Source of the DNA: Calditrichaceae bacterium
GTDB lineage: Bacteria; Calditrichota; Calditrichia; Calditrichales; JBFXGD01
Direction: 5' to 3'
Length of the DNA stretch: 64,000 bases
Assembly (NCBI GenBank): GCA_050173015.1
Contig: JBFXLE010000007.1
Location: forward strand, 1 to 64,000
The translations under genes were made by a program, and so were the position numbers. Positions within the stretch are counted from its first letter, which is position 1; the number at the start of each line of letters is the position of its first letter. This document shows, one piece after another, positions 1 to 64,000 of this stretch. Under the pieces are notes generated by a model that saw nothing but the letters and a program-made list of their open reading frames with translations, was not told where the DNA came from and did no database searches.

Positions 1-41
1 TTAAATGCAAAAATATTTTTATGCTTTTTTACAAAAAAAAA

Positions 42-127
42 TCTGGTGACGACTTACTCTCCCGTCCCAGCCATAGGAACAGTACCATCAGCGCTGGCGG
101 GCTTAACTACTCTGTTCGGAATGGGAA
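42..127 (-). rRNA. rrf: 5S rRNA, partial: 3' ~86 nt only, the first ~30-35 nt are missing; no 23S rRNA upstream
   Basis: Minus strand reads UUCCCAUUCCGAACAGAGUAGUUAAGCCCGCCAGCGCUGAUGGUACUG...GGGAGAGUAAGUCGUCACCAGA, with the conserved 5S motifs (CCCAUUCCGAAC, GAUGGUACU, GGGAGAGUA), followed by a U-run. Similarity stops abruptly at 127/128. Confidence 0.9.
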
Positions 128-128
128 T

Positions 129-341
129 TAATTGAACCGTCGTTTTAGCGAATTGGCCAACCGTTTCTCATAAGGCTGTTCAATCAACAAATAAGGTGGA
201 TCACGATCTAATCAATACTTTTAATGATCTGTCTCAGGTGGAATTCAACCGAACCTTCGGTTTCGGTTATATCTACCCGTTTTCGCCAGGTAGGCGACAA
301 CAACAATTAGTTTCACCGCTAATATATGGTCCGCGTTGTTG
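129..341. ncRNA. Unclassified structured element (five consecutive stem-loops) abutting the 5S fragment
   Basis: Stems found by eye: 131-137/178-184, 194-203/225-234, 237-255/260-277 (possible cUUCGg loop), 283-287/293-297, and 298-304/335-341 with an inner 306-310/319-323. G-U pairs favour the + strand. Confidence 0.4.
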
Positions 342-366
342 GTACATCTTAATAGAATGAGAGTTA

Positions 367-1119
367 TTATCTAAAATATTCAACAAAATACAAGCGGATT
401 TCCCTGCTGGAATAGGGACGGTAATCCTGATTTTCCAAAATGTTCTTCCAAAGAAAATCAATATATAGTTTTTTCGCGAAGGACCATTTTACTCCGGCAT
501 TTAAATAGCCTTTTCCTGATCCAATACTATTGTCTTCGTTATCATTTATTGCTAAATCATATTCCCCGAAAATACTTAATTCATCATTGACGCTTTTCTC
601 AAACCCGAAGAATCCGTTGATATCCTTATCGCCGTCTTCATCTTCGAAACTGTAGTTTAGGCCGCCATGAAGGGCAAACACACCAAGAAAACGATAACTT
701 TTGCTAAATGTGGCAAATATGCCTCTTGATTTTTCAGTATAACGGCTCAGGGAATCTATGTAAGCCCCATTGCCCTGATTATCATACCCTATACTCACCG
801 CGGGAAAATTTAATTGCTCATCAAACAACCTGTAACGAATATTCACCCCTACCTGTGGATTCCAGTCAATCTCTCCCGCTCCGATTATATTCTTGCCTCC
901 GTAGGAAATTCCCATCATCAGTCGGTTCGTCAGACCAACTTCAATATTACCAAGTATTCCCCCCTCAGGATAGGCTCTCAATCCCGCCATAAAACTTCCC
1001 CGGTCCAGAGTTGCCGAAGTCGGACAATCAATAATAAAAATTGATTGAGCAGGTATAATTTCCTGAGTTTCTGCCGATGATACCAATAGAATCAGAAACA
1101 ATACAATAAACTTTTTCAT
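367..1119 (-). CDS. Exported hypothetical protein, probable outer-membrane beta-barrel (YjbH-like)
   Basis: Signal peptide MKKFIVLFLILLVSSAETQ from the ATG at 1119, then alternating amphipathic beta-strands. The ORF-track start at 1161 falls inside the predicted promoter. Confidence 0.65.
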   Translation of the reverse strand: MKKFIVLFLILLVSSAETQEIIPAQSIFIIDCPTSATLDRGSFMAGLRAYPEGGILGNIEVGLTNRLMMGISYGGKNIIGAGEIDWNPQVGVNIRYRLFDEQLNFPAVSIGYDNQGNGAYIDSLSRYTEKSRGIFATFSKSYRFLGVFALHGGLNYSFEDEDGDKDINGFFGFEKSVNDELSIFGEYDLAINDNEDNSIGSGKGYLNAGVKWSFAKKLYIDFLWKNILENQDYRPYSSREIRLYFVEYFR

Positions 1120-1151
1120 AGTCGGTTTCCTGTCAGTAAGTGGAACAAAAT

Positions 1152-1181
1152 AAGATAACATTCATACAAGATTATTGTCAA
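1152..1181 (-). promoter_or_regulatory. sigma70-type promoter for the 367..1119 gene
   Basis: TTGACA (1181-1176), 18-nt spacer, extended -10 TGnTATCTT (hexamer at 1157-1152). Confidence 0.55.
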
Positions 1182-1250
1182 GGTAATTACAGATGAAATT
1201 GACATTTTGCGGGTCCTGTGGAATTAACCGCCCTGGTCGATCGTTAGACC

Positions 1251-1279
1251 TTGACAGCCATTGGCGATTATCCTATATT
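1251..1279 (+). promoter_or_regulatory. sigma70-type promoter for clpC
   Basis: TTGACA-N17-TATATT about 50 nt upstream of the ATG at 1329. Confidence 0.65.
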
Positions 1280-1328
1280 TTGAAATGATGGGAACTCAAA
1301 AACCTAATATTGTAAGGAATTTTTAATA

Positions 1329-3794
1329 ATGGGAAATAATTTTACGAGCCGGGTGCAGAAAGTCATTCGATATTCTAAAGAAGAGGCTATGCGACTTGGA
1401 CATGATTATATAGGTACCGAACATCTGACTTTGGGAGTTATCAAGGAGGGTGAAGGAATCGCGATTAAAATATTGCAGAATCTTGGCTGCGATCTTAATA
1501 AACTGAAGAAGGCAATAGAGGATGCCACTGCCCCATCCGGCGGAACGATGACAATTGGCAATCTTCCCTTGTCAAAAAGAGCGGAAAAAGCTCTGAAGAT
1601 GACCTACATTGAGGCAAAGAATTTCAATAATGATGTAATAGGCACGGAACATTTACTGCTTTCCATCTTAAAAGAAAAAGACAGCCTTGCAGCACAGATT
1701 TTACTCACTTTTAATGTGGATTACGCGGCCTGTTACAATGAGTTAGAAAACATTTTATCAGGAAAGCCAACCATGCCGCAGCCAAAACAGGCACCCAAGA
1801 AGACCAAAACACCGGCTCTTGACCATTTCGGTCGTGATCTGACTCAACTGGCCATTGACGGAAAATTGGATCCCATTATTGGAAGACAAAATGAGATTCA
1901 GCGGGTTGCCCAGATCCTCAGCCGACGCAAGAAAAATAATCCCGTGCTTATAGGGGAACCGGGAGTCGGGAAAACAGCCATCGCCGAGGGGCTCGCTCTC
2001 AGAATCATTCAGAAAAAAGTGTCGCGTGTTTTACATAATAAACGTGTTGTGGCTCTTGACATGGGATCAATTGTCGCCGGTACAAAATATCGTGGTCAGT
2101 TCGAAGAACGTATGAAAGCAATTATGACAGAGTTGGAAAAAGCCGAGGATGTCATTCTTTTTATAGACGAATTGCACACCATTGTCGGCGCCGGTGGCGC
2201 ATCAGGCTCACTGGACGCGTCAAATATGTTCAAACCCGCCCTCGCCAGAGGTGAATTACAATGTATCGGTGCAACTACTCTTGATGAATACCGCATGTAT
2301 ATTGAGAAAGATGGCGCCCTTGAAAGACGTTTTCAAAAAGTAATGGTTGAACCTACAACCGCGGATGAGACACTCGAAATATTACGTTCTGTTAAAGACC
2401 GATACGAGAAACATCATCATGTGGAATATAATGATAATGCCATTGATTCAATTGTTCAGGCCGCGGACCGATATATTACAGATAAACACTTCCCTGATAA
2501 GGCGATCGATGTATTGGATGAAGCCGGCTCAAGAGTTCATATTGCCAATATCGTGGTTCCGAAGGAGATTCTTGATCTTGAAAGTGATATAGAGCGAATT
2601 CGCGCCGAGAAGGAATCCCTGGCAAAATTGCAGGATTTCGAGCGCGCTGCAAAACTTCGTGACAAAGAAAGAAATCTAACAGACAAGCTTGATGAAGCCC
2701 GTCTGCGTTGGGAAGATGCGGAAGAAAGCAAAATAGCCACTGTCACCGAGGAGGATGTCGCAGCCGTTGTCGCCATGATGACCGGAATCCCGACTCACCG
2801 CATCGCGATGAGTGAATCAAAAAAACTGCTTAAAATGGGTGAAACTCTTAAGAAAAAAATCATCGGTCAGGATGATGCCATTGAAAATATCGCAAAAGCA
2901 ATACGCAGAGCAAGAGCGGGTTTAAAAGATCCTTCCCGCCCTATCGGCTCTTTTATCTTTCTTGGGCCAACCGGAGTCGGGAAAACATATCTTGCTAAAT
3001 TACTGGCGGAATATCTTTTCGAAAACTCCAACGCGCTGGTCAGAATAGACATGAGTGAGTATATGGAGAAATTCAACGTTTCAAGGCTTGTGGGCTCACC
3101 TCCAGGATATGTTGGTTATGAAGAAGGCGGCCTTCTGACCGAAAAGATTCGCCGGCATCCTTATTCTGTAATCCTTTTGGATGAAATTGAAAAAGCTCAT
3201 CCAGACGTATTTAATATTTTGCTTCAGGTAATGGATGAAGGGCAGTTAACCGATTCACTAGGCCATAAAGTAGATTTTAAAAATACTATATTGATTATGA
3301 CATCCAACATTGGTGTTAAACACCTTAACAATATTTCAAGTTATGGATTTGCCAATACTGCCAATGAAAATAAATTTGATCTTATGAAAAACAAGATTTC
3401 CGATGAAATGAAAAAATCTTTCAATCCGGAATTTCTTAACCGCATAGATGATGTGGTAATATTCAGGCAGCTTGAAACAGATGAAGCTGTTAAAATAGTC
3501 GAAATCACATTAAACGAGGTCATGCATAAATTAAAAGAACGCAATATTGAATTTCAGCTGACCGACGGCGCAAAGAAATTTATTGCTGATAAAGGATTTG
3601 ACCCTTTATATGGAGCCCGGCCTTTAAAACGCGCCATCCAAAGATTCGTGGAGAATCCCATCGCGGACGAAATACTCAAAGGCACTTTTACCGATGGCAG
3701 TGTTATTCAAATTAAGCTAAAAAATAAAAATGAATTAAGTTTTTCTGAGATTGATCGCAAAGAAGGACAAACCAAAGATATAGAAGTCGATTAA
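1329..3794 (+). CDS. clpC: ATP-dependent Clp protease ATP-binding subunit ClpC
   Basis: Clp N-repeats (GTEHL x2), two AAA+ modules ([16 protein letters not shown]), UVR-like middle domain ([11 protein letters not shown]), SYGF ClpP-docking-type loop. Confidence 0.93.
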
Positions 3795-3815
3795 TTCTCC
3801 GAAATATCCTTTCAC

Positions 3816-3850
3816 AGCCCGGGTGATTTTTCACTTGGGCTTTTTTGTTT
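3816..3850 (+). terminator. Rho-independent terminator after clpC
   Basis: AGCCCGGGTGA-tttt-TCACTTGGGCT followed by a T-run. Confidence 0.85.
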
Positions 3851-3965
3851 TTAGAGGTATATTCCGAGGCAGCGTAAAAGTTATTTAAATGACTTTTACT
3901 TGTTTAACAGACATTTAAAACGCAAACAACGATTTAGTTTATTTTGACCTTCTCAAGGAGCGTTT

Positions 3966-5345
3966 ATGGATTTAAAACTGGATTATTCCAATACTCTGGC
4001 TGATAATATTATGGACAAGCACGGATTATCTATAAGCGAAATTGAAGCGCTTACATCTTCCGGAAAAGATATATTGACAAGATTAAGAAAACAAGCTAAT
4101 GACTCCAGCCTGGGATTTTATAAACTTCACGAGCAAACCGATGTCCTGACCGAAATCGAGTCCTATGCCCAGGTTGTGCGCAGCCGGTTCAAAAATTATG
4201 TTCATATCGGAATCGGTGGTTCGGCGCTCGGCCCAATCGCCCTGCAAACATCATTGCTTGATTCTTACTACAATTTCAACAGCGAACCAAGAATGTTTTT
4301 CCCTGATAATGTGGATCCCGACTGGCTTGATGATCTGGCAAAAACAATAGATGTATCTAAAACCCTTTTTCATGTCGTTTCCAAATCCGGTGGCACTGCC
4401 GAAACGGCCGCGACCTCCCTTTATTTTATGGAGTTTCTGACAGAAAAACTTGGCGATAACTTCTATAAGAATCTTTTGTTTACAACAGATCCCGTCAAAG
4501 GCCTGCTGAATCAGATTGCCCGCGAATATCCCATCAAATGTTTTAGAATTCCACCGGGTGTGGGCGGGAGATTTTCGGTGCTCTCCCCTGTCGGTCTTAT
4601 CTCGGCGGCAATCGCGGGGATCGATATCCGCAAATTATTAGCCGGCGCTGCGGAAATGGCGTCTAAATGCGACAACGATAATTTAATGGAAAATCCCGCT
4701 TATATCTACGCCGCGATCCATTACCTCTACATGAAGAGAGGGAAAAATATCAGCGTAATGATGCCTTACAGCAATAAATTGAGGGATCTCGCCGATTGGT
4801 ACCGACAAATCTGGGCTGAAAGTCTTGGAAAACGGTATAATCTGAACGGAGAGGTTGTTGAGACCGGTCAGACCCCCGTGAAAGCGTTGGGCGCGACAGA
4901 CCAGCATTCACAGGTCCAGCTATATGTGGAAGGTCCAAACGACAAGGTTTTTTCTTTTTTAGAAGTCGAAAATTTTAAAAATAACCTCACGCTTCAAAAT
5001 CATTTTACGTATATCAGCGAGTTCGACTATTTTGAGGGAAAGTCCCTGGGAGAACTCCTCAATTCCGAAAAGCGCGCGACTGAACTGGCGCTATCAAATA
5101 ATGAGCGGCCGAACCTGACAATAAAATTTTCTGAAGTCAGTGAGGAGAACATCGGCGCGTTTCTGTTCCTTCTGGAAGCCGCTACCGCTTTTGCCGGAGG
5201 CCTGTTAAATATAAACGCTTTCGATCAGCCGGGCGTGGAGGAAGGTAAGATCGCGACATACGCGTTGATGGGACGCAAAGGGTATGAGCAGAAAAAGAAG
5301 GATATTGAAAGCCTGTTAGGAAAAAAGAAACTTTATCAAATCTGA
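3966..5345 (+). CDS. pgi: Glucose-6-phosphate isomerase
   Basis: GIGGS, SKSGGTAET, VGGRFSV, QIWAESLGK, DQHS and FDQPGVEEGK motifs. Confidence 0.95.
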   Translation: MDLKLDYSNTLADNIMDKHGLSISEIEALTSSGKDILTRLRKQANDSSLGFYKLHEQTDVLTEIESYAQVVRSRFKNYVHIGIGGSALGPIALQTSLLDSYYNFNSEPRMFFPDNVDPDWLDDLAKTIDVSKTLFHVVSKSGGTAETAATSLYFMEFLTEKLGDNFYKNLLFTTDPVKGLLNQIAREYPIKCFRIPPGVGGRFSVLSPVGLISAAIAGIDIRKLLAGAAEMASKCDNDNLMENPAYIYAAIHYLYMKRGKNISVMMPYSNKLRDLADWYRQIWAESLGKRYNLNGEVVETGQTPVKALGATDQHSQVQLYVEGPNDKVFSFLEVENFKNNLTLQNHFTYISEFDYFEGKSLGELLNSEKRATELALSNNERPNLTIKFSEVSEENIGAFLFLLEAATAFAGGLLNINAFDQPGVEEGKIATYALMGRKGYEQKKKDIESLLGKKKLYQI

Positions 5346-5354
5346 TTCATTTTT

Positions 5355-5387
5355 ATGGGTTTAGCGGACTATTCCACTAAACCCATT
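5355..5387 (+). terminator. Hairpin after pgi (possible terminator)
   Basis: ATGGGTTTAG...CTAAACCCAT 10-bp inverted repeat; poor U-tail. Confidence 0.45.
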
Positions 5388-5623
5388 CAAATTGATAGAA
5401 ATTTTCCATTTTTCCCGAAATACTTATGGATGGTCACGGATTCAATTAAAAATAGTAATTATATTATCACTACATCTGTCACTTCAATTTTGTTACTTTT
5501 CATTTTGTATTGGGAATTGAATCGATACAAATTCGGAATTATTTGATTCTCTTTCATGTTTTACCGATATTTCGCAGTCAATATTAACAATTATGATCGA
5601 ATAACAAATAAAAGGAGTTCATT

Positions 5624-6463
5624 ATGGCCCACATTGTGCCGGATAAAAAAAAGGATTATGCGATCATTTTGGGCGCTTCCAGCGGTTTTGGTGAAGCGGT
5701 ATCTCTTGAACTTGCCGGTAATGGATTCAACATAATAGGAATTCATATGGATCGCGGCAGTGGTCTTAAAAAAGTGGAACAGATTAAACGGCAGATTACC
5801 GATTTCGGGGTAGAAGCTTTATTTTTTAACATTAATGCCGCATCGGAAAAAAACCGTGAAGAAGTGATCCAATCCGTTCAGTCACATTTTTCGGACACCG
5901 GTTCTGATAAAAAAATTAAAGTTCTGCTGCATTCCCTCGCCTTCGGATCCCTGGCGCCTTTCATTCATAACAACCCAAAAGACCGCCTTACGCAGAAACA
6001 GATGGAAATGACATTGAATGTGATGGCACACAGTCTCATTTACTGGACACAGGATTTATTCCATAATGATCTCCTCGGTAAAGGCACAAAAATTTTTGCC
6101 ATGACCAGTTCCGGATCCAGCAGAGTGATTCCTTTTTACGGAGCCGTATCCGCCGCGAAAGCTGCTCTTGAATCTCATATTCGTCAGCTGGCGCTCGAAC
6201 TCGCGCCCTTTGCGATGACCGCCAATGCCATCCGGGCCGGTGTTACTTATACTCCCGCCCTGAGGAAGATCCCCGGGCATGAAACGATGATCGATCTGGC
6301 GTTAAGCCAAATTCCGTTCAAAAGACTTACCCAGCCGTTAGATATCGCGAAATTCATTTCATCATTAGTGACCTCCGATGAATTATGGGCCACGGGTAAC
6401 ATCTTCAACGTGGATGGCGGAGAAATGATCTCAGCTTACCATTCAACTTTCACTCAAAAGTAA
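5624..6463 (+). CDS. SDR family oxidoreductase, enoyl-ACP reductase (FabL/FabI-like)
   Basis: LGASSGFG Rossmann motif and YGAVSAAK (YxxxxxxK) catalytic motif typical of enoyl reductases. Confidence 0.75.
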   Translation: MAHIVPDKKKDYAIILGASSGFGEAVSLELAGNGFNIIGIHMDRGSGLKKVEQIKRQITDFGVEALFFNINAASEKNREEVIQSVQSHFSDTGSDKKIKVLLHSLAFGSLAPFIHNNPKDRLTQKQMEMTLNVMAHSLIYWTQDLFHNDLLGKGTKIFAMTSSGSSRVIPFYGAVSAAKAALESHIRQLALELAPFAMTANAIRAGVTYTPALRKIPGHETMIDLALSQIPFKRLTQPLDIAKFISSLVTSDELWATGNIFNVDGGEMISAYHSTFTQK

Positions 6464-6483
6464 ACCTGTTAAACATATCTGAT

Positions 6484-6519
6484 AAAGCCCGATCCGTTCT
6501 ACGACCGGGCTTTTTTTTT
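6484..6519 (+). terminator. Rho-independent terminator
   Basis: AAAGCCCG...CGGGCTTT followed by a long T-run. Confidence 0.8.
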
Positions 6520-6616
6520 CAATAAAATATGAAGTTGTAAAATAAATTCGATTTCTTTAAATTAATTTACACAGAATTTTCAATTTGATATCAACCGTAT
6601 CAAAATAGGAATTATC

Positions 6617-7507
6617 ATGAGTTATCATTCCATTGTGTTTGTAAAACAGGTGCCTGATACAGCTAATATTTCCGGGCAGGTTATGAAGCCCGATGGCACT
6701 GTGAACAGGGCTAAACTTCCTGCTATCTTCAATCCCGAAGACAGGGTCGCTTTAGAATTAGCCCTTCAGTTGCGTGACAGATTCGGCGGCAAAGTAACAG
6801 CGATTTCGATGGGTCCGCCAAAAGCTTCGGAACTTCTGCGCGAATGTCTTTATATGGGCGCTGATGAGGTGTATTTAATCAGTGATCGAAAATTCGCCGG
6901 AGCGGATACACTGGCGACTTCCTATGTTCTGAGTGAAGCCGTGAAAAAAATCGGGAATTATGATTTTATTTTCGCCGGAAGACAGGCCATTGACGGAGAT
7001 ACAGCCCAGGTAGGTCCTCAGACAGCGGAAAAACTGGGTATTCCGCAGATTACCTATGCGGAGGAGATTATTGATCTTCAGAAAAACAAGCTTACAATAA
7101 AAAGAAAAATTGATGGCGGCTTTGAAATACTTGAGAGTAAAACCCCGGTTCTGATTACGGTGATAAAAGATGCGGCGCAGCCCCGCCCTTTTAAAGCCAG
7201 ACGAGTTATGGCCTATAAAAATGCGCGCTCTCTCATGGAGTTGGAAAAAATGACTGAGTCCAACTCGCTTCTTTATATAGATGACCTCAGAGAAGAATAC
7301 ATTACCGAAAAATTGTACATTCCTACTCTGACAATGGATGATCTTGATGTGGATCCTGATCGCTGCGGATTAAACGGTTCACCGACAAAAGTGCATAAGG
7401 TGGAATCGGTTGTCCTCGCCGGAGGAACACATGAAAAGATTGATCCGACTAAAGACGGCATGAACCGTCTGGTTGACAAATTAATGGAAGATCATATTCT
7501 GGGATAA
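6617..7507 (+). CDS. etfB: Electron transfer flavoprotein beta subunit (FixA/EtfB)
   Basis: VKQVPD, NPED, GADTLATS, GRQAIDGDTAQVGP. Confidence 0.93.
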   Translation: MSYHSIVFVKQVPDTANISGQVMKPDGTVNRAKLPAIFNPEDRVALELALQLRDRFGGKVTAISMGPPKASELLRECLYMGADEVYLISDRKFAGADTLATSYVLSEAVKKIGNYDFIFAGRQAIDGDTAQVGPQTAEKLGIPQITYAEEIIDLQKNKLTIKRKIDGGFEILESKTPVLITVIKDAAQPRPFKARRVMAYKNARSLMELEKMTESNSLLYIDDLREEYITEKLYIPTLTMDDLDVDPDRCGLNGSPTKVHKVESVVLAGGTHEKIDPTKDGMNRLVDKLMEDHILG

Positions 7508-7518
7508 AGGTTTGACTT

Positions 7519-8535
7519 ATGAACAAATCAAACGAAGTATGGGTATTTGTAGAGCAGCGCTCGGGTAAACCTGCTGACGTAAGCTTTGAACTGTTGTCCA
7601 AAGGCAGAAAACTCGCAGACCGGTTGAAAGGTACCCTGAAGTCTGTAGTCATCGGCGAAAAAATGGAAAACGTCGCCAAAGAATGTTTTAAGTACGGCGC
7701 AAAAGAAGTACTTCTGGTGGATCATCCCGGTTTACGGGACTACAAAACGATGCCGTACAGTAGAATCATGAGCGGACTTATAGACGAACATAAGCCAAGG
7801 ATCGTACTGTTTGGCGCGACATTTATTGGAAGAGATCTTGCTCCCCGCGTCGCATCATTCACCAAAAGCGGTCTGACTGCTGACTGTACCGATCTTCAAA
7901 TATCAGATGTCACGTACCTTAGAAATGAATTCAAAGACCTGCTGCTTCAGATTCGTCCCGCTTTTGGCGGAAATATTATCGCCACCATCATTACTCCCGA
8001 TACAGAAGTTCAAATGGCCACTGTACGCGAAGGTGTGATGGAAATGTCCCCTCTGAATAAACCGGTCAACGGTCGAATTGTAAATATTGAATATAAGCCC
8101 TCAGATATCGATGATCTGATCAGGATTGTTGAAAGACATCATGAAGAAAATAAAATAAATCTGAAAGCGGCTCCGATCATTGTCGCCGGAGGCTACGGGA
8201 TTGGTTCCAAAGAGCAATTCAAACTGATACACGATCTGGCCAATGTTCTGGGTGGTGAAGTCGCGGGCAGCCGGGCGGCTGTAGATGCCGGATTCATTCT
8301 TCCCGAGAGACAGGTCGGCCAGACCGGTGTCACGGTGCGGCCAAAACTGTATATCGCATGCGGTATATCCGGCGCCATTCAGCACAGAGCCGGCATGCAG
8401 GAAGCAAATAAAATCATCGCGATCAATACCGACCCGGAAGCGCCGATATTTGACATCTGTCATTACGGTATTGTTGGGGACGCGGCGCAGGTTATTCCCA
8501 TGCTTATCGACGCCTATAAGCATAAATTAAAATAG
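7519..8535 (+). CDS. etfA: Electron transfer flavoprotein alpha subunit (FixB/EtfA)
   Basis: GLTADCT, RPAFGGN, QVGQTG, GISGAIQH, AINTD. Confidence 0.93.
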   Translation: MNKSNEVWVFVEQRSGKPADVSFELLSKGRKLADRLKGTLKSVVIGEKMENVAKECFKYGAKEVLLVDHPGLRDYKTMPYSRIMSGLIDEHKPRIVLFGATFIGRDLAPRVASFTKSGLTADCTDLQISDVTYLRNEFKDLLLQIRPAFGGNIIATIITPDTEVQMATVREGVMEMSPLNKPVNGRIVNIEYKPSDIDDLIRIVERHHEENKINLKAAPIIVAGGYGIGSKEQFKLIHDLANVLGGEVAGSRAAVDAGFILPERQVGQTGVTVRPKLYIACGISGAIQHRAGMQEANKIIAINTDPEAPIFDICHYGIVGDAAQVIPMLIDAYKHKLK

Positions 8536-8543
8536 AGGATATC

Positions 8544-10265
8544 ATGTCTAATTTTTTCACAGAAAACACTGATTTGCTCTTTCAATTTGATCAATTAAAT
8601 ATCGAAGAAATCGTCGCGATCACCGAAAACAATTTCGAACAGGCAAAAAATTTTAATTATGCTCCGAAAGATTATCAGGACGCAATTGATAATTATAAAA
8701 AAATATTGGAAATCGTCGGGGATATCGCCGGCAATTTTGTCGCTCCCCGAGCCGCTGAAGTTGACATTGATGAAGCGCAAATTGTTAACGGCAAGGTAGT
8801 TTACGCGAAGGGAACCCGTGAAGCGCTTGATCAACTTTCAAAAGCGGAATTGATGGGTGTGACTCTGCCGCGTGAGTATGGCGGTCTGAATTTTCCCACG
8901 ACAATTTATATCATGGCCATTGAGATGATATCCCGGGCCGACGCGTCTTTAATGAATTTATTCGGCCTCCAGGATATCTCTGAGACTGTCAACAAATTTG
9001 GCGATGAAGATCAAAAAAAAGAATTTCTTCCCCAATTCTCCAGCGGAAAGAGCACGGGGGCCATGGTGTTAACTGAACCGGACGCGGGTTCAGATCTACA
9101 GGCGGTGAAACTGCAGGCATACCAGGATGAACAAGGGAACTGGTTTTTACGGGGAGTGAAACGTTTCATCACAAACGGCGGCGGAGATATTCTTCTCGTC
9201 CTGGCCCGTTCGGAACCGGCCACCAAAGACGGACGCGGACTAAGTCTTTTCGTCTGTTACGGAGGCGATAAAGTTAAAGTCCGACGCATCGAACATAAGC
9301 TGGGCATTCATGGTTCCCCGACGTGTGAACTGCAGTTTAATGACACGCCCGCGCAATTGATCGGTAAAAGAAAATTTGGTCTGATTAAATATGTAATGGA
9401 TCTGATGAACGGCGCGCGTCTTGGAGTCGCTGCCCAGGCTTTGGGGATTTCACAGGCCGCTTATGAAGAGGCTTTGAAATATGCCCGCGCCCGGGAACAA
9501 TTCGGTCAGGCCATTTACAATATTCCTGTCGTGACCAATATGCTGATTGATATGCGCGTTTCTCTCGAAACAAACCGTTCCCTGCTTTACTCGACATCCA
9601 AATGGGTCGATCTTCGGAATAAACTCGAGGAACATATTGAGCGTCTCAAAGCGGATGGGAAACCTTTTACCGATGAATCCGCCCGTTTTAAGGATGCGTC
9701 CAAAATTGCGGCCCTTCTCACCCCTATGACCAAATACGTGCTTTCGGAAGCCGCGAATAAGATCGCTTATGATTCTCTTCAAATACATGGCGGAGCCGGT
9801 TATATGAGGGAGTTCAGCGTTGAAAGACTTGTGCGGGATGCCAGAATTACAAATATCTACGAAGGTACTTCCCAGTTGCAGATCGTCGCGGCAACCGGTG
9901 GCGTGATCAATGATATACTGGCCGACTATTTCTCCGGTAAGGAAGAAAAATCCTATAAAGGAAATTTGACCCGTCTTGCTGATTATTTAAAACAAATTCG
10001 TGAAATATTCCTGGAAAGCCTTAAATATGTTTCTGATAAAAATGATAAATATTACCAGGATGTCGCCGCGAAAGAGCTGGTTGAATTGTACAGTTATCTT
10101 TTTGTAGGTTATCTGGTCCTTGATGAAGCTGAAATTAATCCCAAAAAGGTATTCATCGCCAACCGCTATATTGTGAGCGCCCTTGCAAATGCCAGAAAAA
10201 ACGCGGACTCGATAAAAAACGAACAGTTTTCTGATTTACTCCACGCGGATGAAATACTATCCTGA
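8544..10265 (+). CDS. Acyl-CoA dehydrogenase family protein with C-terminal extension
   Basis: MVLTEPDAGSD, KRFITNG, KLGIHGSPT, QIHGGAGY, IYEGT; co-transcribed with etfBA. Confidence 0.92.
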   Translation: MSNFFTENTDLLFQFDQLNIEEIVAITENNFEQAKNFNYAPKDYQDAIDNYKKILEIVGDIAGNFVAPRAAEVDIDEAQIVNGKVVYAKGTREALDQLSKAELMGVTLPREYGGLNFPTTIYIMAIEMISRADASLMNLFGLQDISETVNKFGDEDQKKEFLPQFSSGKSTGAMVLTEPDAGSDLQAVKLQAYQDEQGNWFLRGVKRFITNGGGDILLVLARSEPATKDGRGLSLFVCYGGDKVKVRRIEHKLGIHGSPTCELQFNDTPAQLIGKRKFGLIKYVMDLMNGARLGVAAQALGISQAAYEEALKYARAREQFGQAIYNIPVVTNMLIDMRVSLETNRSLLYSTSKWVDLRNKLEEHIERLKADGKPFTDESARFKDASKIAALLTPMTKYVLSEAANKIAYDSLQIHGGAGYMREFSVERLVRDARITNIYEGTSQLQIVAATGGVINDILADYFSGKEEKSYKGNLTRLADYLKQIREIFLESLKYVSDKNDKYYQDVAAKELVELYSYLFVGYLVLDEAEINPKKVFIANRYIVSALANARKNADSIKNEQFSDLLHADEILS

Positions 10266-10282
10266 ATGATGCGGACTGAATA

Positions 10283-10951
10283 ATGTGGGAAACGGTAAAA
10301 ATTAGAATTGATGAGAATCGATATACCACCGGCTTGCTGACACCGGGATCAAACCTTAAAGCGGGAATTATTCTGGCGCACGGAGCCGGGGGTGACATGC
10401 ACAATGAATTGCTTTCCGCGTTTCATGAATATTTTGCCGGAAAAGATCATTCAATCCTTCGATTTAATTTCCTGTACAAAGACTTGGGAAAAAAAGCGCC
10501 GGACCGGCAACCTGTTCTTATTGAGGTCTACCAAAAAGCGATCGCTTTTTTTATGAAATCGTGCGACACAAACGGAAAATTAATCATCGGCGGAAAATCG
10601 ATGGGGGGACGCGTCGCTTCTTATCTTACTTCTTCTATGGATATTTCGGGATTACTTCTACTGGGATATCCTCTTCACCCGGCCGGGCATCCTGAAAAAA
10701 TCAGGGATGAGCATCTCTATAATCAGAATCTGCCCATGTTATTTATCCAGGGCACAAAAGATGCTCTGTGTAATTATGATCTGATGACGGATGTTTCGAA
10801 GCGTATTGGGCCATCCGCGACTTTGATTCCTGTTAAAGAAGGAAATCATTCTTTCTCCGTACCGAAAAGGACAGGCCTTTCGAAGGGCGAAATTTTCAAA
10901 TCGATCATCCATAATACAGACAAATGGATTCAATCAAATTTTATCATATAA
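10283..10951 (+). CDS. Alpha/beta hydrolase (KANL3/Tex30-like)
   Basis: LAHGAG, GGKSMGGR nucleophile elbow, GYPLHP, QGTKD, GNHS. Confidence 0.85.
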   Translation: MWETVKIRIDENRYTTGLLTPGSNLKAGIILAHGAGGDMHNELLSAFHEYFAGKDHSILRFNFLYKDLGKKAPDRQPVLIEVYQKAIAFFMKSCDTNGKLIIGGKSMGGRVASYLTSSMDISGLLLLGYPLHPAGHPEKIRDEHLYNQNLPMLFIQGTKDALCNYDLMTDVSKRIGPSATLIPVKEGNHSFSVPKRTGLSKGEIFKSIIHNTDKWIQSNFII

Positions 10952-11102
10952 TTTAATATTCTATAATTCCAGGTATATCAAAAGACCTGCTTCAATAATT
11001 ACATCATGATTCGTATCCAGAAATTTGGAATCATCATGGTTATTTTATAATTTTACCGATTAATTGTGTACTAAAATCAAAAATTAATATCAAGAAATAA
11101 AT

Positions 11103-13067
11103 ATGTTACAGATTCAGAACCTGAGTTATTCAATCGGCGAACGGGATTTGCTTAAAGAAATATCCTGGATTATAAATCCCGGATTACGCGTCGCCTTGAT
11201 CGGACCAAACGGCGCCGGAAAAACGACACTCCTGCGAATATTGAACGGTGAATTGGAGACATCCCGCGGAAACATTGTTAAACCGAGGACTTATAAAATC
11301 GGTTATCTGCCCCAGGAGGAGATCTCTGTCGATACGGGATCCATTCTGAGTCTGGTCCTCGAAGGCCACCAGGAGATCATCGAAATCGAAGATGAGATGA
11401 ATTCGATTCATTCGCGACTTGAATTTGAGGCAGGCGATCAGACATCAATACTCGAACGACTCGGGGATTTAGAATCCAGATATTCTGTTCTTGGCGGTTA
11501 TGAGCTTGAATCTCTTGCCAAAAAAATATTAGTCGGATTGGGATTTAAGCAAACCGATTTTCACCGCCCCGTCTCTGACTTCAGCGGCGGTTGGAGAATG
11601 CGGGGTTATCTTGCCAGAATCCTTATCCAGCAGCCTGATCTTTTACTTCTTGATGAACCTACAAATCACCTTGATCTGGAATCGCTCGAGTGGCTTGAAG
11701 TTTATCTCAGAAGCTTTTCCGGCAGTATGATCATCGTCTCGCACGACCGGTTTTTTCTGGACCGCCTGGCCCAGGAAATCGCGGAACTGGAGCGTGGAAA
11801 ACTAACGCATTACGCGGGAAATTATCGGTTTTTTGAAAAAAAGAAGGCTTTGATTCATGAGCAACTTCTTAAGAAATGGGAGGAACAGAAAGAGGAACGG
11901 GAACGGCTGCAAAAATTTATCGATCGGTTTCGTTATAAAGCTACAAAGGCCGCTCAGGTTCAAAGCCGTGTAAAAAGACTGGAAAAATTAGAGGAAATTG
12001 AAATCCCAAAAGAAGCCAAAGCCATTCATTTTAAAATCAAAGCGGATGTGGTAAGTTACCGGGAAGTCCTCCACATTGGTGATCTGGATTTCCGGTACGA
12101 TACGGAGTGGGTGCTTCGCGGTCTCAATCTAAATATCGTACGAGGCGAAAAAGTAGCGCTTGTCGGCGTTAACGGCGCCGGTAAAACCACTTTAACACGA
12201 TTGATTACCGAAGAGTTAAAACCGGTTTCCGGAACACTCCATCTTGGTGAACGCGTTCAGACCGGATATTACGCGCAACATCAGGTCGATACTTTAAATC
12301 TGAATAACTCCATTTATGAAGAAGTCGCGTCTGCGGCCGCGCGTTCGTTTCAGCCCAAATTACGGGATATTCTGGGAGTGTTTCAGTTCAGCGGCGGAGA
12401 TATTGAAAAAAGGATCGGTGTTCTCTCCGGTGGTGAAAAGGCAAGAGTTTCCCTGGCTAAAATTTTATTATCTCCCAGTAATTTTCTAATCATGGATGAG
12501 CCCACAAACCATCTCGATTTAAAGTCGAAGGAAGCCCTGGAACAAGCTCTGATAGATTATGACGGAACATTGTTACTGATATCCCATGACCGTTACTTTC
12601 TGGATAAACTTGTGAATCGTGTGATTGAACTTAGGGATGGTAAACTCACGGAATATTTAGGCAATTATTCCGAATATCTTTCCAGAAGAGAAGACACAAC
12701 GGACAGTACACCCGTGGCTGAAACATCGAGGCCGGAAGACCCCGGAAAACCTGTTTTAAAAAAATCTAAAGAACAGAAACGGCTTGAAGCAGAGGCCAGA
12801 CAAAATGTAAGCAAAGAACGAAACAGGGTTAAAAAGGAAATAGACCGCCTGGAAGAAAAACTCGACACTTTAACAAAACGACAATCAGATCTTGAAAGTC
12901 AGTTAGCTGACCCGAAAACCTATCAGAACGCAGATCTGGTTACAAGTTTACAGCTCGAATACAACCGGATTTCCGAAGAGGTTCCCGTATTGGAAATAAA
13001 ATGGGAAAAGGCGCAATTGGAATACGAGTCAATTCTGACCGCGATGGAGCAAGCCTTAAATCAATAA
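11103..13067 (+). CDS. ABC-F family ATP-binding protein
   Basis: Two ABC domains (GPNGAGKTT, GVNGAGKTT, FSGGW, LSGGE, DEPTNHLD x2), no TM segments, C-terminal coiled coil. Confidence 0.93.
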   Translation: MLQIQNLSYSIGERDLLKEISWIINPGLRVALIGPNGAGKTTLLRILNGELETSRGNIVKPRTYKIGYLPQEEISVDTGSILSLVLEGHQEIIEIEDEMNSIHSRLEFEAGDQTSILERLGDLESRYSVLGGYELESLAKKILVGLGFKQTDFHRPVSDFSGGWRMRGYLARILIQQPDLLLLDEPTNHLDLESLEWLEVYLRSFSGSMIIVSHDRFFLDRLAQEIAELERGKLTHYAGNYRFFEKKKALIHEQLLKKWEEQKEERERLQKFIDRFRYKATKAAQVQSRVKRLEKLEEIEIPKEAKAIHFKIKADVVSYREVLHIGDLDFRYDTEWVLRGLNLNIVRGEKVALVGVNGAGKTTLTRLITEELKPVSGTLHLGERVQTGYYAQHQVDTLNLNNSIYEEVASAAARSFQPKLRDILGVFQFSGGDIEKRIGVLSGGEKARVSLAKILLSPSNFLIMDEPTNHLDLKSKEALEQALIDYDGTLLLISHDRYFLDKLVNRVIELRDGKLTEYLGNYSEYLSRREDTTDSTPVAETSRPEDPGKPVLKKSKEQKRLEAEARQNVSKERNRVKKEIDRLEEKLDTLTKRQSDLESQLADPKTYQNADLVTSLQLEYNRISEEVPVLEIKWEKAQLEYESILTAMEQALNQ

Positions 13068-13236
13068 CACTCTCAATTATCAGAAAAAGAAATATTAGTT
13101 TGCGATTACTGATCCTGCTTTTTAATTCAAAATGAAGCAGAGATTGTTACAAATATGAATTCTGTTAAAGAACGGAATAATACTTGAATATCTTCAACAT
13201 GGCCGTAAGTATCACCTATTTCGCCGAACTATCGTA

Positions 13237-16200
13237 TTAATGTGACTCATATCCTTTTAATCCGCCCTTTGGCACAATTAGCTTAAAAACATCTCGGCAG
13301 ATTTCAATCATTTCTCCATCCACATTGATAAACTCGGAACCATTTTTTTTGAATAGCGGAATATTTGAAAGTTCAAAAACTTCTTTTATCTTTTCAATAT
13401 AGTATTTCCATTCCGTATCTGTAAACTCTTTGACCTTTCCATGGGTGTACTGAGCCTCCATTAACCTGTTTTTGGGATCAAAAAAGACAAAATTACCACG
13501 GGAAGCCCCGCCGAGCATTTTTGTCCCGAGATAGGGTCTTTCATTCAGACATAATTGTCCACGGGTATTAAAGTGCATTCCGCCAAAGAAAAAGTTTCCG
13601 CCCATTAATGATTCTCCGGCATATTTTGTCGCCGATCCGAGAATAAATACTTCAAGATCCTGGCACCGACTGTCGTTGACAGAATTCGTCCAGCAACGAT
13701 CAACCACATTCCCCATGATGAATACTTTTCCTCCTTTGGAAGCGTATCCGCAAACCTTTCCCGCATTTCCATATACATACAAATTTCCGTGATGCATACC
13801 CATGGCGCAGAAATTTTGAGCATTTCCATGAAGCCGGATCGTTCCACCCTGCATAAAAGCTCCAAAATACTCACCCGCGGATCCGTACACATCCATTACC
13901 ACATCATCCGTGTCACCGCCGCCCATTACCGCTGTCGAAATCAGTCTTTGCCCGGCTGCCCTGTGGATGAGATATTTTCTCCATCCCATATCATAAGCTC
14001 TGTTTAAAAACGCTGCAAGTGACAGCGCAGGATCTGAACCCTCGGGCAAAAAATGACCGGCGTCTACTACAATGACATGATTATCACCTGGTGAGATATT
14101 AAAAGACTCCGCGCCCTCGCGATTAACCTGAACAAGACCAGTGAACTGCGGCTCTTTTGATCTGTCCAACAACTGATCAATAAAATATTGTGACATATCG
14201 ATCAATGAACTTTGAGCTTTATCACCCGGGTCTAGTGTTCGGATCGAATCCCTAAACCAGGTCATTGTTTCAAGATTTTTAAGAAATGCTCCAGTATTAT
14301 CTGTTTCAGCCACTAATTTATTCAGAAGCCAGCCAAGATCATTGAATGTGATTACCGATAAATTTTTTCTAAAAAACACTTTGAAGTCTTTTTCCCAACC
14401 TATAAACTTAGTGGCATCAGAAGGCTCAACCAGTTTCGCGCGTCTGATACTGTGATGTTTTCCCATTGACTCAATACTGATTTCCTTGCCGTATCTATCG
14501 ATAAATTCGAATCCTGTAATCTTGTTACTGTCATCATAATGGTAGCGGCTGATCATTCCCGAACTAACCAATACTTTATCCGGCATAACGCCGTCGATGA
14601 GTCCATCTTTATCCAGTAACTCCAGTATTTTATTCAGCGCCTGTTCTTCTGAAGCAATCATACTAAAAACACGGTCTCCATCTTTCCAGAACGCGCTGAC
14701 ATTGGGGCGAAGATCAGCAGGATCTTTTAAATCGACACGTTCAGTTATTTTTTTCTGCGGATCATGACGAAGACAAAGATACTGGTAAGGCCCGTCCGGT
14801 GAGCTGGCGAATTCAACCCGCTGAATCTGTTCCAGCTTTGGTTTCAAATCGGGATCGATCAGTTTTAAATCATCCCCGGTTGTGGGTGAAAAACTTTCAA
14901 ACATCGCCCAATCGGGATACGCCCATTCATCCGCGATCAGATGAAATTTCAGCGCTGCGACATCTGTATCGGTGGATGCAAGGGGTGACAGACCAAATTG
15001 TTCCACCCGCTGCCTGAGCGCTTCATAATTTGTTGTTTCACCGTTATGGGTCAATGCGGTATGAAGTTTTGTGAATGGATGCGCGTTCATCTGTTCAACG
15101 ACAGAACCTGTTGCAAGCCGCACATGTATGATGTTATTGGGCGCGTCAGGAGTCTGCCAGGGTATTACACGTCCCGCCGTTTTCCAGGTTGCAAAATTTT
15201 TCCCGCAGGACATTACCGCAGCGATTTTAAATTCTCTTGTTTTATACATATGTTTATTGTGTTCAAAAGGATATTCCCTGATAAATTCTCTCAGCAAGGA
15301 CAGGAGATCGATACTTAATTTTTCATACTCTGACTGATTTATATTTTTAATGTCAATATCCACATTGCGTGATTCCGCGAATTTGTTCAATCTCTCCGCG
15401 TCTATATTCGAAGTGTAAAGAATACGCGTTAAATTAATGGAATGATCAAAAACATATAAATCTTCCGCTTTCTGGAGAAAATCGGGCTGATCTTTGTAAT
15501 TTTCTTTTGTCACGTTTGGAAACTGATGTATCAGAAAGTGCGACCAGTCATATTTGAGCAGAGTATCTTCCACATATTTATAAATAACGTCTTTCTTTAC
15601 GCGCGTAAAAAATCTGAAAATATCACCAGGATCGGTATTTTCATCTCCGAAATGCCTGAAATCAATCTCTTCGCCTTCCTCATCCAGTTTATAAATGTCC
15701 CTCACTTTTTGCACATCTGTTTCAGCATAGAAATCAAAAAACGGATCCAGAAATACAGATTTAATTTTGTGCATGATTTCTTCTCTCAGATAAAGGGTGA
15801 GCTTTCGAGCTTCTTTCCTGAGAATAATTTCATCAAAAGCGCGGCCCTCCGCCTGCCACTGAAGAGACAAATTTGATTCAATGTCTTTTTGTAATACCCC
15901 CTTCACCATAATACTATAGCCGTATTCATTCTGATGATCCGGGAAACACAATGACTTTGCCACACCGACGCCATCCATCCCGCGGTTGCGCATGGCGTTC
16001 AAGGCGCTGTCAAGAATGTATCCCGGGACAGGCATTGATCCGTTAATAGCCGCGACTCCGCAATTGCTTTGTCCCGTGGTGTGTTCCATCCGCTCAACAA
16101 AAAGCCTTTCATCCATTTCAATTTCTTTTTGAATTTCTTTGTTAACCCGGAAACGATGATCTACCCGTTCCTTAAGCCCAATCCAGTGTAATTTATCAAA

Positions 16201-19200
16201 CCGGCCCCGCAATTCACGAATGTCTTTAAATCCAAGAGCGGCGATTCCCCGAATAACGTGCATTTGCATCATGGTAAAAGCATTAATCATCTGGATTGTA
16301 TTTTTTTCTACATCACGTAGTTTCTGCATCGTCAGATTACTCGTGGCAATACCTCTTGAACATCCATCATGACAATTCCTGTTTCTGTCACATCCGATAG
16401 CAACCAGCGGAGCTGTACCCCAGATTATACCATCTGCTCCCAATGCAATTGACTTTATTACATCTTCATAAGTTCGGATACCGCCTGACACCAAAAAATT
16501 AACATGGTTTCTCAAACCGTCTTTGACCAGCCTGGAGTGAATGAGGGGAATCGCGTATTCGATATGCATACCCATTTGTCCCTTGATAATATTCGGGGAC
16601 GCGCCCGTCCCCCCTCGTGGTCCATCAAGCCAGATTTCAATTTTCATTCCGAATTTACGGGCATATTCTTTTACTTCATCGGTATAATCTTCAGGATCAA
16701 TGTCACCAAACCTGGTCTTTATGATCTCTTCCGTATTGTCCTTCGCGATTCTTCCCAAGCCGGTTGCAATAAACTCAATGTCGATCGATGGTGACACTTT
16801 CACCGAAATGACCGCGCCCGGATTGATCATATGCACTACATCAATAAACGCCTTGACATCTTCTATTGAATAACAATTGTGAAACGGAAACGGAGATATG
16901 ATACTGGAATAAGAATAATTTATCACTGTTTCACAAAGCCCGATAAGATTTTCAAAATCTATATCATCCAATACTTTTTCTTTATGTAATCGATACACCG
17001 CTTCCTGGAATTCAAAAAGTATCTCTTTCAGATTTTCAGTAACCGTCTGTAATTCCTGCGCTTCATCGATGATTTTCAATCCGGATTGTGCGATATCTTT
17101 TAGCGGGTGACTTTCTTTCTTTATGATTTTATTAAGCTGCCCGAAAAGCCCTTCAATCCTTTGCGCATTGATTTTCTCAACGCCTTCAATCCCGCGAAGA
17201 TAGGAAACAAGTTTATTGACTTTCTTTGCCAGAATGTGCCCGCCGATGCCCATTTTCGCGCCCTGGCTATAAGCGATAACAACTCTGCGAGCTTTCCGGA
17301 TGGTTTCCTTTGTGACGCCGAATAATCCCGTTTTCATCTCCGTCGAAACAAATGGCTCGTCATCTTTATCAACAACGACCATAAAATGAAACGGCTTTAA
17401 TGACGGATAATGTTTAATCTGTTCAAAGATTTCCGGATTTGATTCTTCTGTTATGCCTTCCGTACGCAGGATTGATCTGATTTCATCAATCGTATATTGC
17501 TCTCCGCTTACAAACAGCGGGCGAATGAGCTGGATGACATTTTCTGAAAAGAAAACCGGTTCGCCCTTTGAATTAAGAAAGAAGCTTGTAGGATACCCCC
17601 CTTCACCGGTATCATATTGAATTCCGAGTTCCCGGGCAGCTATAACATGTGCTCTCCAGGTATCAAGCCCAATGGAGCCGACTGATTTTCCTCCAAACAT
17701 CCAGGGAGCTTCTAAGACAAGATCCTTATCCAATGACAAAGCCGTCCGGACTTCATTCAACGCTGAATCCGGTATATCCATCGGATCTTTGTTATAAAGG
17801 ATTTTCATAACATCAAAACCGTCACCCAACAAACCCGTCGGTTTAACATTCCTGAAGTCAAGCATTGAAAGATCACCCGATGCCATTTTACCAAGCGATT
17901 CTATAAGAGATCCCGGCCACACATAATCCCTTTTGTAGAGAGTTTGATTTGTATCTCCCAACCGGTAAAAATTGTGTGGTGAATTGAGCGGCTTGATTTT
18001 ATCCTTCAAATTTTGATAGGTCCTGATGTATTTATTGTCAATAAATTCACCGGCTATGATTTCCCCGTTTAATTTCTCATACCCCCCAATAAGTGACTCG
18101 TTCTCAAAAACATCTCTCTGCAGGCGGTTTTCGAGCTGATGGAAATCGATCAGCCGGCCTTCTTCACCAACCGTTTTCTTGATATCTTTAAAGCCGGATG
18201 CTCCCAATACTTCAAGAATCTGAACTTTTCTGGACTCAGCCTGATTATTCAATCTCTTAACAGCCTCCTCAATATCAAGACTAAGCAACTTTTCAGTGGT
18301 GGTTTTTTCTTCAACTATAGCTTTATAAGAAGTCGGATCAAGCGCGAGCAAAGCGGCAAAATCGATCATTGTGCCTTCCGCACCCCGTTGAATTGTTTTT
18401 TGAGAGTCGGATGCGAGACGAATTCCTCCGGATGCGATGAGGCTCAATTCATGCCTCCGGCCGATCCGCATCAGATAATGATGAAGTGCCCTGACGGCGC
18501 CGGACGTTACAAAATATTCATCTTTATTTCGCATCCCGTGTATATGCAGAATATCAATTCCCTGATCCAGCAGATGGTTCACCTTTTCCTTGACTTTTCT
18601 CGCAGGGCTCAGCGAGCCAATCAGATCATACTCTGAAATTTCAATATACCCGCTTATCAGCGGTGCTTGTTTATCAGCCGCTTCCACTGATTCACGAATA
18701 TAACTGAGCGTCCGTTCGATATTTGGATGATACTCAACTTCAAAAACAGGCATCTGCCATAAATCGGTCAAAAACTCGCGATTTGTACGCGGATTGACGA
18801 TCAGTCGATGGATCAGTTCATGATCGACCCGCGGTATAATGACCCGCGGCAGATGTTCATATTCTCCCTCTTTTATAATAAAATTATAATTTTCCAGAAG
18901 TCTTTCGAGTTCGATCGCCACAAGTGTCTTCTGCTTTTCAGCCACTTTGATCAAGGCCAGCTCGACCCTGCCGTTACTTTCCAGACTGACCGTATTATAT
19001 AAGATGGGACTCATCAGCTTAATTGTCGGGTAAGGCTCATTGAGCAGGCTGCCCTTGTTGTCAAATCTGCAATAACTGTCCCTTTTCCCCAGAATAATAG
19101 AAAGCTCCTCATCCGGGTCTCCCTCATGCAATCTGTTTTGCGCGGGACCGACAATATGAAAATGCGCGAATCGCTCGGCATCAAAACCGATTCCCATATG

Positions 19201-21969
19201 CCGGTCTCCCTGTCCCATCCCGGAGACAGGAATCTGGCCGTTAGAGGCTTCTTTATCAATTTCCATGATAATATCTTCGGTGACATAGCGGTCCGCCATT
19301 TCAGTCAATTGATTTGAGCGATGGACCTTGGTTGTGTCGTGGATCCTGTTTTGCTCTTTCACCCAGTATTTTTTCTCTTCAAGATCGGGGGCGTTGTATA
19401 TCAGCCTGTCCATATATTGCCGTTCTTCCTGAGCGACTTTATTCTGCGGACAATAATTCACACAAGCGTTGCATAAAGCGCAGTTCAGATCCAGTAATTC
19501 AGGTATCTGACGCGGTTTCCCTTCACGGGCTCCGTACATACAGGCGTTTTCGTCGCTGCACATGCCGCAATGGATACATGTGGTTGAATCTATAAATAAC
19601 TTTCCGTATTCAAATCCCCGGGGATAAAGAATTTTTAACCCATGAGAAAGATGAGATTTTTCATCTTTTTGCTCAGCTAAAGTATGCTCAGTATAAAGAG
19701 GGCTCTCCTTCATCACCTGCCAAAAACGGTCAATAAATTCATTTTTCTCCTGATGACTCATTGCAAGGGCTTCGATAAACCGGTTATCTTTTTCCACTAA
19801 ATCAAATAATTCGGTCAGTGGTATATCTGTTGGACATACATGAGTACAATTATCACATCGTGTGCAGATCAAAAAACCGGCCGCTTCTTCTTTTGTGATT
19901 GATTCATCTTCAACAAGCCTTAAGGCCGTTTTTCGCCTTGTGATCGGCGTGGCTAATCCATAAAGGCCAAAGACATCTGAAGTGGGGCAAACGCGCTCAC
20001 AACTGTCACATTCTGCGCAGGGGGCGATTAATTCAGCCAGCGGTTTTTTATGAGCTTTCAGTCCCGGCGGAACCATTTTGGGGAAAATCGAACCGCTGAC
20101 ATTCCATACCAATCTTTCAAAAGGGTATGACAAAACATATCTTTTGCCCTGCTGTCTTTTATGAGATGTGTTTACAATCCAGTGATTAAAAATAGGGGTC
20201 AGTCGTGAAAATATGCGGAATGCCAATTTTTGGTTCTTTGTATTGATAAATTTTCCGCGATTAATCAATCCATGTCTGTCTGACTCCGATTTTAGATTGC
20301 TCAGGTAACGAAACTTCTCTCCGGCGATCTGTTTCCACTTCTTGAAAAAGGGGAAATTCCAAATTCCAATACCGTATGGCCGGGCGCCAAAATATATAGC
20401 GACTTCTGTCATCAGGGGAACCAGCGCAAAATAGAGTTTATGTCTCAGAGTCCTCGTATCGGCCAGAATTAAAGATTGCAGAAGCAGCTCACCCGTTGAC
20501 AGCAAATGAGCCTCCGTTTTTAAGTCAATATTTAATAGTTTTTGCAAAATTTGCCTGATCATTGTTTGATAAGCCAAAAATGCATCCAATGGGATAATAG
20601 TCTCACTCACCAGCATGGAAGGTCCTTTTTGCTTCATTTGGACCGGAAGAAAACGGTGGTTCCATAATTTATGAGCGAGGATGGTTGATACTTGCAAATA
20701 GGTGAGCTGATGAAATCTGATCTTTTGTCCGGACGCGGCAAATAGCCTGGTTTTTAACGCTTTCTGATAATCATCTTTTTCATCAAACTGCATAACAATG
20801 ATATGATCATAATCACCCAGCTCCTGCAAATACTCATAATCTTCTCTAGCCTCAGCAAGCCTGATCTGATCATTCCGGCGCAAGGCTTCGGATGATCGCT
20901 TCTCTGAATGCTCATTCTCAATAAGGAAGGTTTCTTCAATATAAGATTTGTCAAAATAGATGACAGAGGTGGGTTTGATCTCTTTTTCCTTTAATATGCG
21001 CATAAATTCGCACGCGTCTTCGGGATCATTAAAGGAAAAAGCAAATGGTTTGGAAAGATAACTCTCTTTTCTTACTCTGAGTATGACTCCGACAATGATC
21101 CCTATTTGCCCTTCACTCCCAAAATAATGATTGAAATCATCCTGATCATAATCTACAACCTTGAGTTCTCCCTGCGGAGTTATGAGGAGAATTGAAATTA
21201 TTGATCGGCTTATGTGCCCGTATTTATAGCTGCCGAGACCCAATCCTCCGGTGGCAATCCAACCTGTTATTGTGCCGCTGTTCTTATTAGTGATCTCCTG
21301 CCGAAGCGCGAATCCCCTTTCTTTAAGATAGTTCCGCGCATCAGGAAAAATGACACCCGCGCTAAATCCAAAGACCCCCTTTTCCGGATCAAGGTATTTG
21401 AAATCCAGATATGATAAATCCAAAATGATGTCATCGTTGATCGGCACCGCTCCGCCGAAAGGCCAGGTTCCCGCTCCGCGGATAGTATAGTGGATATTGT
21501 TTTTATGAGCCCATTCTACAAATATTCTGGTATCCTCAATGGTTCCGGGGCGGACAATAAACGAGCATCTCACGTTTAGCAGCCATTTTTTAAAAAGTCT
21601 GGGGACCATATGCGTGCCTGTATCGGCCGAATAGATTTCACGCTGTACAGCTCCCGGGATAAATATTTCAGTTGCCGGACTGAGTAGTTGCCCGAGTGTT
21701 TCCATTTGCCCCTGATATTTTCTGGGAACCGATAGATTATCTCTTACTCCGTCCAGTATTAATTGCCGTGATTTTTGCTGTTCTCTTACCTTGTTCTGGC
21801 AAGATTGATTAAGCAGGTAGGAAAATATTTTGTCCCGATCGCCCGCCGGAAGTGCATTCATCATTAAAAATTCTCCCGTGTTTGGAAGTTTGAAGTACTT
21901 CAAAGGCTCGTGTGATTGATTAAATATCTTTTTCTGACAATCATTTAAAAACTGGAACTTATCCAACAA
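13237..21969 (-). CDS. Giant glutamate-synthase-related multidomain protein: FAD-binding (PCMH/GlcD-like) oxidoreductase + two 2[4Fe-4S]-type domains + degenerate FMN barrel + intact FMN barrel + class II glutamine amidotransferase + GXGXG domain
   Basis: Uninterrupted 2910-codon ORF. FAD domain: IRGAGTWPFGGAVP, GSEGQIGII. Fe-S: CAECDSCERVCP, CTRCDNCTHVCP, CIHCGMC, CALCNACVNYCP. FMN barrel: TGEGG, SQGAKMGIGGH, DGPRGGTGASP, SGGIRT, CDRNRNCHDGC. GATase: CGVAAI, HVRLAT, AHPF, HNGE. Gly-repeat beta-helix at the C-terminus. The TTG start is uncertain. Confidence 0.88.
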   Translation of the reverse strand: MLDKFQFLNDCQKKIFNQSHEPLKYFKLPNTGEFLMMNALPAGDRDKIFSYLLNQSCQNKVREQQKSRQLILDGVRDNLSVPRKYQGQMETLGQLLSPATEIFIPGAVQREIYSADTGTHMVPRLFKKWLLNVRCSFIVRPGTIEDTRIFVEWAHKNNIHYTIRGAGTWPFGGAVPINDDIILDLSYLDFKYLDPEKGVFGFSAGVIFPDARNYLKERGFALRQEITNKNSGTITGWIATGGLGLGSYKYGHISRSIISILLITPQGELKVVDYDQDDFNHYFGSEGQIGIIVGVILRVRKESYLSKPFAFSFNDPEDACEFMRILKEKEIKPTSVIYFDKSYIEETFLIENEHSEKRSSEALRRNDQIRLAEAREDYEYLQELGDYDHIIVMQFDEKDDYQKALKTRLFAASGQKIRFHQLTYLQVSTILAHKLWNHRFLPVQMKQKGPSMLVSETIIPLDAFLAYQTMIRQILQKLLNIDLKTEAHLLSTGELLLQSLILADTRTLRHKLYFALVPLMTEVAIYFGARPYGIGIWNFPFFKKWKQIAGEKFRYLSNLKSESDRHGLINRGKFINTKNQKLAFRIFSRLTPIFNHWIVNTSHKRQQGKRYVLSYPFERLVWNVSGSIFPKMVPPGLKAHKKPLAELIAPCAECDSCERVCPTSDVFGLYGLATPITRRKTALRLVEDESITKEEAAGFLICTRCDNCTHVCPTDIPLTELFDLVEKDNRFIEALAMSHQEKNEFIDRFWQVMKESPLYTEHTLAEQKDEKSHLSHGLKILYPRGFEYGKLFIDSTTCIHCGMCSDENACMYGAREGKPRQIPELLDLNCALCNACVNYCPQNKVAQEERQYMDRLIYNAPDLEEKKYWVKEQNRIHDTTKVHRSNQLTEMADRYVTEDIIMEIDKEASNGQIPVSGMGQGDRHMGIGFDAERFAHFHIVGPAQNRLHEGDPDEELSIILGKRDSYCRFDNKGSLLNEPYPTIKLMSPILYNTVSLESNGRVELALIKVAEKQKTLVAIELERLLENYNFIIKEGEYEHLPRVIIPRVDHELIHRLIVNPRTNREFLTDLWQMPVFEVEYHPNIERTLSYIRESVEAADKQAPLISGYIEISEYDLIGSLSPARKVKEKVNHLLDQGIDILHIHGMRNKDEYFVTSGAVRALHHYLMRIGRRHELSLIASGGIRLASDSQKTIQRGAEGTMIDFAALLALDPTSYKAIVEEKTTTEKLLSLDIEEAVKRLNNQAESRKVQILEVLGASGFKDIKKTVGEEGRLIDFHQLENRLQRDVFENESLIGGYEKLNGEIIAGEFIDNKYIRTYQNLKDKIKPLNSPHNFYRLGDTNQTLYKRDYVWPGSLIESLGKMASGDLSMLDFRNVKPTGLLGDGFDVMKILYNKDPMDIPDSALNEVRTALSLDKDLVLEAPWMFGGKSVGSIGLDTWRAHVIAARELGIQYDTGEGGYPTSFFLNSKGEPVFFSENVIQLIRPLFVSGEQYTIDEIRSILRTEGITEESNPEIFEQIKHYPSLKPFHFMVVVDKDDEPFVSTEMKTGLFGVTKETIRKARRVVIAYSQGAKMGIGGHILAKKVNKLVSYLRGIEGVEKINAQRIEGLFGQLNKIIKKESHPLKDIAQSGLKIIDEAQELQTVTENLKEILFEFQEAVYRLHKEKVLDDIDFENLIGLCETVINYSYSSIISPFPFHNCYSIEDVKAFIDVVHMINPGAVISVKVSPSIDIEFIATGLGRIAKDNTEEIIKTRFGDIDPEDYTDEVKEYARKFGMKIEIWLDGPRGGTGASPNIIKGQMGMHIEYAIPLIHSRLVKDGLRNHVNFLVSGGIRTYEDVIKSIALGADGIIWGTAPLVAIGCDRNRNCHDGCSRGIATSNLTMQKLRDVEKNTIQMINAFTMMQMHVIRGIAALGFKDIRELRGRFDKLHWIGLKERVDHRFRVNKEIQKEIEMDERLFVERMEHTTGQSNCGVAAINGSMPVPGYILDSALNAMRNRGMDGVGVAKSLCFPDHQNEYGYSIMVKGVLQKDIESNLSLQWQAEGRAFDEIILRKEARKLTLYLREEIMHKIKSVFLDPFFDFYAETDVQKVRDIYKLDEEGEEIDFRHFGDENTDPGDIFRFFTRVKKDVIYKYVEDTLLKYDWSHFLIHQFPNVTKENYKDQPDFLQKAEDLYVFDHSINLTRILYTSNIDAERLNKFAESRNVDIDIKNINQSEYEKLSIDLLSLLREFIREYPFEHNKHMYKTREFKIAAVMSCGKNFATWKTAGRVIPWQTPDAPNNIIHVRLATGSVVEQMNAHPFTKLHTALTHNGETTNYEALRQRVEQFGLSPLASTDTDVAALKFHLIADEWAYPDWAMFESFSPTTGDDLKLIDPDLKPKLEQIQRVEFASSPDGPYQYLCLRHDPQKKITERVDLKDPADLRPNVSAFWKDGDRVFSMIASEEQALNKILELLDKDGLIDGVMPDKVLVSSGMISRYHYDDSNKITGFEFIDRYGKEISIESMGKHHSIRRAKLVEPSDATKFIGWEKDFKVFFRKNLSVITFNDLGWLLNKLVAETDNTGAFLKNLETMTWFRDSIRTLDPGDKAQSSLIDMSQYFIDQLLDRSKEPQFTGLVQVNREGAESFNISPGDNHVIVVDAGHFLPEGSDPALSLAAFLNRAYDMGWRKYLIHRAAGQRLISTAVMGGGDTDDVVMDVYGSAGEYFGAFMQGGTIRLHGNAQNFCAMGMHHGNLYVYGNAGKVCGYASKGGKVFIMGNVVDRCWTNSVNDSRCQDLEVFILGSATKYAGESLMGGNFFFGGMHFNTRGQLCLNERPYLGTKMLGGASRGNFVFFDPKNRLMEAQYTHGKVKEFTDTEWKYYIEKIKEVFELSNIPLFKKNGSEFINVDGEMIEICRDVFKLIVPKGGLKGYESH

Positions 21970-22021
21970 TCAGAGGGGAAACTATGATCGAAATCAACAA
22001 TAATGCAGAATAAAAAATATA

Positions 22022-22095
22022 CGCGCTCAGGTTCCATATTCCGGCGGATAGAGATGCCCTGTAACACAGCCGGCAGTTAAATCATCAAGCGGGAG
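22022..22095 (-). promoter_or_regulatory. Possible structured 5' leader of the giant gene (k-turn-like)
   Basis: GC-rich patch in an AT-rich spacer: CGC-UUGAUGA ... CUGA-GCG enclosing a CCGGC/GCCGG helix. Confidence 0.3.
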
Positions 22096-22122
22096 ACTTA
22101 TGAGAATCAGTAGAAAAATACA

Positions 22123-22153
22123 AAAAAAGGCGGCAATTTTATATGCCGCCTTT
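22123..22153 (-). terminator. Rho-independent terminator after metK
   Basis: Minus strand AAAGGCGGCA-tataaaat-TGCCGCCTTTTTTT. Confidence 0.85.
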
Positions 22154-22157
22154 ATAA

Positions 22158-23297
22158 TTATTTCGCGTTCTGCAGATCTTTTACACGATCCGTTTTTTCC
22201 CAGGTAAATTCTTTTAACTCTCTCCCAAAGTGCCCGTATGCAGCAGTTTTTCTATAGATTGGCCGTCTCAGCTGAAGAGTCTCAATAATGCCGGCAGGAG
22301 TAAAATCAAAGATGTCACCTACAATTTTTTCGATTTTCTCTTCATCAATAATGCCTGTACCGAACGTTTCGATCATCAAAGAAACCGGTTCTGAAACGCC
22401 AATGGCATATGCAACCTGAATTCCGCAACGTTCTGCAAGTCCGGTCGCCACGATATTTTTCGCCACATATCTGGCAAAATATGATGCAGACCGATCCACT
22501 TTCGTAGGATCCTTTCCACTAAAAGCTCCGCCTCCATGGCTGTACATACCACCATATGTATCAACAATAATTTTTCTGCCGGTAAGACCGGTATCTCCCT
22601 GCGGTCCTCCGGTTACAAACCGGCCGGTCGGATTAATAAAATATTCTATACCAGCGGATTTTTGTAATTCGACCGGAATTACTTTTTTTATAACTTCTTC
22701 GATGACCGCGTCTCTGAGAATGGCAGATGAAACATCGGGATTATGCTGAGTAGAAACAACAACCTTCTCAACACCGACGGGTATGCCGTCCTGATATCGT
22801 ATAGATACCTGGGATTTACCATCCGGCCTCAAAAATGGCAGGATACCCGACTTGCGCACCTCCGCCAGTTTAGCTGTAATCTTATGGGCCAGAGAAATCG
22901 GCATCGGCATATATTCCGGGGTTTCTTTGCAGGCATATCCGAACATCATACCCTGATCACCGGCACCGGCCTTGTCAACTCCCATGGCAATATCATTGGA
23001 CTGCTGATCAATTGATGTCATTACCGCGCAGGTTTCGTAATCGAAACCATAACTCGCGTTTGTATATCCTATATCTTTTATAACTTCCCTCGCCAGCGCC
23101 GGAATATCAACATAACAATCGGTAGTAATTTCCCCGCCGATTAGTGTTAATCCGGTTGTAACAAATGTTTCGCAAGCGACTCTCCCGAACGGATCCTTAG
23201 CCAGTACCGCATCTAAAACTGCATCCGATATCTGATCAGCTATCTTATCCGGATGGCCTTCGGTCACTGATTCGGATGAAAATAAATAGTTCGCCAT
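22158..23297 (-). CDS. metK: S-adenosylmethionine synthetase
   Basis: [33 protein letters not shown]. Confidence 0.97.
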
Positions 23298-23386
23298 TAA
23301 TCACTCCTTCAACTACAATATGAATTAAGTTTAGCTGTTAAATATAGCGAATTTTTGACTATAATTCCAGCCAACCTTTTCCGGAA

Positions 23387-24430
23387 TCAATTCTCAAATT
23401 TTGCCAGTTGACTCTTTAAATAATCAATGTTTTTGATATCCTGCGGCGATTTCTTGTAAGCCAATGCCAGATAATAACTGACCCAGTCGCCCAAAATAAT
23501 CAGGGAAAACACTTTTTCGAGGTTCGTTTCACCGGCAGAATATATATCTACAACTTCAACCCCGCGATCCTTGATAATTTTTTTGGATAGTTCTATCCTC
23601 TGTTTTATGCGCGGCAGAGGATTCTCATTTTCTACAAATATGACGATAAAATCTTTGACACATGGCTGTTCAAGCTCCCATCCGACTATTTCATTGTGAT
23701 TAAACTCGGGGAGGACATTTGAAAACGCCAATGATTTGCCGTTTTCCTGCATCTGATTTTGCCAACGTCTTGAAATTGAACTTAAGTATGGCGCCGTAGA
23801 ATAGATAATTGGAATTTTTTTGTGAATGGTCTGAGCAAGCTCCCTGGAAAGAATATGACTATCCGTCATGGTATAATCGTTTCTTTTTGACATCTCTTTT
23901 GTAAACTTTATAAGCTGACTCAAATCCGGATCATAATCATTTAACAGCCCCAGGTTACCTAACATATGATAAAGGGGAAAGAAAATATATCCCAGAGCCT
24001 GACGGGGAGGATACCCTTCAGGTATTTCAATGATACCCCAGTTCTTTTCTTTCGCTCTTTCTTTTAATGTACCACCGGAAGTAATAACGACGAATTGCGC
24101 TCCTGAATCGGCGATACTATCTATGGCCATGAGTGTTTCCTCGGTATTCCCTGAGTAACTTGCGGCAATGACGAGCGTATTCGAATCGCAAAATTTTGGT
24201 GCGTAATATCCCCTTGTTACGCGAAGGGGAATATTTAAACTATCAAAAAGAACATCATTTAGAATATCCCCGGCAATGGCTGATCCACCCATTCCAAGAT
24301 ATAATATATTCTGAATGTTCTCTGATTTTAGTGAAATATTCGCTTTAACATACAAATCATTACTTTCCTGAATCTGTTTGTAGAAGTTGTTCAAATAATT
24401 TTTGAATCCGGATTTGTCGATTGAGTACAT
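23387..24430 (-). CDS. Bifunctional phosphoglucose/phosphomannose isomerase (SIS family)
   Basis: GMGGSA, SYSGNTEET, TSGG, PPRQA, ENGK, PEFNHNE. Confidence 0.9.
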   Translation of the reverse strand: MYSIDKSGFKNYLNNFYKQIQESNDLYVKANISLKSENIQNILYLGMGGSAIAGDILNDVLFDSLNIPLRVTRGYYAPKFCDSNTLVIAASYSGNTEETLMAIDSIADSGAQFVVITSGGTLKERAKEKNWGIIEIPEGYPPRQALGYIFFPLYHMLGNLGLLNDYDPDLSQLIKFTKEMSKRNDYTMTDSHILSRELAQTIHKKIPIIYSTAPYLSSISRRWQNQMQENGKSLAFSNVLPEFNHNEIVGWELEQPCVKDFIVIFVENENPLPRIKQRIELSKKIIKDRGVEVVDIYSAGETNLEKVFSLIILGDWVSYYLALAYKKSPQDIKNIDYLKSQLAKFEN

Positions 24431-24443
24431 TGTTTGACGTCTC

Positions 24444-26228
24444 CTATTTTATAAATTTTAGATTCGGCACATTGGCTTTAAGGAAAGCCTGACATTTTAT
24501 TTCGATCTGTCTTGCCGTATGTAATTTTTTTACAGACTTGTATAAAGCATCACATTTTTCCGTATCCAGCGAACGCACAATTTTTTTTACTTCGGGAAGC
24601 GCGTGCGGATTTACGCTGATGCATCTTAATCCTAAACCCAATAAAAGCGGAATAGCCTCAGGAACGGATCCAAGTTCCCCGCATAGACTTACATCAATAT
24701 TGTGTCTATTCGCGGCTTTCACGGTTTTTGCGATCAGCTCTACAACGGCCGGATTAAACGCGCTGCAGGACCGGGCAACTTTGTCGTTTGTCCGGTCTAT
24801 GGCCAATACATACTGGGTCAGATCGTTTGTACCTATACTGAAAAAATCAACATATTCTGCGAGTATGTTTGCGGTAATAGCGGCTGATGGGGTTTCAATC
24901 ATAATACCAATTGGCACATCCTTGTTAAATGATTTCCCTTTTTGATCCAGCTCCTGCTGAACTTCACAAATTAGTTCTTTTGTCAGCAATATTTCATCAA
25001 CGCACGATACCATAGGAAGCAGGATTTTTAAATTTCCATGAGCGCTCGCTCTTAACAAAGCCCTTAGCTGAGTTTTAAAAACGTCCGGCGTGTCGAGACA
25101 AAATCTGATCGCTCTCCATCCAAGGAAAGGATTAAGTTCATTTTCATGTCCGTATCCCGGTTTTATTTTATCTCCGCCAAGATCTATTGTTCGAATTATT
25201 ACTGTTTGAGGAGAAAGATGTTCCACTAATTTTTTGTATACTTTATATTGAACCTTTTCCGACGGATTATTCTGATTTTCAAGATACATTCCTTCTGTCC
25301 TGAAGAGTCCCACTCCATCGGCTCTGTTTCGTTTCACATCAGCTATTTCGTGATCGAATTCAATATTCGCCAGCAGTTTAATCTGCTTATTATCCAACGT
25401 TATTGACGGCTCTTTTACCTGCTTAAATAAATCACCTTCAAACTGTATATGCTCCTTCTGCACTTCCCGGTAATGCTCCATCGTCTTTTTATCGGGATTC
25501 AGCACTATTTTTCCTTCAAATCCGTCAATAATAACATAATCATCATTTAACAGAAGTTTTGAAAGATTTGTCCTGTTCACAACCGCCGGGATTTTTAAAC
25601 TACGCGCCAGAATAGCGGCGTGCGATGTTTTTCCACCCTGATCGGTCAGAAATCCAAGTAAAAAATTCCTGTTAAAATTGATTGTATCGGACGGAGATAG
25701 TGATTCCGCAATGACGATTGACGGAGATGAGAGCAAATACTCGGTATGAATTCCTAAAATCGCATGAAGAAGTTTTTGTTTCAAATCGATGATATCAAAT
25801 GCGCGTTCACGAAAATAGATATTTTCCAGATTAATAAAATAATCACTTTTTTGTGAGAGAATTTTGGAGATTATACTAACAGATGTCTGGCCGGAATTTC
25901 GAATTTCATCCTCAATTTCTTTGATCAGGATGGGATCGTCCAGAAAGGCTTTCTGGCTGTCAAAAATATCCGAAAATTGTTTTCCATAATGAGTTTCGCT
26001 GCTGAGCCGGGCGGATTCTAACTGCTCCTTCACATTTTGCCTTGCTTCTGAAAACAAGTCGATTTCTCTGTTGACATCTGTAGACCGGATATCAAGACGG
26101 GCAAAATCAACAGACGGTCGACGGAAAACATATACATACCCGAGTGCAATACCCGGTGAAATTGCATATCCGTCCAGCACGACCTCTGTTCGGGATTTTT
26201 TTAGCGAGTTGTTCCCATTATTCTTCAT
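24444..26228 (-). CDS. ptsI: PTS enzyme I (PEP-protein phosphotransferase)
   Basis: GGKTSHAAILARS phospho-His motif, GVGLFRTE, NPFLGWRAIR, SIGTNDLTQY. The start is probably the ATG at 26228, overlapping the end of HPr. Confidence 0.95.
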   Translation of the reverse strand: MKNNGNNSLKKSRTEVVLDGYAISPGIALGYVYVFRRPSVDFARLDIRSTDVNREIDLFSEARQNVKEQLESARLSSETHYGKQFSDIFDSQKAFLDDPILIKEIEDEIRNSGQTSVSIISKILSQKSDYFINLENIYFRERAFDIIDLKQKLLHAILGIHTEYLLSSPSIVIAESLSPSDTINFNRNFLLGFLTDQGGKTSHAAILARSLKIPAVVNRTNLSKLLLNDDYVIIDGFEGKIVLNPDKKTMEHYREVQKEHIQFEGDLFKQVKEPSITLDNKQIKLLANIEFDHEIADVKRNRADGVGLFRTEGMYLENQNNPSEKVQYKVYKKLVEHLSPQTVIIRTIDLGGDKIKPGYGHENELNPFLGWRAIRFCLDTPDVFKTQLRALLRASAHGNLKILLPMVSCVDEILLTKELICEVQQELDQKGKSFNKDVPIGIMIETPSAAITANILAEYVDFFSIGTNDLTQYVLAIDRTNDKVARSCSAFNPAVVELIAKTVKAANRHNIDVSLCGELGSVPEAIPLLLGLGLRCISVNPHALPEVKKIVRSLDTEKCDALYKSVKKLHTARQIEIKCQAFLKANVPNLKFIK

Positions 26229-26484
26229 AAAAATTTTTATCAATTAATTCCTTGATTGCGTTCATGGCTTCCATTTCATCATCTCCATCAATCTGCAGAA
26301 CTAATTCACTGCCGGTCTCGGCGGCTAGCATCATGACACCCATAATACTCTTGCCGTTTACTTCCAGGCCATCTTTTAAAATTTTAATTTCTGATGCGAA
26401 TTTGCCTGCAATTTTAACCAGGTGCGCCGCAGGTCGAGCGTGTAATCCATTTTTATTCTTTATTCTCAATATTTCTTCTATCAT
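26218..26484 (-). CDS. ptsH: Phosphocarrier protein HPr
   Basis: GLHARPA (His15) and KSIMG (Ser46). Confidence 0.95.
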   Translation of the reverse strand: MIEEILRIKNKNGLHARPAAHLVKIAGKFASEIKILKDGLEVNGKSIMGVMMLAAETGSELVLQIDGDDEMEAMNAIKELIDKNFYEE

Positions 26485-27248
26485 ATAATAACCGCCATAA
26501 TTCCTATCATGAATGCTAAAATTAAGGGTAGTAAAATCGGACTGTAAACCGCCATTTTTTTATTCCGCAGATAAACTGCAAGCCCGATACTGGAAGCAAA
26601 CACCAATAAACCGGTAAGATCTGAATGCAGATTTTTTATTGCAATAAATCCTATAAAAGCGCCGATTGCAACGGTACCAAGATGGAGAAAAAAGTTCTTC
26701 AGCAATGCAAAACGTTCTATTTTTATTTGCTTATAGGACTGATATCCTTCTTGATACCCTTTTATAATTCCAAAAAATCTTACATAGATATGCGGAACAT
26801 TAAAAAGGATAAGTAAAAGTACAAGAAAAAGCAATTGAACCTTTAAATTTCGTATCATTATTATTCCGGCTGCTCCAAGGACAAGAGACGTCGGCTTTAT
26901 TATTCCCCAGAACAATTGATCCCCGACAGCGCCAAGCGGACCGATTAGCGCGTTTTTAAATTTTTCAATCTGTTCTGTTCTTAATGACGGATCATTTACT
27001 GAATCTTCTTCAAGACGCGCGATTGCCCCAAGAGCGAATGATGCAAAATACGGATGGGAATTAAAAAATCCCAGATGCCTCTTTAAAAAGAGAGCATATT
27101 CTTCTTTGGTTGTGTAGAGCCTCTTTGCAACCGGAATCATTGCAAAACTAAATCCTATTGACACCAGACTTTTAAAATTCCATGCTGTCTGAAAAAAGAA
27201 AGAGCGGAAAAACATCGATATAAAATCACTGTATTTTAGTTTTTTCAC
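26481..27248 (-). CDS. PTS mannose/fructose/sorbose family IID component
   Basis: RSFFFQTAWNF, RHLGFFNSHPY, GPLGAVGDQLFW. Confidence 0.9.
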   Translation of the reverse strand: MKKLKYSDFISMFFRSFFFQTAWNFKSLVSIGFSFAMIPVAKRLYTTKEEYALFLKRHLGFFNSHPYFASFALGAIARLEEDSVNDPSLRTEQIEKFKNALIGPLGAVGDQLFWGIIKPTSLVLGAAGIIMIRNLKVQLLFLVLLLILFNVPHIYVRFFGIIKGYQEGYQSYKQIKIERFALLKNFFLHLGTVAIGAFIGFIAIKNLHSDLTGLLVFASSIGLAVYLRNKKMAVYSPILLPLILAFMIGIMAVII

Positions 27249-27260
27249 GATCCAAACTTC

Positions 27261-27947
27261 TTACGTTAAATAAAATATGATGATACCGATCATCCCGCCG
27301 ATTAATAAAACAATCCGGCGGTTCATGCTTTTATAAAGCGGCAATACCAGCCCCGCTCCGGCGCCCAAAACAGCCCATTCAGTATATTTCGCGTATTCAT
27401 TAAACCTTGTAGGCGCCAGACTTATAAACTCGACAGATATATAATAGCCGATATACAATGTAATAAATATGAATATGAAAAAAATTGCCAAATTAGTGAT
27501 CAGTGATAATAAGTTCAATCTCCATAAAACCCCTAACTGACCTTTTTCCGCTCTGCCATAAGCATGATTTAATAAATATACATTCCAGTTCCTGATAAGC
27601 TTCACCATCTCTGAGCCAAGATAACTCAACGCAACCCCGTAAAGAACAGAAAGCAGAATAATTAAATTTGAATATACAGGGAATTTTTCATCAAGCAGTA
27701 TCGCCAATGCCACCGCTACCATGGAACCTATATTTCCTGCGGGGATTGAGGCTGCTCCGACCGGTAGATTTCCGACCCACAAAAGTTGCAGCAAAAAACC
27801 AATATGAAGACCCAGTTCAACATTTCCTGAAAACCATCCTATGATCGTCCCGGCAATTATCGGTTGTGAAACCAGCATCTGAAACGCGATTGTGGTATCA
27901 AGGTATAAAAACGCGCCCAGCAAACTGACTGAAAGAAGTTCTGCCAT
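27261..27947 (-). CDS. PTS mannose/fructose/sorbose family IIC component
   Basis: QMLVSQPIIAGTIIG, LQLLWVGNLPVGAASIP; polytopic membrane protein next to IID. Confidence 0.88.
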   Translation of the reverse strand: MAELLSVSLLGAFLYLDTTIAFQMLVSQPIIAGTIIGWFSGNVELGLHIGFLLQLLWVGNLPVGAASIPAGNIGSMVAVALAILLDEKFPVYSNLIILLSVLYGVALSYLGSEMVKLIRNWNVYLLNHAYGRAEKGQLGVLWRLNLLSLITNLAIFFIFIFITLYIGYYISVEFISLAPTRFNEYAKYTEWAVLGAGAGLVLPLYKSMNRRIVLLIGGMIGIIIFYLT

Positions 27948-28076
27948 CAAAACTAATTCCTGCTCCGGTTTAAATTTGCAAATATTTGTTTATGAACCAA
28001 CGTTTCCTACTCGATCAAATTCTCTGAAGCACTGTACAGAAAATATTGTTCAGGAAACTATTAATCCTAACATTGA

Positions 28077-30938
28077 TCAATTAAATCCAGTGTATAGTCT
28101 GACCGGAATTATATCCCTGTATTGCTTATTCTCATAACTATCAATCCAGATTTCACCAAATAAGTAGTAGCCGTCCGGCGCTACGGGAAGCGTCCCCAAA
28201 ATGGAGAAATCAACACTTTTCTTATTCAATGGGTAAAAACTATATTGTCCGCCGGAGACACTGATTTCATCTGAAAGATAAAAAGACTCTTTCAACTCAA
28301 TATTCCAGTTTTTTGATTTTTTTTCTGCAAATGCCGGAATCAGTTCCAGCGTATAACTGCCAGAATTCTGCGGAATAAATTCAATTTTATTCTTTCTGTA
28401 GCTAAGACCATCCTGAACCAGCGCTTTTCCGGAATTATCTTTAATATTTATGGCAAAATCCGTGAACATATTAAACACTTCGGGTTCCATTTCCAATTCA
28501 AAAACAACTTTTTCATAATCGTCATTCACACCGAAAGTGTATTTGTAAATATCCGATTCACTCTCGATATATTGAACTTTCTGAAACCCGCTCAGGTTTC
28601 CGCTTATCCGCGCTTCTACCTTTTGATTATAGTGATTAAGCACCTCAAATTTTCCGGCCGGATCGGATCCATTTGTGATGCTGACAGTTGAGATCGTCTC
28701 AGGGAAAGTCTCCAATCCGGAAAAAGCAATATCCAGCCTTGCTGATGATCTTTTTTCGTTACTGAAGGGAGCGTACAGATCGAGCTCCCAAATACCGGGT
28801 TCCAACATACCGCCCGAAAGCCGCATTGTCTGCTCATCTCTGATCCTGGAATCGATCCGGAGGTGTTTGCTTTGTTCCCGGCCTTCAGGATCAAATAAAT
28901 AGCCGATGATATTTGCATATTTTGAATTGATATTCTCTAAATTTATTGTCGCCGATGAAGCCATAAGCGGTACCTTAAAGAAGAATCTCTCAATGTCCCC
29001 GGATTCAATATTAACTTCCGGCGAGGTCCAGTGATATTCATTTTCATCATCAAATGTTAATGGAACCACAATGGAACAATACAAATCAAATTCTTTGTTT
29101 ACCGAAGTATTTCCACTAAATGCCCCACCCTTCCTAAAAGCATTGATCCTGCCGCTGTATAATCCCGGTTTTTGTAATTGACTTTTGTCAAAATATACAT
29201 CTACCACCGCTGCCTGAGATCCTTTGATGTATGTACTTTTTTGATTCACTTTTATCCAGGGTTGGTCAGACACCAGATTAAATGCTCTGTAAAATTCATT
29301 CTGTGCATCCGCTGTCATGGATTCCGGAAAAACAGGATTGATATAAAACTTTTGTTTATCTGTATTCGTCGGGATATAGGTCCCTGTTCTCCAGTAAGCC
29401 GCCGGCCCTGTTTCACCTTCAATGGAAGGACAAACGGTGCTGATTTCGTACCCGTCAATTTCTTTGTCCGCCTGATTTTCCAGATATCGCTTATAATAAT
29501 CAAATGCTCTTGGAATATTAATCACTCCGCTGCCCTGATCAAGCGGCGTATAATTTGCCATAAAATCAGCAGAATTTTTGAGAGCCTTTTTAATGGTCGC
29601 TCCGTTGATCTCCATTGATGGATTTTGCTGATAGGCGGCTGACATGATAAGAGCCACCGCGCCCGCGGCCTGGGGAGATGCCATGCTTGTTCCCCATTTA
29701 TTTTCTGATGTCGAATATGGCGGGACGGTGGCCGACGCGGCGCCGGGAGCAACCAAATCAGGCTTATTTAATTCCCCTCCGCGAGAACTGAATATGAATA
29801 TCTTGTCCTCTTTCAAAACTGATTTATACACATCCCGAGCGCTCTCTTTTGTATTCAGCGCGCCAACAGTTAACACCCTTTCTGCGGCGGCGGGAAGTCC
29901 TACGGTGGATATTCCCGGCCCATCGTTTCCGGCGCTTATGCAAAACAGAAGTCTTTCATTCTCCCTGAGAAGGTCATCAAGGATATATTCCATATCGGCA
30001 TGCCCTTCGATCTCCGACCCGATACCGAAACTCATATTAAACACTACCGGTCCATCATAGGTTTTGGCGAATTCCACACCGTATTCATAGGCCCGAATCA
30101 TACTTCCCGTGCGTGTTGAACCTCCCGCAAGTGTTCCGTCACCAAGTTTCAGACTTATTATATTCGCCCCCGGCGCAACTCCATTCAATCCATTCTGGCC
30201 GTTAATTTTATACCCCGCGGCAATCCCGGCCACATGTGTTCCATGACTTGATCCATCATAATGAAAATTTACCCGCTGCTCCTCCGGGAAAATATTGAGG
30301 GCGAACGTTGCAAGGTTCTTCCATTTTTCTGAATCTCTTCCTTTAAACTGAAATGACTGGTGATTTTCTTTATAATTTTTTATGGGATACTCATCATCAA
30401 TATTTCCGTCCGCGTCGAGATCAACATATGCCTGCCACCCGTTTGATCCGTTAAATACAATTACTCCGAATTGCTGATCAGTTTCACCATTATTATTAAT
30501 ATCGGGCAGAACTGTATTTTTAAACCGTTCTTCATCGAGCGCGCCAATATAATAAACGGAATCTGCCGGTTGATCCTTTAAATTCTCAAAACCGAACAAT
30601 CGGAGTCCATCCGGATGCTTTAAATAACTTTCATTATCCTGAATACCTTTTTCCGCCGTTTCCAGAAAAACATCTCCTTCACCGGTAAAATCCTGCGCGT
30701 CAATAACCTTAACGTTACCATCAGGTGTTTCTTTCAGACCCGCAACTCCCATATCCACACCGGTATCTAAGATGATGACGACGACATCCTTCCCGTTATA
30801 TTCCGGATGCGTCTTAATAAACTCTGTGGCTCCTGTTCGTGTCACATTGAGAAAACTCCAGTCTTCTCCCCGAACAAGGGTTACGCACAAGAACAAAAAA
30901 AACAAACTTATCTGATTGATTAAACTAGATTTAAACAT
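28077..30938 (-). CDS. Secreted S8 serine peptidase, tripeptidyl-peptidase II-like
   Basis: Signal peptide; catalytic triad LDTGVD, HGTHVAG, GTSMASP; oxyanion SAGNDGP; long insert between the catalytic Asp and His; no I9 propeptide. Confidence 0.9.
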   Translation of the reverse strand: MFKSSLINQISLFFLFLCVTLVRGEDWSFLNVTRTGATEFIKTHPEYNGKDVVVIILDTGVDMGVAGLKETPDGNVKVIDAQDFTGEGDVFLETAEKGIQDNESYLKHPDGLRLFGFENLKDQPADSVYYIGALDEERFKNTVLPDINNNGETDQQFGVIVFNGSNGWQAYVDLDADGNIDDEYPIKNYKENHQSFQFKGRDSEKWKNLATFALNIFPEEQRVNFHYDGSSHGTHVAGIAAGYKINGQNGLNGVAPGANIISLKLGDGTLAGGSTRTGSMIRAYEYGVEFAKTYDGPVVFNMSFGIGSEIEGHADMEYILDDLLRENERLLFCISAGNDGPGISTVGLPAAAERVLTVGALNTKESARDVYKSVLKEDKIFIFSSRGGELNKPDLVAPGAASATVPPYSTSENKWGTSMASPQAAGAVALIMSAAYQQNPSMEINGATIKKALKNSADFMANYTPLDQGSGVINIPRAFDYYKRYLENQADKEIDGYEISTVCPSIEGETGPAAYWRTGTYIPTNTDKQKFYINPVFPESMTADAQNEFYRAFNLVSDQPWIKVNQKSTYIKGSQAAVVDVYFDKSQLQKPGLYSGRINAFRKGGAFSGNTSVNKEFDLYCSIVVPLTFDDENEYHWTSPEVNIESGDIERFFFKVPLMASSATINLENINSKYANIIGYLFDPEGREQSKHLRIDSRIRDEQTMRLSGGMLEPGIWELDLYAPFSNEKRSSARLDIAFSGLETFPETISTVSITNGSDPAGKFEVLNHYNQKVEARISGNLSGFQKVQYIESESDIYKYTFGVNDDYEKVVFELEMEPEVFNMFTDFAINIKDNSGKALVQDGLSYRKNKIEFIPQNSGSYTLELIPAFAEKKSKNWNIELKESFYLSDEISVSGGQYSFYPLNKKSVDFSILGTLPVAPDGYYLFGEIWIDSYENKQYRDIIPVRLYTGFN

Positions 30939-31116
30939 ATTGGCTTTCCGTAATAATTTGACGATATCGAATTAATATTACATGAGGGATTGTTCGAAAG
31001 AGGGTTGTTTAATGGCATTCGAAATCCATTTCCAATATCAAATTTTAGATTTGATTATGAAGATTTATCACAATATACGATACGGGAAAATGCAATTCAA
31101 CCGGGAAGTCCGCTTA

Positions 31117-32025
31117 TTATTTACTCTGTCCGTCCGAATGCGCTAATTCCTTGTTCAGGAAGGAACTATCCACATCCATCACACAGCGGAATCCGAGGAA
31201 ATCAAATTGACAGGTCGGATCAAACCAGGTCCGGTATGTCACTCTCAAATAATCACCGCTGCGATTCCACGATGATCCTCGGATAACCTTATATCGTCCC
31301 TGATCCGCGCCTTTAGGATTTTGTTGATTAGCAGTATTAAAATATTTTTCTTCATACCAGTCAGCGCACCATTCAGTTACATTGCCAATCATATCATATA
31401 ATCCGAATCCATTCGGCACGAATGAGCCAACCGGCGCTGAATTTATATACCCGTCATAATACCCTTCTACCACGGGATAGAAAAATTTGACTTTTTTCAT
31501 CGTTTCATCAGCCACATTTCCAAAATTTCGGCGATATTGACTTGTTTTATCAGAAGTATCTTCCCGAATATTCCCCGCTGCCCGGGCGGCGAACTCCCAC
31601 TCAGCTTCCGTAGGCAGTCTTTTACCCACCCACTTTGCGTAATCATTCGCCTGTCCCCAGGTCACATTTACAACCGGGTGATTCTCCTTATTCCATTCCG
31701 GCTGGACCGGCATTTTGCTGCCTGTGGCAATACAATATTCTCTGAATTGCGAAACAGTAACTTCATGGGTATCCATATAAAAAGGATTAAGATATACAGA
31801 ATGCACCGGGGATTCGTTACTTTTTTCAGTGCTCCCCATCTCAAACAGCCCTCCGGGAATATAGGACATTCCCTCCACCGCTTGAGATTCTCTCCCGCGG
31901 TTAGTACCGGTTATTTTTTCTTTCTCCGGATTATGCTCGTTCATTCTAAACAGGTCAAGGCTGACTGTGCAGGAAACCAGCATTAAAATTGGTAAAAACA
32001 GGATTGAAATCAACAAACGTTTCAT
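31117..32025 (-). CDS. Formylglycine-generating-enzyme (FGE-sulfatase/SUMF1) domain lipoprotein
   Basis: Lipobox LVSC; IPGGLFEMGS, HPVVNVTW, RLPTEAEWE, NGFGLYDMIGNV, RGSSW, GFRC. Confidence 0.88.
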   Translation of the reverse strand: MKRLLISILFLPILMLVSCTVSLDLFRMNEHNPEKEKITGTNRGRESQAVEGMSYIPGGLFEMGSTEKSNESPVHSVYLNPFYMDTHEVTVSQFREYCIATGSKMPVQPEWNKENHPVVNVTWGQANDYAKWVGKRLPTEAEWEFAARAAGNIREDTSDKTSQYRRNFGNVADETMKKVKFFYPVVEGYYDGYINSAPVGSFVPNGFGLYDMIGNVTEWCADWYEEKYFNTANQQNPKGADQGRYKVIRGSSWNRSGDYLRVTYRTWFDPTCQFDFLGFRCVMDVDSSFLNKELAHSDGQSK

Positions 32026-32312
32026 ATTTAAAAATATTCAGTTAATGATGATTATATTGACAAACAAACATTATTCAGTATCGTCAGAAATATATGCCAT
32101 CTTTATTAATTTCACAAGAAAAACATCATAATCAACGCTAATTTGATTTTTAATTTTGTTCGGAGAGGACCCAAAGTGCTGTTGAAGATAGGTTTGTTTT
32201 TCACTTAAAATGATGCATTTTGTGACAGAATCGGAAAGTTTTTCACCACGCGGGAACAGAGTCAGGAGAGAACAGAAAGAGTATTCTGTTTTTTAAAAAT
32301 TCAATAAACAAT

Positions 32313-32355
32313 AAAAAAGGGGATTTGTTACCCGGCGGGTGAGTAACAAATCCCC
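32313..32355 (-). terminator. Strong terminator hairpin in the cas6 3' UTR
   Basis: 13-bp perfect stem GGGGATTTGTTAC/GTAACAAATCCCC followed by T6 on the minus strand. Confidence 0.8.
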
Positions 32356-32386
32356 CAAAGTAGGGAATAAGAACTAAAATACCTTA

Positions 32387-33235
32387 TTAATTATGTATGG
32401 TAGCATTAATTGGGGCCATCGTTCTGTTTTTTCGACCTCTGGAAGGATTGACCGTTTCCAGCATGCCAAAACCAAGATCGTTCAGCTGTCCAAGACCTAA
32501 ATCATATATAAGCTGCAAAACTTCAGGTTCTGCTTTTATATGAATTGGCGCCAGTATCCCCCGAATTTGTTCAGGAGCATCTTTTGAATTTTCAAGGGTA
32601 ATCACTTTTGTGATTCTATTGTTCTTTCTTCGGATATATTCTCTGTCGAATTCAAGATTTAATCGAATATTATTCTTCTTTTGTTTTTTTATCAGGTTGT
32701 ATTTATAAATGAGATCTTTTTCAATATAATCAAGATATTCATCTTCTCCCGGCAGCAAGTATCCACCGTTGAATTGATACATTGCCCTGTGCCTTTTGTT
32801 AAAGCGCTGTCGATATACCGCTACCGGCGACATGCATGTAAATTGCGCTTCCGCTTCCTTAAATTCGGGCGAAGGTATGAATTCAATTCCCCCGACATCA
32901 AACCAGGCGTTTTTAATTTTAATTTTTCCTCTGTCCCTTAATTCTTTGGCGATGAGCCCAAGAAATTGATAGTATGGCGAAGAAATGTACCAGTAAAATT
33001 CACTTGACAAAATGCCGATCTGAAAATCCTTAATCTCGCGTTCCGGTATGATTAACTGTGAGAAGGTATACATATCGAATTTTGCATGCACTCCATCGAT
33101 CCCCGGCAGCAAAGAGTTTAGGTACCGGCGATACTCATATGTGAGCTGATTTATCAGTTTTACAAGATAGTAGTTTGTATTAATTGGCAAAAAGGTTCTG
33201 GCCCGCTTGTTCTTGAACGTGATTTTAATTCGCAT
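32387..33235 (-). CDS. cas6: Stand-alone Cas6-family (RAMP) protein, likely catalytically degenerate
   Basis: MRIKI...LPIN, YTFSQL, ISSP, TCMSPV, DLIYKY and the C-terminal G-loop YDLGLGQLNDLGFGM. ATG at 33235 preferred over GTG at 33253. No array or other cas gene in the window. Confidence 0.88.
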   Translation of the reverse strand: MRIKITFKNKRARTFLPINTNYYLVKLINQLTYEYRRYLNSLLPGIDGVHAKFDMYTFSQLIIPEREIKDFQIGILSSEFYWYISSPYYQFLGLIAKELRDRGKIKIKNAWFDVGGIEFIPSPEFKEAEAQFTCMSPVAVYRQRFNKRHRAMYQFNGGYLLPGEDEYLDYIEKDLIYKYNLIKKQKKNNIRLNLEFDREYIRRKNNRITKVITLENSKDAPEQIRGILAPIHIKAEPEVLQLIYDLGLGQLNDLGFGMLETVNPSRGRKNRTMAPINATIHN

Positions 33236-33285
33236 AAATCTCTCTCGTTTCACTGAATATTAAAATAATTTCATATGAGTAATAT

Positions 33286-33302
33286 TGCAACGAATGTGCC
33301 AA
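33286..33302 (-). promoter_or_regulatory. sigma54 (-24/-12) promoter of cas6
   Basis: Minus strand TTGGCAC-ATTCG-TTGCA, an exact match to TGGCAC-N5-TTGCA, about 50 nt upstream of the start. Confidence 0.8.
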
Positions 33303-33329
33303 ATATGGCACACCACATTAAAAACGACT

Positions 33330-33342
33330 CAATATATTGATT
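33330..33342 (-). promoter_or_regulatory. Putative IHF site upstream of the cas6 sigma54 promoter
   Basis: AATCAATATATTG matches WATCAANNNNTTR. Confidence 0.5.
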
Positions 33343-33384
33343 ATTAACGAATTATGCCAGAGACAAACGAGGTAAGAAGAAATT

Positions 33385-33438
33385 AAAAAGTGGGGATATT
33401 ATCCCCACCACCTAAACATACAAGGGATTTTTTACCTT
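33385..33438. promoter_or_regulatory. Palindromes between mrp and cas6: mrp terminator and/or enhancer-binding-protein sites
   Basis: Perfect GTGGGGAT-att-ATCCCCAC (33390-33408) with a T-run on the minus strand, plus imperfect AAGGGA-ttttt-TACCTT (33422-33438). Confidence 0.5.
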
Positions 33439-34482
33439 CTATTTGCTTAATAATTGTTTTTTTACATTCCTGGCGATATCTACAAACGCCTTTGTCTGCG
33501 GACTTTCGCTATCGCCCGCGACGATGGGCACACCCTGATCCCCCCCGGCGCGGATAGCCGCATCTATTGGTATTTCTCCCAACAATGGAGTGTCGAGTTT
33601 TTCACATTCCTTTTTCACACCGCCATAAGAAAAGATTTCAGTCCTTTCCCCACAATTGGAACACACAAAATAACTCATATTTTCGATGATTCCGAGGATC
33701 GGCACATTCACTTTCCTGAACATTTGCACGCCCTTAACAGCATCAAGCAATGCGACATCCTGAGGCGTTGATACGATTACTGCCCCATCGAGCGCGACGG
33801 ACTGAGAAAGGGTTAATTGCGCATCGCCCGTTCCGGGAGGCATATCGAATAACATTATATCCAGCTCCGGCCAGGCAACATCATTCATTAGCTGCTGAAG
33901 TGCTCGGTGAACCAGCGCGCCTCGCCAGATAACAGCATCATTATTATCCACTAAGAAGCCAAGCGACATCAAATGAACACCAAACTTCTCGATTGGATAA
34001 ATCTTAGTTCCGTCATAGTATGGCTGCTCTTCCACCCCGAACATGAGCGGGATGCTCGGACCGTAGATGTCCGCGTCAAGTAAGCCGACCGATAAACCTT
34101 CTTTGGCAAGAGCAACAGCCAGATTCACCGCCACCGTTGATTTCCCGACTCCACCCTTACCGCTGGCGACTGCTACTTTATACTTTACGGATGTCAGGAA
34201 CGTTGATTTTTGCTGCGGGGAAGTATGAAATTGAGGCGGTTCCTGGCTTTCCAGAAGAACAGTAACCGAATGGTCTTTATATTTATCGGAAAAAACCTTC
34301 TTAATCTCAGATTCAATTTCCTGACCTACCGTTGTATCCTTTGATTTTATAAGTAATTTAATCGTGATCAGGTTATCTTTAATTTCAACCGCGTTAATAA
34401 TCCCAAAAGACACAATATCTCTGCTGAATCCCGGATATTTAATCTCTTTAAGAGTTTCAACAACCATATCTTTATTTACCAT
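33439..34482 (-). CDS. apbC: Mrp/ApbC/NBP35 iron-sulfur cluster carrier ATPase
   Basis: N-terminal DUF59-like domain, SGKGGVGKST, DADIYGPS, DMPPGTGD, ENMSYFVCSNC. Confidence 0.93.
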   Translation of the reverse strand: MVNKDMVVETLKEIKYPGFSRDIVSFGIINAVEIKDNLITIKLLIKSKDTTVGQEIESEIKKVFSDKYKDHSVTVLLESQEPPQFHTSPQQKSTFLTSVKYKVAVASGKGGVGKSTVAVNLAVALAKEGLSVGLLDADIYGPSIPLMFGVEEQPYYDGTKIYPIEKFGVHLMSLGFLVDNNDAVIWRGALVHRALQQLMNDVAWPELDIMLFDMPPGTGDAQLTLSQSVALDGAVIVSTPQDVALLDAVKGVQMFRKVNVPILGIIENMSYFVCSNCGERTEIFSYGGVKKECEKLDTPLLGEIPIDAAIRAGGDQGVPIVAGDSESPQTKAFVDIARNVKKQLLSK

Positions 34483-34698
34483 TTGTTTCTCCTTACGATC
34501 CTAAATTTGAAAATTAAAATAATATGTACGGATACCCGTAATGTTTTGATGCAATTATCGACAGAATGTAACAAAAACAATTAAATTTCTTACCAGGACA
34601 AAGGTATCCCATTCTACTTCCGGGATATCGGCGGTGATAATGGAGGCGGATAGCAAAAACTTCATCACGTCAAATTAACAAGGTCGACTCATCAGATA

Positions 34699-35361
34699 TT
34701 AGATTACCACTTCCAGGTCCAAAACCGAATCAGTTTCAAGGTCTAGTGAAACCACTTTGACCTTATCAAGTTCTATATCATTGATTAATGTCAGTTCAAC
34801 TTTGAAATTTTTATGCTCAACATCCTTTGATACTAATTTACCCATACCATTGATGACACCCGCTTTTTCTTTATCGTAATAACTTATTAAAATGGATTCG
34901 TTTAAATCCAGTGCATCAAGAATTTGCAATAATTCATCAACGTTTTTCTTCTCATCGATTATAAGCTCGTCGAGATCCTCCTCGATACTCATGATATCGC
35001 CGTCTTTATATTGAAAATCTATGGTGCCGCCTCCGCCCTTCAGGTAGATGAGCCGATTATCCATATCTTGCTTTATACTTCGTTCGACGTTGACAACCCT
35101 GCCCGTAAAGTACTCATTCCGAATATCCAGAATCTGAACCGTAATCGGAGATTCTTCAGGAGTCCCATCGTATTCAACTCTTCTGATGTTAACTTTTTTG
35201 TTTCTGCCGATCTTCTCAACAAGTTCTCTAACCTCATCCGGAGGCAGAGCGCCGGGGCGGTGTTTGAGATGTTTTTTTGATTTAAATAGCTTAATAAAGA
35301 AACGTGCATTACGGTCACTGTCAAAAAACCAGTTTCTTTCCTCTGATTTATATGTATTCAT
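34699..35361 (-). CDS. Hypothetical cytoplasmic protein
   Basis: 220-aa ORF with a strong SD (AAAGGAGGG); no recognised motif. Confidence 0.7.
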   Translation of the reverse strand: MNTYKSEERNWFFDSDRNARFFIKLFKSKKHLKHRPGALPPDEVRELVEKIGRNKKVNIRRVEYDGTPEESPITVQILDIRNEYFTGRVVNVERSIKQDMDNRLIYLKGGGGTIDFQYKDGDIMSIEEDLDELIIDEKKNVDELLQILDALDLNESILISYYDKEKAGVINGMGKLVSKDVEHKNFKVELTLINDIELDKVKVVSLDLETDSVLDLEVVI

Positions 35362-35478
35362 GCACCCTCCTTTAAATGGCTTATTTTAGCAAATATAGTA
35401 GAAATTAAAGCCCAAACCTCATAAAATCAAGATTTTAAACTTATTCACCCTGATTTTAGGATAAAATTATTCACGGTG

Positions 35479-37197
35479 TTATTTATAATTTCTTGCCTCA
35501 TTGATCAAATGTCTGGCATTTTCAAGCGCGTGATTAGATATAATCTCCCCGCCAAGCAGATTCGCGATCTCTTTTTCCCGGCTGTCTTCGCTCAGTAAAC
35601 TGATACCAACAAAGGTCCTGTTACCCTCAACCGATTTTGCTACTTTATAATGTGAATCAGCAAACGCCGCGATCTGAGGGAGATGTGTTACACACAGGAT
35701 TTGATGGAATTTTGCCAGTTCGGTCATTTTTTTTCCGACAATCTGAGCAATTTTCCCCGATATACCGTTATCAATTTCATCAAAAATTAAAATCGGAAGC
35801 TGATCCTTCTCGGCAAGTATCGTTTTCAGAGCCAGCATGATTCTTGAGATTTCACCGCCTGACGCGATTTTGTGAAGCGGCTTAAAATCTTCCCCCGCGT
35901 TTGACGCAATCTCAAATAATACCTGATCAAATCCGCGTGAAGTAATAGCGAGGCGCTTACCTTCAACCATAAACTGTCCCTCGGGATGTTCATGGAAAAT
36001 TTGATGAACACGAAAACGCGCCTGCGGCATACCGATTTCTGTCAATATACCCGTAATCTGATTTTCCAGATCCGCGGATTTCATTTTTCTGTTGTGACTG
36101 ATGAGAAGCCCTTTCTCTATCAATACTTCCTTCAATTTTAGAATCCTGCGTTCACATTCAGCCAATTCTTCATCAAAGTGATCGACCTTTTTCAAGAGCT
36201 CCGCTATTTCTTCACGATGTTCAATTAATTCCTGAACATTAATTTTTCCATATTTCTTCAATAAAAATTCCAGTTGAGCAATTCTCTGTCTTATGAACTC
36301 GGCCCGGTCGGGATCGAATTCTAGACCGGCGATATACTGGGCGCTAAAACGGCCGATCTCTTCGATCGCTACCCTTGCATTTGTCAGGGATTCAAGGATA
36401 TTTTCGAATTGAGGATCCAACTTTGCAATTTTTTTGAGATTCTCTTCGGCCTGAACGATTAAATGACCGGCATTCCTTTCGCCATCATAAAGCGCGTCAT
36501 TCACCACGCTTCCGTACTGATGCAGATCTTCCACGTGGCTCAAGATCTTTAATTCCGTGCGAATATTCTCAATTTCATCGGCATCGAGCTCTGCTTTTCT
36601 TAATTCATCCAGCTGATACCGGTACATATCCTGCATCTGAACTGAACTTGCTTTTTGAGCTGTCAAATCATCACGTTCCGAGACAGCATTTTTATATTCA
36701 TGCAAATAATTTTTAAAAATTCCAAGCAGGGGATCAAGCCCGCCAAAATCATCCAGATAAACAATATGATTCTCGGGATGCAGCAGTCGCTGATGCTGAT
36801 GCTGGCCGTGAAGATCAATAAGGCGGGAACTTAGCTCGTTCAATCTGCCTAATGTAATAGGAGTATCGTTAAGGAAGATTCGCGCGCTCCCGTTTACATT
36901 TATCTCTTTTCTTAAAATAAAAGTGGATCTGTGATTGTCATCCGAATCAAAATCACTGATCAAATCTGATAAATCGGCGGCTGAATCAACGTCAATTTCT
37001 GCTTCTATGATGGCCTTTTTTTCACCGGATCGAATCAAATCGGAACTGCTGCGGTCACCACATAACTGGCCCAGCGCGTTGACCAAAATCGACTTTCCGG
37101 CACCTGTCTCACCGGTAATGATGTTCAAGCCCGATTTGAAGGAGACTTCGGCTTCATCAACCAGAGCAAAATTTTTAATATAAAGATTTTTAACCAT
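35479..37197 (-). CDS. recN: DNA repair protein RecN
   Basis: ITGETGAGKS, HGQHQHQ, IASGGEISR, FDEID, VTHLPQIA. Confidence 0.96.
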   Translation of the reverse strand: MVKNLYIKNFALVDEAEVSFKSGLNIITGETGAGKSILVNALGQLCGDRSSSDLIRSGEKKAIIEAEIDVDSAADLSDLISDFDSDDNHRSTFILRKEINVNGSARIFLNDTPITLGRLNELSSRLIDLHGQHQHQRLLHPENHIVYLDDFGGLDPLLGIFKNYLHEYKNAVSERDDLTAQKASSVQMQDMYRYQLDELRKAELDADEIENIRTELKILSHVEDLHQYGSVVNDALYDGERNAGHLIVQAEENLKKIAKLDPQFENILESLTNARVAIEEIGRFSAQYIAGLEFDPDRAEFIRQRIAQLEFLLKKYGKINVQELIEHREEIAELLKKVDHFDEELAECERRILKLKEVLIEKGLLISHNRKMKSADLENQITGILTEIGMPQARFRVHQIFHEHPEGQFMVEGKRLAITSRGFDQVLFEIASNAGEDFKPLHKIASGGEISRIMLALKTILAEKDQLPILIFDEIDNGISGKIAQIVGKKMTELAKFHQILCVTHLPQIAAFADSHYKVAKSVEGNRTFVGISLLSEDSREKEIANLLGGEIISNHALENARHLINEARNYK

Positions 37198-37200
37198 AGT

Positions 37201-39540
37201 TTATTTTCTTATTACCGCTATCTTACCTGATGCGGATGTTCCGTCTTCATGGTAAGCTAAATAGAAATATATACCTGAAGCAACAGGATCTCCATTTTCG
37301 TCTTTTCCGTCCCAGGTTGCTCTGCTGCCAAAAACCTGATTGTTTTGACTGGTCAACTCACGAACCATTATTCCGTTCAAATTATAGATTTTCACAGTGG
37401 AGCTGAACTTCAGTTCTGTTATTACAAAGTTCCGGTTGCTTCCGTCAATCACAAAAGGATTTGGCCCGGCATTCATACGGTCATAGTTATTCTGTATTTC
37501 AGCAAAACTGCCCCGAAACACGGACAATCCATGTTCTGTCGCGATGACCGCCCTGGAATCGACGGGGTCAACATACACTCCGTGAACATCATTGTTGACC
37601 AGGCCACTGTTCAAAGTTGTATATCCGACCCAGGCGAAGGAATCCCAGGCGCTCCGTCCGTCTTTCAGAATACTCAATCCACCTTGTGTCGCGAACCATT
37701 TATTATTGTATGTGTCCACAAATATATAATTTATTCTATTTTCAAGCGGCCCGCTCAGTCCTTCCAGATCCCCCACATGCCTGTAAACATTAACACCATC
37801 AAACGAATTTAGACCGGCGGTAGTACCGATCCAGACGATTCCGTCCTTATCCGTCGCAATGGACAATACGGTATTACTGTATAAATTATTTTCAATATTT
37901 AGTTTATACAATCGGTCATCGTTCTTGTTTCTCAGGGTATTATTGTAATCCAGTACGTAGGCGCCATTATTTAAAGTTCCAAACCAAACCCTGCCGAAAT
38001 CATCAAACTCGATACAGGATATGCCCTGCTCATCGGCAATAATGCCATCATCGGCTCCAAAGTAGGTCCAGTTTTCCTTGTTAAGGTCGATAAATCCATC
38101 AGCGTTGTACGGCGCTACAGCCATAATATTGCCATTGGATGCAAAATAGTTTCCAAACCACAGATTCCCGGACAGATCTTCCTTGATGGCGGTAATCACC
38201 TGGTAATCTGAAGCGCTAACCGGCGCAGGACTAAAAAAACCGCGATGTTCATCCGGAATGGGTTGAATACTCAACTCATAAATGCTGTCACCGGTAGTGA
38301 TTTTAACAAATCCATCCGTATAGTAATCATTAAAAAACTTTAATTCTTCATTTCTCATGACGGCAACTCCGCCACCCCAGGTGCCGGTCCAAATATTGTC
38401 GTATTGATCTTCATATATCACATCCGTGTTCCCCAGTCTCCCGAGTTCCGAACCGGTAAAATCCACGTTTGTCCAGCTACCCCCGTCATTAAAAGAAAAC
38501 CCATCACCGCTCTGCAACTTGAACTTACCGGTACTGACCCAGATTTTACCGCGGCTGTCAGTAATCACATAACGGAGCGCGTTACTCACAGGGCCATCCA
38601 GTAAAAGCGGTTTATTCCAACCGGCGCTAAAAAAGCCTCCGAATCGAAGCCCGATCCGGATGATACCTGATGAATCCATTTGCATGGCTGAAATAACATT
38701 CAGGAAACTGCCGGCAAATTGTCTGCCGTTTTCTTCTGAATACGAATAATAACTGCCAAAATAGGACGCGAAGATATTCTGATCAGATTTGGTAAGTGTA
38801 TGAACGGCATCATTACCCCAGGCAGTTTCATTATGGAGCTGCATGGAAGTATCCAACGAAACAAGCCCGGCGCCTGTGCCAATCCATATTTTGTTATTAT
38901 GAACAATCATTTCGTAAATATAATCAGATTGTAAGCCGTTCGATGTATTATATACTTTCCACAATGCCGGGTCATTTATGGTATTTTTTGAGAAATCTGA
39001 TGGTGCGGTCAGCAGTCCCGTTTCCGTTCCGAGCCAGATGCGGCCGGAATAAATTTGCAGGGATGTCGTTTTGCCGGGAAGTATGGGAAAATTGATAAAG
39101 GAATCTTTATATTTGTAAATATCTCCATTCCACAAAAAAACGGAGACACTTTTTCCCGCGGCGACCCAAAGAGTATCCTCATTGGTCAAAATGTCAGAAA
39201 TTTCGTTTCCGCTAATCTGGAAAAGCTGTGACCATTGATCTGATGATTGACTATAGATCTGAATTACTCCGTCCTCACCTCCGGTGACTACATTTCCATA
39301 ATTATCCAGTGCAATCGCCCTCATGTCAATGGAATACATCCCATCAACATTTGTGAAGCGCCTGATTTGATTGTCCGTTTTACCGTAAGAATACACCCCA
39401 CCCGTCGTCGCAACCCACACTGTTTCATGATCCTCGACAAGATCACGCACATCATTCATATTGGTAATCGTTTCCCAATCGCGCAAATCAGCCGCCCACG
39501 ACACGGTTATGAGTAGAAAAAACAGACTTACATACTTCAT
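37201..39540 (-). CDS. PorZ-like beta-propeller protein with C-terminal FlgD/T9SS-type domain
   Basis: Signal peptide, repeated (D..G..)W.GT..G propeller blades, C-terminal PNPF...VKIYNLNG...WDGKD..G..VASGIY. Confidence 0.75.
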   Translation of the reverse strand: MKYVSLFFLLITVSWAADLRDWETITNMNDVRDLVEDHETVWVATTGGVYSYGKTDNQIRRFTNVDGMYSIDMRAIALDNYGNVVTGGEDGVIQIYSQSSDQWSQLFQISGNEISDILTNEDTLWVAAGKSVSVFLWNGDIYKYKDSFINFPILPGKTTSLQIYSGRIWLGTETGLLTAPSDFSKNTINDPALWKVYNTSNGLQSDYIYEMIVHNNKIWIGTGAGLVSLDTSMQLHNETAWGNDAVHTLTKSDQNIFASYFGSYYSYSEENGRQFAGSFLNVISAMQMDSSGIIRIGLRFGGFFSAGWNKPLLLDGPVSNALRYVITDSRGKIWVSTGKFKLQSGDGFSFNDGGSWTNVDFTGSELGRLGNTDVIYEDQYDNIWTGTWGGGVAVMRNEELKFFNDYYTDGFVKITTGDSIYELSIQPIPDEHRGFFSPAPVSASDYQVITAIKEDLSGNLWFGNYFASNGNIMAVAPYNADGFIDLNKENWTYFGADDGIIADEQGISCIEFDDFGRVWFGTLNNGAYVLDYNNTLRNKNDDRLYKLNIENNLYSNTVLSIATDKDGIVWIGTTAGLNSFDGVNVYRHVGDLEGLSGPLENRINYIFVDTYNNKWFATQGGLSILKDGRSAWDSFAWVGYTTLNSGLVNNDVHGVYVDPVDSRAVIATEHGLSVFRGSFAEIQNNYDRMNAGPNPFVIDGSNRNFVITELKFSSTVKIYNLNGIMVRELTSQNNQVFGSRATWDGKDENGDPVASGIYFYLAYHEDGTSASGKIAVIRK

Positions 39541-39559
39541 TCACCTTCTCCGGAAACGA

Positions 39560-40024
39560 TTATAATTTTCCCATAAGGTCAACCATCTCAATTGCCGTTA
39601 ATGCGGCATCCCAACCTTTATTACCCGCCTTTGTGCCTGCTCTTTCGATTGCCTGTTCAATAGAATCTGATGTAATAATACCAAAGATAACCGGCTTTCC
39701 CGTTTCAAGCGAGACACTTGCGATTCCCTTGGATACTTCAGCTGAAACATAATCAAAATGAGGCGTCGCGCCGCGAATTACCGCCCCAAGACAAATGACA
39801 CCGTCATACTTATCCGATTCAGCCAAACGTTTGGCGATAACCGGTATCTCAAAAGATCCGGGCACCCAGACAACGGTGAGATCATTATCCAGTCCTCCAT
39901 GACGAATCAGGCAATCCGTCGCTCCGGAGAGTAATTTGTTTGAAATAAATTCATTGAACCGACCGACCACCAACGCAAACTTTTTTCCTTTTGCCGAAAG
40001 ATGGCCTTCTATTAGTTTGGCCAT
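39560..40024 (-). CDS. ribH: 6,7-dimethyl-8-ribityllumazine synthase
   Basis: [33 protein letters not shown]. Confidence 0.96.
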
Positions 40025-40065
40025 TGTACCTCCTAGTTCACTTCAATTTGAATTTCAAAAACAGG

Positions 40066-41304
40066 TCATTTTTTTGATAAAAACAGATGCCCCATTTTAT
40101 CTCTTTTTGTTTTTAAATATCGTTCGTTGACTTCATTGGGACAAATTTCTATCGGCACCCGTTCCACAATTTCAAGATCATATCCTTTAAGACCGACAAT
40201 CTTTTTCGGGTTATTCGTCATAAGCCTGATTTTTGACAATCCCAAATCCTTCAATATTTGAGCTCCGATACCATAATCTCTTAAATCGGCTTTAAAGCCA
40301 AGCATCTCATTTGCCTCAACGGTATCTTTGCCCTCCTCCTGAAGCGCGTACGCCAGCAGTTTATTCACCAATCCGATCCCGCGCCCTTCCTGACGCATAT
40401 ACAGAACAACGCCTCTGCCTTCCTTTTCGACAATTTTCAAAGCAGTCGCGAGCTGATCACCGCAATCACAACGTCTTGAACCAAAAACATCACCGGTAAG
40501 ACATTCTGAGTGTACGCGCACGAGTACAGGATCTCCGTTTGATACATCACCTTTGACGAGAGCGACATGGTGCTCGTTCAGATCAAGAATATTTTCAAAA
40601 AGGTATAATTTAAACTTGCCGTAACGCGTCGGCATATCCACCACCACCCGTCGCTGAACAAGTTTTTCTCTCTGTCCCCTGTACTCAATCAGATCCGCGA
40701 TGGTTATCATTTTCAATTTATGCTTTTTGATGAATTTTTTCAGTTGTGTCACACGAGCCATACTGCCGTCTTCATCCATTATCTCACAGAGGACGCCCGA
40801 TGGTTTCAGACCGGCCATTCGGGCAAGATCAACCGCCGCTTCTGTATGCCCGGCTCTTCTGAGTACGCCCCCCTGTTTAGCAATTAAGGGGAAAATGTGT
40901 CCGGGACGAGCCAGATCTTCAGGTTTTGTTGCCGGGTCAATGGCCGCTCTAATTGTACTGGAGCGGTCAAACGCAGAAATTCCGGTTGTGGTACCATGCT
41001 TATAATCGATGGTCACCGCAAACGGTGTTTCATGGAGGGCGGTATTCTCCTCAACCATATAATCCAGCCGTAAATCACGCGCCCGCTGATCGGTAATCGC
41101 TACACAAAGCATCCCGCGCGCCTCACGTGTGATAAAATTGACATCTTCGGGACGAATCAATTCTGACGCCATAATCAGATCGCCTTCATTTTCACGATCC
41201 GCGTCATCAACGACAACGACCATCCTGCCATTCCGAATATCCTCAAGGGCTTCATCAATCGAACTAAAAGATACACCCTTTTCATTTATCTTTTTATCTG
41301 ACAT
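40066..41304 (-). CDS. ribBA: Bifunctional DHBP synthase / GTP cyclohydrolase II
   Basis: [46 protein letters not shown]. Start likely 41304. Confidence 0.96.
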
Positions 41305-41306
41305 TG

Positions 41307-41954
41307 TTAATACCCTAACTTTTTGAACCATTCATCCGAAAAAACCGAATCTCCGGATTGTGATTTTTTTGAAATCATTAAATTTTCAACATATTTAGCG
41401 ATAACATCCGTTTCAATATTTACCTGATCACCGATATCCCTGAATTTCAAATGAGTATTCGACCAGGTGTGAGGTATGACTGAGACACCGACTCTTGAAT
41501 CATTCAATCTGGCAATAGTCAAACTGATACCATCGATGGCAATGGATCCTTCCGAAATCAGATATTTAGTTAATTCCTTCGGGACATCCACCTCCAGGAA
41601 ATAATTTTCTCCCAGTTTGTTTATTTGAGTTATCGTCGCCACACCGTTCACATGCCCCTGAACCAGATGCCCGCCAAGCCTGTCCATCAGCCTTACAGCC
41701 CGTTCAAGATTTACTAAAGTTCCTTGCCGTAATTTAGAAAAGGTGGTTTTTTTTAATGTATCGCCAACCGCGTCAACACGGAAACTTTCCGTGTCACAAG
41801 CGGTAACGGTAAGGCAAACGCCGTTCACAGCGACCGAATCGTCAATTTTAACATCGTTCATAATTGACTTCGCTGAAATTTTAACGCGTTTACCACCGGC
41901 TATCGGTTCAATTCCGGTAATTTTTCCGATTTCTTCTATGATTCCTGTGAACAT
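41307..41954 (-). CDS. ribE: Riboflavin synthase (alpha chain)
   Basis: [30 protein letters not shown]. Confidence 0.96.
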
Positions 41955-42000
41955 GGCTATAATTTATTAATTTAAGACTATCATTTCACTTAAAAAAATG

Positions 42001-43092
42001 TCAATCCGACTTCTTTTTTAATTCTATCTTAATATCATTACCTAATTTTTCGATCGATCGCAGTTCAAATTCCGTCCGTGTATCAACATCAAAGGCGGAT
42101 AATCCTCGTCCAAACAAAACCGGCGCCTGCAATATGATTAATTCATCCAGATGATTATTACTTATGAATGAACTGAATAATTCCTGTCCGCCTTCAACCA
42201 ATACCGAAATAATTTTTTCCGTGCCCAGGATTTTAAGAATCCGGTTAAGATCAAGATGGAATTTTCGGTCCGACGGTATCCTGAAAATACTAATTCCTCT
42301 ATTTTCAAGAGATCGAATTTTTTGAACATCGCTGTCTTCCGCCGTAAAAACCCAGGTACCTTCCTTTCCCTCATCATTAAATATTTTAGAATCCGGCGGG
42401 CTGCTCAGACGCCCGTCGATGATTATTCTGTATGGATTCCGCCCCTGAACCTTTCTTACCGTCAGCTGCGGATTGTCAGAGCTTACGGTGCCCGCGCCGA
42501 TCATCACCGCGTCATAGCCGGCCCGCTGTCTGTGAACATATTCGACGGCTTCATTACCCGTCAGCCATGTCATTGTTCCTCTGCGCTCGGCAATTTTCCC
42601 GTCCAGTGTTTGCGCGATTTTCATTGTTACATATGGCATTCCGGTTTGAATATATTTGAAGAAAAAACGGTTGAGATACTCGCCTTGCTTCCGTAGTACA
42701 CCGGTTGTCACTTCAATTCCTGCATCAGATAATTGTTTCACTCCCTTCCCGGAAACCATAGGATTTGGATCGGGATTGCTTATCACAACCCTTTTTAATT
42801 TGTGCGAGATAATTAGGGGTGTACAGGGTGGGGTTTGTTTTTCAGTATGACAACACGGCTCAAGGTTGCAATAGAGTGTCGCCCCCTCAACGGATTCGAT
42901 CGCGTTCTGAATCGCGTTCAGTTCCGCGTGCGCGCTTCCGTAATGCTCGTGCCATCCTTCCGCGATGATCTTTCCATTTTTGACAATGACGGCGCCGACC
43001 AGCGGATTCGGACTTACTTCACCCTTACCACGGCACGCCAATTCAAGGCACCGCCGCATGTAAACATGATCATCAGCTATTCCTGCTGTCAT
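42001..43092 (-). CDS. ribD: Riboflavin biosynthesis deaminase/reductase
   Basis: SPNPLVGAV, HAE, LEPCCH...PPC, TLDGKIA, DNPQL, VEGG. Start likely 43092. Confidence 0.95.
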   Translation of the reverse strand: MTAGIADDHVYMRRCLELACRGKGEVSPNPLVGAVIVKNGKIIAEGWHEHYGSAHAELNAIQNAIESVEGATLYCNLEPCCHTEKQTPPCTPLIISHKLKRVVISNPDPNPMVSGKGVKQLSDAGIEVTTGVLRKQGEYLNRFFFKYIQTGMPYVTMKIAQTLDGKIAERRGTMTWLTGNEAVEYVHRQRAGYDAVMIGAGTVSSDNPQLTVRKVQGRNPYRIIIDGRLSSPPDSKIFNDEGKEGTWVFTAEDSDVQKIRSLENRGISIFRIPSDRKFHLDLNRILKILGTEKIISVLVEGGQELFSSFISNNHLDELIILQAPVLFGRGLSAFDVDTRTEFELRSIEKLGNDIKIELKKKSD

Positions 43093-43288
43093 GGTAACCT
43101 TCTTTTCAAGATGATTTATCCGGGATATGTTAATCAATCAGCAAATTTGCCGGAAAACAGTGTTTTCCCCGGAAGAGAAAGGTAATGATCTTTACTCTTT
43201 GGTTCAAGCTATTTGCCGGTAACATTAATAATACAGCGGCTATTTTTCGGCTATCGTTGGGAATATCCGGATTTGCCCGGGATAACCA

Positions 43289-43972
43289 TTACTTTTCGCC
43301 TGACGGTACATCTAATATGGGCGTTCCAAAGTGATTCCGCTGAAAACCGAACGCGATTGAAAGAAAATTGCTTAGCAGGAATCCCGTTACTCCCCAAATG
43401 ACATCACTTCCGGCATGATAATAATGTAAGCGCCAGGTATAACCATTCTTACTATAGGCTCTCACTTCAAAAACATCATCACGTACCAAAAAGCTCAAAG
43501 GAACATGAATTAGCCGGTCAATTTCTGCTTTATTCACGGTAAATGAGTATGGATAATCAAATATACCGACATAGGGGGTGACCAGGAAATGTGTATTCGT
43601 GAGAAAAATATCGGTTTGTCCGAGTACAGATATATCATTCTTTCGGATACCTATCTCTTCCTCCGTTTCTCTTAACGCGGTTTCGAGAAGATCCTTATCC
43701 GTCTCATCTTTTCTGCCGCCGGGAAACGAAATCTGTCCCTTGTGATGTTCCAGATTTTCAGTTCGTTTTGTAAACAAAAGATGTGCTTCGCCATCCTTAA
43801 AATAAACAGGTATTAATACAGCTGCATCCACTGATTCTGTATTTTTATAGATATACTCTTTTGTCTCATGACGATCCAGCCGCATTGTTAAATGTGAAAC
43901 GAGTTTTTCTTTCGAAAAGAAAAGTTCATGTAAATAATTTGAGTCTGGTGAAGGACTACCTGAATTCTTCAT
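43289..43972 (-). CDS. Nudix hydrolase, CoA pyrophosphatase (NudL-like)
   Basis: AAVLIP, HKGQISFPGG, Nudix box TALRETEEEIG, IWGVT. Confidence 0.9.
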   Translation of the reverse strand: MKNSGSPSPDSNYLHELFFSKEKLVSHLTMRLDRHETKEYIYKNTESVDAAVLIPVYFKDGEAHLLFTKRTENLEHHKGQISFPGGRKDETDKDLLETALRETEEEIGIRKNDISVLGQTDIFLTNTHFLVTPYVGIFDYPYSFTVNKAEIDRLIHVPLSFLVRDDVFEVRAYSKNGYTWRLHYYHAGSDVIWGVTGFLLSNFLSIAFGFQRNHFGTPILDVPSGEK

Positions 43973-45320
43973 CTTTGATGCTATAGTCTTCCAATTTATT
44001 GTATAATGATCGCCGGCTGATGCCCAGCATTTCAGCCGCTTTTAATTTATTGCCTTTGGCCATTTTAAGGGTTTTGATGATGGATGCGCGTTCAATTTCA
44101 GGAAGCGGAGTACCGGCCGGAAATCTGATCTCCTGCCCGGGCGCCATACCTTTGATGATCATCGCGGGCAGATCTTTTTTCCTTATTCTGTCTTTCGCGG
44201 ATATCATCGCCCTCAGAATGATATTTCTAAGTTCACGAATGTTTCCCGGCCAACTGTAGTCGGTAAGTAATTCTTCCGCGTCTTTGTCAATTCCTTTAAT
44301 ATTTTTATCGTATTCATTATTGAACCGCTGAATATAATAATTTGCGATAAGCAGAATATCTTCCGGTCGCTCTCTCAGTGGAGGTAATTCAATACCGTAA
44401 ACATTCAAACGGTAGTAAAGATCGTCTCGCAGCCTGCCCTCATCAATCAGATCAACCGGGTTTTCATTTGTCGCGGCAACGATTCTCACATCCACCGGTA
44501 TTTCCCGGTTTCCTCCCACCCTGTCAATTTTTTGGCTTTCCAGTACCCGGAGCAGTGAGATTTGCACCTGCTCACTCATGGAACTGATCTCATCCAGAAA
44601 AAGTGTGCCGTTGCTTGCTTCTTCAAACTTTCCCTTTTTTGACTCAATCGCGCCTGTAAAAGCGCCTTTTTCATGGCCGAATAATTCCGAGCTGATAAGA
44701 TCTTTCGGGATGGCGCCCGTATTCACCGCTATGAACGAATTTGGGTTTCTTTTTGACGCGTTATGAATTGCTCTCGCGACAAGCTCCTTACCGGTACCGC
44801 TCTCTCCGATAATTAAAACCGGGACATCAATATCGGCTATTTCGTTTATTTTTTTTACGACATTTTTAATCCCGCGGGATTTTCCTATAATTTCCCCAAA
44901 ATGAATGTATCTGTCCGGAATAACACCGCCGCTCTCCTTAGCGGAATCTATACCCGGAACACGTAGCGCGCGATGAACAACTTCTTTTAATTTTACGGGA
45001 TCAACAGGCTTAGGAATATAATCCAGCGCGCCGAGATGAATGGCTTCGACGGCATGCTCGATCGAGCTGTAACCGGTAACCATAATCACCCGTAAAAGCG
45101 GATCAAAATCGTTTATCATTTTGAGCAGTTCAAGTCCGTCGATCTCCTGCATCTTGTAATCAGTAACAATCAGATCATAACTGTACTTTCTGATTAAATC
45201 CATTGCAGCCGCGGCGCCATCCGCCTGATCGACACGATAATTCTGATCTTCAAGCAGTATAACCATACCTTCGCGGTGGGACTGATCATCATCAATAACT
45301 AGCAAATGTGGCTTAATCAT
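43956..45320 (-). CDS. sigma54-dependent response regulator (NtrC/AtoC family)
   Basis: Receiver domain (IDDD, TDYKM), [22 protein letters not shown], Fis-type HTH. Confidence 0.93.
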   Translation of the reverse strand: MIKPHLLVIDDDQSHREGMVILLEDQNYRVDQADGAAAAMDLIRKYSYDLIVTDYKMQEIDGLELLKMINDFDPLLRVIMVTGYSSIEHAVEAIHLGALDYIPKPVDPVKLKEVVHRALRVPGIDSAKESGGVIPDRYIHFGEIIGKSRGIKNVVKKINEIADIDVPVLIIGESGTGKELVARAIHNASKRNPNSFIAVNTGAIPKDLISSELFGHEKGAFTGAIESKKGKFEEASNGTLFLDEISSMSEQVQISLLRVLESQKIDRVGGNREIPVDVRIVAATNENPVDLIDEGRLRDDLYYRLNVYGIELPPLRERPEDILLIANYYIQRFNNEYDKNIKGIDKDAEELLTDYSWPGNIRELRNIILRAMISAKDRIRKKDLPAMIIKGMAPGQEIRFPAGTPLPEIERASIIKTLKMAKGNKLKAAEMLGISRRSLYNKLEDYSIKDEEFR

Positions 45321-45427
45321 CCGAATCTTCTTTATGCAATTTTATTATCAACTTTACGTAAAATAACGAGTTCACTGCCAATTTGCAACGGATTTACATT
45401 CTCTGATCATCCGGCTTCTTCGGGTTG

Positions 45428-47905
45428 TTATAACCTAATTCTCTTCAGCCGGAGACTGTTTGTCACCACTGAAACCGAGCTCATCGCCATAGCGAGCGCG
45501 GCAAATACGGGATTAAACATTATTCCCCACAGTGGATAAAGAGCGCCTGCGGCAACCGGAATCATGATTACATTGTAGGCAAACGCCCAGAATAGATTTT
45601 CTTTTATAACGCGGACTGTTTTCGCGGAAAGCCTGAAAGCCGTGGAGAGGGCCGTCAAATCACCTTTCATCATTATGATATCAGCCGATTCAATCGCTAC
45701 GTCGGTGCCTGTACCAATGGCGATTCCCACATCCGCTCGCGTAAGAGCGACAGCATCATTGATCCCGTCTCCGACCATCGCCACCTTACGGCCTTTCTCC
45801 TGCAACGATTTGATGATATCCTCTTTTCTTTCCGGTGTCCGCTCGGCATAAACCGTATCAATTCCGGCTTCATCGGCTACCGCTTTCGCGGTTCTTTCAT
45901 TGTCCCCGGTTACCATGCTGACATGGATGTTTCTTGTTGTAAAAAATTTGATGATCTCAGGAGCTTCCTCTTTCACCTGATCGGCCACCGCGAGCAGACC
46001 CGCCATTTTTTCATCGATGGCCACAAATACCGGTGTCCACATTTTTTTAGATATGTGATTCAACTGTTCCAGAATGTTTTCTTCAATCGCTATTTTTTTT
46101 CTCCGGATGAATGCGGCGTTTCCGATGTAAATATGTTTTCCATCCACATCACCTTCCATGCCAAAACCCGGTTTTGTTTTAACATTAAGAGCTTCCTGAA
46201 GCTCCAGGTCACGGCTGATCATTTCATCCAATATTGCTTTCGCGATAGGATGATTGGATTGACTTTCCACCGAGGCGGCATACATCAACACCTTGTTTTC
46301 ATCGTAATTAAAAGATGATGTCTGCGCGATTTTCATTTTCCCCGAAGTGATGGTTCCCGTTTTATCCAGTAAGATATCATCAATTTTATGGAAGATTTCC
46401 TGACTTCGGGCATTTTTTATCAGAACACCTTCGCGGGCGCCGCGGCCGGATGCGACCATAATTGCAGTAGGGGTGGCCAGTCCTAAGGCGCAGGGACAGG
46501 CGACTACCACAACGGCTATAAAATTAACCATTGATACTGAAAAAGTATGACCGGTAAGATACCACACTAAAAAAGTTAAAGCCGCTAAAATTAAAACAAC
46601 CGGTACAAAAATCGAAGCGATTCTGTCCGCCAGTTTTTGAATCGGCGGTTTACTTCCCTGCGCTTCCCTTACGAGCTTGATAATTTGCCCGAGCGCGGTG
46701 TCCATTCCCGTTTTGAGTATTCTCATTTTAAAAGGCGAATCCATATTCACCGTGCCACCGAGCAGTAGATCGCCACTGGTTTTATCGACTGGCAGACTTT
46801 CACCCGTAAGCATGGATTCATCAATTCCGGCATTCTCATCGAGCAGGATACCATCCGCCGGGATATGTTCACCGGTTCTTACAAGACAAACCATTCCCGC
46901 GCTCAGTTGAGCGCTGGGTATCTCGTTTATTTCTGAATTTGTAACCTGCAGGGCTATTTTGGGTTGAAGGGATGCCAGATTTTTGATCGACGCGCCTGTC
47001 TGTCCTTTGGCTTTAGCCTCAAGATACCTCCCAAGGAGAATGAATGCAGTAATCATAGCCGCCGTGTCATAATAAACATGATGGGTTTCAACCCCGGGAA
47101 ACAAAGTCAGAAACGCGCTGTAAAAGAACGCGGTTCCCGAACCGATCGCGATCAGTGAATTCATATCCGCCGTGCCGGCCTTTAGAGCCTTCCAGAATCC
47201 CGTAAAAAATTGCCTTCCCGCTCCGAAAAGTACAATCGATGTTAAGACAAGTGAAATATAAAGTCTGACATTTGATTTGACTGTCGTGACAAAGGGGAAT
47301 AGCTCCGGCATGGTAAGCACAAAGACAACCGCCGAGAGGAGCGCGGCAAGAGCAAATTTAATAAGTGTTCTTCGGGCTTTTAGGGACTGGTTATCAACAA
47401 GGATATTCTCGATCTCGGATTTCCCTTGCCCGCTAGTAATGTTTAAACCGAATTTATCCGACAGAATTTTCCCGGCCGCGGTCAGATCAATCGCTCCCGG
47501 AATAAAACTAAGGGTGATGGTTTCATTCGCGGTATTCGCGGTGACATCCAGAACGCCGAACATAGTACCGACAAATTCTTCTATTTTTGCCGCCACCGAA
47601 GGGTCCTGCAACCCGGGGGCCGAAATGATCTCTTTATTCTTCTTGACCTTATAACCTGATTTTTCCACACTTTCGATCAAATCCAGTGTTGAAAGTGCAT
47701 TCGGTTTAAACCCGACCGCCGCCTGCTCGGTCGCAAAATTTACATTTACCGAGGACGCGCCGGGAAGAACGGACAGCCCCTTCTCCACACGAGCCACACA
47801 GGTCGCGCAAGTCATACCTTCAATCGGTATAAGTTTATATATCAGCGAATTGGGATCCGCTTGCATTTTATTCCGGGTATTAGCCATATACTTATGATCC
47901 CGCAT
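45428..47905 (-). CDS. copA: Cu(I)-translocating P1B-type ATPase
   Basis: GMTCATC HMA domain, TGES, CPC, DKTGT, HP, GDGIND, YN and MxxSS Cu+ signature. Confidence 0.9.
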   Translation of the reverse strand: MRDHKYMANTRNKMQADPNSLIYKLIPIEGMTCATCVARVEKGLSVLPGASSVNVNFATEQAAVGFKPNALSTLDLIESVEKSGYKVKKNKEIISAPGLQDPSVAAKIEEFVGTMFGVLDVTANTANETITLSFIPGAIDLTAAGKILSDKFGLNITSGQGKSEIENILVDNQSLKARRTLIKFALAALLSAVVFVLTMPELFPFVTTVKSNVRLYISLVLTSIVLFGAGRQFFTGFWKALKAGTADMNSLIAIGSGTAFFYSAFLTLFPGVETHHVYYDTAAMITAFILLGRYLEAKAKGQTGASIKNLASLQPKIALQVTNSEINEIPSAQLSAGMVCLVRTGEHIPADGILLDENAGIDESMLTGESLPVDKTSGDLLLGGTVNMDSPFKMRILKTGMDTALGQIIKLVREAQGSKPPIQKLADRIASIFVPVVLILAALTFLVWYLTGHTFSVSMVNFIAVVVVACPCALGLATPTAIMVASGRGAREGVLIKNARSQEIFHKIDDILLDKTGTITSGKMKIAQTSSFNYDENKVLMYAASVESQSNHPIAKAILDEMISRDLELQEALNVKTKPGFGMEGDVDGKHIYIGNAAFIRRKKIAIEENILEQLNHISKKMWTPVFVAIDEKMAGLLAVADQVKEEAPEIIKFFTTRNIHVSMVTGDNERTAKAVADEAGIDTVYAERTPERKEDIIKSLQEKGRKVAMVGDGINDAVALTRADVGIAIGTGTDVAIESADIIMMKGDLTALSTAFRLSAKTVRVIKENLFWAFAYNVIMIPVAAGALYPLWGIMFNPVFAALAMAMSSVSVVTNSLRLKRIRL

Positions 47906-47920
47906 AGTTGGATTAAAAAA

Positions 47921-48196
47921 TTATCTTTCGAGAAAATCTTTAATTTTCTTTATCAGCAATTCTTCAGGCTCGAGTATAAATTGTGCCGGGCCATAATGGC
48001 TTCTGATATTTTGTTCCGCCCAGTCCAGCGCCAATTCTAGTTCCACCCTTCCCAAAACCAATCCGGCGCCTGTGACAGGGTGACTGATCCTTTTCAGGAG
48101 AGCCTCTTCTTGCGGCATGGGAATGCCATGTTTTTTCAGCGCGTTCTCGCTCCAGCCGCGCACAATATCGACTTCTGATGGCAAGAGACGAAACAT
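47921..48196 (-). CDS. Small hypothetical protein
   Basis: 91-aa ORF packed tightly between the methyltransferase and copA in the same orientation. Confidence 0.6.
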   Translation of the reverse strand: MFRLLPSEVDIVRGWSENALKKHGIPMPQEEALLKRISHPVTGAGLVLGRVELELALDWAEQNIRSHYGPAQFILEPEELLIKKIKDFLER

Positions 48197-48208
48197 ACGA
48201 CTATCCCG

Positions 48209-48934
48209 TCAGTCTTTTTTAATCATATATATGGATACCGCTATCTGTTGATTCCCCTGCCGCACCGAATCCCTGATTTCATCATAAACATAACCGGCTT
48301 CCCGCAGCATTTTAAAAAATTCTTTCGCGATATTGCGGTTCGGTTCGGCGATAATTATAAGGCCTCCCGGCTCAAGGAACTTTCCCAGAAGACTGATAAC
48401 CGGATGAAAAAATCTTTTCTCATAAAGAATATCGGATGCTATGATCACATCAAACAGCCGGTCAAGTTCCGGTTGCCGCCAATCGAGAATTCTCGTTTCC
48501 GGTAAAGATAATTTATTTAACTTAAAATTTCGAAGGGACATTTCCAATGCCGGTTGTTCATAATCCGTCAACAACAGTGAAGCGGGATTCTGCAACGCGA
48601 TAAAGAGAGAGGATAATCCCAGACCACATCCTAATTCCAAAACCGATTTGGTGCTGATCAACGCGGGATGAGCGGCAATAAAACGACTGATGGCAATCGC
48701 GGATGGCCAAAGCTCCGCCCAATAGGGCAACCGCTCATCCTCGTTAAAAAGGTCATCGCTCACCTGATCAACCAGATCATCGAGATTCTTGACGCGCTCA
48801 ATCACAACCTTCTGATCATTTATCCGAAACTCCTCGGTCACGAGATCCATATCAAAGGGAGAATTTGTCAGCCTTTTTTTTGTTTCCAAAAATATTTTCT
48901 CCTGATAATTATATTGATTTAATAACAGGCGCAT
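48209..48934 (-). CDS. Class I SAM-dependent methyltransferase (Methyltransf_16-like)
   Basis: PYWAELWPSA, VLELGCGLG, LDW, IIASDILYE; the start could be 48850. Confidence 0.85.
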   Translation of the reverse strand: MRLLLNQYNYQEKIFLETKKRLTNSPFDMDLVTEEFRINDQKVVIERVKNLDDLVDQVSDDLFNEDERLPYWAELWPSAIAISRFIAAHPALISTKSVLELGCGLGLSSLFIALQNPASLLLTDYEQPALEMSLRNFKLNKLSLPETRILDWRQPELDRLFDVIIASDILYEKRFFHPVISLLGKFLEPGGLIIIAEPNRNIAKEFFKMLREAGYVYDEIRDSVRQGNQQIAVSIYMIKKD

Positions 48935-48996
48935 AGGGTATGCGCATATAAACCGATTAAATGGCGGATTCAGTTCTTCCGGGAATAATCATTTTA

Positions 48997-50133
48997 TTAA
49001 GGATGATGATTATCCAAAAAATGAGCTACCGCTTCAGCCGCCCTTTTAGATGCTCCGGGCTCCCCTAATTTATCTCTTACGACTTTGAGAGTTTCGCGGA
49101 TTTGTGAATTTTGTTCCTGATCCAGCATTTGCGCGACATGTTCCGCTGCCTTCTGCGGCGTAAAATCCTTTTGAATCAATTCAACCGCGACCGGAGATTC
49201 GGCCACGATATTCGCCAAACCGATATAATCTATTTTAACAAGCATGCGTCCCAGCCAGTAGGTAATTGGATTTACATGATAAACGATCAGCATGGGCACG
49301 CCATAGTAAGCCGTTTCTAAAGTTGCTGTCCCCGACGCTACGATCACGGCATCAAACCGCTGAAGACATTGCTCAATCGGTTCTTCAACAATTTTTATAA
49401 AAGTATCTGTCTCCACGAGATGATCGGCGTACATTTGCTTTGGCAGATGCTTCACTTTTACTATCTCTGCCGTTTTAATCTGATTGTTTTTATACAAAAT
49501 TCTCGCGGTTTCAATCATTTTGGGTAAAAGGGAAGCCACTTCCTGCCTACGGCTCCCCGGGAGTAAACCAAATACAATATTATTCGCGTCAATTTTTTTA
49601 GATTCATTCGGAATATACGCGGAGTGTTTGTCAACTAAAGGATGACCGACATATTCCGCGTCAATCTGATACTGTTCATAAAATTTTTGTTCAAACGGAA
49701 AAAGTACAACCATCCGGTCCACATATTTTCGGATTTTATCGATTCTGCCCTTACCCCACGCCCATAATTGCGGACTGATGTAGTAAATAACGGGAATTCC
49801 TAATTTTTTTAATGATTTTGCGATTTTTAAGTTGAACCCCGGATAATCTATCAGAATAGCGCAAACAGGACGTTCGCGTTCCGCCCAGTCAATTAAGGTA
49901 CTATGCACCTTCCTGATAAACGGCAGATGTCTAATGACTTCACCAACTCCCAGGAATGCCATGTCTTTAACGTGAAAAAGAAGCTGCATCCCTTCATTTT
50001 CCAGCATATCACCACCGATCCCGGAGATCTGAAGCCCGGATTTTAGTTTCTTTAGTTCTTTGATAAGCGCCGCGGCGTGGTGGTCACCTGAGACTTCACC
50101 CGTTACAAGAAGAATTTTTTCCATTTGATCCAT
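48997..50133 (-). CDS. lpxB: Lipid-A-disaccharide synthase
   Basis: GEVSGD, IDYPGFN, SPQLWAW, LFPFE, VGHPL, LPGSR, SGTATLE. Confidence 0.95.
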   Translation of the reverse strand: MDQMEKILLVTGEVSGDHHAAALIKELKKLKSGLQISGIGGDMLENEGMQLLFHVKDMAFLGVGEVIRHLPFIRKVHSTLIDWAERERPVCAILIDYPGFNLKIAKSLKKLGIPVIYYISPQLWAWGKGRIDKIRKYVDRMVVLFPFEQKFYEQYQIDAEYVGHPLVDKHSAYIPNESKKIDANNIVFGLLPGSRRQEVASLLPKMIETARILYKNNQIKTAEIVKVKHLPKQMYADHLVETDTFIKIVEEPIEQCLQRFDAVIVASGTATLETAYYGVPMLIVYHVNPITYWLGRMLVKIDYIGLANIVAESPVAVELIQKDFTPQKAAEHVAQMLDQEQNSQIRETLKVVRDKLGEPGASKRAAEAVAHFLDNHHP

Positions 50134-50322
50134 ACAATCCTGATATAATGAACTTTTTCAGTATAAAAATCACGAGCAAAATTAGAATAAAAATGCGCGT
50201 GAATCAATTATTCTGTGATAAAACCGGGGTAAACCGCGGAAAAATTTTTCAGTTTGAAATATTGGATATAAAAGCCACAGTTCGAGATATCCCTAAATCT
50301 CTGAGGTAAATAAGTTATAAAC

Positions 50323-50349
50323 AAAAAAGCGGCCGTTTCTGACCGCTTT
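50323..50349 (-). terminator. Rho-independent terminator of the lemA-TPM operon
   Basis: Minus strand AAAGCGGTC-agaaac-GGCCGCTTTTTT. Confidence 0.75.
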
Positions 50350-50364
50350 ATTTGCTGATTAATT

Positions 50365-50802
50365 TTATTCACCGATTGAAATATCATCCGGTAACTCATT
50401 GACATCATCATCCTGGTAGGGAAAATATTCCTTTAATTTTTCACCGACCTTCAATGTGCCGATAACGATACCTTCCGCGAATTGTCCTTTTGAAAAATGT
50501 TCACGCATCTCATCTTTAACATCTCTCCAAAAGTTTTCCGTTACTATTTCATTAATTCCCTCATCACCATAAATGGCAAATTTTTTATCTTTTACCGCGA
50601 GATAAATTAAAGTACCGTTTCGTAACTGTGTCTCATGCATCTTTAATTTTTGAAAGACTTTTACCGCCCGCTCAAGCGCGTCACCCTTGCATCCCGATTC
50701 AAGGTGAATTCGAATTTCACCCGAAGTCTCATTTTCCGCTTCTTTGATGGCCTGAATGATTTTCTCTTTCTGTTCTTTCGTAAAAAAATTTTTCACATTC
50801 AT
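50365..50802 (-). CDS. TPM domain protein
   Basis: AIKEAENETSGEIR, RNGTLIY, NELPD; typical third gene of the lemA cluster. Confidence 0.88.
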   Translation of the reverse strand: MNVKNFFTKEQKEKIIQAIKEAENETSGEIRIHLESGCKGDALERAVKVFQKLKMHETQLRNGTLIYLAVKDKKFAIYGDEGINEIVTENFWRDVKDEMREHFSKGQFAEGIVIGTLKVGEKLKEYFPYQDDDVNELPDDISIGE

Positions 50803-50840
50803 ATTTTAATCCCGTGTTTACCTTTATTCATACTGCCGCA

Positions 50841-51614
50841 TTACCAGCTGCCGCTCGCGCCCCCGCCGCCGGACATTCCTCCGAATCCGCCTCCGAAACC
50901 TCCGCCGCCGCCGCCAAATCCTCCACCGGAAGAACCACCACCGAATCCGCCAAAAATGATAGGTCCGCCAAACCCGGAACCTCTTCTCCGTGATCCGTAT
51001 CCCGTAGATCCGCCGCCGCCAAAAAATTTAGATATCAGCATCACCAAAATGAATAAAATGATATAGTAAGTGAAATTCCCGCCTTTGTTTTTATTTTTTG
51101 ATTTGACCGGGATCTGATATTTCCCTTCCGCGGCCGGTATTAAAACAGAAAGGGCGGCCTCGATACCATGATAATAATCACCCTGTCTGAAATACGGCGC
51201 CATATAATCACGGATAACCGTCCCCGACTGAGCATCTGTGATAACATCCTCAAGACCATAGCCGACCTCGATCCGGACTTTCCTGTCATTTATAAAAATG
51301 ACCATTATCACCCCGTTGTCCTGTTCAGCCAGGCCGGGTTTCCATTTATCATACAATTTTAAAGCAAAATCTTCCAGATAGGTATTCTCCGGCATGGACT
51401 CAAAAATCGCTACGAAGATCTGGTTAGAGGAACGCTGTTCGAGTCCCTGAAGCATTCCGGTCAATGTCTGCTTCTCGGATGCTGACAATACATTGGCATA
51501 ATCGTTAACCCAAGACTGCGGCTTTTCCGGAAGCACATCCTGCGCGAAAAGCCCGCTGAATAAAAATATGGTAAAGAACAATAATTTTAGATTTCGAAAC
51601 ATCATATAATCCAT
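50841..51614 (-). CDS. TPM domain (YgcG-like) membrane protein with Gly-rich tail
   Basis: VNDYANVLS, DNGV, RIEVGYGLE, TM helix, GGGGASGSW terminus. Confidence 0.9.
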   Translation of the reverse strand: MDYMMFRNLKLLFFTIFLFSGLFAQDVLPEKPQSWVNDYANVLSASEKQTLTGMLQGLEQRSSNQIFVAIFESMPENTYLEDFALKLYDKWKPGLAEQDNGVIMVIFINDRKVRIEVGYGLEDVITDAQSGTVIRDYMAPYFRQGDYYHGIEAALSVLIPAAEGKYQIPVKSKNKNKGGNFTYYIILFILVMLISKFFGGGGSTGYGSRRRGSGFGGPIIFGGFGGGSSGGGFGGGGGGFGGGFGGMSGGGGASGSW

Positions 51615-51626
51615 TTTTATGATATG

Positions 51627-52223
51627 TTAAAATTGAATTTTCGGCGCGTTTTCGCTTCCCGCATCCGCCTGAAAATATACTTTTTGCTGAAAACCAAACA
51701 TTCCCGCCAACATCACCGCCGGGAATTTACGAATGGATGTATTGTAGCCCTGAACCGATTCATTAAAACGGCCGCGCTCTACCGAGATTCGATTTTCGGT
51801 GCCTTCCAACTGAGTCTGCAGATCCGCGAACCGCTGATCGGCCTTCAAATCGGGATATCGTTCAACTACCACCATCAACCGCTGTAAGGCTGAAGTCAAT
51901 GCCCCCTGCGCCTGCTGAAACTGGGCAAAAGCCTGTGGATTATTCAATACTTCCGGACCGATATTAATCTGACCACCAACTTTTGAACGGGCGTTAACAA
52001 CCGCTTCAAGGGTCTCGCGTTCATGACTCGCGTATCCTTTCACGATTTCCACAAGATTCGGGATCAAATCAGCCCGCCGCTGATAGACATTTTCAACCTG
52101 TGCCCATTTTTGATTCACGTTTTCTTCCAGCGTAACAAAATTATTGTAATAACCTTTCAGCGAAGTAAAAAGAAAAATTACCACTAAAACTATAACGCCG
52201 ATAATAATCCACGACTTCTTCAT
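51627..52223 (-). CDS. lemA: LemA family protein
   Basis: YQRRADLIPNLV, YPDLKA, LEGTENRI. Confidence 0.93.
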   Translation of the reverse strand: MKKSWIIIGVIVLVVIFLFTSLKGYYNNFVTLEENVNQKWAQVENVYQRRADLIPNLVEIVKGYASHERETLEAVVNARSKVGGQINIGPEVLNNPQAFAQFQQAQGALTSALQRLMVVVERYPDLKADQRFADLQTQLEGTENRISVERGRFNESVQGYNTSIRKFPAVMLAGMFGFQQKVYFQADAGSENAPKIQF

Positions 52224-52360
52224 TTGGCCTCCAAAAGAATTAACTTGAACTGTATTGTTAAGTAATATAGAAAATTAGTGTAAATCCCGCCTGAATTAAA
52301 TTTAGTCAGAAGGATCCAAACAACGGTTCCACTTTTTAATCAACCACTATTTTGAATTTT

Positions 52361-53194
52361 TCAACTATAGAATATCGCTGACAAATATCCGACCACCTCA
52401 GATTTCTGGCCGGTAACATCACCCGAGTTCCTGTAAATCAGCACCTTTGATGATTTCGCGCCGAGATTCCTGCAAATCATCATGGTCGCCATTACCGGTC
52501 CGCCGCCGCACATTTCACAGGAATTCCTGAGCAGGTTCTCATTAAGTTTTTCCGCGTCGAATTCGTTGATATTATCGACCACCACATTGTCAATCATGGC
52601 CGCGCGATCATAATGATGATAATGCGAAAGATCCGAACTGGCCACGACAAGCGCTTTTTTGCCTTGCAGGACTTTGCTTAGCGCTTCCGCGAGCAGCTTT
52701 ACATTCCCCATGTCCTGATTTCCCATGACAACCGGAACCAGTTTAAACTCACCCAAAACCTGCTGAAGAAAAGGAAGCTGGACTTCCAGCGCGTGTTCAT
52801 CGATCTCGTGACCAATATCCGAATAGATAATGGAAGAATGCATTTCCGCGATTTCGGACGCTAATTTCCGGTCAACCGGAATATCACCCAGCGGAGTACT
52901 GTACCCGTAACCATTGTAAACCGATACTTCTTCAAAATATGTTCTGTGACTCGGCGCGATGACCACAACAACATCAAATTCCCGATCCACTAATTGTCTG
53001 TACGCTCTTGCCGCTACACCACCCGAATACATGTATCCCGCATGGGGCGCGACCAATCCGTAAATCTGATTCACATCTTTGACCGCGGGTGAATTCTCCA
53101 GATATACAGCCACTTCACGTTCGAGCGTGCTCTTTTGCTTTGAATAAAACAAACCGGCAACGGCTGGCTGCCTGATTTTATTACTTTTTTCCAT
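52361..53194 (-). CDS. amrB: AmmeMemoRadiSam system protein B (MEMO1 family)
   Basis: RQPAVAGLFY, PHAGYMYSG, PSH, EHALEVQLPFLQ, SSDLSHY, MCG, VVGY. Confidence 0.92.
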   Translation of the reverse strand: MEKSNKIRQPAVAGLFYSKQKSTLEREVAVYLENSPAVKDVNQIYGLVAPHAGYMYSGGVAARAYRQLVDREFDVVVVIAPSHRTYFEEVSVYNGYGYSTPLGDIPVDRKLASEIAEMHSSIIYSDIGHEIDEHALEVQLPFLQQVLGEFKLVPVVMGNQDMGNVKLLAEALSKVLQGKKALVVASSDLSHYHHYDRAAMIDNVVVDNINEFDAEKLNENLLRNSCEMCGGGPVMATMMICRNLGAKSSKVLIYRNSGDVTGQKSEVVGYLSAIFYS

Positions 53195-53509
53195 GTGACC
53201 CGACCTGACTGTCTTTGTTTTTGTAAGACATTAATAAATGAATAGGTTAGATCAAAATTTCTATCTGATCGATAATAACATAATGAGACCACTATCGCAA
53301 TATCAATATATAAATATTCCGAATGAGCGTAAACCAAACGGCAAGCGGATTTGTTCCATTTATCAGCGGTGGATGGAAATTATGCTGTTTCTCCGGGCGC
53401 GCGCTTAGGCGCGCTCCCCACGAGGATTAAAAGATCATATTTATTGGTTCATACTTGTCCTGAGCCGGAAACATGATTAAAATGGGCATAGTCTAAAAAC
53501 AGATGGAAT

Positions 53510-54631
53510 ATGAAAGAATTTTCCCACAGACAGAAAATTATCGTTATCGCGCTGATTATTATTCTGATAACCTCCGCGCATTATACAATGAGTCATGCGG
53601 TTGTTTATCTTCATGATATTTCCAGGAGAATGTACTATCTGCCGATTATCCTCGCCAGTTATTGGTTTGGGAAAAAAGGGGGGATTTATTCGGCCGCGTC
53701 TGTCACCATTTTATATTTTCCACACGCTTTATTTTCATGGTACGGCAGAAATCCGCGCTATCTCGACAACATGATCGAAATTGTATTCTTTAATATTGTC
53801 GGCTACATGATCGGCACCTACATAGAAAGAAAAAACGATCAGAAAAGATCGGCAGAGAAAAGCGCGCGCGAACTTCAGGAAGCCTACTCCCTTTTACAGA
53901 ATAACACGGAAAAAATCATTCAACTCGAAGACGAATTACGGTTTGCCGATCGTCTCTCTATTCTGGGAGAACTCTCCGCGAGCCTTGCCCATGAAGTGAG
54001 AAATCCGCTGGGAAGCATTCAGGGAGCCACGGAAATCCTTCAAAAAAAGATATCCGAAAATGAACCGGAATATGAATTTATCAAAATCCAGCTTGACGAA
54101 ATCAAACGTCTGGACAAAGTGGTTGAGAATTACCTGAGTCTGACCCAAAGAGATCAAAAAGCATACATAAAGGTAAATCTTATCGACTTAGTTTCTAATT
54201 CAATGGCCCTGGTACGCGTATCAGCCGGTTCACGTAATGTCAGTCTCACCACTGAATTCCCGGATGAAAAGCAGATTTTTGTTCATGGCGATCCTGTTCA
54301 AATCCAACAGGCGCTGCTTAATGTGGCGCTTAACGCGATTTATGCCGTGTCTGATGGGGGCTCTCTCAAGTGTGAAATATTGCTAAACATGGAAGATGAT
54401 CATGTGGTCGTGGTAATTACGGATTCGGGTCCCGGAGTATTAAAGGAGATTGAAGAAAATATTTTCGATCCGTTCTTTTCAACAAAAGAAGACGGAACCG
54501 GCCTCGGGCTCGCGATAGTCAAACGGATTATGACTCAGCATGGAGGAAATGTCTGGTTTAACAATCAGACGGAAGGCGCCTCTTTCTTTCTCCGGTTTCC
54601 CATCTGGAAACCCGAACAGTCGCGGGAATGA
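53510..54631 (+). CDS. Membrane sensor histidine kinase
   Basis: Four N-terminal TM segments with little periplasmic domain; LAHEVRNPL H-box; N, DSGPG and GTGLGL boxes. Confidence 0.93.
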   Translation: MKEFSHRQKIIVIALIIILITSAHYTMSHAVVYLHDISRRMYYLPIILASYWFGKKGGIYSAASVTILYFPHALFSWYGRNPRYLDNMIEIVFFNIVGYMIGTYIERKNDQKRSAEKSARELQEAYSLLQNNTEKIIQLEDELRFADRLSILGELSASLAHEVRNPLGSIQGATEILQKKISENEPEYEFIKIQLDEIKRLDKVVENYLSLTQRDQKAYIKVNLIDLVSNSMALVRVSAGSRNVSLTTEFPDEKQIFVHGDPVQIQQALLNVALNAIYAVSDGGSLKCEILLNMEDDHVVVVITDSGPGVLKEIEENIFDPFFSTKEDGTGLGLAIVKRIMTQHGGNVWFNNQTEGASFFLRFPIWKPEQSRE

Positions 54632-54659
54632 TCTAAAAATTTACAGGACAAATATCATC

Positions 54660-56009
54660 ATGAAGTTTACCATTCTGCTTGCCGATGACGACACGAATCT
54701 GCTACGGGTGACCGAATATCAGCTGGAAGACGCGGGGTTCAATGTGCTGACCGCGTCTGACGGCGAATCCGCCTATAATTTATATCATTCTCAATCGGCT
54801 GACCTGGTTTTAACCGATCTCAATATGCCCGGAATGGACGGACTGGAGCTTATAAAAAAAATCCGTATTACAGATACAAGAACCCCCATAATCGTGATAA
54901 CCGCATACGGCTCTATCGATAATGCCATAAAATCAACTCAATTCGGCGCCGATGACTACATCACAAAACCATTCAGTTTTGAAGCCCTTAAGTTTTCAAT
55001 CGATAAAAATCTGCAAATCAAAAAAATCAGCACAGAGAACGAGAATCTTAAACAACGCCTTTCCGACAAATACACACCGGAAAACATGATAGGACAAAGC
55101 CCGGGGATGAAAGCCGTCTTTGAAATGGTAGATAAAGTTTCCAACAGTGACGCCAATGTGATTATACTTGGTGAAAGCGGCACGGGAAAAGAACTGGTCG
55201 CCAGGGCTATACACAATAAAAGTCCCCGGAGCGGTCATCCATTTGTCGCGGTAAATTGCGCGTCCATTCCTCATAATCTGATGGAGAGCGAGTTGTTTGG
55301 ACATGTAAGAGGCGCGTTTACCGGGGCCATAAAAGATACAATGGGCAAATTCGAAGCCGCCAACCGCGGCACACTTTTCCTTGATGAGATTGGCGATCTT
55401 GATATTGATCTTCAGTCAAAACTTTTGCGAGTACTGCAGGACAGGGAAATACAACGGATCGGAGATGCCCAGACCCGTAAAATAGATGTACGCATATTGT
55501 CGGCAACGCACCGAAATCTGGATGACATGGTTGCCGGAGGCGAATTCCGGCAAGATCTGTTTTTCAGATTGAATGTTGTCCCGCTTACCATTCCTCCCTT
55601 ACGGGAACGCAAGGAAGATATTCCCTTATTAATTCATCATTTCATCCAGGGTTTGGAACCTTCCAAAAAAATCACCATTTCCGATCAGGCAATCAAAGGA
55701 CTTGTCAATTATCAGTGGCCCGGAAATATCAGAGAACTCGAAAATCTGATGGAGCGCTTTTCAATCCTGTTTCCGGGAAAAGAGATACAAACCGGACAGA
55801 TTCCATTTATCGCCAAAAGTTACCGCGCGGATGAAAACTCCATTACAATTCCTTTTACCGATGATGGGATCGCTCTTGATGAAATTGAAAGAATGGTCAT
55901 CATCGAAGCGCTGAAACGAAACGATAATAACCAGACAAAAACAGCATCATTCCTGAAAATCCCCCGCCATGTTCTGATTTATCGGATAAAAAAGCTAAAT
56001 ATAAAATGA
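54660..56009 (+). CDS. sigma54-dependent response regulator (NtrC/ZraR family), cognate of the upstream kinase
   Basis: Start at ATG 54660 ([11 protein letters not shown]); [30 protein letters not shown]. Confidence 0.93.
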
Positions 56010-56097
56010 ACACGATTACCCGCTTCACTTCCCCCGCCGGTGATTTTTAACCTGTTTTGAACATCCGCCGTGAGTTGATGACTATTCTCCAGTTTTA

Positions 56098-56115
56098 TTG
56101 TACAATATTCTACAA
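56098..56115. promoter_or_regulatory. Putative enhancer (UAS) palindrome for the efflux operon
   Basis: TTGTA-c-AATATT-c-TACAA about 95 nt upstream of the -24 element. Confidence 0.4.
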
Positions 56116-56210
56116 ATCCGCGCATACTTATTAAAAACCATTTCTGCCTTAAATTGCTAATCAAATGTTTTTATTACACTTGCCATTCGGGTTATCCAAA
56201 GAATTATGAC

Positions 56211-56226
56211 TGGCATCATTCTTGAA
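56211..56226 (+). promoter_or_regulatory. Putative sigma54 promoter of the metal-efflux operon
   Basis: TGGCAT-CATTC-TTGAA (GA variant at -12) directly downstream of a sigma54 activator gene. Confidence 0.55.
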
Positions 56227-56238
56227 ATAGTAATCAGT

Positions 56239-56496
56239 ATGAAAAATTTACTGATTATCACAGCATTGGCGGGTGTCATCATGTTTTTCCCTGTCTCAAT
56301 CAATAACAGCACCTGTCTTTTCGGCTACCTCACCGGAAGTTGGATTCACAGCGCGGATCATGCTCACGGGATGGGTTCTGTTATGCTGAATCATTATCTC
56401 AGAAATTTTGTGTTCTTCTGGTGGGGTTCAATCGCTCTTGCTATTTATCTGTTGACCCGAAAAAAGAAAACCGATGAAAAAAAGGAAATACAATGA
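56239..56496 (+). CDS. Small two-TM protein with His-rich loop
   Basis: MKNLLII... from ATG 56239; loop contains a Cys and HSADHAHGMG; stop overlaps the TolC start (ATGA). Confidence 0.6.
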   Translation: MKNLLIITALAGVIMFFPVSINNSTCLFGYLTGSWIHSADHAHGMGSVMLNHYLRNFVFFWWGSIALAIYLLTRKKKTDEKKEIQ

Positions 56497-57734
56497 TTTA
56501 CAAACGGATTCTCAGGATTTTTATTTTTTTACTGATCATCACCGGCCAGATACAGGCGCAGGCAAGTCTTGACCAATTGATTGAAGAGGCTCTGCACGCG
56601 AATCCGGATATTAACCGGGTTAAAAATGAACTTAATGCTCGGAAATTCAACATCGGACCCGCCGGCAGTCTGCCGGATCCCGAAATAACATTTGGCCTGA
56701 ATAACCTGCCTACGGATACTTATGCTTTCAATCAGGAACCCATGACTCAAAAAACCATCGGTCTGATGCAAATGATTCCCTTTTGGGGAAAGTTGAACAT
56801 GAAACAGGATATGGCTGAAATTGACGCGCTGATTGGAGCGGAACGTTATGATGAATCCAAACTGCAAATTATAAGGCTCGTAAAAAACACCTATTACGAT
56901 CTCTACTATATCTCAAAAGCCATTGAGATAACAGATGAGAACAGGCAGCTTTTGGAAAATGTACTTCAGGTGGCAACAATTAAATATCAGTCGGGCAAGG
57001 GTATCCAGCGGGATCTTCTGCAAAGTCAGCTGGAACTGCTAAAACTGGATGAAATGCTTGAAATTCTGAAGCAGCAGGAATCGGTACTGAAAGCGCGGCT
57101 GAATATTTTATTAGACCGCGCCCCCGATCGACCGATTGAAAATCCTCAGACGCTCATAACCGGCAGATTCGATAAAAGTCTGGATCAGATCATGGAACTT
57201 TCGATTCAGAATAATCCCATGTTAAAGATAAAAGATATGACTACTGAAAAAACATCTGTCGCGGAGAAGTTAAAAAGAAGAGAATATTGGCCGGATATCT
57301 CCCTTGCCGCCATGTACGGGCAGCGTGAGAATCGGCCCGACTTTTTATCGGCAACTGTTTCCCTCAGCATACCGATCTACGCCCGTCGAAAGCAAAGTCA
57401 AAAAGTTCAGGAGGCAGCCGCCCTGAATGAAAGCGCTAAATTCGATTATGAAGACACAAAGAATGACCTTCTGTATCAGATAAAAGTCATGTATGATGAT
57501 TCTCAAAAAAATCACAGGCTTCTGGAGCTCTATGAGAATCAGATGATACCGCAATCCCGACAGGCCTATGAATCGGCTATTTCAGCTTACACAAACGACC
57601 GCATCGATTATACCTCAATGATCGATAACCTGATGACCGTCTACAAGTATCAGCTGGCGCGTGAAAATGTTTTGTCCGCCTATAATAAAAACATCGCGGA
57701 TCTTGAATTTTTGACGGGAGAAGGGGTGAAGTAG
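56493..57734 (+). CDS. TolC-family outer membrane efflux protein (CusC-like)
   Basis: Signal peptide, LPDP, Q.IPFWGK, WPD, SIPIY repeats of the OEP family; upstream of MFP and RND genes. Confidence 0.9.
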   Translation: MIYKRILRIFIFLLIITGQIQAQASLDQLIEEALHANPDINRVKNELNARKFNIGPAGSLPDPEITFGLNNLPTDTYAFNQEPMTQKTIGLMQMIPFWGKLNMKQDMAEIDALIGAERYDESKLQIIRLVKNTYYDLYYISKAIEITDENRQLLENVLQVATIKYQSGKGIQRDLLQSQLELLKLDEMLEILKQQESVLKARLNILLDRAPDRPIENPQTLITGRFDKSLDQIMELSIQNNPMLKIKDMTTEKTSVAEKLKRREYWPDISLAAMYGQRENRPDFLSATVSLSIPIYARRKQSQKVQEAAALNESAKFDYEDTKNDLLYQIKVMYDDSQKNHRLLELYENQMIPQSRQAYESAISAYTNDRIDYTSMIDNLMTVYKYQLARENVLSAYNKNIADLEFLTGEGVK

Positions 57735-57797
57735 GAAGTAGGAAGTAGGAAGTAAGAAGTAAGAAGTAAGAAGTAGGAAGTAGGAAGTAGGAAGTAA
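57728..57797 (+). repeat. Heptamer tandem repeat (GAAGTAR)x10
   Basis: GAAGTAG x3, GAAGTAA x3, GAAGTAG x3, GAAGTAA. The first unit supplies the TolC stop codon. More units near 57867 and at 58110-58137. Confidence 0.95.
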
Positions 57798-57836
57798 GAT
57801 TTAAGAGCGTTAAGAGAAAAGAGTTAAGAGTTAAGA

Positions 57837-57861
57837 GTAGGGGCACGATGCTCGTGCCCTA
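57837..57861 (+). repeat. REP-like palindrome (GTAG family)
   Basis: GTAG-GGGCACGA-tgc-TCGTGCCC-TA. Confidence 0.65.
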
Positions 57862-57865
57862 AGTT

Positions 57866-58330
57866 AGAAGTAGGAAGTAAGAATTAGTCTGAACTTTGAT
57901 TAAAATGATTAAATGATGAGCATGATTTAAGCACTTAATTCCGCGTACTCCCCGTAGGTCATCCTGGAAGGATCTTCTGCTTGATTGGGAAGAGGCGGAA
58001 AGTGAGAAAAAAGATAAAAGAAAAAAAATTAAGAATGGTCTGAACCGTGACGCGTCCGCCTCTGGTGGATTAATATAATTAAGAAATTGGAAATCAGAGT
58101 TCAGACAAAGAAGTAGGAAGTAAGAAGTAGGAAGTAAGAATTAGTCTGAACTTTGATTAAAATGATTAAATGATGAGCATGATTTAAGCACTTAATTCCG
58201 CGTACTCCCCGTAGGTCATCCTGGAAGGATCTTCTGCTTGCTTGGGAAGAGGCGGAAAGTGAGAAAAAAGATAAAAGAAAAAAAATTAAGAATGGTCTGA
58301 ACCGGGACGTGTCCGCCTCTGGTGGATTAA
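57866..58330 (+). repeat. 208-bp direct repeat, two copies (57866-58073 and 58123-58330), with inverted-repeat boundaries
   Basis: Offset of 257 nt and 3 substitutions seen by eye. GTCTGAACTTTGATT (57887, 58144) is inverted relative to AATCAGAGTTCAGA (58092, 58392). Confidence 0.93.
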
Positions 58331-58444
58331 AATGATTTAATGATTTGGATGATTAAGAAATTGGATATCAGGGTAATCATCTGATCACACAAATCAGAGT
58401 TCAGATAATGAAAATGATTGAAGCAAAAATCAAAGGAGTAAGGC

Positions 58445-60319
58445 ATGTCATTTAAAGAAATCTTTTTAAAAAATAAAACCCGGATTATTTGGAGCTCATT
58501 CATATTATTAGCGTTCATCATCGGTTACTCGCTGAACAGCGCTCCGAAAACATCAGATGAACATAATCATGCTGAAGATTCACTCCAAAAGAACACGATC
58601 TGGACATGTTCGATGCATCCTCAGGTTCAGCAGCCAAATCCGGGGCAATGCCCCATCTGCGGCATGGATCTCATCCCTGTCAGCAATGACAGCGGAGGCG
58701 ATGAAGGATACCGGGAAATTCGGTTGTCTGAAAAAGCCATAAAACTCGCGGAGATTCAGTTAGCCCGTGTCGAACGGCAGACCGTCCGCGCCAATATCCG
58801 TTTGACCGGTAAAATCGGATATGACGAAACGCGCCTTGGATATATCACATCCCGCATTCCCGGAAGGATTGACCGGCTGTACGCCGATTATACAGGAACC
58901 ACCGTCCGCAAAGGCGAAAAGCTGGCCGATATCTATAGTCCCGAACTTCTTTCCACACAACAGGAATTGATTCAATCCTTAAAAGTATATGATCAGTCCC
59001 AAAATGGTTCTCAGGCGATATCAAAAACGGCTCTTCAGACTTTAAACGCCGTGCGGGAACGGCTGCGTTTGTGGGGATTCACAAATGAGCATATAAGCGC
59101 CATTGAAAAGAGCGGAACCCCGGCCGAGCATTTACCGATTTACTCCCCGCTGACCGGCACGGTGATTCATAAGAATGCCGTCGAGGGAATTTATGTCAAT
59201 ACCGGAAGCCCGATCTACACGATCGCGGATCTTTCTCAGGTCTGGGTCCTTCTTGACGCCTATGAGAGTGATCTTTCCTGGCTGGCGGTCGGAAACGATG
59301 CCGAATTCACCGCTGAAGCCTGGCCGGGAGAGACTTTTAAAGGGAAAATATCTTTTATCGATCCCGTTCTCAATGATAAAAGCCGGACGATAAAAATTCG
59401 TGTTCAGGCGAAAAATTCCAACGGCCGGTTAAAGCCTGATATGTTTGTTCACGCGGTTATAAAATCAAAACCGGTCATGGCTGCCTCCGCCTTCCCGGTT
59501 TCTCCCCTGATCATTCCCGCGTCGGCGCCGCTTATTACAGGTAAAAGAGCGGTTGTTTATGTCGCAAATCCCGATAAAGACGGGATGTATGAAGGACGCG
59601 AAATTGTGCTCGGACCGCGGACCGGAGATTATTACATCGTAAAAGAGGGTCTCGATGAGGGGGAGATGGTTGTGGTTAACGGAGCGTTTAAGATCGACAG
59701 CGCCATCCAGATTGTCGCCAAACCCAGTATGATGAATCCTGAAGGCGGCACCCGCCAAACCGGACATGATCACGGCGGTAATTCTCAAAAAACGACTGCG
59801 CCGATGAAAAATAATGAAGACAAACAAGCGGCAGAAGAAATACAACGTTTTGATGGAATATCTGCTCTGTTCCTGACTCAATTAGACGGAGTTTACTCAA
59901 ATTATTTCGATATCCAGTTTGGCTTAAGTCATGACAATCAGGAAAGCGCGCAAAAAGCAGCGAATGATTTGTTGAAAAGTTTGAGTGATGTGGATATGAA
60001 ACTCCTCAAAGGCGAATCGCACATGGCCTGGATGAATAATCTGAAATTTATCAAAAAAGGCGGGGAAGGAATCAGCAAATCCGGGACGATCGAATCGGCG
60101 CGCGCCTCTTTTGAAACTTTATCGAACGCCCTTATTCAGACAGCCCGGCAGTTTGGTACCAGCGGGAAACAGGCCGCGCTGGTTTACCACTGTCCTATGG
60201 CATTTGACTATAAAGGCGCCGACTGGATTCAAAACAAGGAAGGCACCGAGAATCCCTATTTTGGAAGTGAAATGTTTAAATGCGGTTCAAAAATTGAAGA
60301 CTTAACAAAGAATAAGTAA
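58445..60319 (+). CDS. cusB: RND periplasmic adaptor (CusB-like) with N-terminal heavy-metal-binding motif and C-terminal DUF3347-like domain
   Basis: WTCSMHP...CPICGMDL, IYSPEL, IADLSQVW, LKPDMF; C-terminal HCPMAF...W.Q...NPYFG..M.KCG. Confidence 0.88.
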   Translation: MSFKEIFLKNKTRIIWSSFILLAFIIGYSLNSAPKTSDEHNHAEDSLQKNTIWTCSMHPQVQQPNPGQCPICGMDLIPVSNDSGGDEGYREIRLSEKAIKLAEIQLARVERQTVRANIRLTGKIGYDETRLGYITSRIPGRIDRLYADYTGTTVRKGEKLADIYSPELLSTQQELIQSLKVYDQSQNGSQAISKTALQTLNAVRERLRLWGFTNEHISAIEKSGTPAEHLPIYSPLTGTVIHKNAVEGIYVNTGSPIYTIADLSQVWVLLDAYESDLSWLAVGNDAEFTAEAWPGETFKGKISFIDPVLNDKSRTIKIRVQAKNSNGRLKPDMFVHAVIKSKPVMAASAFPVSPLIIPASAPLITGKRAVVYVANPDKDGMYEGREIVLGPRTGDYYIVKEGLDEGEMVVVNGAFKIDSAIQIVAKPSMMNPEGGTRQTGHDHGGNSQKTTAPMKNNEDKQAAEEIQRFDGISALFLTQLDGVYSNYFDIQFGLSHDNQESAQKAANDLLKSLSDVDMKLLKGESHMAWMNNLKFIKKGGEGISKSGTIESARASFETLSNALIQTARQFGTSGKQAALVYHCPMAFDYKGADWIQNKEGTENPYFGSEMFKCGSKIEDLTKNK

Positions 60320-60377
60320 ATGAATTCATCCAGGCGTCACCGGTGATTTCCGGTGAGCAATCTGAAATTGAGGAGAT

Positions 60378-63300
60378 ATGGAAAACTACAATCCTGTTGA
60401 TAAAATTATCCGCTTTTGTCTTGAGAACAAACTGGTTGTCAGTCTGTTTTTGATAATGATTATTGTTTGGGGTATTATGGTTGCCCCCTTCGACTGGAAT
60501 ATCACCGGTCTGCCGCGTGATCCCGTTGCTGTGGACGCGATTCCCGATATCGGTGAAAACCAGCAGATTGTGTTTACTGAATGGCCGGGGCGTTCTCCGC
60601 AGGATGTGGAAGACCAGATCACCTACCCTCTGACGGTATCGCTTCTCGGTATCCCCGGCGTGAAAACGGTCCGCAGTTATTCCATGTTCGGATTCTCAAC
60701 CATCTATATCATTTTTAAGGAGGATATCGAATTTTACTGGTCCCGGTCACGGGTTCTTGAACGTATGAACAGTCTCTCTCCGGGTACTTTACCGGCTAAT
60801 GTTCAGCCTACGCTCGGACCGGACGCGACCGCCCTGGGTCAGGTATTCTGGTACACGCTTGAAGGACATGACGAAAAAGGAAATCCCACGGGAGGCTGGG
60901 ATCTTCAGGAATTGCGTTCCATTCAGGATTTTTATGTGAAATATGCCCTGCTTTCCGCGGAGGGTGTAAGCGAAGTCGCCTCTGTGGGCGGATTTGTAAA
61001 GGAATATCAGATCGATGTGGACCCGGATGCCATGCGCGCGGCAAACGTGAGTATTAATGATGTGATCATGGCGGTCAAAAATTCGAATGTGGATGTGGGC
61101 GCCCGCAGCATCGAAGTCAATAAGGTGGAGTATGTCATTCGCGGGGTTGGCTTTGTAAAAACAATAAGCGATCTGGAAAATGCCGTTATTAAAGTGAATG
61201 ACAATGTCCCGATTTATGTAAAAAATGTGGCAAACGTCGCTCTGGGGCCGGCGTTAAGGAGAGGCGCGCTGGACAAAGAGGGCGCCGAGGCGGTGGGTGG
61301 TGTTGTCGTTGTCCGCTATGGCGAAAATCCGCTCGCCGTTATTAAAAATGTCAAAAAGAAAATTGATGAAATTACAGTGGGTCTTCCCCAAAAAACATTA
61401 TCAGACGGAACGGTTAGCAAGGTAAAAATAGTGCCTTTTTACGATCGTACCGGTCTCATTTACGAGACACTTGGAACTCTGAACAGCGCCCTCTTTGAGG
61501 AAATCCTTGTTACGATCATCGTTATCCTGATTATGCTTCTGCATCTTCGCAGCTCCATGCTTATTTCCGGTCTGCTGCCCGTAGCCGTGCTCATGGTCTT
61601 TATCGCCATGAAACAGTTCGGGGTGGACGCCAATATTGTCGCGCTTTCTGGGATCGCGATCGCCATTGGCACCATGGTCGATGTGGGTGTGGTGATCAGT
61701 GAAAATATTATCCGGCATCTTGAGGAAGCCGATCCATCTGAAAGCCGGCTGGAGGTCATATTCCGGGCAACGAGTGAAGTGGGCAGCGCCGTTTTAACGG
61801 CTGTCGCCACCACCGTGGTGGGATTTCTTCCCGTATTTACCATGGTGGCCGCCGAGGGGAAACTTTTTAAACCGCTGGCCTATACAAAAACTTTTGCCCT
61901 GATTGCCTCCATCATCGTGGCGCTGACCATTATTCCTCCTTTCGCTCAGGCTCTGTTTACTTTTAAAATTAAAGGTCAAAAGCTGCGCAAATATTTAAAT
62001 ATCGCCCTGATTTTCGTGGGATTCATCCTAATGATTCTGTTGCCCTGGTGGATCGGCATGATTGTGATTCTGATCGGGGTTTATCATTTATTCATTACCG
62101 GCGCCGCTGACAAATCCGGATCGGAAGATGAATATATCCGCATGGGTCAGTCCTTAAAAATAAAGAAAAGCCGGCTGCCCTATATTTCAAACGGACTGGT
62201 GATTTTGCTTGTTATCATTTTTCTGACCGATCACTGGCTGCCATTGGGCCCCGAAAAAGGACTCGTACGAAATGCCCTTTTTGTTCTCATTCTCATCGGC
62301 GGACTGATGTCACTATTTCTAACATTCCAGAAATACTATTCAAATATCCTGAGATGGGCGTTGGATCACCGTGTCGCGTTCTTATCAATCCCGCTGCTGA
62401 TTACTTTTATAGGTTTTAATGTGTGGCTTGGCTTTGATACTTTTTTCGGATGGCTGCCGCAGGCTGTGCGTGTTTCACGACCCGTATCCGCGGTTGCTCA
62501 CGCTTTTCCCGGATTAGGAAAGGAATTTATGCCGCCTCTTGATGAGGGTTCATATCTGTATATGCCGACAACCATGCCCCACGCCTCTATCGGGGAAGTA
62601 CTTGATGTCATGCAAAAACAGGATATTCGCATCAACGCCATTCCGGAAGTCGAGCAGGCCGTCGGAAAATTAGGCCGCGCCGATTCCCCTCTTGATCCCG
62701 CTCCCATTTCAATGATAGAAACGGTGATTAATTATTCCCCGCGTTATATCAGCGATATGGACGGAAAAAGTCTGACATTTAAATTTGACGAGGATTCGGT
62801 GGATTATTTCCGTTCGGTTGACGGAACTCCACTGCAGGCTCCCGACGGCGATCCTTACCTTGTTCAGGGTTCATTTATCCGCGATGATGAAAACCGCTTA
62901 ATTCCCCAAAACGGAGGTACCCCTTTCAGACTCTGGCGCCCCGCGCTCGATCCGGATCTGAATCCGGGCAGAGACCCCTGGCCCGGCATCAATTCACCGG
63001 ATGCCATCTGGGAGGAAATCCTCAAGGCCGCCGAGATGCCGGGAACCACCTCCGCGCCAAAATTACAGCCGATTGCCACACGTATTGTTATGCTGCAGAG
63101 CGGAATGCGCGCGCCGATGGGTATCAAAGTCAAAGGTCCCGATCTTCAGACGATTGAAAATGTCGGGATTGAACTGGAACGGTTTTTAAAACAGGTACCA
63201 TCGATCGAACCGGCGTCTGTGTTCGCGGACCGGATCGTCGGAAAACCCTATCTGGAAATCATCATTGACCGCAACGCCATCGCCCGGTACGGTATAAAAC

Positions 63301-64000
63301 TTAATCAGGTTCAGGAAGTCATCGAAACCGCGATCGGCGGTAAACCGATCAGCACTACCGTCGAAGGAAGGGAGCGTTATCCGATCAGAGTAAGATACCC
63401 GCGGGAACTTCGTGATAACATCGAAGCCTTGGGACGTATCCTTGTTCCGGCACCCGGGAACGCTCAGATTCCCATAGAGCAGCTCGCTGATATCGAATAT
63501 GTCCGCGGCCCCCAAATGATCAAAAGTGAAGACACCTTTCTCACCGGTTATGTATTGTTTGACATGAAACCCGGCTATTCCGAAGTCAATGTGGTTGAAC
63601 AGGCCAGGGATTACTTAATACAAAAAATTGAAGACGGTGAGTTAGATATACCCGCAGGAGTCAGCTATCACTTTGCCGGAAGTTATGAAAATCAGATCCG
63701 CGCGCAAAAAAAACTGACGGTAGTTCTGCCGCTCGCGTTGTTTATCATCTTTCTTATTCTCTACTTTCAGTTCAAATCCGTGCCGACAACCGCGCTGGTG
63801 TTTTCGGGAATTCTGGTGGCATGGGCCGGAGGTTTTATTATGCTCTGGCTATACGGGCAAAACTGGTTTATGGATTTTTCCATCTTTGGATCGAACCTGC
63901 GTGAATTATTCCAGATGCACCCCTATAATTTGAGCGTAGCGGTCTGGGTGGGATTTCTCGCGCTGTTCGGTATCGCTTCAGATGACGGTGTCATCATTGC
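60378..64000 (+). CDS. cusA: CusA/CzcA-family heavy-metal RND permease, partial (runs off the window; absent from the ORF track)
   Basis: SD GAGGAG then ATG 60378; VDAIPDIGENQQIVFTEWPGRSPQDVE, LGPDATALG, GIAIAIGTMVD, LYMPTT, PISMIET, RIVML, and AVWVGFLALFGIA in the same frame at the window end. Confidence 0.93.
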   Translation, partial: MENYNPVDKIIRFCLENKLVVSLFLIMIIVWGIMVAPFDWNITGLPRDPVAVDAIPDIGENQQIVFTEWPGRSPQDVEDQITYPLTVSLLGIPGVKTVRSYSMFGFSTIYIIFKEDIEFYWSRSRVLERMNSLSPGTLPANVQPTLGPDATALGQVFWYTLEGHDEKGNPTGGWDLQELRSIQDFYVKYALLSAEGVSEVASVGGFVKEYQIDVDPDAMRAANVSINDVIMAVKNSNVDVGARSIEVNKVEYVIRGVGFVKTISDLENAVIKVNDNVPIYVKNVANVALGPALRRGALDKEGAEAVGGVVVVRYGENPLAVIKNVKKKIDEITVGLPQKTLSDGTVSKVKIVPFYDRTGLIYETLGTLNSALFEEILVTIIVILIMLLHLRSSMLISGLLPVAVLMVFIAMKQFGVDANIVALSGIAIAIGTMVDVGVVISENIIRHLEEADPSESRLEVIFRATSEVGSAVLTAVATTVVGFLPVFTMVAAEGKLFKPLAYTKTFALIASIIVALTIIPPFAQALFTFKIKGQKLRKYLNIALIFVGFILMILLPWWIGMIVILIGVYHLFITGAADKSGSEDEYIRMGQSLKIKKSRLPYISNGLVILLVIIFLTDHWLPLGPEKGLVRNALFVLILIGGLMSLFLTFQKYYSNILRWALDHRVAFLSIPLLITFIGFNVWLGFDTFFGWLPQAVRVSRPVSAVAHAFPGLGKEFMPPLDEGSYLYMPTTMPHASIGEVLDVMQKQDIRINAIPEVEQAVGKLGRADSPLDPAPISMIETVINYSPRYISDMDGKSLTFKFDEDSVDYFRSVDGTPLQAPDGDPYLVQGSFIRDDENRLIPQNGGTPFRLWRPALDPDLNPGRDPWPGINSPDAIWEEILKAAEMPGTTSAPKLQPIATRIVMLQSGMRAPMGIKVKGPDLQTIENVGIELERFLKQVPSIEPASVFADRIVGKPYLEIIIDRNAIARYGIKLNQVQEVIETAIGGKPISTTVEGRERYPIRVRYPRELRDNIEALGRILVPAPGNAQIPIEQLADIEYVRGPQMIKSEDTFLTGYVLFDMKPGYSEVNVVEQARDYLIQKIEDGELDIPAGVSYHFAGSYENQIRAQKKLTVVLPLALFIIFLILYFQFKSVPTTALVFSGILVAWAGGFIMLWLYGQNWFMDFSIFGSNLRELFQMHPYNLSVAVWVGFLALFGIASDDGVII

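Follow-up and report, generated by a model that had tools for sequence, protein, structure and literature searches.

A giant single-chain protein of Calditrichota with a permuted core of the glutamate synthase type and a fused FAD and iron-sulfur module

The window analyzed here is a stretch of 64,000 nucleotides from a Calditrichaceae bacterium (contig JBFXLE010000007.1 of assembly GCA_050173015.1). On its minus strand it carries a giant gene that probably encodes a self-contained GOGAT-type enzyme of a non-canonical lineage, whose relatives are made as three or four separate subunits; we put the probability of this reading at roughly 0.6. The putative glutamate synthase activity is assigned on two grounds, homology and the genes found around the split relatives. 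The original prediction of a complete catalytic set of the glutamate synthase type in permuted order is supported by profile alignment with hhalign, by invariant residues and by predicted structures. The FAD module and iron-sulfur chain that it saw fused onto this set are likewise supported, by an FAD_binding_4 match and four cluster motifs.

The single frame of 2,910 amino acids described earlier was borne out as one uninterrupted ORF of 2,910 codons counted from a TTG. The ATG at M36, behind a ribosome binding site (GGGAG, 21877-21873; ATG, 21864-21862), is from the sequence the likely true start and would give a product of 2,875 aa, in agreement with the length of an identical database protein (P0002). 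A terminator-like hairpin lies between metK and the giant gene, suggesting that the latter is its own transcription unit. That the fusion is an artefact of assembly or annotation, or a decaying pseudogene, is scarcely conceivable. The frame runs for 8.7 kb without a stop codon. The 98 full-length homologs are spread over many assemblies, among them chromosomes of 4.7 and 6.3 Mb in one contig each, and the gene is present in 33 of 86 genomes of the phylum. In addition, three contigs of an independent run from another study (X3, identity at least 99%) cover positions 13237-16130, 16281-18395 and 18396-21174 and span the FAD/Fe-S, Fe-S/barrel, barrel/FMN and FMN/GATase junctions. The sole oddity is that one of these contigs lacks 1 nt at 13343, close to where the gene ends.

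Pfam and the predicted structures gave the N-to-C order as FAD, Fe-S, central-like barrel, FMN, GATase and GXGXG, and the limits proposed originally proved right within a few tens of residues by Pfam. FAD_binding_4 matched residues 137-271 (84.7 bits, cut-off 26.4), followed by a 4Fe-4S dicluster at 650-716 and a second Fer4 at 791-842. Glu_synthase (PF01645) matched in four stretches (207.6 bits, E 4.1e-61), the best being 1779-1914, and there was a weak barrel match at 1158-1238. GATase_6 was found at 2279-2339 (31.1 bits, cut-off 27) and GXGXG (PF01493) at 2684-2792 (40.1 bits, cut-off 32.5). All 16 cluster cysteines ahead of the core are invariant in the 99 sequences aligned.

Table 1. Positions of the giant gene, its modules and its key residues in the window
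Feature	Position	Strand	Basis or remark
Terminator-like hairpin after metK	22126..22153	-	10-pair stem, 6 GC, T run
Whole open frame	13237..21969	-	stop codon 13237-13239
RBS GGGAG and ATG (M36)	21862..21877	-	sequence; likely start
FAD module, PCMH-type FAD_binding_4 (137-271) with divergent cap	20050..21672	-	residues ~100-640
First 2x[4Fe-4S]-type ferredoxin domain, residues 650-716	19822..20022	-	Pfam; 8 Cys in 99/99
Cys of first ferredoxin domain	residues 651/654/657/661 and 702/705/708/712	-	all conserved, 99/99
Second ferredoxin-type domain, residues 791-842	19444..19599	-	Pfam; Cys conserved, 99/99
Cys of second ferredoxin domain	residues 798/801/804/810 and 830/833/836/840	-	conserved, 99/99
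First TIM barrel (CEN), residues 880-1335	17965..19332	-	PF01645, E 4.1e-4; predicted structure
FMN/synthase domain, residues 1330-1965, ~100-aa insert at 1593-1688	16075..17982	-	Pfam, phmmer, hhalign, model
Codons of Cys1860, Cys1866 and Cys1870	16360..16392	-	align with 3Fe-4S Cys of GltB; 99/99
Codon of Cys1970, Ntn-type nucleophile after Ser-Asn	16060..16062	-	proposed self-cleavage site N1969/C1970
Class II (Ntn) GATase, residues 1970-2525, ~225-aa insertion at 2021-2245	14395..16062	-	Pfam, predicted structure
Helical linker 2526-~2640 and GXGXG beta-helix	13240..14394	-	Pfam 2684-2792 = nt 13594-13920

Based on AF2 models, both halves of the core resemble glutamate synthase. The model of residues 880-1965 (pLDDT 79.4) matched 1ea0_A with Z 31.3 and an rmsd of 3.9 Å over 628 residues, placing model residues 13-1054 on GltB chain residues 451-1182, which are the central and FMN domains. 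The model of residues 1955-2910 (pLDDT 87.3) matched 1ofe_A with Z 23.4 over 570 residues (model 16-948 on chain 1-1498), a match that spans the GltS amidotransferase and the C-terminal beta-helix together. These superpositions argue for a permuted GltB core in the order central-FMN-GATase-GXGXG, with the qualification that GltS structures are in the AF2 training data, so that GltS-like packing may be reproduced.

By sequence, the FMN domain is of the GltB type. It aligned by phmmer with residues 908-1172 of A. brasilense GltB, with the three cluster cysteines kept, and by hhalign with the FMN domains of the phylum's canonical GltB proteins (probability 100, E 2.3e-46, 311 columns). The motifs QGAK, SP.P.H..YSIED, GGTGA.P and GG.R are common to both. 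Cys1860, Cys1866 and Cys1870 line up with the cysteines of GltB that we take to be the 3Fe-4S ligands. Two further residues are invariant, namely the lysine in QGAK and the arginine that lines up with Arg957 of GltB (numbered as in 2vdc from A. brasilense); their equivalents in GltB presumably bind 2-oxoglutarate.

The first barrel had been described as a degenerate FMN barrel. The barrel stood, the identity did not: by predicted structure it appears to take the place of GltB's central domain. Conservation is strong: mean identity among the 72 long forms is 68%, and it reaches 94% for residues 901-950. It keeps a phosphate-loop-like SGGIR motif and has no cluster cysteines. Compared alone by fold, it matched FMN hydroxy-acid oxidases at Z ~20.5. 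The Pfam central-domain family PF04898 had no match in the giant protein. By hhalign, the barrel matched canonical central domains weakly (probability 23, 28 columns only) and canonical FMN domains weakly as well. Its profile found among solved structures only weak IMPDH matches at the GGIR loop, and the ESM Atlas led to PF01645 clusters. The position of this barrel is therefore assigned from the fold comparison of predicted structures.

The amidotransferase is of class II by fold and motifs. Its structural matches include PurF (8w7d_A, Z 24.7, rmsd 2.1 Å) and GlmS (Z ~23). All the amidotransferase alignments begin at Cys1970 (model residue 16) against chain residue 1 or 2; Cys1970 falls on residue 1 of PurF, GlmS and GltS, and in the alignment with plant GPRAT2 it pairs with Cys87. 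Cys1970 itself (CGVAA), NRG, H.RLATGS, HPF, HNGE, TDT and QGAK are invariant in 99/99 sequences, and we assume that NRG, HNGE, TDT and the like have their usual class II roles. Yet PF00310 (GATase_2) found no match in the giant protein, and hhalign aligned the domain with the GATase of canonical GltB over 41 columns only (E 0.092). The beta-helix matched FwdC (5t5i_C) in a profile search (E 6e-11) and FwdC/FhcC by structure (Z ~15).

The superposition of Cys1970 on the N-terminal Cys1 of PurF, GlmS and GltS, together with its invariance, suggests self-cleavage. The original prediction did not remark that this nucleophile is internal, and an internal Ntn cysteine implies, from the sequence, either self-cleavage or an unorthodox glutaminase. 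Since the presumed glutamine-splitting cysteine lies about 1,934 residues into the chain, self-cleavage would probably be needed for activity. The residue before Cys1970 is Asn in 73 and Asp in 26 of the 99 sequences, and the one before that is Ser or Thr in 98, in a linker that is otherwise just 43% conserved. In the AF2 model a strand starts directly after Cys1970, and the upstream linker has a pLDDT below 50. In the split GATase-GXGXG relatives the cysteine follows xEGG in 70/70, with no Met closer than 9 residues upstream. A cysteine behind a propeptide in every one of them points to processing as general in the clade. Autocatalytic propeptide removal, with cleavage in cis, is described for class II amidotransferases in two papers (PMC7056826, PMC3207474).

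The best solved match of the FAD module profile was LctD (7qh2_C, E 8.7e-31), with the alignment confined to the FAD-binding part. In the alignment with LctD, the GEHG of the cap (GeHGIG) is replaced by RPYG (RPYG.GIW) and the second His, that of NLH (DGNlH), is lost, so that only the first His (KTEAH) of the His...His...Glu-His signature is kept. We take the His and Glu of GEHG and the His of NLH to serve metal binding or catalysis in enzymes of the D-LDH type. The C-terminal DP..L.N.GK motif is retained. Searches of the giant protein found no PF02913 match at E <= 0.01, no CCG domains and no nucleotide-binding motif. Many cap residues are invariant Arg, His, Tyr or Trp, and examples of invariant positions are R404, E451, Y497 and W502 (A4 numbering), which suggests a defined small-molecule pocket. 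The stand-alone relatives of the module are fragments of giants and unnamed FAD/Fe-S proteins of 608-718 aa (25-29% identity), none of them characterised. Of the original proposal that the enzyme is driven by oxidation of an organic substrate, the PCMH-type FAD module stands; the organic donor itself stays putative, as the GEHG His and Glu and the second metal His of LctD/D-LDH-type enzymes are missing.

We found 115 homologs, 98 of them 2,474-2,992 aa long. Besides the genomes of its phylum counted below, the family occurs in KSB1, Zhuqueibacterota, Gemmatimonadota, Krumholzibacteria and records labelled Thermodesulfobacteriota. The databases name their genes only "FAD-binding protein" or "glutamate synthase-related protein". 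A scan of 86 genomes of the phylum found the giant gene in 33 and canonical GltB in 29: giant only in 27, canonical only in 23, both in 6 and neither in 30, some of the last being 99% complete. A strict complementary distribution was rejected on these counts, which come from related and hence non-independent genomes, and the giant gene is neither required nor a strict replacement of canonical gltB. The bacterium's own genome, 97.5% complete, gave no match to the GltB-type GATase_2 (PF00310), so canonical gltB was not found there, and its one PF01645 match outside the giant frame is weak (E 3.5e-4, a 508-aa frame on contig C53). It has two glutamine synthetases and three to four glutamate dehydrogenase genes, and the latter could cover glutamate synthesis. 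As stated originally, no gltD is nearby in the window; GltD-like Fer4_20 matches sit on other contigs. Around the long form no neighbor was conserved in more than 6/55 loci, the maximum being a sigma-54 response regulator beside a histidine kinase. The 300-350 nt upstream of 32 giant genes held no sigma-54 promoter (0/32 at 9/11 positions of TGGCAC-N5-TTGCA, which we took as the consensus; mean of shuffles 0.3). No methylamine genes lie near the giant gene in the window or in the clustered loci.

The split relatives are more informative. They form three-gene operons of a ferredoxin plus central-like barrel (~470 aa), an FMN barrel (~515 aa) and a GATase-GXGXG protein (~880 aa), the ferredoxin domain heading the barrel subunit (as in the 522-aa protein of L093). 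Among the 26 split loci with at least 6 kb of flank on both sides, 24 have an FMN or central-like subunit next door, 13 carry glnA in the flank and 7 carry PII there; metF/metV, mvhD and hdr-like genes are often nearby. These operons, half with glnA at hand, support a role in nitrogen assimilation. Other loci (L145, L148 and L116) have two- or three-gene sets with a separate FAD/Fe-S protein, and in P0134 the FAD/Fe-S, barrel and GATase-GXGXG modules are fused in another order. The recurrence of the same modules in other orders or gene sets argues that they work together. In a quick tree of the FMN domain, whose long branches call for care, the split relatives form a clade separate from the long and short giants (SH-aLRT 98 and 100).

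Taken together, these data suggest the following mechanism. The 2,875-aa precursor would cleave itself between Asn1969 and Cys1970 into a chain of about 1,934 residues, carrying the FAD, four [4Fe-4S]-type sites, the central-like barrel and the FMN/[3Fe-4S] domain, and a chain of 941 residues with the amidotransferase and beta-helix, and the two would stay together. By homology, Cys1970, then N-terminal, would hydrolyze glutamine, and the ammonia would pass to the FMN site and there be used to turn 2-oxoglutarate into glutamate. That some donor reduces the N-terminal FAD, from which electrons would run through the 4Fe-4S clusters and the 3Fe-4S cluster to re-reduce the FMN, is suggested by the order of the domains and by the cysteines that never vary.

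Several alternatives bear on parts of this mechanism. The chain might stay uncleaved, with the internal cysteine inactive or regulatory and free ammonia as the nitrogen source. Self-cleavage is so far inferred from conservation and precedent, we know of no precedent for a "propeptide" of about 1,934 residues, and ammonia-dependent activity is known for GltB-type synthase domains. Nevertheless, we consider an uncleaved chain improbable: every class II motif is invariant while overall identity falls to ~40%, the two positions ahead of Cys1970 are constrained in an otherwise poorly conserved linker, and the split relatives have propeptides too. Another possibility is a glutamate synthase whose FAD module is no small-substrate dehydrogenase and is fed instead by NAD(P)H at the flavin, in the manner of MurB (likewise an FAD_binding_4 enzyme), by an electron-transfer flavoprotein, or by ferredoxin at the clusters. 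The altered cap favors such inputs, as does the fact that LctD, the closest solved relative, pairs with Etf according to the title of entry 7qh2. Three proteins (P0113-P0115, 1,873-2,179 aa, one on a 98-kb contig) have no FAD module at all, and the split relatives have MvhD and Hdr-like partners instead. Genes etfB and etfA lie 3-6 kb from the giant gene in the window, but this neighborhood is common only to a 91%-identical locus (L014). The conserved cap with its invariant residues and the lack of a nucleotide-binding motif also weigh against this alternative, which we regard as rather unlikely, though to be taken seriously.

The same folds could also serve a different reaction, that of a glutamine-dependent or amine-transferring FMN enzyme whose substrate is not 2-oxoglutarate, with the fused redox chain serving other chemistry. 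N-methylglutamate synthase (MgsABC) sets an example, as its GltB-like GATase, GXGXG and FMN subunits act on methylamine and glutamate and are encoded in methylamine-utilisation clusters. Consistent with such a divergence, the GltB motif QGAKPGEGGQ reads QGAKMGIGGH in the giant protein, a departure counted at two positions of the FMN site, the amidotransferase sequence is nearer to PurF/GlmS than to GltB, and none of the modules attains an NCBIfam cut-off. Six genomes have both the giant gene and canonical GltB, and metF/metV, mvhD and hdr-like genes are not a classic nitrogen context. On the other hand, the presumed 2-oxoglutarate ligands are invariant, the 3Fe-4S cysteines with the complete redox chain are in keeping with reductive amination by a net two electrons, and glnA and PII recur beside the split loci. 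A different reaction is thus unlikely in our judgment.

A reading that goes further than the mechanism above is a new class of glutamate synthase that cuts itself at Asn/Asp-Cys about 1,934 residues in and has a built-in PCMH dehydrogenase oxidising a small metabolite. We hold this reading as possible but tentative. If it is true, the protein would have the longest "propeptide" of any Ntn enzyme, with both halves kept as catalytic subunits. Electrons would pass from a small metabolite via four 4Fe-4S clusters to the 3Fe-4S/FMN site, coming from neither NAD(P)H nor ferredoxin. This would tie the assimilation of nitrogen to one particular carbon substrate in Calditrichota, KSB1 and related uncultured phyla. 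Most bacteria and plants bring ammonia into biomass through two enzymes, of which glutamate synthase is one; its established donor classes are NADPH, NADH and ferredoxin. The giant family, in at least 33/86 genomes of the phylum, would extend these by a class that has its dehydrogenase fused on. It would also indicate, on predicted structures, that the domain order of GltB can be permuted while the three-dimensional arrangement stays, and it is a naturally occurring case in which to study the activation of an internal Ntn nucleophile. Because the giants are named so vaguely and many genomes lack canonical gltB, nitrogen metabolism in these organisms has probably been misread.

The original prediction knew of no characterised enzyme with this architecture, and our full-text literature searches likewise found no paper on the giant single chain. 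Compared with GltB and Fd-GltS (A. brasilense 1ea0/2vdc/6s6s, B. subtilis 7mfm, Synechocystis 1ofd/1ofe/1llw), the giant has the same four structural parts, namely an Ntn amidotransferase, a central barrel, an FMN barrel with three cluster cysteines and GXGXG, and the predicted packing of central with FMN and of GATase with beta-helix is the same. The order in GltB is GATase-central-FMN-GXGXG, whereas the core of the giant runs central-FMN-GATase-GXGXG. The phylum's canonical copies have their cysteine after a propeptide no longer than ~25 residues (from a predicted start), in contrast to 1,934 residues after M36. Their GATase is of the GATase_2 type; that of the giant is of another type with an insert of ~225 aa. 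GltB has GltD as a partner, and the giant has instead the fused FAD_binding_4 module and four cluster motifs. The NCBIfam GltB model NF008730 scored 117.9 bits on the whole giant and 123.1 on the FMN part alone, against a cut-off of 1,047.

The split relatives share the modules and, inside units, their order; their GATase is already fused to GXGXG with the same insertion, and its cysteine lies behind a propeptide. Unlike the giant, they are separate polypeptides, mostly without the FAD module, beside MvhD, HdrB/C-like and HdrA/GltD-like genes and glnA/PII. The archaeal split plan, compared by description, has separate GATase, FMN and GXGXG subunits, the FMN subunit bearing a ferredoxin domain, unlike both the single chain of the giant and the two barrel subunits plus fused GATase-GXGXG of its relatives. 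The archaeal FGltS(I)/(II) are putative F420-dependent enzymes proposed by genomic inference (PMC3448663, PMC3087415, bioRxiv 10.1101/2021.09.25.461819). As described there, they resemble the giant in a GltB-type core fed by a dedicated dehydrogenase and not by GltD or free ferredoxin, but their input unit, an F420H2 dehydrogenase of the FrhB/FdhB-like kind, is a subunit of its own, whereas the giant has PCMH-type FAD and ferredoxins in the chain.

At its N-terminus the giant shares the FAD_binding_4 domain with FAD-linked oxidases (LctD 7qh2_C, D-LDH 8jdc, GlcD, 6lpn and YdiJ, of which 6lpn and YdiJ are D-2-hydroxyglutarate dehydrogenases). In YdiJ and the GlcD/F systems a Fer4_8-type dicluster follows the FAD module, as in the giant. 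The D-2-hydroxyacid dehydrogenases have GEHG and the NLH His, in contrast to the RPYG cap without the second His. Finally, the propeptide-bearing PurF/GPRAT enzymes (B. subtilis, plant; MEROPS C44) have the same Ntn fold, with a cysteine that must become N-terminal, as would that of the giant. Their propeptide is short, whereas in the giant the ~1,934 residues ahead of the cysteine hold two flavin domains and the clusters, so that both products of cleavage would be functional subunits.

The frame at 13237-21969 (-) is uninterrupted over 2,910 codons counted from TTG, and residue numbers of the giant protein follow this count. An ATG at 21864 is preceded by GGGAG (21877-21873), and the database copy of the protein, identical to it, is 2,875 residues long. 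On both grounds M36 is the probable start of the product. The Pfam matches returned the same domain order as the original prediction. On all the sequence and model evidence, the giant protein is predicted to work like glutamate synthase, and we put the probability that it is a GOGAT-type enzyme with a built-in electron input at about 0.6.

Features of the giant gene and protein and of the split relatives
Feature	Position, size or count	Remark
FAD_binding_4	residues 137-271	Pfam match
2x[4Fe-4S]-type domain	residues 650-716	Pfam match
Second ferredoxin-type domain	residues 791-842	Pfam match
Glu_synthase	four stretches, best 1779-1914	Pfam match
GATase_6	residues 2279-2339	Pfam match
GXGXG	residues 2684-2792	Pfam match
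Terminator-like hairpin, strong	22153-22126	3' of upstream metK
Split subunit 1	~470 aa	ferredoxin + central-like barrel
Split subunit 2	~515 aa	FMN barrel
Split subunit 3	~880 aa	GATase-GXGXG
Barrel subunit in locus	24/26 split loci	
MvhD in locus	23/26 split loci	
glnA in locus	13/26 split loci	
metF in locus	12/26 split loci	
metV in locus	11/26 split loci	
HdrA/GltD-like giant in locus	9/26 split loci	
HdrB-like in locus	8/26 split loci	
carA in locus	8/26 split loci	
PII in locus	7/26 split loci	
HdrC-like in locus	7/26 split loci	
FAD module in locus	2/26 split loci	
MetFV-Hdr-MvhD-type cluster examples	L079 (2646-15030), L093 (3522-18255), L083, L141, L142	

The FMN domain (1330-1965) aligns with A. 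brasilense GltB 908-1172, three of its cysteines falling opposite the cluster cysteines of GltB, and hhalign matched it to canonical GltB FMN domains of the same phylum with probability 100 and E 2.3e-46. The barrel upstream of it (880-1335) gave a weak PF01645 match (E 4e-4), weak IMPDH-type matches at the SGGIR loop and weak hhalign matches to the GltB central and FMN domains alike. Its ESM Atlas neighbours fall in PF01645 clusters, and no cluster cysteines were found in it. The AF2 model of residues 880-1965 (pLDDT 79.4, pTM 0.78) superposes as a whole on the central and FMN domains of glutamate synthases of known structure. For 1ea0_A, the superposition had a Z of 31.3 and an rmsd of 3.9 Å over 628 aligned residues, model residues 13-1054 mapping onto chain residues 451-1182, and the values for 7mfm_G, 1ofe_A, 2vdc_A and 6s6s_A were similar. 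The first barrel by itself matched FMN-dependent hydroxy-acid oxidases with a Z of about 20.5. Based on the 1ea0_A superposition and these matches, the model makes the first barrel a complete TIM barrel at the position of the GltB central domain. Decay of this barrel was ruled out by a mean identity of 68% among the long forms of the family. The best-conserved stretch of the whole protein lies here, at residues 901-950 (window 19120-19269), where long forms are 94% identical to one another and 65% identical to short forms. Some of this stretch has pLDDT <50 in the AF2 model, and it may serve as a loop that binds a cofactor, a cluster or a partner. Its motif reads ..SGMGQGDRHMGIGFDAERF.HFHIVGPAQNRLHEGDP...

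The C-terminal unit (1955-2910) was modeled at a pLDDT of 87.3 and a pTM of 0.87. Over the glutaminase fold it matched PurF (8w7d_A, Z 24.7, rmsd 2.1 Å) and GlmS (Z about 23). On glutamate synthases the amidotransferase and the C-terminal beta-helix align jointly, over about 570 residues and chain residues 1 to ~1,498 (1ofe_A, Z 23.4, rmsd 3.2 Å), and the beta-helix by itself matched FwdC and FhcC with a Z of about 15. At the sequence level, no PF00310 match that would mark a GltB-type amidotransferase was found in the protein or its genome; hhalign against the canonical GltB GATase gave an E of 0.092, and the domain carries an insertion of about 225 aa. The models contain all four parts of GltB, with each pair packed as in that enzyme, a packing predicted with GltS structures available to the predictor's training. 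The gene order of the core is central-FMN-GATase-GXGXG, permuted relative to GltB.

Class II amidotransferases catalyze their reaction via the free amino group of an N-terminal cysteine. In the giant protein the putative nucleophile, Cys1970, is internal. All amidotransferase rows of the model superposition start at model residue 16, which is Cys1970, and the solved chains start opposite to it at residue 1 or 2, or at Cys87 in plant GPRAT2. A beta-strand begins directly after Cys1970, and the preceding twelve residues have pLDDT <50 in the AF2 model. Cys1970 and the motifs CGVAA, NRG, H.RLATGS, HPF, HNGE and TDT are invariant in 99 aligned family members, in which position -1 is Asn (73) or Asp (26) and position -2 is Ser or Thr in 98; the linker ahead of these two positions is poorly conserved (43%). 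The Cys is also internal in P0124 and P0215, database giants of another clade whose domains are ordered alike, and lies about 78 residues from the start in the permuted giant P0134. In 70 of 70 stand-alone GATase-GXGXG relatives, a conserved xEGG stands directly ahead of the Cys and no upstream Met is closer than 9 residues; a median of 35 residues precedes the Cys. The phylum's canonical GltB copies have apparent propeptides of at most ~25 residues before ..EHDA|CG, judged by assumed start codons. Autocatalytic propeptide removal in class II amidotransferases is described in passages of PMC7056826 and of a second source, PMC3207474. The conservation of the Cys and its motifs, the superposition of Cys1970 on residue 1, the propeptides of relatives and the published precedent together tilt us slightly toward self-cleavage of the giant at N1969|C1970. 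Cleavage would yield two subunits of about 1,934 and 941 residues. It is tempting to speculate that the Asn or Asp at position -1 could participate, for example by succinimide chemistry as at intein C-termini.

A search limited to proteins of similar length returned 115 homologs, 98 of them with 2,474-2,992 aa. The long forms (n=72, about 2,790-2,990 aa, 53-100% identity) come from records labelled Calditrichota, KSB1, Zhuqueibacterota, Gemmatimonadetes and Krumholzibacteria. The short forms (n=26, about 2,470-2,560 aa, 32-43% identity by BLASTP), one of which is labelled Thermodesulfobacteriota, have the same set of domains and differ only in shorter inserts and linkers. Relatives are encoded by 195 stretches of species-representative genomes, including two single-contig chromosomes; the closest locus is in a Calditrichaceae MAG (91% identity). 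Near-identical DNA is present in sequencing runs from several studies. In run X3, three contigs matching at ≥99% cover 13237-16130, 16281-18395 and 18396-21174 and jointly bridge every module junction, the Cys1970 codon included, which excludes an assembly artefact and establishes the predicted fusion as a real gene. One X3 contig (depth 6.6) is a base short at 13343, some 35 codons upstream of the stop, which reflects either a frameshift variant or an error in the contig. A contig of run X6 lacks 228 nt (76 codons, in frame) at window 15219-15448, in the variable insertion of the amidotransferase domain; as the shorter side of the joint is only 27 letters, this contig may come from a related organism. 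Family members are named just 'FAD-binding protein' or 'glutamate synthase-related protein' in the databases. In keeping with the original prediction, for which no characterised enzyme of this architecture was known, no description of it was found in the article texts searched.

The giant gene stands alone, since a hairpin follows the upstream metK and the downstream neighbour, an ABC-F ATPase gene, is convergent. Among the loci compared, no conserved neighbours of long-form genes were found, and no sigma-54 promoter was seen ahead of them. A complete riboflavin operon (ribD, ribE, ribBA, ribH; window 39560-43137 (-)) lies 18 kb from this two-flavin giant gene, probably by coincidence. The window also holds two distinct phosphoglucose-isomerase-type genes at 3966-5345 (+) and 23387-24430 (-), one a classical PGI and the second a bact-PGI_C SIS-domain type, the second gene sitting within a PTS (EI, EIIC, EIID) string upstream of metK. 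A Cas6-family gene occupies 32387-33253 (-); Tandem Repeats Finder found no CRISPR array in any part of the 64-kb window, and among the ORFs scanned no further cas genes were noted. A tandem-repeat region at 57728-58337, in which the heptamer GAAGTAG occurs ~10 times and a 257-bp unit 1.9 times (97% identity), separates an outer-membrane efflux gene from a CusB/HlyD-type gene.

The window's genome (97.5% complete, 54 contigs) has no GATase_2 match, so the check for a canonical gltB came back empty. PF01645 occurs in this ORF alone, barring a weak match (E 3.5e-4) in a 508-aa frame of contig C53. The absence of a nearby gltD was also borne out, as the four GltD-like Fer4_20 proteins are all encoded elsewhere. 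Two glutamine synthetases and three to four ELFV-type dehydrogenases are present. Across 86 genomes of the phylum, a strong giant match was found in 33, after 30 weak matches to ~610-aa frames were set aside, and canonical GltB in 29, one copy being interrupted by stop codons within the matched region. Both are present in six genomes, the giant alone in 27, GltB alone in 23 and neither in 30. The giant is thus the only GOGAT candidate in many genomes. The 30 genomes with neither indicate that GOGAT is evidently dispensable in the phylum, and the six with both that the two forms can coexist; together these weaken the argument from the absence of gltB.

When the C-terminal 971 residues were searched against 1.8 billion representative proteins, stand-alone GATase-GXGXG proteins of about 880 aa were found, together with other giants built from the same modules, one of which, P0134, has them in another order (GATase-GXGXG-FAD-...-FMN). 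A metagenome scan for the ~880-aa form gave at least 577 stretches, from which 80 loci were retained. The usual split layout is a three-gene operon. Loci L116, L145 and L148 encode an additional 644-668-aa FAD_binding_4/FAD-oxidase_C/Fer4_8 protein, and in two of them both barrels are fused into one protein. Neighbours were counted in the 26 split loci flanked by at least 6 kb on each side. The linkage to glnA and PII supports a glutamate-synthase role of the core. The redox partners vary between loci, indicating that the electron-input unit is exchangeable; a comparable exchange appears in parts of PMC3448663, PMC3087415 and bioRxiv 10.1101/2021.09.25.461819 as a genomic inference for putative F420-dependent glutamate synthases of methanogens and ANME archaea. 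The split genes are flanked in many metagenome loci by mvhD-metV-metF on one side and by hdrC, hdrB and a ~1,500-aa hdrA/gltD-like gene on the other, and so sit inside a MetFV-Hdr-MvhD-type cluster. Rather than just a neighbour of that complex, the split enzyme might act as its partner or accept electrons from it. A quick FMN-domain tree of 62 rows, with a random 25 of the 48 split sequences and long branches that call for care, set canonical GltB apart from three clades: long and short giants (support 100), other giants (98), and split and intermediate forms (98).

Among solved structures, the one nearest to the FAD module at the electron-input end is LctD (7qh2_C, E 8.7e-31), from the lactate dehydrogenase/Etf complex. 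Alkyl-DHAP synthase, D-LDH, glycolate oxidase and D-2-hydroxyglutarate dehydrogenase rank next, and all these matches are confined to the FAD-binding part. The cap domain keeps a terminal DP..L.N.GK motif in the family. Whereas LctD has GEHG and an NLH histidine, the giant family has RPYG and lacks the histidine. Y497, G500 and W502 are invariant cap features in common with the separate FAD/Fe-S proteins of split systems (FAD-module alignment A4). The altered cap signature, found in those proteins too, makes the substrate unpredictable from known relatives, and the stand-alone relatives of the module are all unnamed proteins. That a small organic donor feeds the FAD is a tentative suggestion, which we consider somewhat doubtful.

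Compared with the canonical family, the giant protein scores far below the curated GltB cut-off, has another amidotransferase type by sequence and another domain order, and lacks a GltD partner; it is therefore outside curated GltB. The glutamate-synthase-like enzyme of the original prediction holds in its catalytic set, order and fused input module. In NADPH-GOGAT, electrons pass along FAD - 2x[4Fe-4S] - [3Fe-4S] - FMN. In the giant family, four C..C..C...C-like motifs supply sixteen cysteines, all of them invariant in 99 of 99 sequences. These sixteen and the three cluster cysteines in the FMN domain would fit an analogous wire, FAD - 4x[4Fe-4S] - [3Fe-4S] - FMN, with four [4Fe-4S] clusters instead of two.

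Follow-up and report, generated by a model that had tools for sequence, protein, structure and literature searches.

The window, that is, the whole stretch of 64,000 nucleotides analysed here, contains a gene for a Cas6 homologue (Cas6h) among housekeeping genes, and no CRISPR array is found in this 64 kb window. An earlier note on this DNA had regarded the gene product as an orphan, apparently catalytically dead Cas6 that is repurposed as a hairpin-specific RNA-binding regulator. The question raised by this locus is whether Cas6h acts outside CRISPR, as this note proposed, or serves the CRISPR-cas systems encoded elsewhere in the genome. The gene and its upstream neighbour, which is given as a synteny anchor only, are as follows.

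32387..33235, minus strand: coding sequence of Cas6h, a solo Cas6 homologue, 282 aa including stop, with Asn29/Asn40/Asp54 and a G-loop at G247-G257
33439..34482, minus strand: mrp/apbC, Fe-S cluster carrier ATPase (ParA/NUBPL, 339 bits), the invariant upstream neighbour

The open reading frame of Cas6h extends over positions 32387..33253 of the minus strand and encodes 288 aa from a GTG codon or 282 aa from the ATG codon at 33235. This ATG codon is the correct start, because all 17 extracted orthologues begin with MRIK at the equivalent ATG, and the coordinates 32387-33235 given previously are therefore right. The position of the gene between mrp and a gene for an FGE-sulfatase-domain protein (31117-32025) is likewise borne out by the profile matches of these neighbours (339 and 188.5 bits, respectively).

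Cas6h gives 107 bits with the NCBIfam profile TIGR01877 cas_cas6 (cut-off 58.65) and 82.7 bits with the Pfam profile Cas_Cas6_C (PF01881; cut-off 23), while the Cas6_I-A N-terminal profile gives 25.4 bits, slightly below its cut-off of 27. The G-loop GLGQLNDLGFG is present, with the conserved glycines G247, G249, G255 and G257. The TIGR01877 score and the G-loop bear out the assignment of the protein to the Cas6 family. The structure prediction suggested in the earlier note also gives a Cas6 fold. The AF2 model (pLDDT 91.3, pTM 0.89) consists of two tandem RRM/ferredoxin-like domains with a C-terminal glycine-rich loop, and Foldseek superimposes it on 5yi6, 3qjj, 3ufc and 3pkm with TM values of 0.81-0.85 (E 7e-20 to 5yi6). 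A profile search of the PDB with Cas6h leads to 5yi6, PH0350 (3qjj/3qjp), 3ufc and 3pkm. Thus, Cas6h resembles canonical Cas6 (TIGR01877/PF01881; P. furiosus Cas6, 3PKM/3I4H; 5YI6) in its profile score above the cut-off, in its fold and G-loop (TM 0.81-0.83) and at most conserved positions, of which S59, P137, K178, D197, Y200, K210, P230 and the G-loop glycines are kept. It differs from canonical Cas6 in lacking the equivalents of Tyr31, His46 and Lys52 and the Lys/Arg residue of the G-loop, in lying away from any CRISPR-cas locus, and in being inherited vertically at a fixed housekeeping position.

The catalytic triad of P. furiosus Cas6 is Tyr31/His46/Lys52 according to the available portion of PMC3652601, and these three residues define the reference columns in an alignment of 153 relatives of Cas6h. 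Tyr is found in 102 of these relatives, His in 99 and Lys or Arg in 118, and all three are found in 95. Cas6h has Asn29, Asn40 and Asp54 at these columns. Of the residues Asn/Pro/Asp read by eye in the earlier note, the first Asn and the Asp are correct, but the middle one is Asn40, not Pro. The Calditrichota rows contain no triad residue, except for two outlying rows with Lys or Arg in the Lys column; the Lys column of the Cas6h clade is occupied by Asp or Asn. A triad-less lineage in the same alignment comprises 28 rows. At column 251 of the G-loop, a basic residue is present in 71 of the 95 full-triad relatives but in none of the 14 rows of the Cas6h clade, in agreement with the claim that this loop lacks its usual basic residue. 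The His and Lys residues of GVHAKF, which had been thought able to compensate for the loss of the triad, cannot do so, because they are not conserved: an orthologue from the same genus has GERPKF, and at no position do all 17 orthologue sequences have His. The invariant basic residues of the clade are R66, K178 and K210.

These substitutions suggest that Cas6h has little or no cleavage activity. However, a Cas6 that has lost the triad need not be inactive: S. solfataricus Cas6 (Sso1437), which also lacks the canonical His and Tyr, does cleave RNA according to the same portion of PMC3652601. That enzyme keeps the catalytic Lys51 and uses Lys25, Lys28 and Arg231 (PMC3652601, in the part available), and it serves CRISPR arrays, whereas the Lys column of Cas6h is Asp/Asn. 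The non-catalytic Pyrococcus paralogues PfuCas6nc (3UFC) and PH0350 (3QJJ/3QJL/3QJP) are among the best matches of Cas6h (73.9 and 71.4 bits; TM 0.83-0.85). 3UFC is termed 'non-catalytic' in the available text of PMC3652601, PH0350 likewise has none of the residues at the three triad columns in the alignment of the PDB profile search, and the title of entry 3QJJ refers to one RAMP protein that binds different RNA substrates. Cas6h, like a Cas6nc-type protein, combines the Cas6 fold with replaced catalytic residues. The Pyrococcus paralogues are archaeal and have been studied with CRISPR repeat RNA, whereas Cas6h is bacterial and belongs to the core genome of a whole clade, at a position beside mrp. 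It is also preceded by a sigma54-type promoter motif of its own, followed by a 3' RNA element dedicated to it, and present even in genomes in which no cas gene is detectable.

Orthologues of Cas6h, which are 39-95% identical, are present in 23 of 41 relatives, namely in 2/2 genomes of its own family, 21/26 of the sister family and 0/10 of another family of the order, and in 24 of 86 genomes of the phylum. The gene immediately upstream is mrp in all 17 fetched loci and also in G049, a genome of yet another family, so that the mrp synteny on which the earlier note wanted its reading checked is kept in 18/18 loci. The pairwise distances of Cas6h correlate with those of RecN (Pearson 0.96, 78 pairs) and of Mrp (Pearson 0.75, 153 pairs). 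The dN/dS values of Cas6h are 0.029, 0.033 and 0.034 at dS values of 0.22, 0.74 and 1.8, respectively, for the only three pairs with finite dS, the last of which is near saturation. Between the host genome (G000) and G001, dN/dS is 0.033 for Cas6h, 0.037 for Mrp, 0.069 for RecN and 0.111 for the S8 protease, the FGE gene being left out because its ungapped comparison is out of register; the value for Cas6h, which the note had also asked for, is thus equal to that of mrp. Sporadic orthologues that evolve neutrally, which that note had named as the outcome fatal to its proposal, are not what is found, as indicated by the synteny in 18/18 loci and by dN/dS of about 0.03. Within one Calditrichota lineage, Cas6h has become a core gene that is passed on vertically and has a fixed place immediately downstream of mrp. 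In G018, another Cas6-like ORF, a weak one, is present.

The lack of cas neighbours and of catalytic residues would also be expected of a functionless, decaying remnant of a lost CRISPR-cas locus. This explanation is extremely improbable, and the evidence on selection and synteny already contradicts it: the 17 extracted orthologues are without exception intact and of full length, as had been noted for the ORF of the window, dN/dS is about 0.03, and the position, the promoter motif and the 3' element are conserved over at least 14 genera. These data support the view that Cas6h is being maintained rather than lost, and that its behaviour is unlike that of a CRISPR accessory protein.

The invariant adjacency of mrp (18/18 loci), the presence of a gene for an S8 protease downstream of Cas6h in 11 of the 17 fetched loci and the loss of the catalytic residues are also consistent with a role of the Cas6 fold that does not involve RNA, either as a partner of the Mrp Fe-S carrier or of the S8 protease, or as a structural protein. 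This role is very unlikely for several reasons. Cas6h keeps the G-loop glycines, K178, D197, Y200 and K210, all of which are conserved among the Cas6 proteins that bind RNA. Cas6h is not obviously co-transcribed with its neighbours, because a terminator of mrp and a separate promoter motif lie between mrp and Cas6h, and Cas6h has a terminator of its own. RecN-hyp220 and the S8 gene switch sides or are absent in some loci, only mrp being constant, and the remote homologues from Marinimicrobia are located in differing neighbourhoods without mrp.

Whole-genome searches with Cas1, TIGR01877, PF01881 and PF10040 give no further match on the contig of Cas6h. Contigs C17, C27, C32 and C38 of the same genome together carry five arrays and three cas loci, and the term 'orphan' accordingly holds for the window, which is without an array, but not for the genome. 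The type I-B operon on C27 (cas8b-cas7-cas5-cas3-cas1-cas2-cas4) contains no cas6 of the TIGR01877 or PF10040 type, and neither do those of G001, G010 and G016, so that Cas6h was considered as the trans-acting Cas6 of a I-B locus that lacks one. However, a tblastn search with an unannotated ORF of the G001 locus identifies Cas6b (PF17955+PF17262) on C27 beside array 1 and also beside the I-B loci of G001, G016 and G010, and this possibility was rejected as the main reading because Cas6b is encoded at these very loci. The two domains of the host Cas6b score 115.8 and 78.2 bits, and its gene is located approximately 300 nt from array 1. The type III-like locus of the host has its own PF10040 Cas6, and the third system is a Cas9-based type II system. 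Every CRISPR system of the host is provided for, and none is visibly short of a Cas6. In G032, a triad-bearing cas6 adjoins cas8b. Queries with the I-B proteins Cas8b, Cas7, Cas5, Cas3, Cas1, Cas2 and Cas4 give no match within about 10 kb of Cas6h at any of the 17 orthologous loci.

Cas6h may nevertheless be related to CRISPR in trans, either by maturing the crRNAs of distant arrays with an atypical, His-less active site, or by binding but not cutting the repeats, in the manner of Cas6nc, and so competing with or regulating the I-B or type III system. The five arrays of the genome, with I-B repeats that end in the classical ATTGAAAC handle, are in accord with such a function. Cas1 is present in 17 of the 23 genomes with Cas6h and absent from six, so that a CRISPR-related side role is possible, and TM1802-type cas8b is found in 6/23 Cas6h-bearing genomes as compared to 0/18 others, a difference that is confounded with taxonomy. 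The nearest solved relatives include PH0350 and 3ufc, and His-less Cas6 enzymes can be active (both 3ufc as PfuCas6nc and this activity as given in the available part of PMC3652601). According to the accessible text of PMC12102369, a Cas6 associated with type III exerts negative regulation on a I-B system, and most type III systems rely on Cas6 in trans according to the portion seen of the 2025 classification (PMC12669027). The Cas6 of PMC12102369 is, as far as that text extends, a regulator rather than a maturase alone, but that work is not about a Cas6 without the triad at a fixed housekeeping position.

Such a function in trans is, however, rather unlikely. All sufficiently assembled I-B loci have either Cas6b or a triad-bearing cas6 (G000, G001, G010, G016 and G032), and only that of G031, which is fragmentary, has neither. 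The type III-like locus is already equipped with a PF10040 Cas6, the distribution of Cas6h tracks taxonomy rather than CRISPR content, and four active-site positions have been lost together. Moreover, Cas6h persists under a dN/dS of 0.03 in four genomes without detectable cas genes, in answer to the proposal of the earlier note that CRISPR-less relatives be checked. These genomes are G006, G014, G018 and G027 (completeness 100%, 95%, 96% and 89%, respectively), and none of the seven cas families searched for, Cas1, Cas2, Cas3, type III RAMP, Cas7 (TIGR01595), Cas8b and Cas6b, is found in them. They are metagenome bins of 260-400 contigs, and CRISPR-cas islands are frequent dropouts from such bins.

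The intergenic region between mrp and Cas6h contains the following conserved features.

33286..33301, minus strand: sigma54-type promoter motif TGGCACATTCGTTGCA, with -24 GG and -12 GC, 66 nt upstream of the ATG codon
33389..33409, minus strand: upstream palindrome 2, GGGATAATATCCC (33393-33405), inside the terminator hairpin of mrp
33424..33436, minus strand: upstream palindrome 1, GGTAAAAAATCCC (GGGAAATATTCCC in most relatives), directly after the mrp stop codon, a candidate activator-binding site

The earlier note had credited the gene with its own promoter and terminator. Both terminators are indeed hairpins followed by a T-run, that of mrp having nine pairs, but a scan for sigma70-type promoters gives six matches as compared to 5.3 in shuffled sequences, which is not above chance, and the conserved element is of the sigma54 type. 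The -24 GG/-12 GC spacing of TGGCAC-N5-TTGCA is found at TGGCACATTCGTTGCA (33286-33301), and TGGCAY-N5-TTG is present in all 18 orthologue upstream regions at 48-70 nt from the ATG codon, the -12 element being mostly TTGT, not TTGC, in the relatives. The host genome encodes RpoN (TIGR02395, 421.7 bits; C25:9085-10521). The sigma54-type motif has 23 matches in the genome, of which 19 are located where no reading frame is open, and it is also found upstream of clpB, dnaK, two hsp20-like genes and the PFOR gene. The loose pattern, with 23 matches as compared to approximately 17 expected, is not above composition genome-wide, so that the case for sigma54 is based on the conservation and intergenic placement of the motif and not on its frequency. 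Cas6h probably depends on sigma54 and may be induced by stress, as judged from these motifs.

Conserved palindromes are located approximately 90-140 nt upstream. At least one strict GGGA-N5-TCCC site is found in 16 of the 18 upstream regions, and two such strict sites 31-34 nt apart are found in eight. Among the sigma54-like sites, only that of Cas6h has GGGA-N5-TCCC within 160 nt upstream. Palindrome 1 may represent a binding site for an activator. This palindrome was also considered as a genome-wide motif and rejected; it occurs in 67 copies as compared to approximately 31 expected, and the other sigma54-like sites lack it.

The downstream region of Cas6h contains one further conserved feature.

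32310..32389, minus strand: conserved 3' RNA element, a C/U-rich stretch of about 30 nt followed by a hairpin and a U-run, which doubles as the Cas6h terminator

The C/U-rich single-stranded stretch has the consensus GGGTTTATTGCTTCTTTCC, and the hairpin (32318-32356) has 15-16 bp and the conserved loop YCCCRCCG before the U-run. Compensatory changes are observed in 15 of the 15 pairs of the stem, although a terminator stem would be expected to covary in any case. The element is detected in 22 of the 23 Cas6h-bearing genomes, with one match per genome, just downstream of Cas6h, and in none of the 18 genomes without Cas6h, by RNA-model searches that scored 112-150 of about 1000-3000 candidate sites per genome; G010 has Cas6h without the element. 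Because the element is physically linked to the gene, this co-occurrence cannot be counted as separate evidence that the two interact. No Rfam family matches the element or the upstream region, the best hit (L10 leader, E 0.18) being far below the gathering score. A regulon of extra copies was rejected, since no further copy is found among the 112-150 candidates scored per genome, except for one match with an E value of 0.5 in G006. A relationship to CRISPR repeats was also rejected. The only shared sequence is a 9-mer, GGGTTTATT, between the consensus of the element and the reverse strand of the type II repeat, and it is probably due to chance, because type II uses no Cas6 and the window's own element deviates at this site.

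We consider that Cas6h is a Cas6 that has been domesticated, is no longer catalytic and binds RNA in a role outside CRISPR, with a probability of roughly 0.6. The synteny, the dN/dS of 0.03, the divergence that tracks RecN and Mrp, the four genomes without a match to the seven cas families and the CRISPR systems of the host, which have their own Cas6b or Cas6 or use Cas9, uphold the earlier proposal as far as the maintenance of the gene and its independence of CRISPR loci are concerned, whereas the compensating His and Lys do not stand. Cas6h has lost the Tyr/His/Lys triad and the basic residue of the G-loop, and has kept the rest of the conserved scaffold. According to this interpretation, it would be expressed from an activator-dependent promoter of the sigma54 type, a class shared with heat-shock chaperone genes, and would act on non-CRISPR RNA as a sequence- or structure-specific RNA-binding protein. 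The RNA binding, the hairpin specificity and the regulatory role that the earlier note assigned to the protein are all inferences. The best candidate for the RNA partner would be the single-copy C/U-rich-plus-hairpin element in the 3' UTR of Cas6h itself, and binding to this element might result in autoregulation, in stabilisation of the RNA, or in its release as a small RNA.

Cas6e and Cas6f remain on the 3' hairpin of crRNA. By analogy, Cas6h and the element of its 3' UTR might form a CRISPR-independent ribonucleoprotein of one protein and one RNA, in which Cas6h grips the hairpin of the small RNA while the C/U-rich stretch of about 30 nt, which resembles an anti-Shine-Dalgarno sequence, is offered to target mRNAs, and which a sigma54 activator switches on alongside the heat-shock chaperones. 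This more specific arrangement is unlikely as a whole and is put forward only as a speculation.

In the portion available of the 2025 classification (PMC12669027), the pipeline treats matches to Cas profiles outside CRISPR-cas islands as false positives, and no description of a Cas6 without the triad at a fixed housekeeping position was found in the literature searched by full text. In the present lineage, a Cas6 has turned into a core gene, with the loss of its catalytic residues and the gain of a stress-type promoter motif and a private structured RNA element. If the proposal that Cas6h binds RNA outside CRISPR is true, this protein would clearly illustrate how the ordinary RNA biology of a cell can recruit a protein from CRISPR, and would provide a natural RNA binder that is sequence-specific but does not cut. 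The role of Cas6h is directly testable, because one of the relatives, G003, has a closed, single-contig genome. The homologues from Marinimicrobia and Bacillota have no sigma54-like motif nearby, no mrp neighbour and no comparable 3' element. The solo Marinimicrobia relatives also lack the triad, a hint that CRISPR-free Cas6 proteins may constitute a wider, overlooked class.

The gene for the solo Cas6 homologue (Cas6h) lies in an open reading frame (ORF) spanning 32387..33253 (−), which encodes 288 amino acids (aa) when counted from GTG and 282 aa when counted from the ATG at 33235. This ATG is taken as the start codon, because 17/17 extracted orthologues begin with MRIK at the equivalent ATG. 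Cas6h scores 107 bits against NCBIfam TIGR01877 (cas_cas6; cut-off 58.65) and 82.7 bits against Pfam Cas_Cas6_C. The orthologue profile matches the solved structures 5yi6 (78 bits), PH0350 (3qjp/3qjj; 74 bits), 3ufc (71 bits) and P. furiosus Cas6 (3pkm/3i4h; 49 bits). The AlphaFold2 model of Cas6h, built from a 96-sequence input, has a pLDDT of 91.3 and a pTM of 0.89, and superposes on the structures of these four proteins with target-normalised TM scores of 0.81-0.85. The assignment of the protein to the Cas6 family in an earlier note is supported by both the TIGR01877 score and the fold. The gene setting described there is also found, with Mrp/ApbC encoded upstream and an FGE-sulfatase-domain protein downstream, and array scans detect no CRISPR array in the 64-kb window. 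At the 3' end of the coding sequence (32387-32440 (−)), the frame of the own genome (G000) and the related genome G001 is longer by ~15-18 codons, over a stretch that does not code in other genera. This non-coding counterpart contains a conserved GGCCTC...CATAAATAAAA block just 5' of the RNA element described below, and the block could be a promoter or form the 5' portion of the RNA.

According to an excerpt of PMC3652601, the active site of P. furiosus Cas6 consists of the triad Tyr31/His46/Lys52, of which Y31A and H46A mutations abolish activity and K52A reduces it 40-fold. The triad columns were analysed in an alignment of 153 relatives, consisting of P0001, every sixth of 56 close hits, four homologues added to the set and profile-search hits P0061-P0208, with rows below 225 aa or above 310 aa left out. 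These columns contain Tyr in 102, His in 99 and Lys/Arg in 118 sequences; the triad is complete in 95/153, and all three residues are missing from 33/153. Cas6h has Asn29/Asn40/Asp54 at these columns. The G-loop column is Lys/Arg in 71/95 full-triad proteins and Leu, Phe or Tyr in 14/14 rows of the Cas6h clade, in agreement with the earlier claim that the G-loop lacks its usual basic residue. The suggestion that a His and a Lys in GVHAKF compensate for the triad does not hold, since the same-genus counterpart reads GERPKF and no invariant His is found among 17 orthologues. Cas6h retains the family-wide positions S59, P137, K178, D197, Y200, K210, P230 and the G-loop glycines, so that the residue loss is specific to the active site. 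As judged from the alignment, Cas6h has lost its active-site residues, and this falls short of proof of inactivity, because S. solfataricus Cas6 cleaves without the His by means of several basic residues, as the same excerpt states (PMC3652601). In a quick maximum-likelihood tree (midpoint root, no bootstrap), the Calditrichota clade joins a Marinimicrobia clade and a few others with an SH-aLRT of 91. This group contains 28 rows, of which 22 lack all three triad residues and another 5 are without the His. Other parts of the tree show triad loss as well.

Orthologues of Cas6h, 39-95% identical, are present in 23/41 related genomes (2/2 in its own family, 21/26 in the sister family and 0/10 in another family of the order) and in 24/86 genomes phylum-wide. 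The Cas6h clade is Calditrichota. Of the 22 non-own orthologues, 17 were analysed for synteny over ~10 kb on each side; the five left out are on short contigs or at the end of a contig. In 17/17 fetched loci, the gene immediately upstream of Cas6h on the same strand is mrp, and the RecN-hyp220-Mrp-Cas6h order is kept in G049, a genome of a third family whose Cas6h is 43% identical. The orthologues keep the mrp synteny that the earlier note had asked about. This link alone is invariant in the 17 loci; the RecN-hyp220 block and an S8 protease gene are shifted or absent in some of them. The ORF hyp220 (34699-35361 (−), 220 aa, between recN and mrp) has no Pfam or NCBIfam family; relatives keep it in synteny with recN at 56-96% identity. 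A contig labelled as a Caldisericaceae MAG (L066), binned to another phylum, encodes a Cas6h orthologue with 53% identity and, after it, the same S8 protease with 56% identity; it is probably a mis-binned Calditrichota contig.

The dN/dS values of Cas6h (Nei-Gojobori) are 0.029, 0.033 and 0.034 at dS values of 0.22, 0.74 and 1.8, the last of which is near saturation; only three pairs gave a finite dS and were used. Between G000 and G001, dN/dS is 0.033 for Cas6h, 0.037 for Mrp, 0.031 for hyp220, 0.069 for RecN and 0.111 for the S8 protease. When protein distances are compared pair by pair, Cas6h correlates with RecN at a Pearson coefficient of 0.96 (78 pairs) and with Mrp at 0.75 (153 pairs), and Mrp with RecN at a Spearman coefficient of 0.77; all are descriptive values from non-independent pairs. 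All of the 17 extracted genes are intact. Together with the dN/dS values of the three pairs, this result effectively excludes that Cas6h is a decaying gene; the earlier note had argued against decay from the full-length frame and the gene's own promoter and terminator.

The own-genome assembly (54 contigs) contains five arrays by k-mer scan. Contig C27 carries a type I-B operon (cas8b-cas7-cas5-cas3-cas1-cas2-cas4) flanked by two arrays with repeat ends ATTGAAAC. In the first searches, cas6 was apparently missing from the I-B operons of C27, G001, G010 and G016, so that an ordinary trans-acting role of Cas6h was favoured at first. However, the I-B locus of G001 contains an unannotated ORF with a C-terminal G-loop, and its own-genome homologue at C27:41244-41978, ~300 nt from array 1, is Cas6b (Cas6b_C 115.8 bits, Cas6b_N 78.2 bits). 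Cas6b likewise occurs in G001, G010, G016 and G040, and G032 has a TIGR01877 cas6 with the triad directly adjoining cas8b. Cas6h as the trans-acting Cas6 of a cas6-less I-B locus was therefore dropped as the main reading. A CRISPR-related role in trans, by atypical cleavage or repeat binding, is the less probable reading. The C17 and C38 arrays are accompanied by cas1, cas2, Csm6 and a PF10040 Cas6, and the C32 array is that of a Cas9 system (TIGR01865, 696 bits). Each CRISPR system of the own genome is supplied with a maturase, and none is left short.

I-B cas proteins used as queries give matches in 0/17 fetched loci (~10 kb on each side). Cas1 is present in 17/23 genomes with Cas6h and in 8/18 genomes without it. 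Five of the six Cas1-less Cas6h genomes were searched for further cas families: Cas2, Cas7 (TIGR01595) and a Cas3 core above cut-off are each found in 0/5, Cas8b and Cas6b in none, and type III RAMPs in 1/5 (G008). The draft bins G006, G014, G018 and G027 (100, 95, 96 and 89% complete) have Cas6h and 0/7 cas families in searches for cas genes only, and are the apparently CRISPR-less relatives in which the earlier note had proposed to look for it. G018 has a second, weak Cas6-like ORF.

A TGGCAY-N5-TTG motif is located 48-70 nt 5' of the ATG in 18/18 Cas6h upstream regions. The sites in the own genome include the following.

33286-33301 (−), sigma54-type motif upstream of Cas6h, reads TGGCACATTCGTTGCA
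C9:89074, motif site preceding clpB
C18:57736, motif site preceding dnaK
C11:68948, motif site preceding an hsp20-like gene
C12:39822, motif site preceding another hsp20-like gene
C5:146342, motif site preceding the pyruvate:ferredoxin oxidoreductase gene

The sequence at 33286-33301 is what we take to be a textbook sigma54 -24/-12 element, and rpoN is found in the own genome. Genome-wide there are 23 TGGCAY-N5-TTGYW sites, where base composition alone would predict ~17, and 19/23 sites lie where no frame is open. The genes just 3' of the motif include those for ClpB (1345 bits), DnaK (1049 bits), two Hsp20-like proteins and pyruvate:ferredoxin oxidoreductase, as well as three short ORFs that are response-regulator receiver-like by eye. 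The motif looks like a genuine promoter class including heat-shock chaperones, and its positions suggest that these chaperones may be transcribed from sigma54-type promoters. Among the public sequencing runs listed, no RNA run contains the Cas6h locus. GGGA-N5-TCCC palindromes lie between the mrp stop codon and the motif, with at least one strict copy in 16/18 upstream regions and two, 31-34 nt apart, in 8/18. They are candidate activator sites; the second lies within the mrp terminator. A second shared sequence seen by eye, TCTGGCATAATT-N3-TAAT(A)ATCAAT, lies ~50-100 nt 5' of the sigma54-like motif upstream of Cas6h (~33335-33362 (−)) and clpB (C9 ~88960-88995).

An RNA element (32310..32389 (−)) is located 3' of Cas6h. 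In every aligned locus, the stop codon is followed by a conserved C/U-rich stretch (consensus GGGTTTATTGCTTCTTTCC), a hairpin of 15-16 bp with the conserved loop YCCCRCCG, and a U-run. Compensatory changes are found in 15/15 predicted hairpin pairs. The covariance model has a single hit per genome, invariably right after Cas6h, in 22/23 Cas6h genomes (G010 is missed) and 0/18 genomes without Cas6h; four matches (G016, G026, G029, G038) are outside the training set. The element has no match in Rfam, and is kept beside Cas6h where the downstream gene differs.

These results fit a domesticated Cas6, because the active site is lost with the scaffold kept, the gene behaves as a core gene independent of cas loci, and it has a private promoter class and a private RNA element. 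Cas6h probably functions in CRISPR-independent RNA binding (probability roughly 0.6), with the 3' element as a possible, though doubtful, partner RNA; that the role is unrelated to RNA altogether is quite unlikely. As precedents, the non-catalytic Pyrococcus paralogues 3UFC and PH0350 come closest. No published account of a Cas6 linked to mrp or belonging to a core genome came up in full-text literature searches; solo genes of this kind might appear in the alignments supplementary to PMC3652601 or in supplementary tables of the classification papers.

Triad-less Cas6 homologues, ~30% identical and with a common YTFSQL motif, are encoded on three Marinimicrobia MAG contigs (L073, L074, L076) and a Bacillota MAG contig (L075). 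They sit among non-cas genes (a tRNA gene, ECF sigma factor, metal-resistance proteins, QRPTase; FeoB, alanine racemase; cation-efflux protein, CMD protein), and solo Cas6 may extend beyond Calditrichota.

The C27 locus (C27:41244-62000; L010, L006) has an unusual layout, with a Zorya-like defence module inside a type I-B locus: Cas6b, array 1, four ORFs of ~95-100 aa, ZorA- and ZorB-like genes, a 641-aa ORF without family, cas8b-cas7-cas5-cas3-cas1-cas2-cas4 and array 2. The type III-like accessory region at C17:1-14600 (L007) encodes cas2, cas1, a 479-aa ORF with weak DNA polymerase I-like matches (E ~2e-6), a TPR protein, Csm6, a TM1812-like protein, a 371-aa ORF without family and the PF10040 Cas6. 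Its repeat recurs on C38, and the effector genes of this system were not located. Tandem units of ~100 nt at C5:164266-164826, each with a CCCCGAAGGGG-type hairpin, are not a CRISPR array. The window also contains ~10 copies of a GAAGTAG heptamer at 57714-58337, together with a 257-nt unit repeated 1.9 times at 97% identity.
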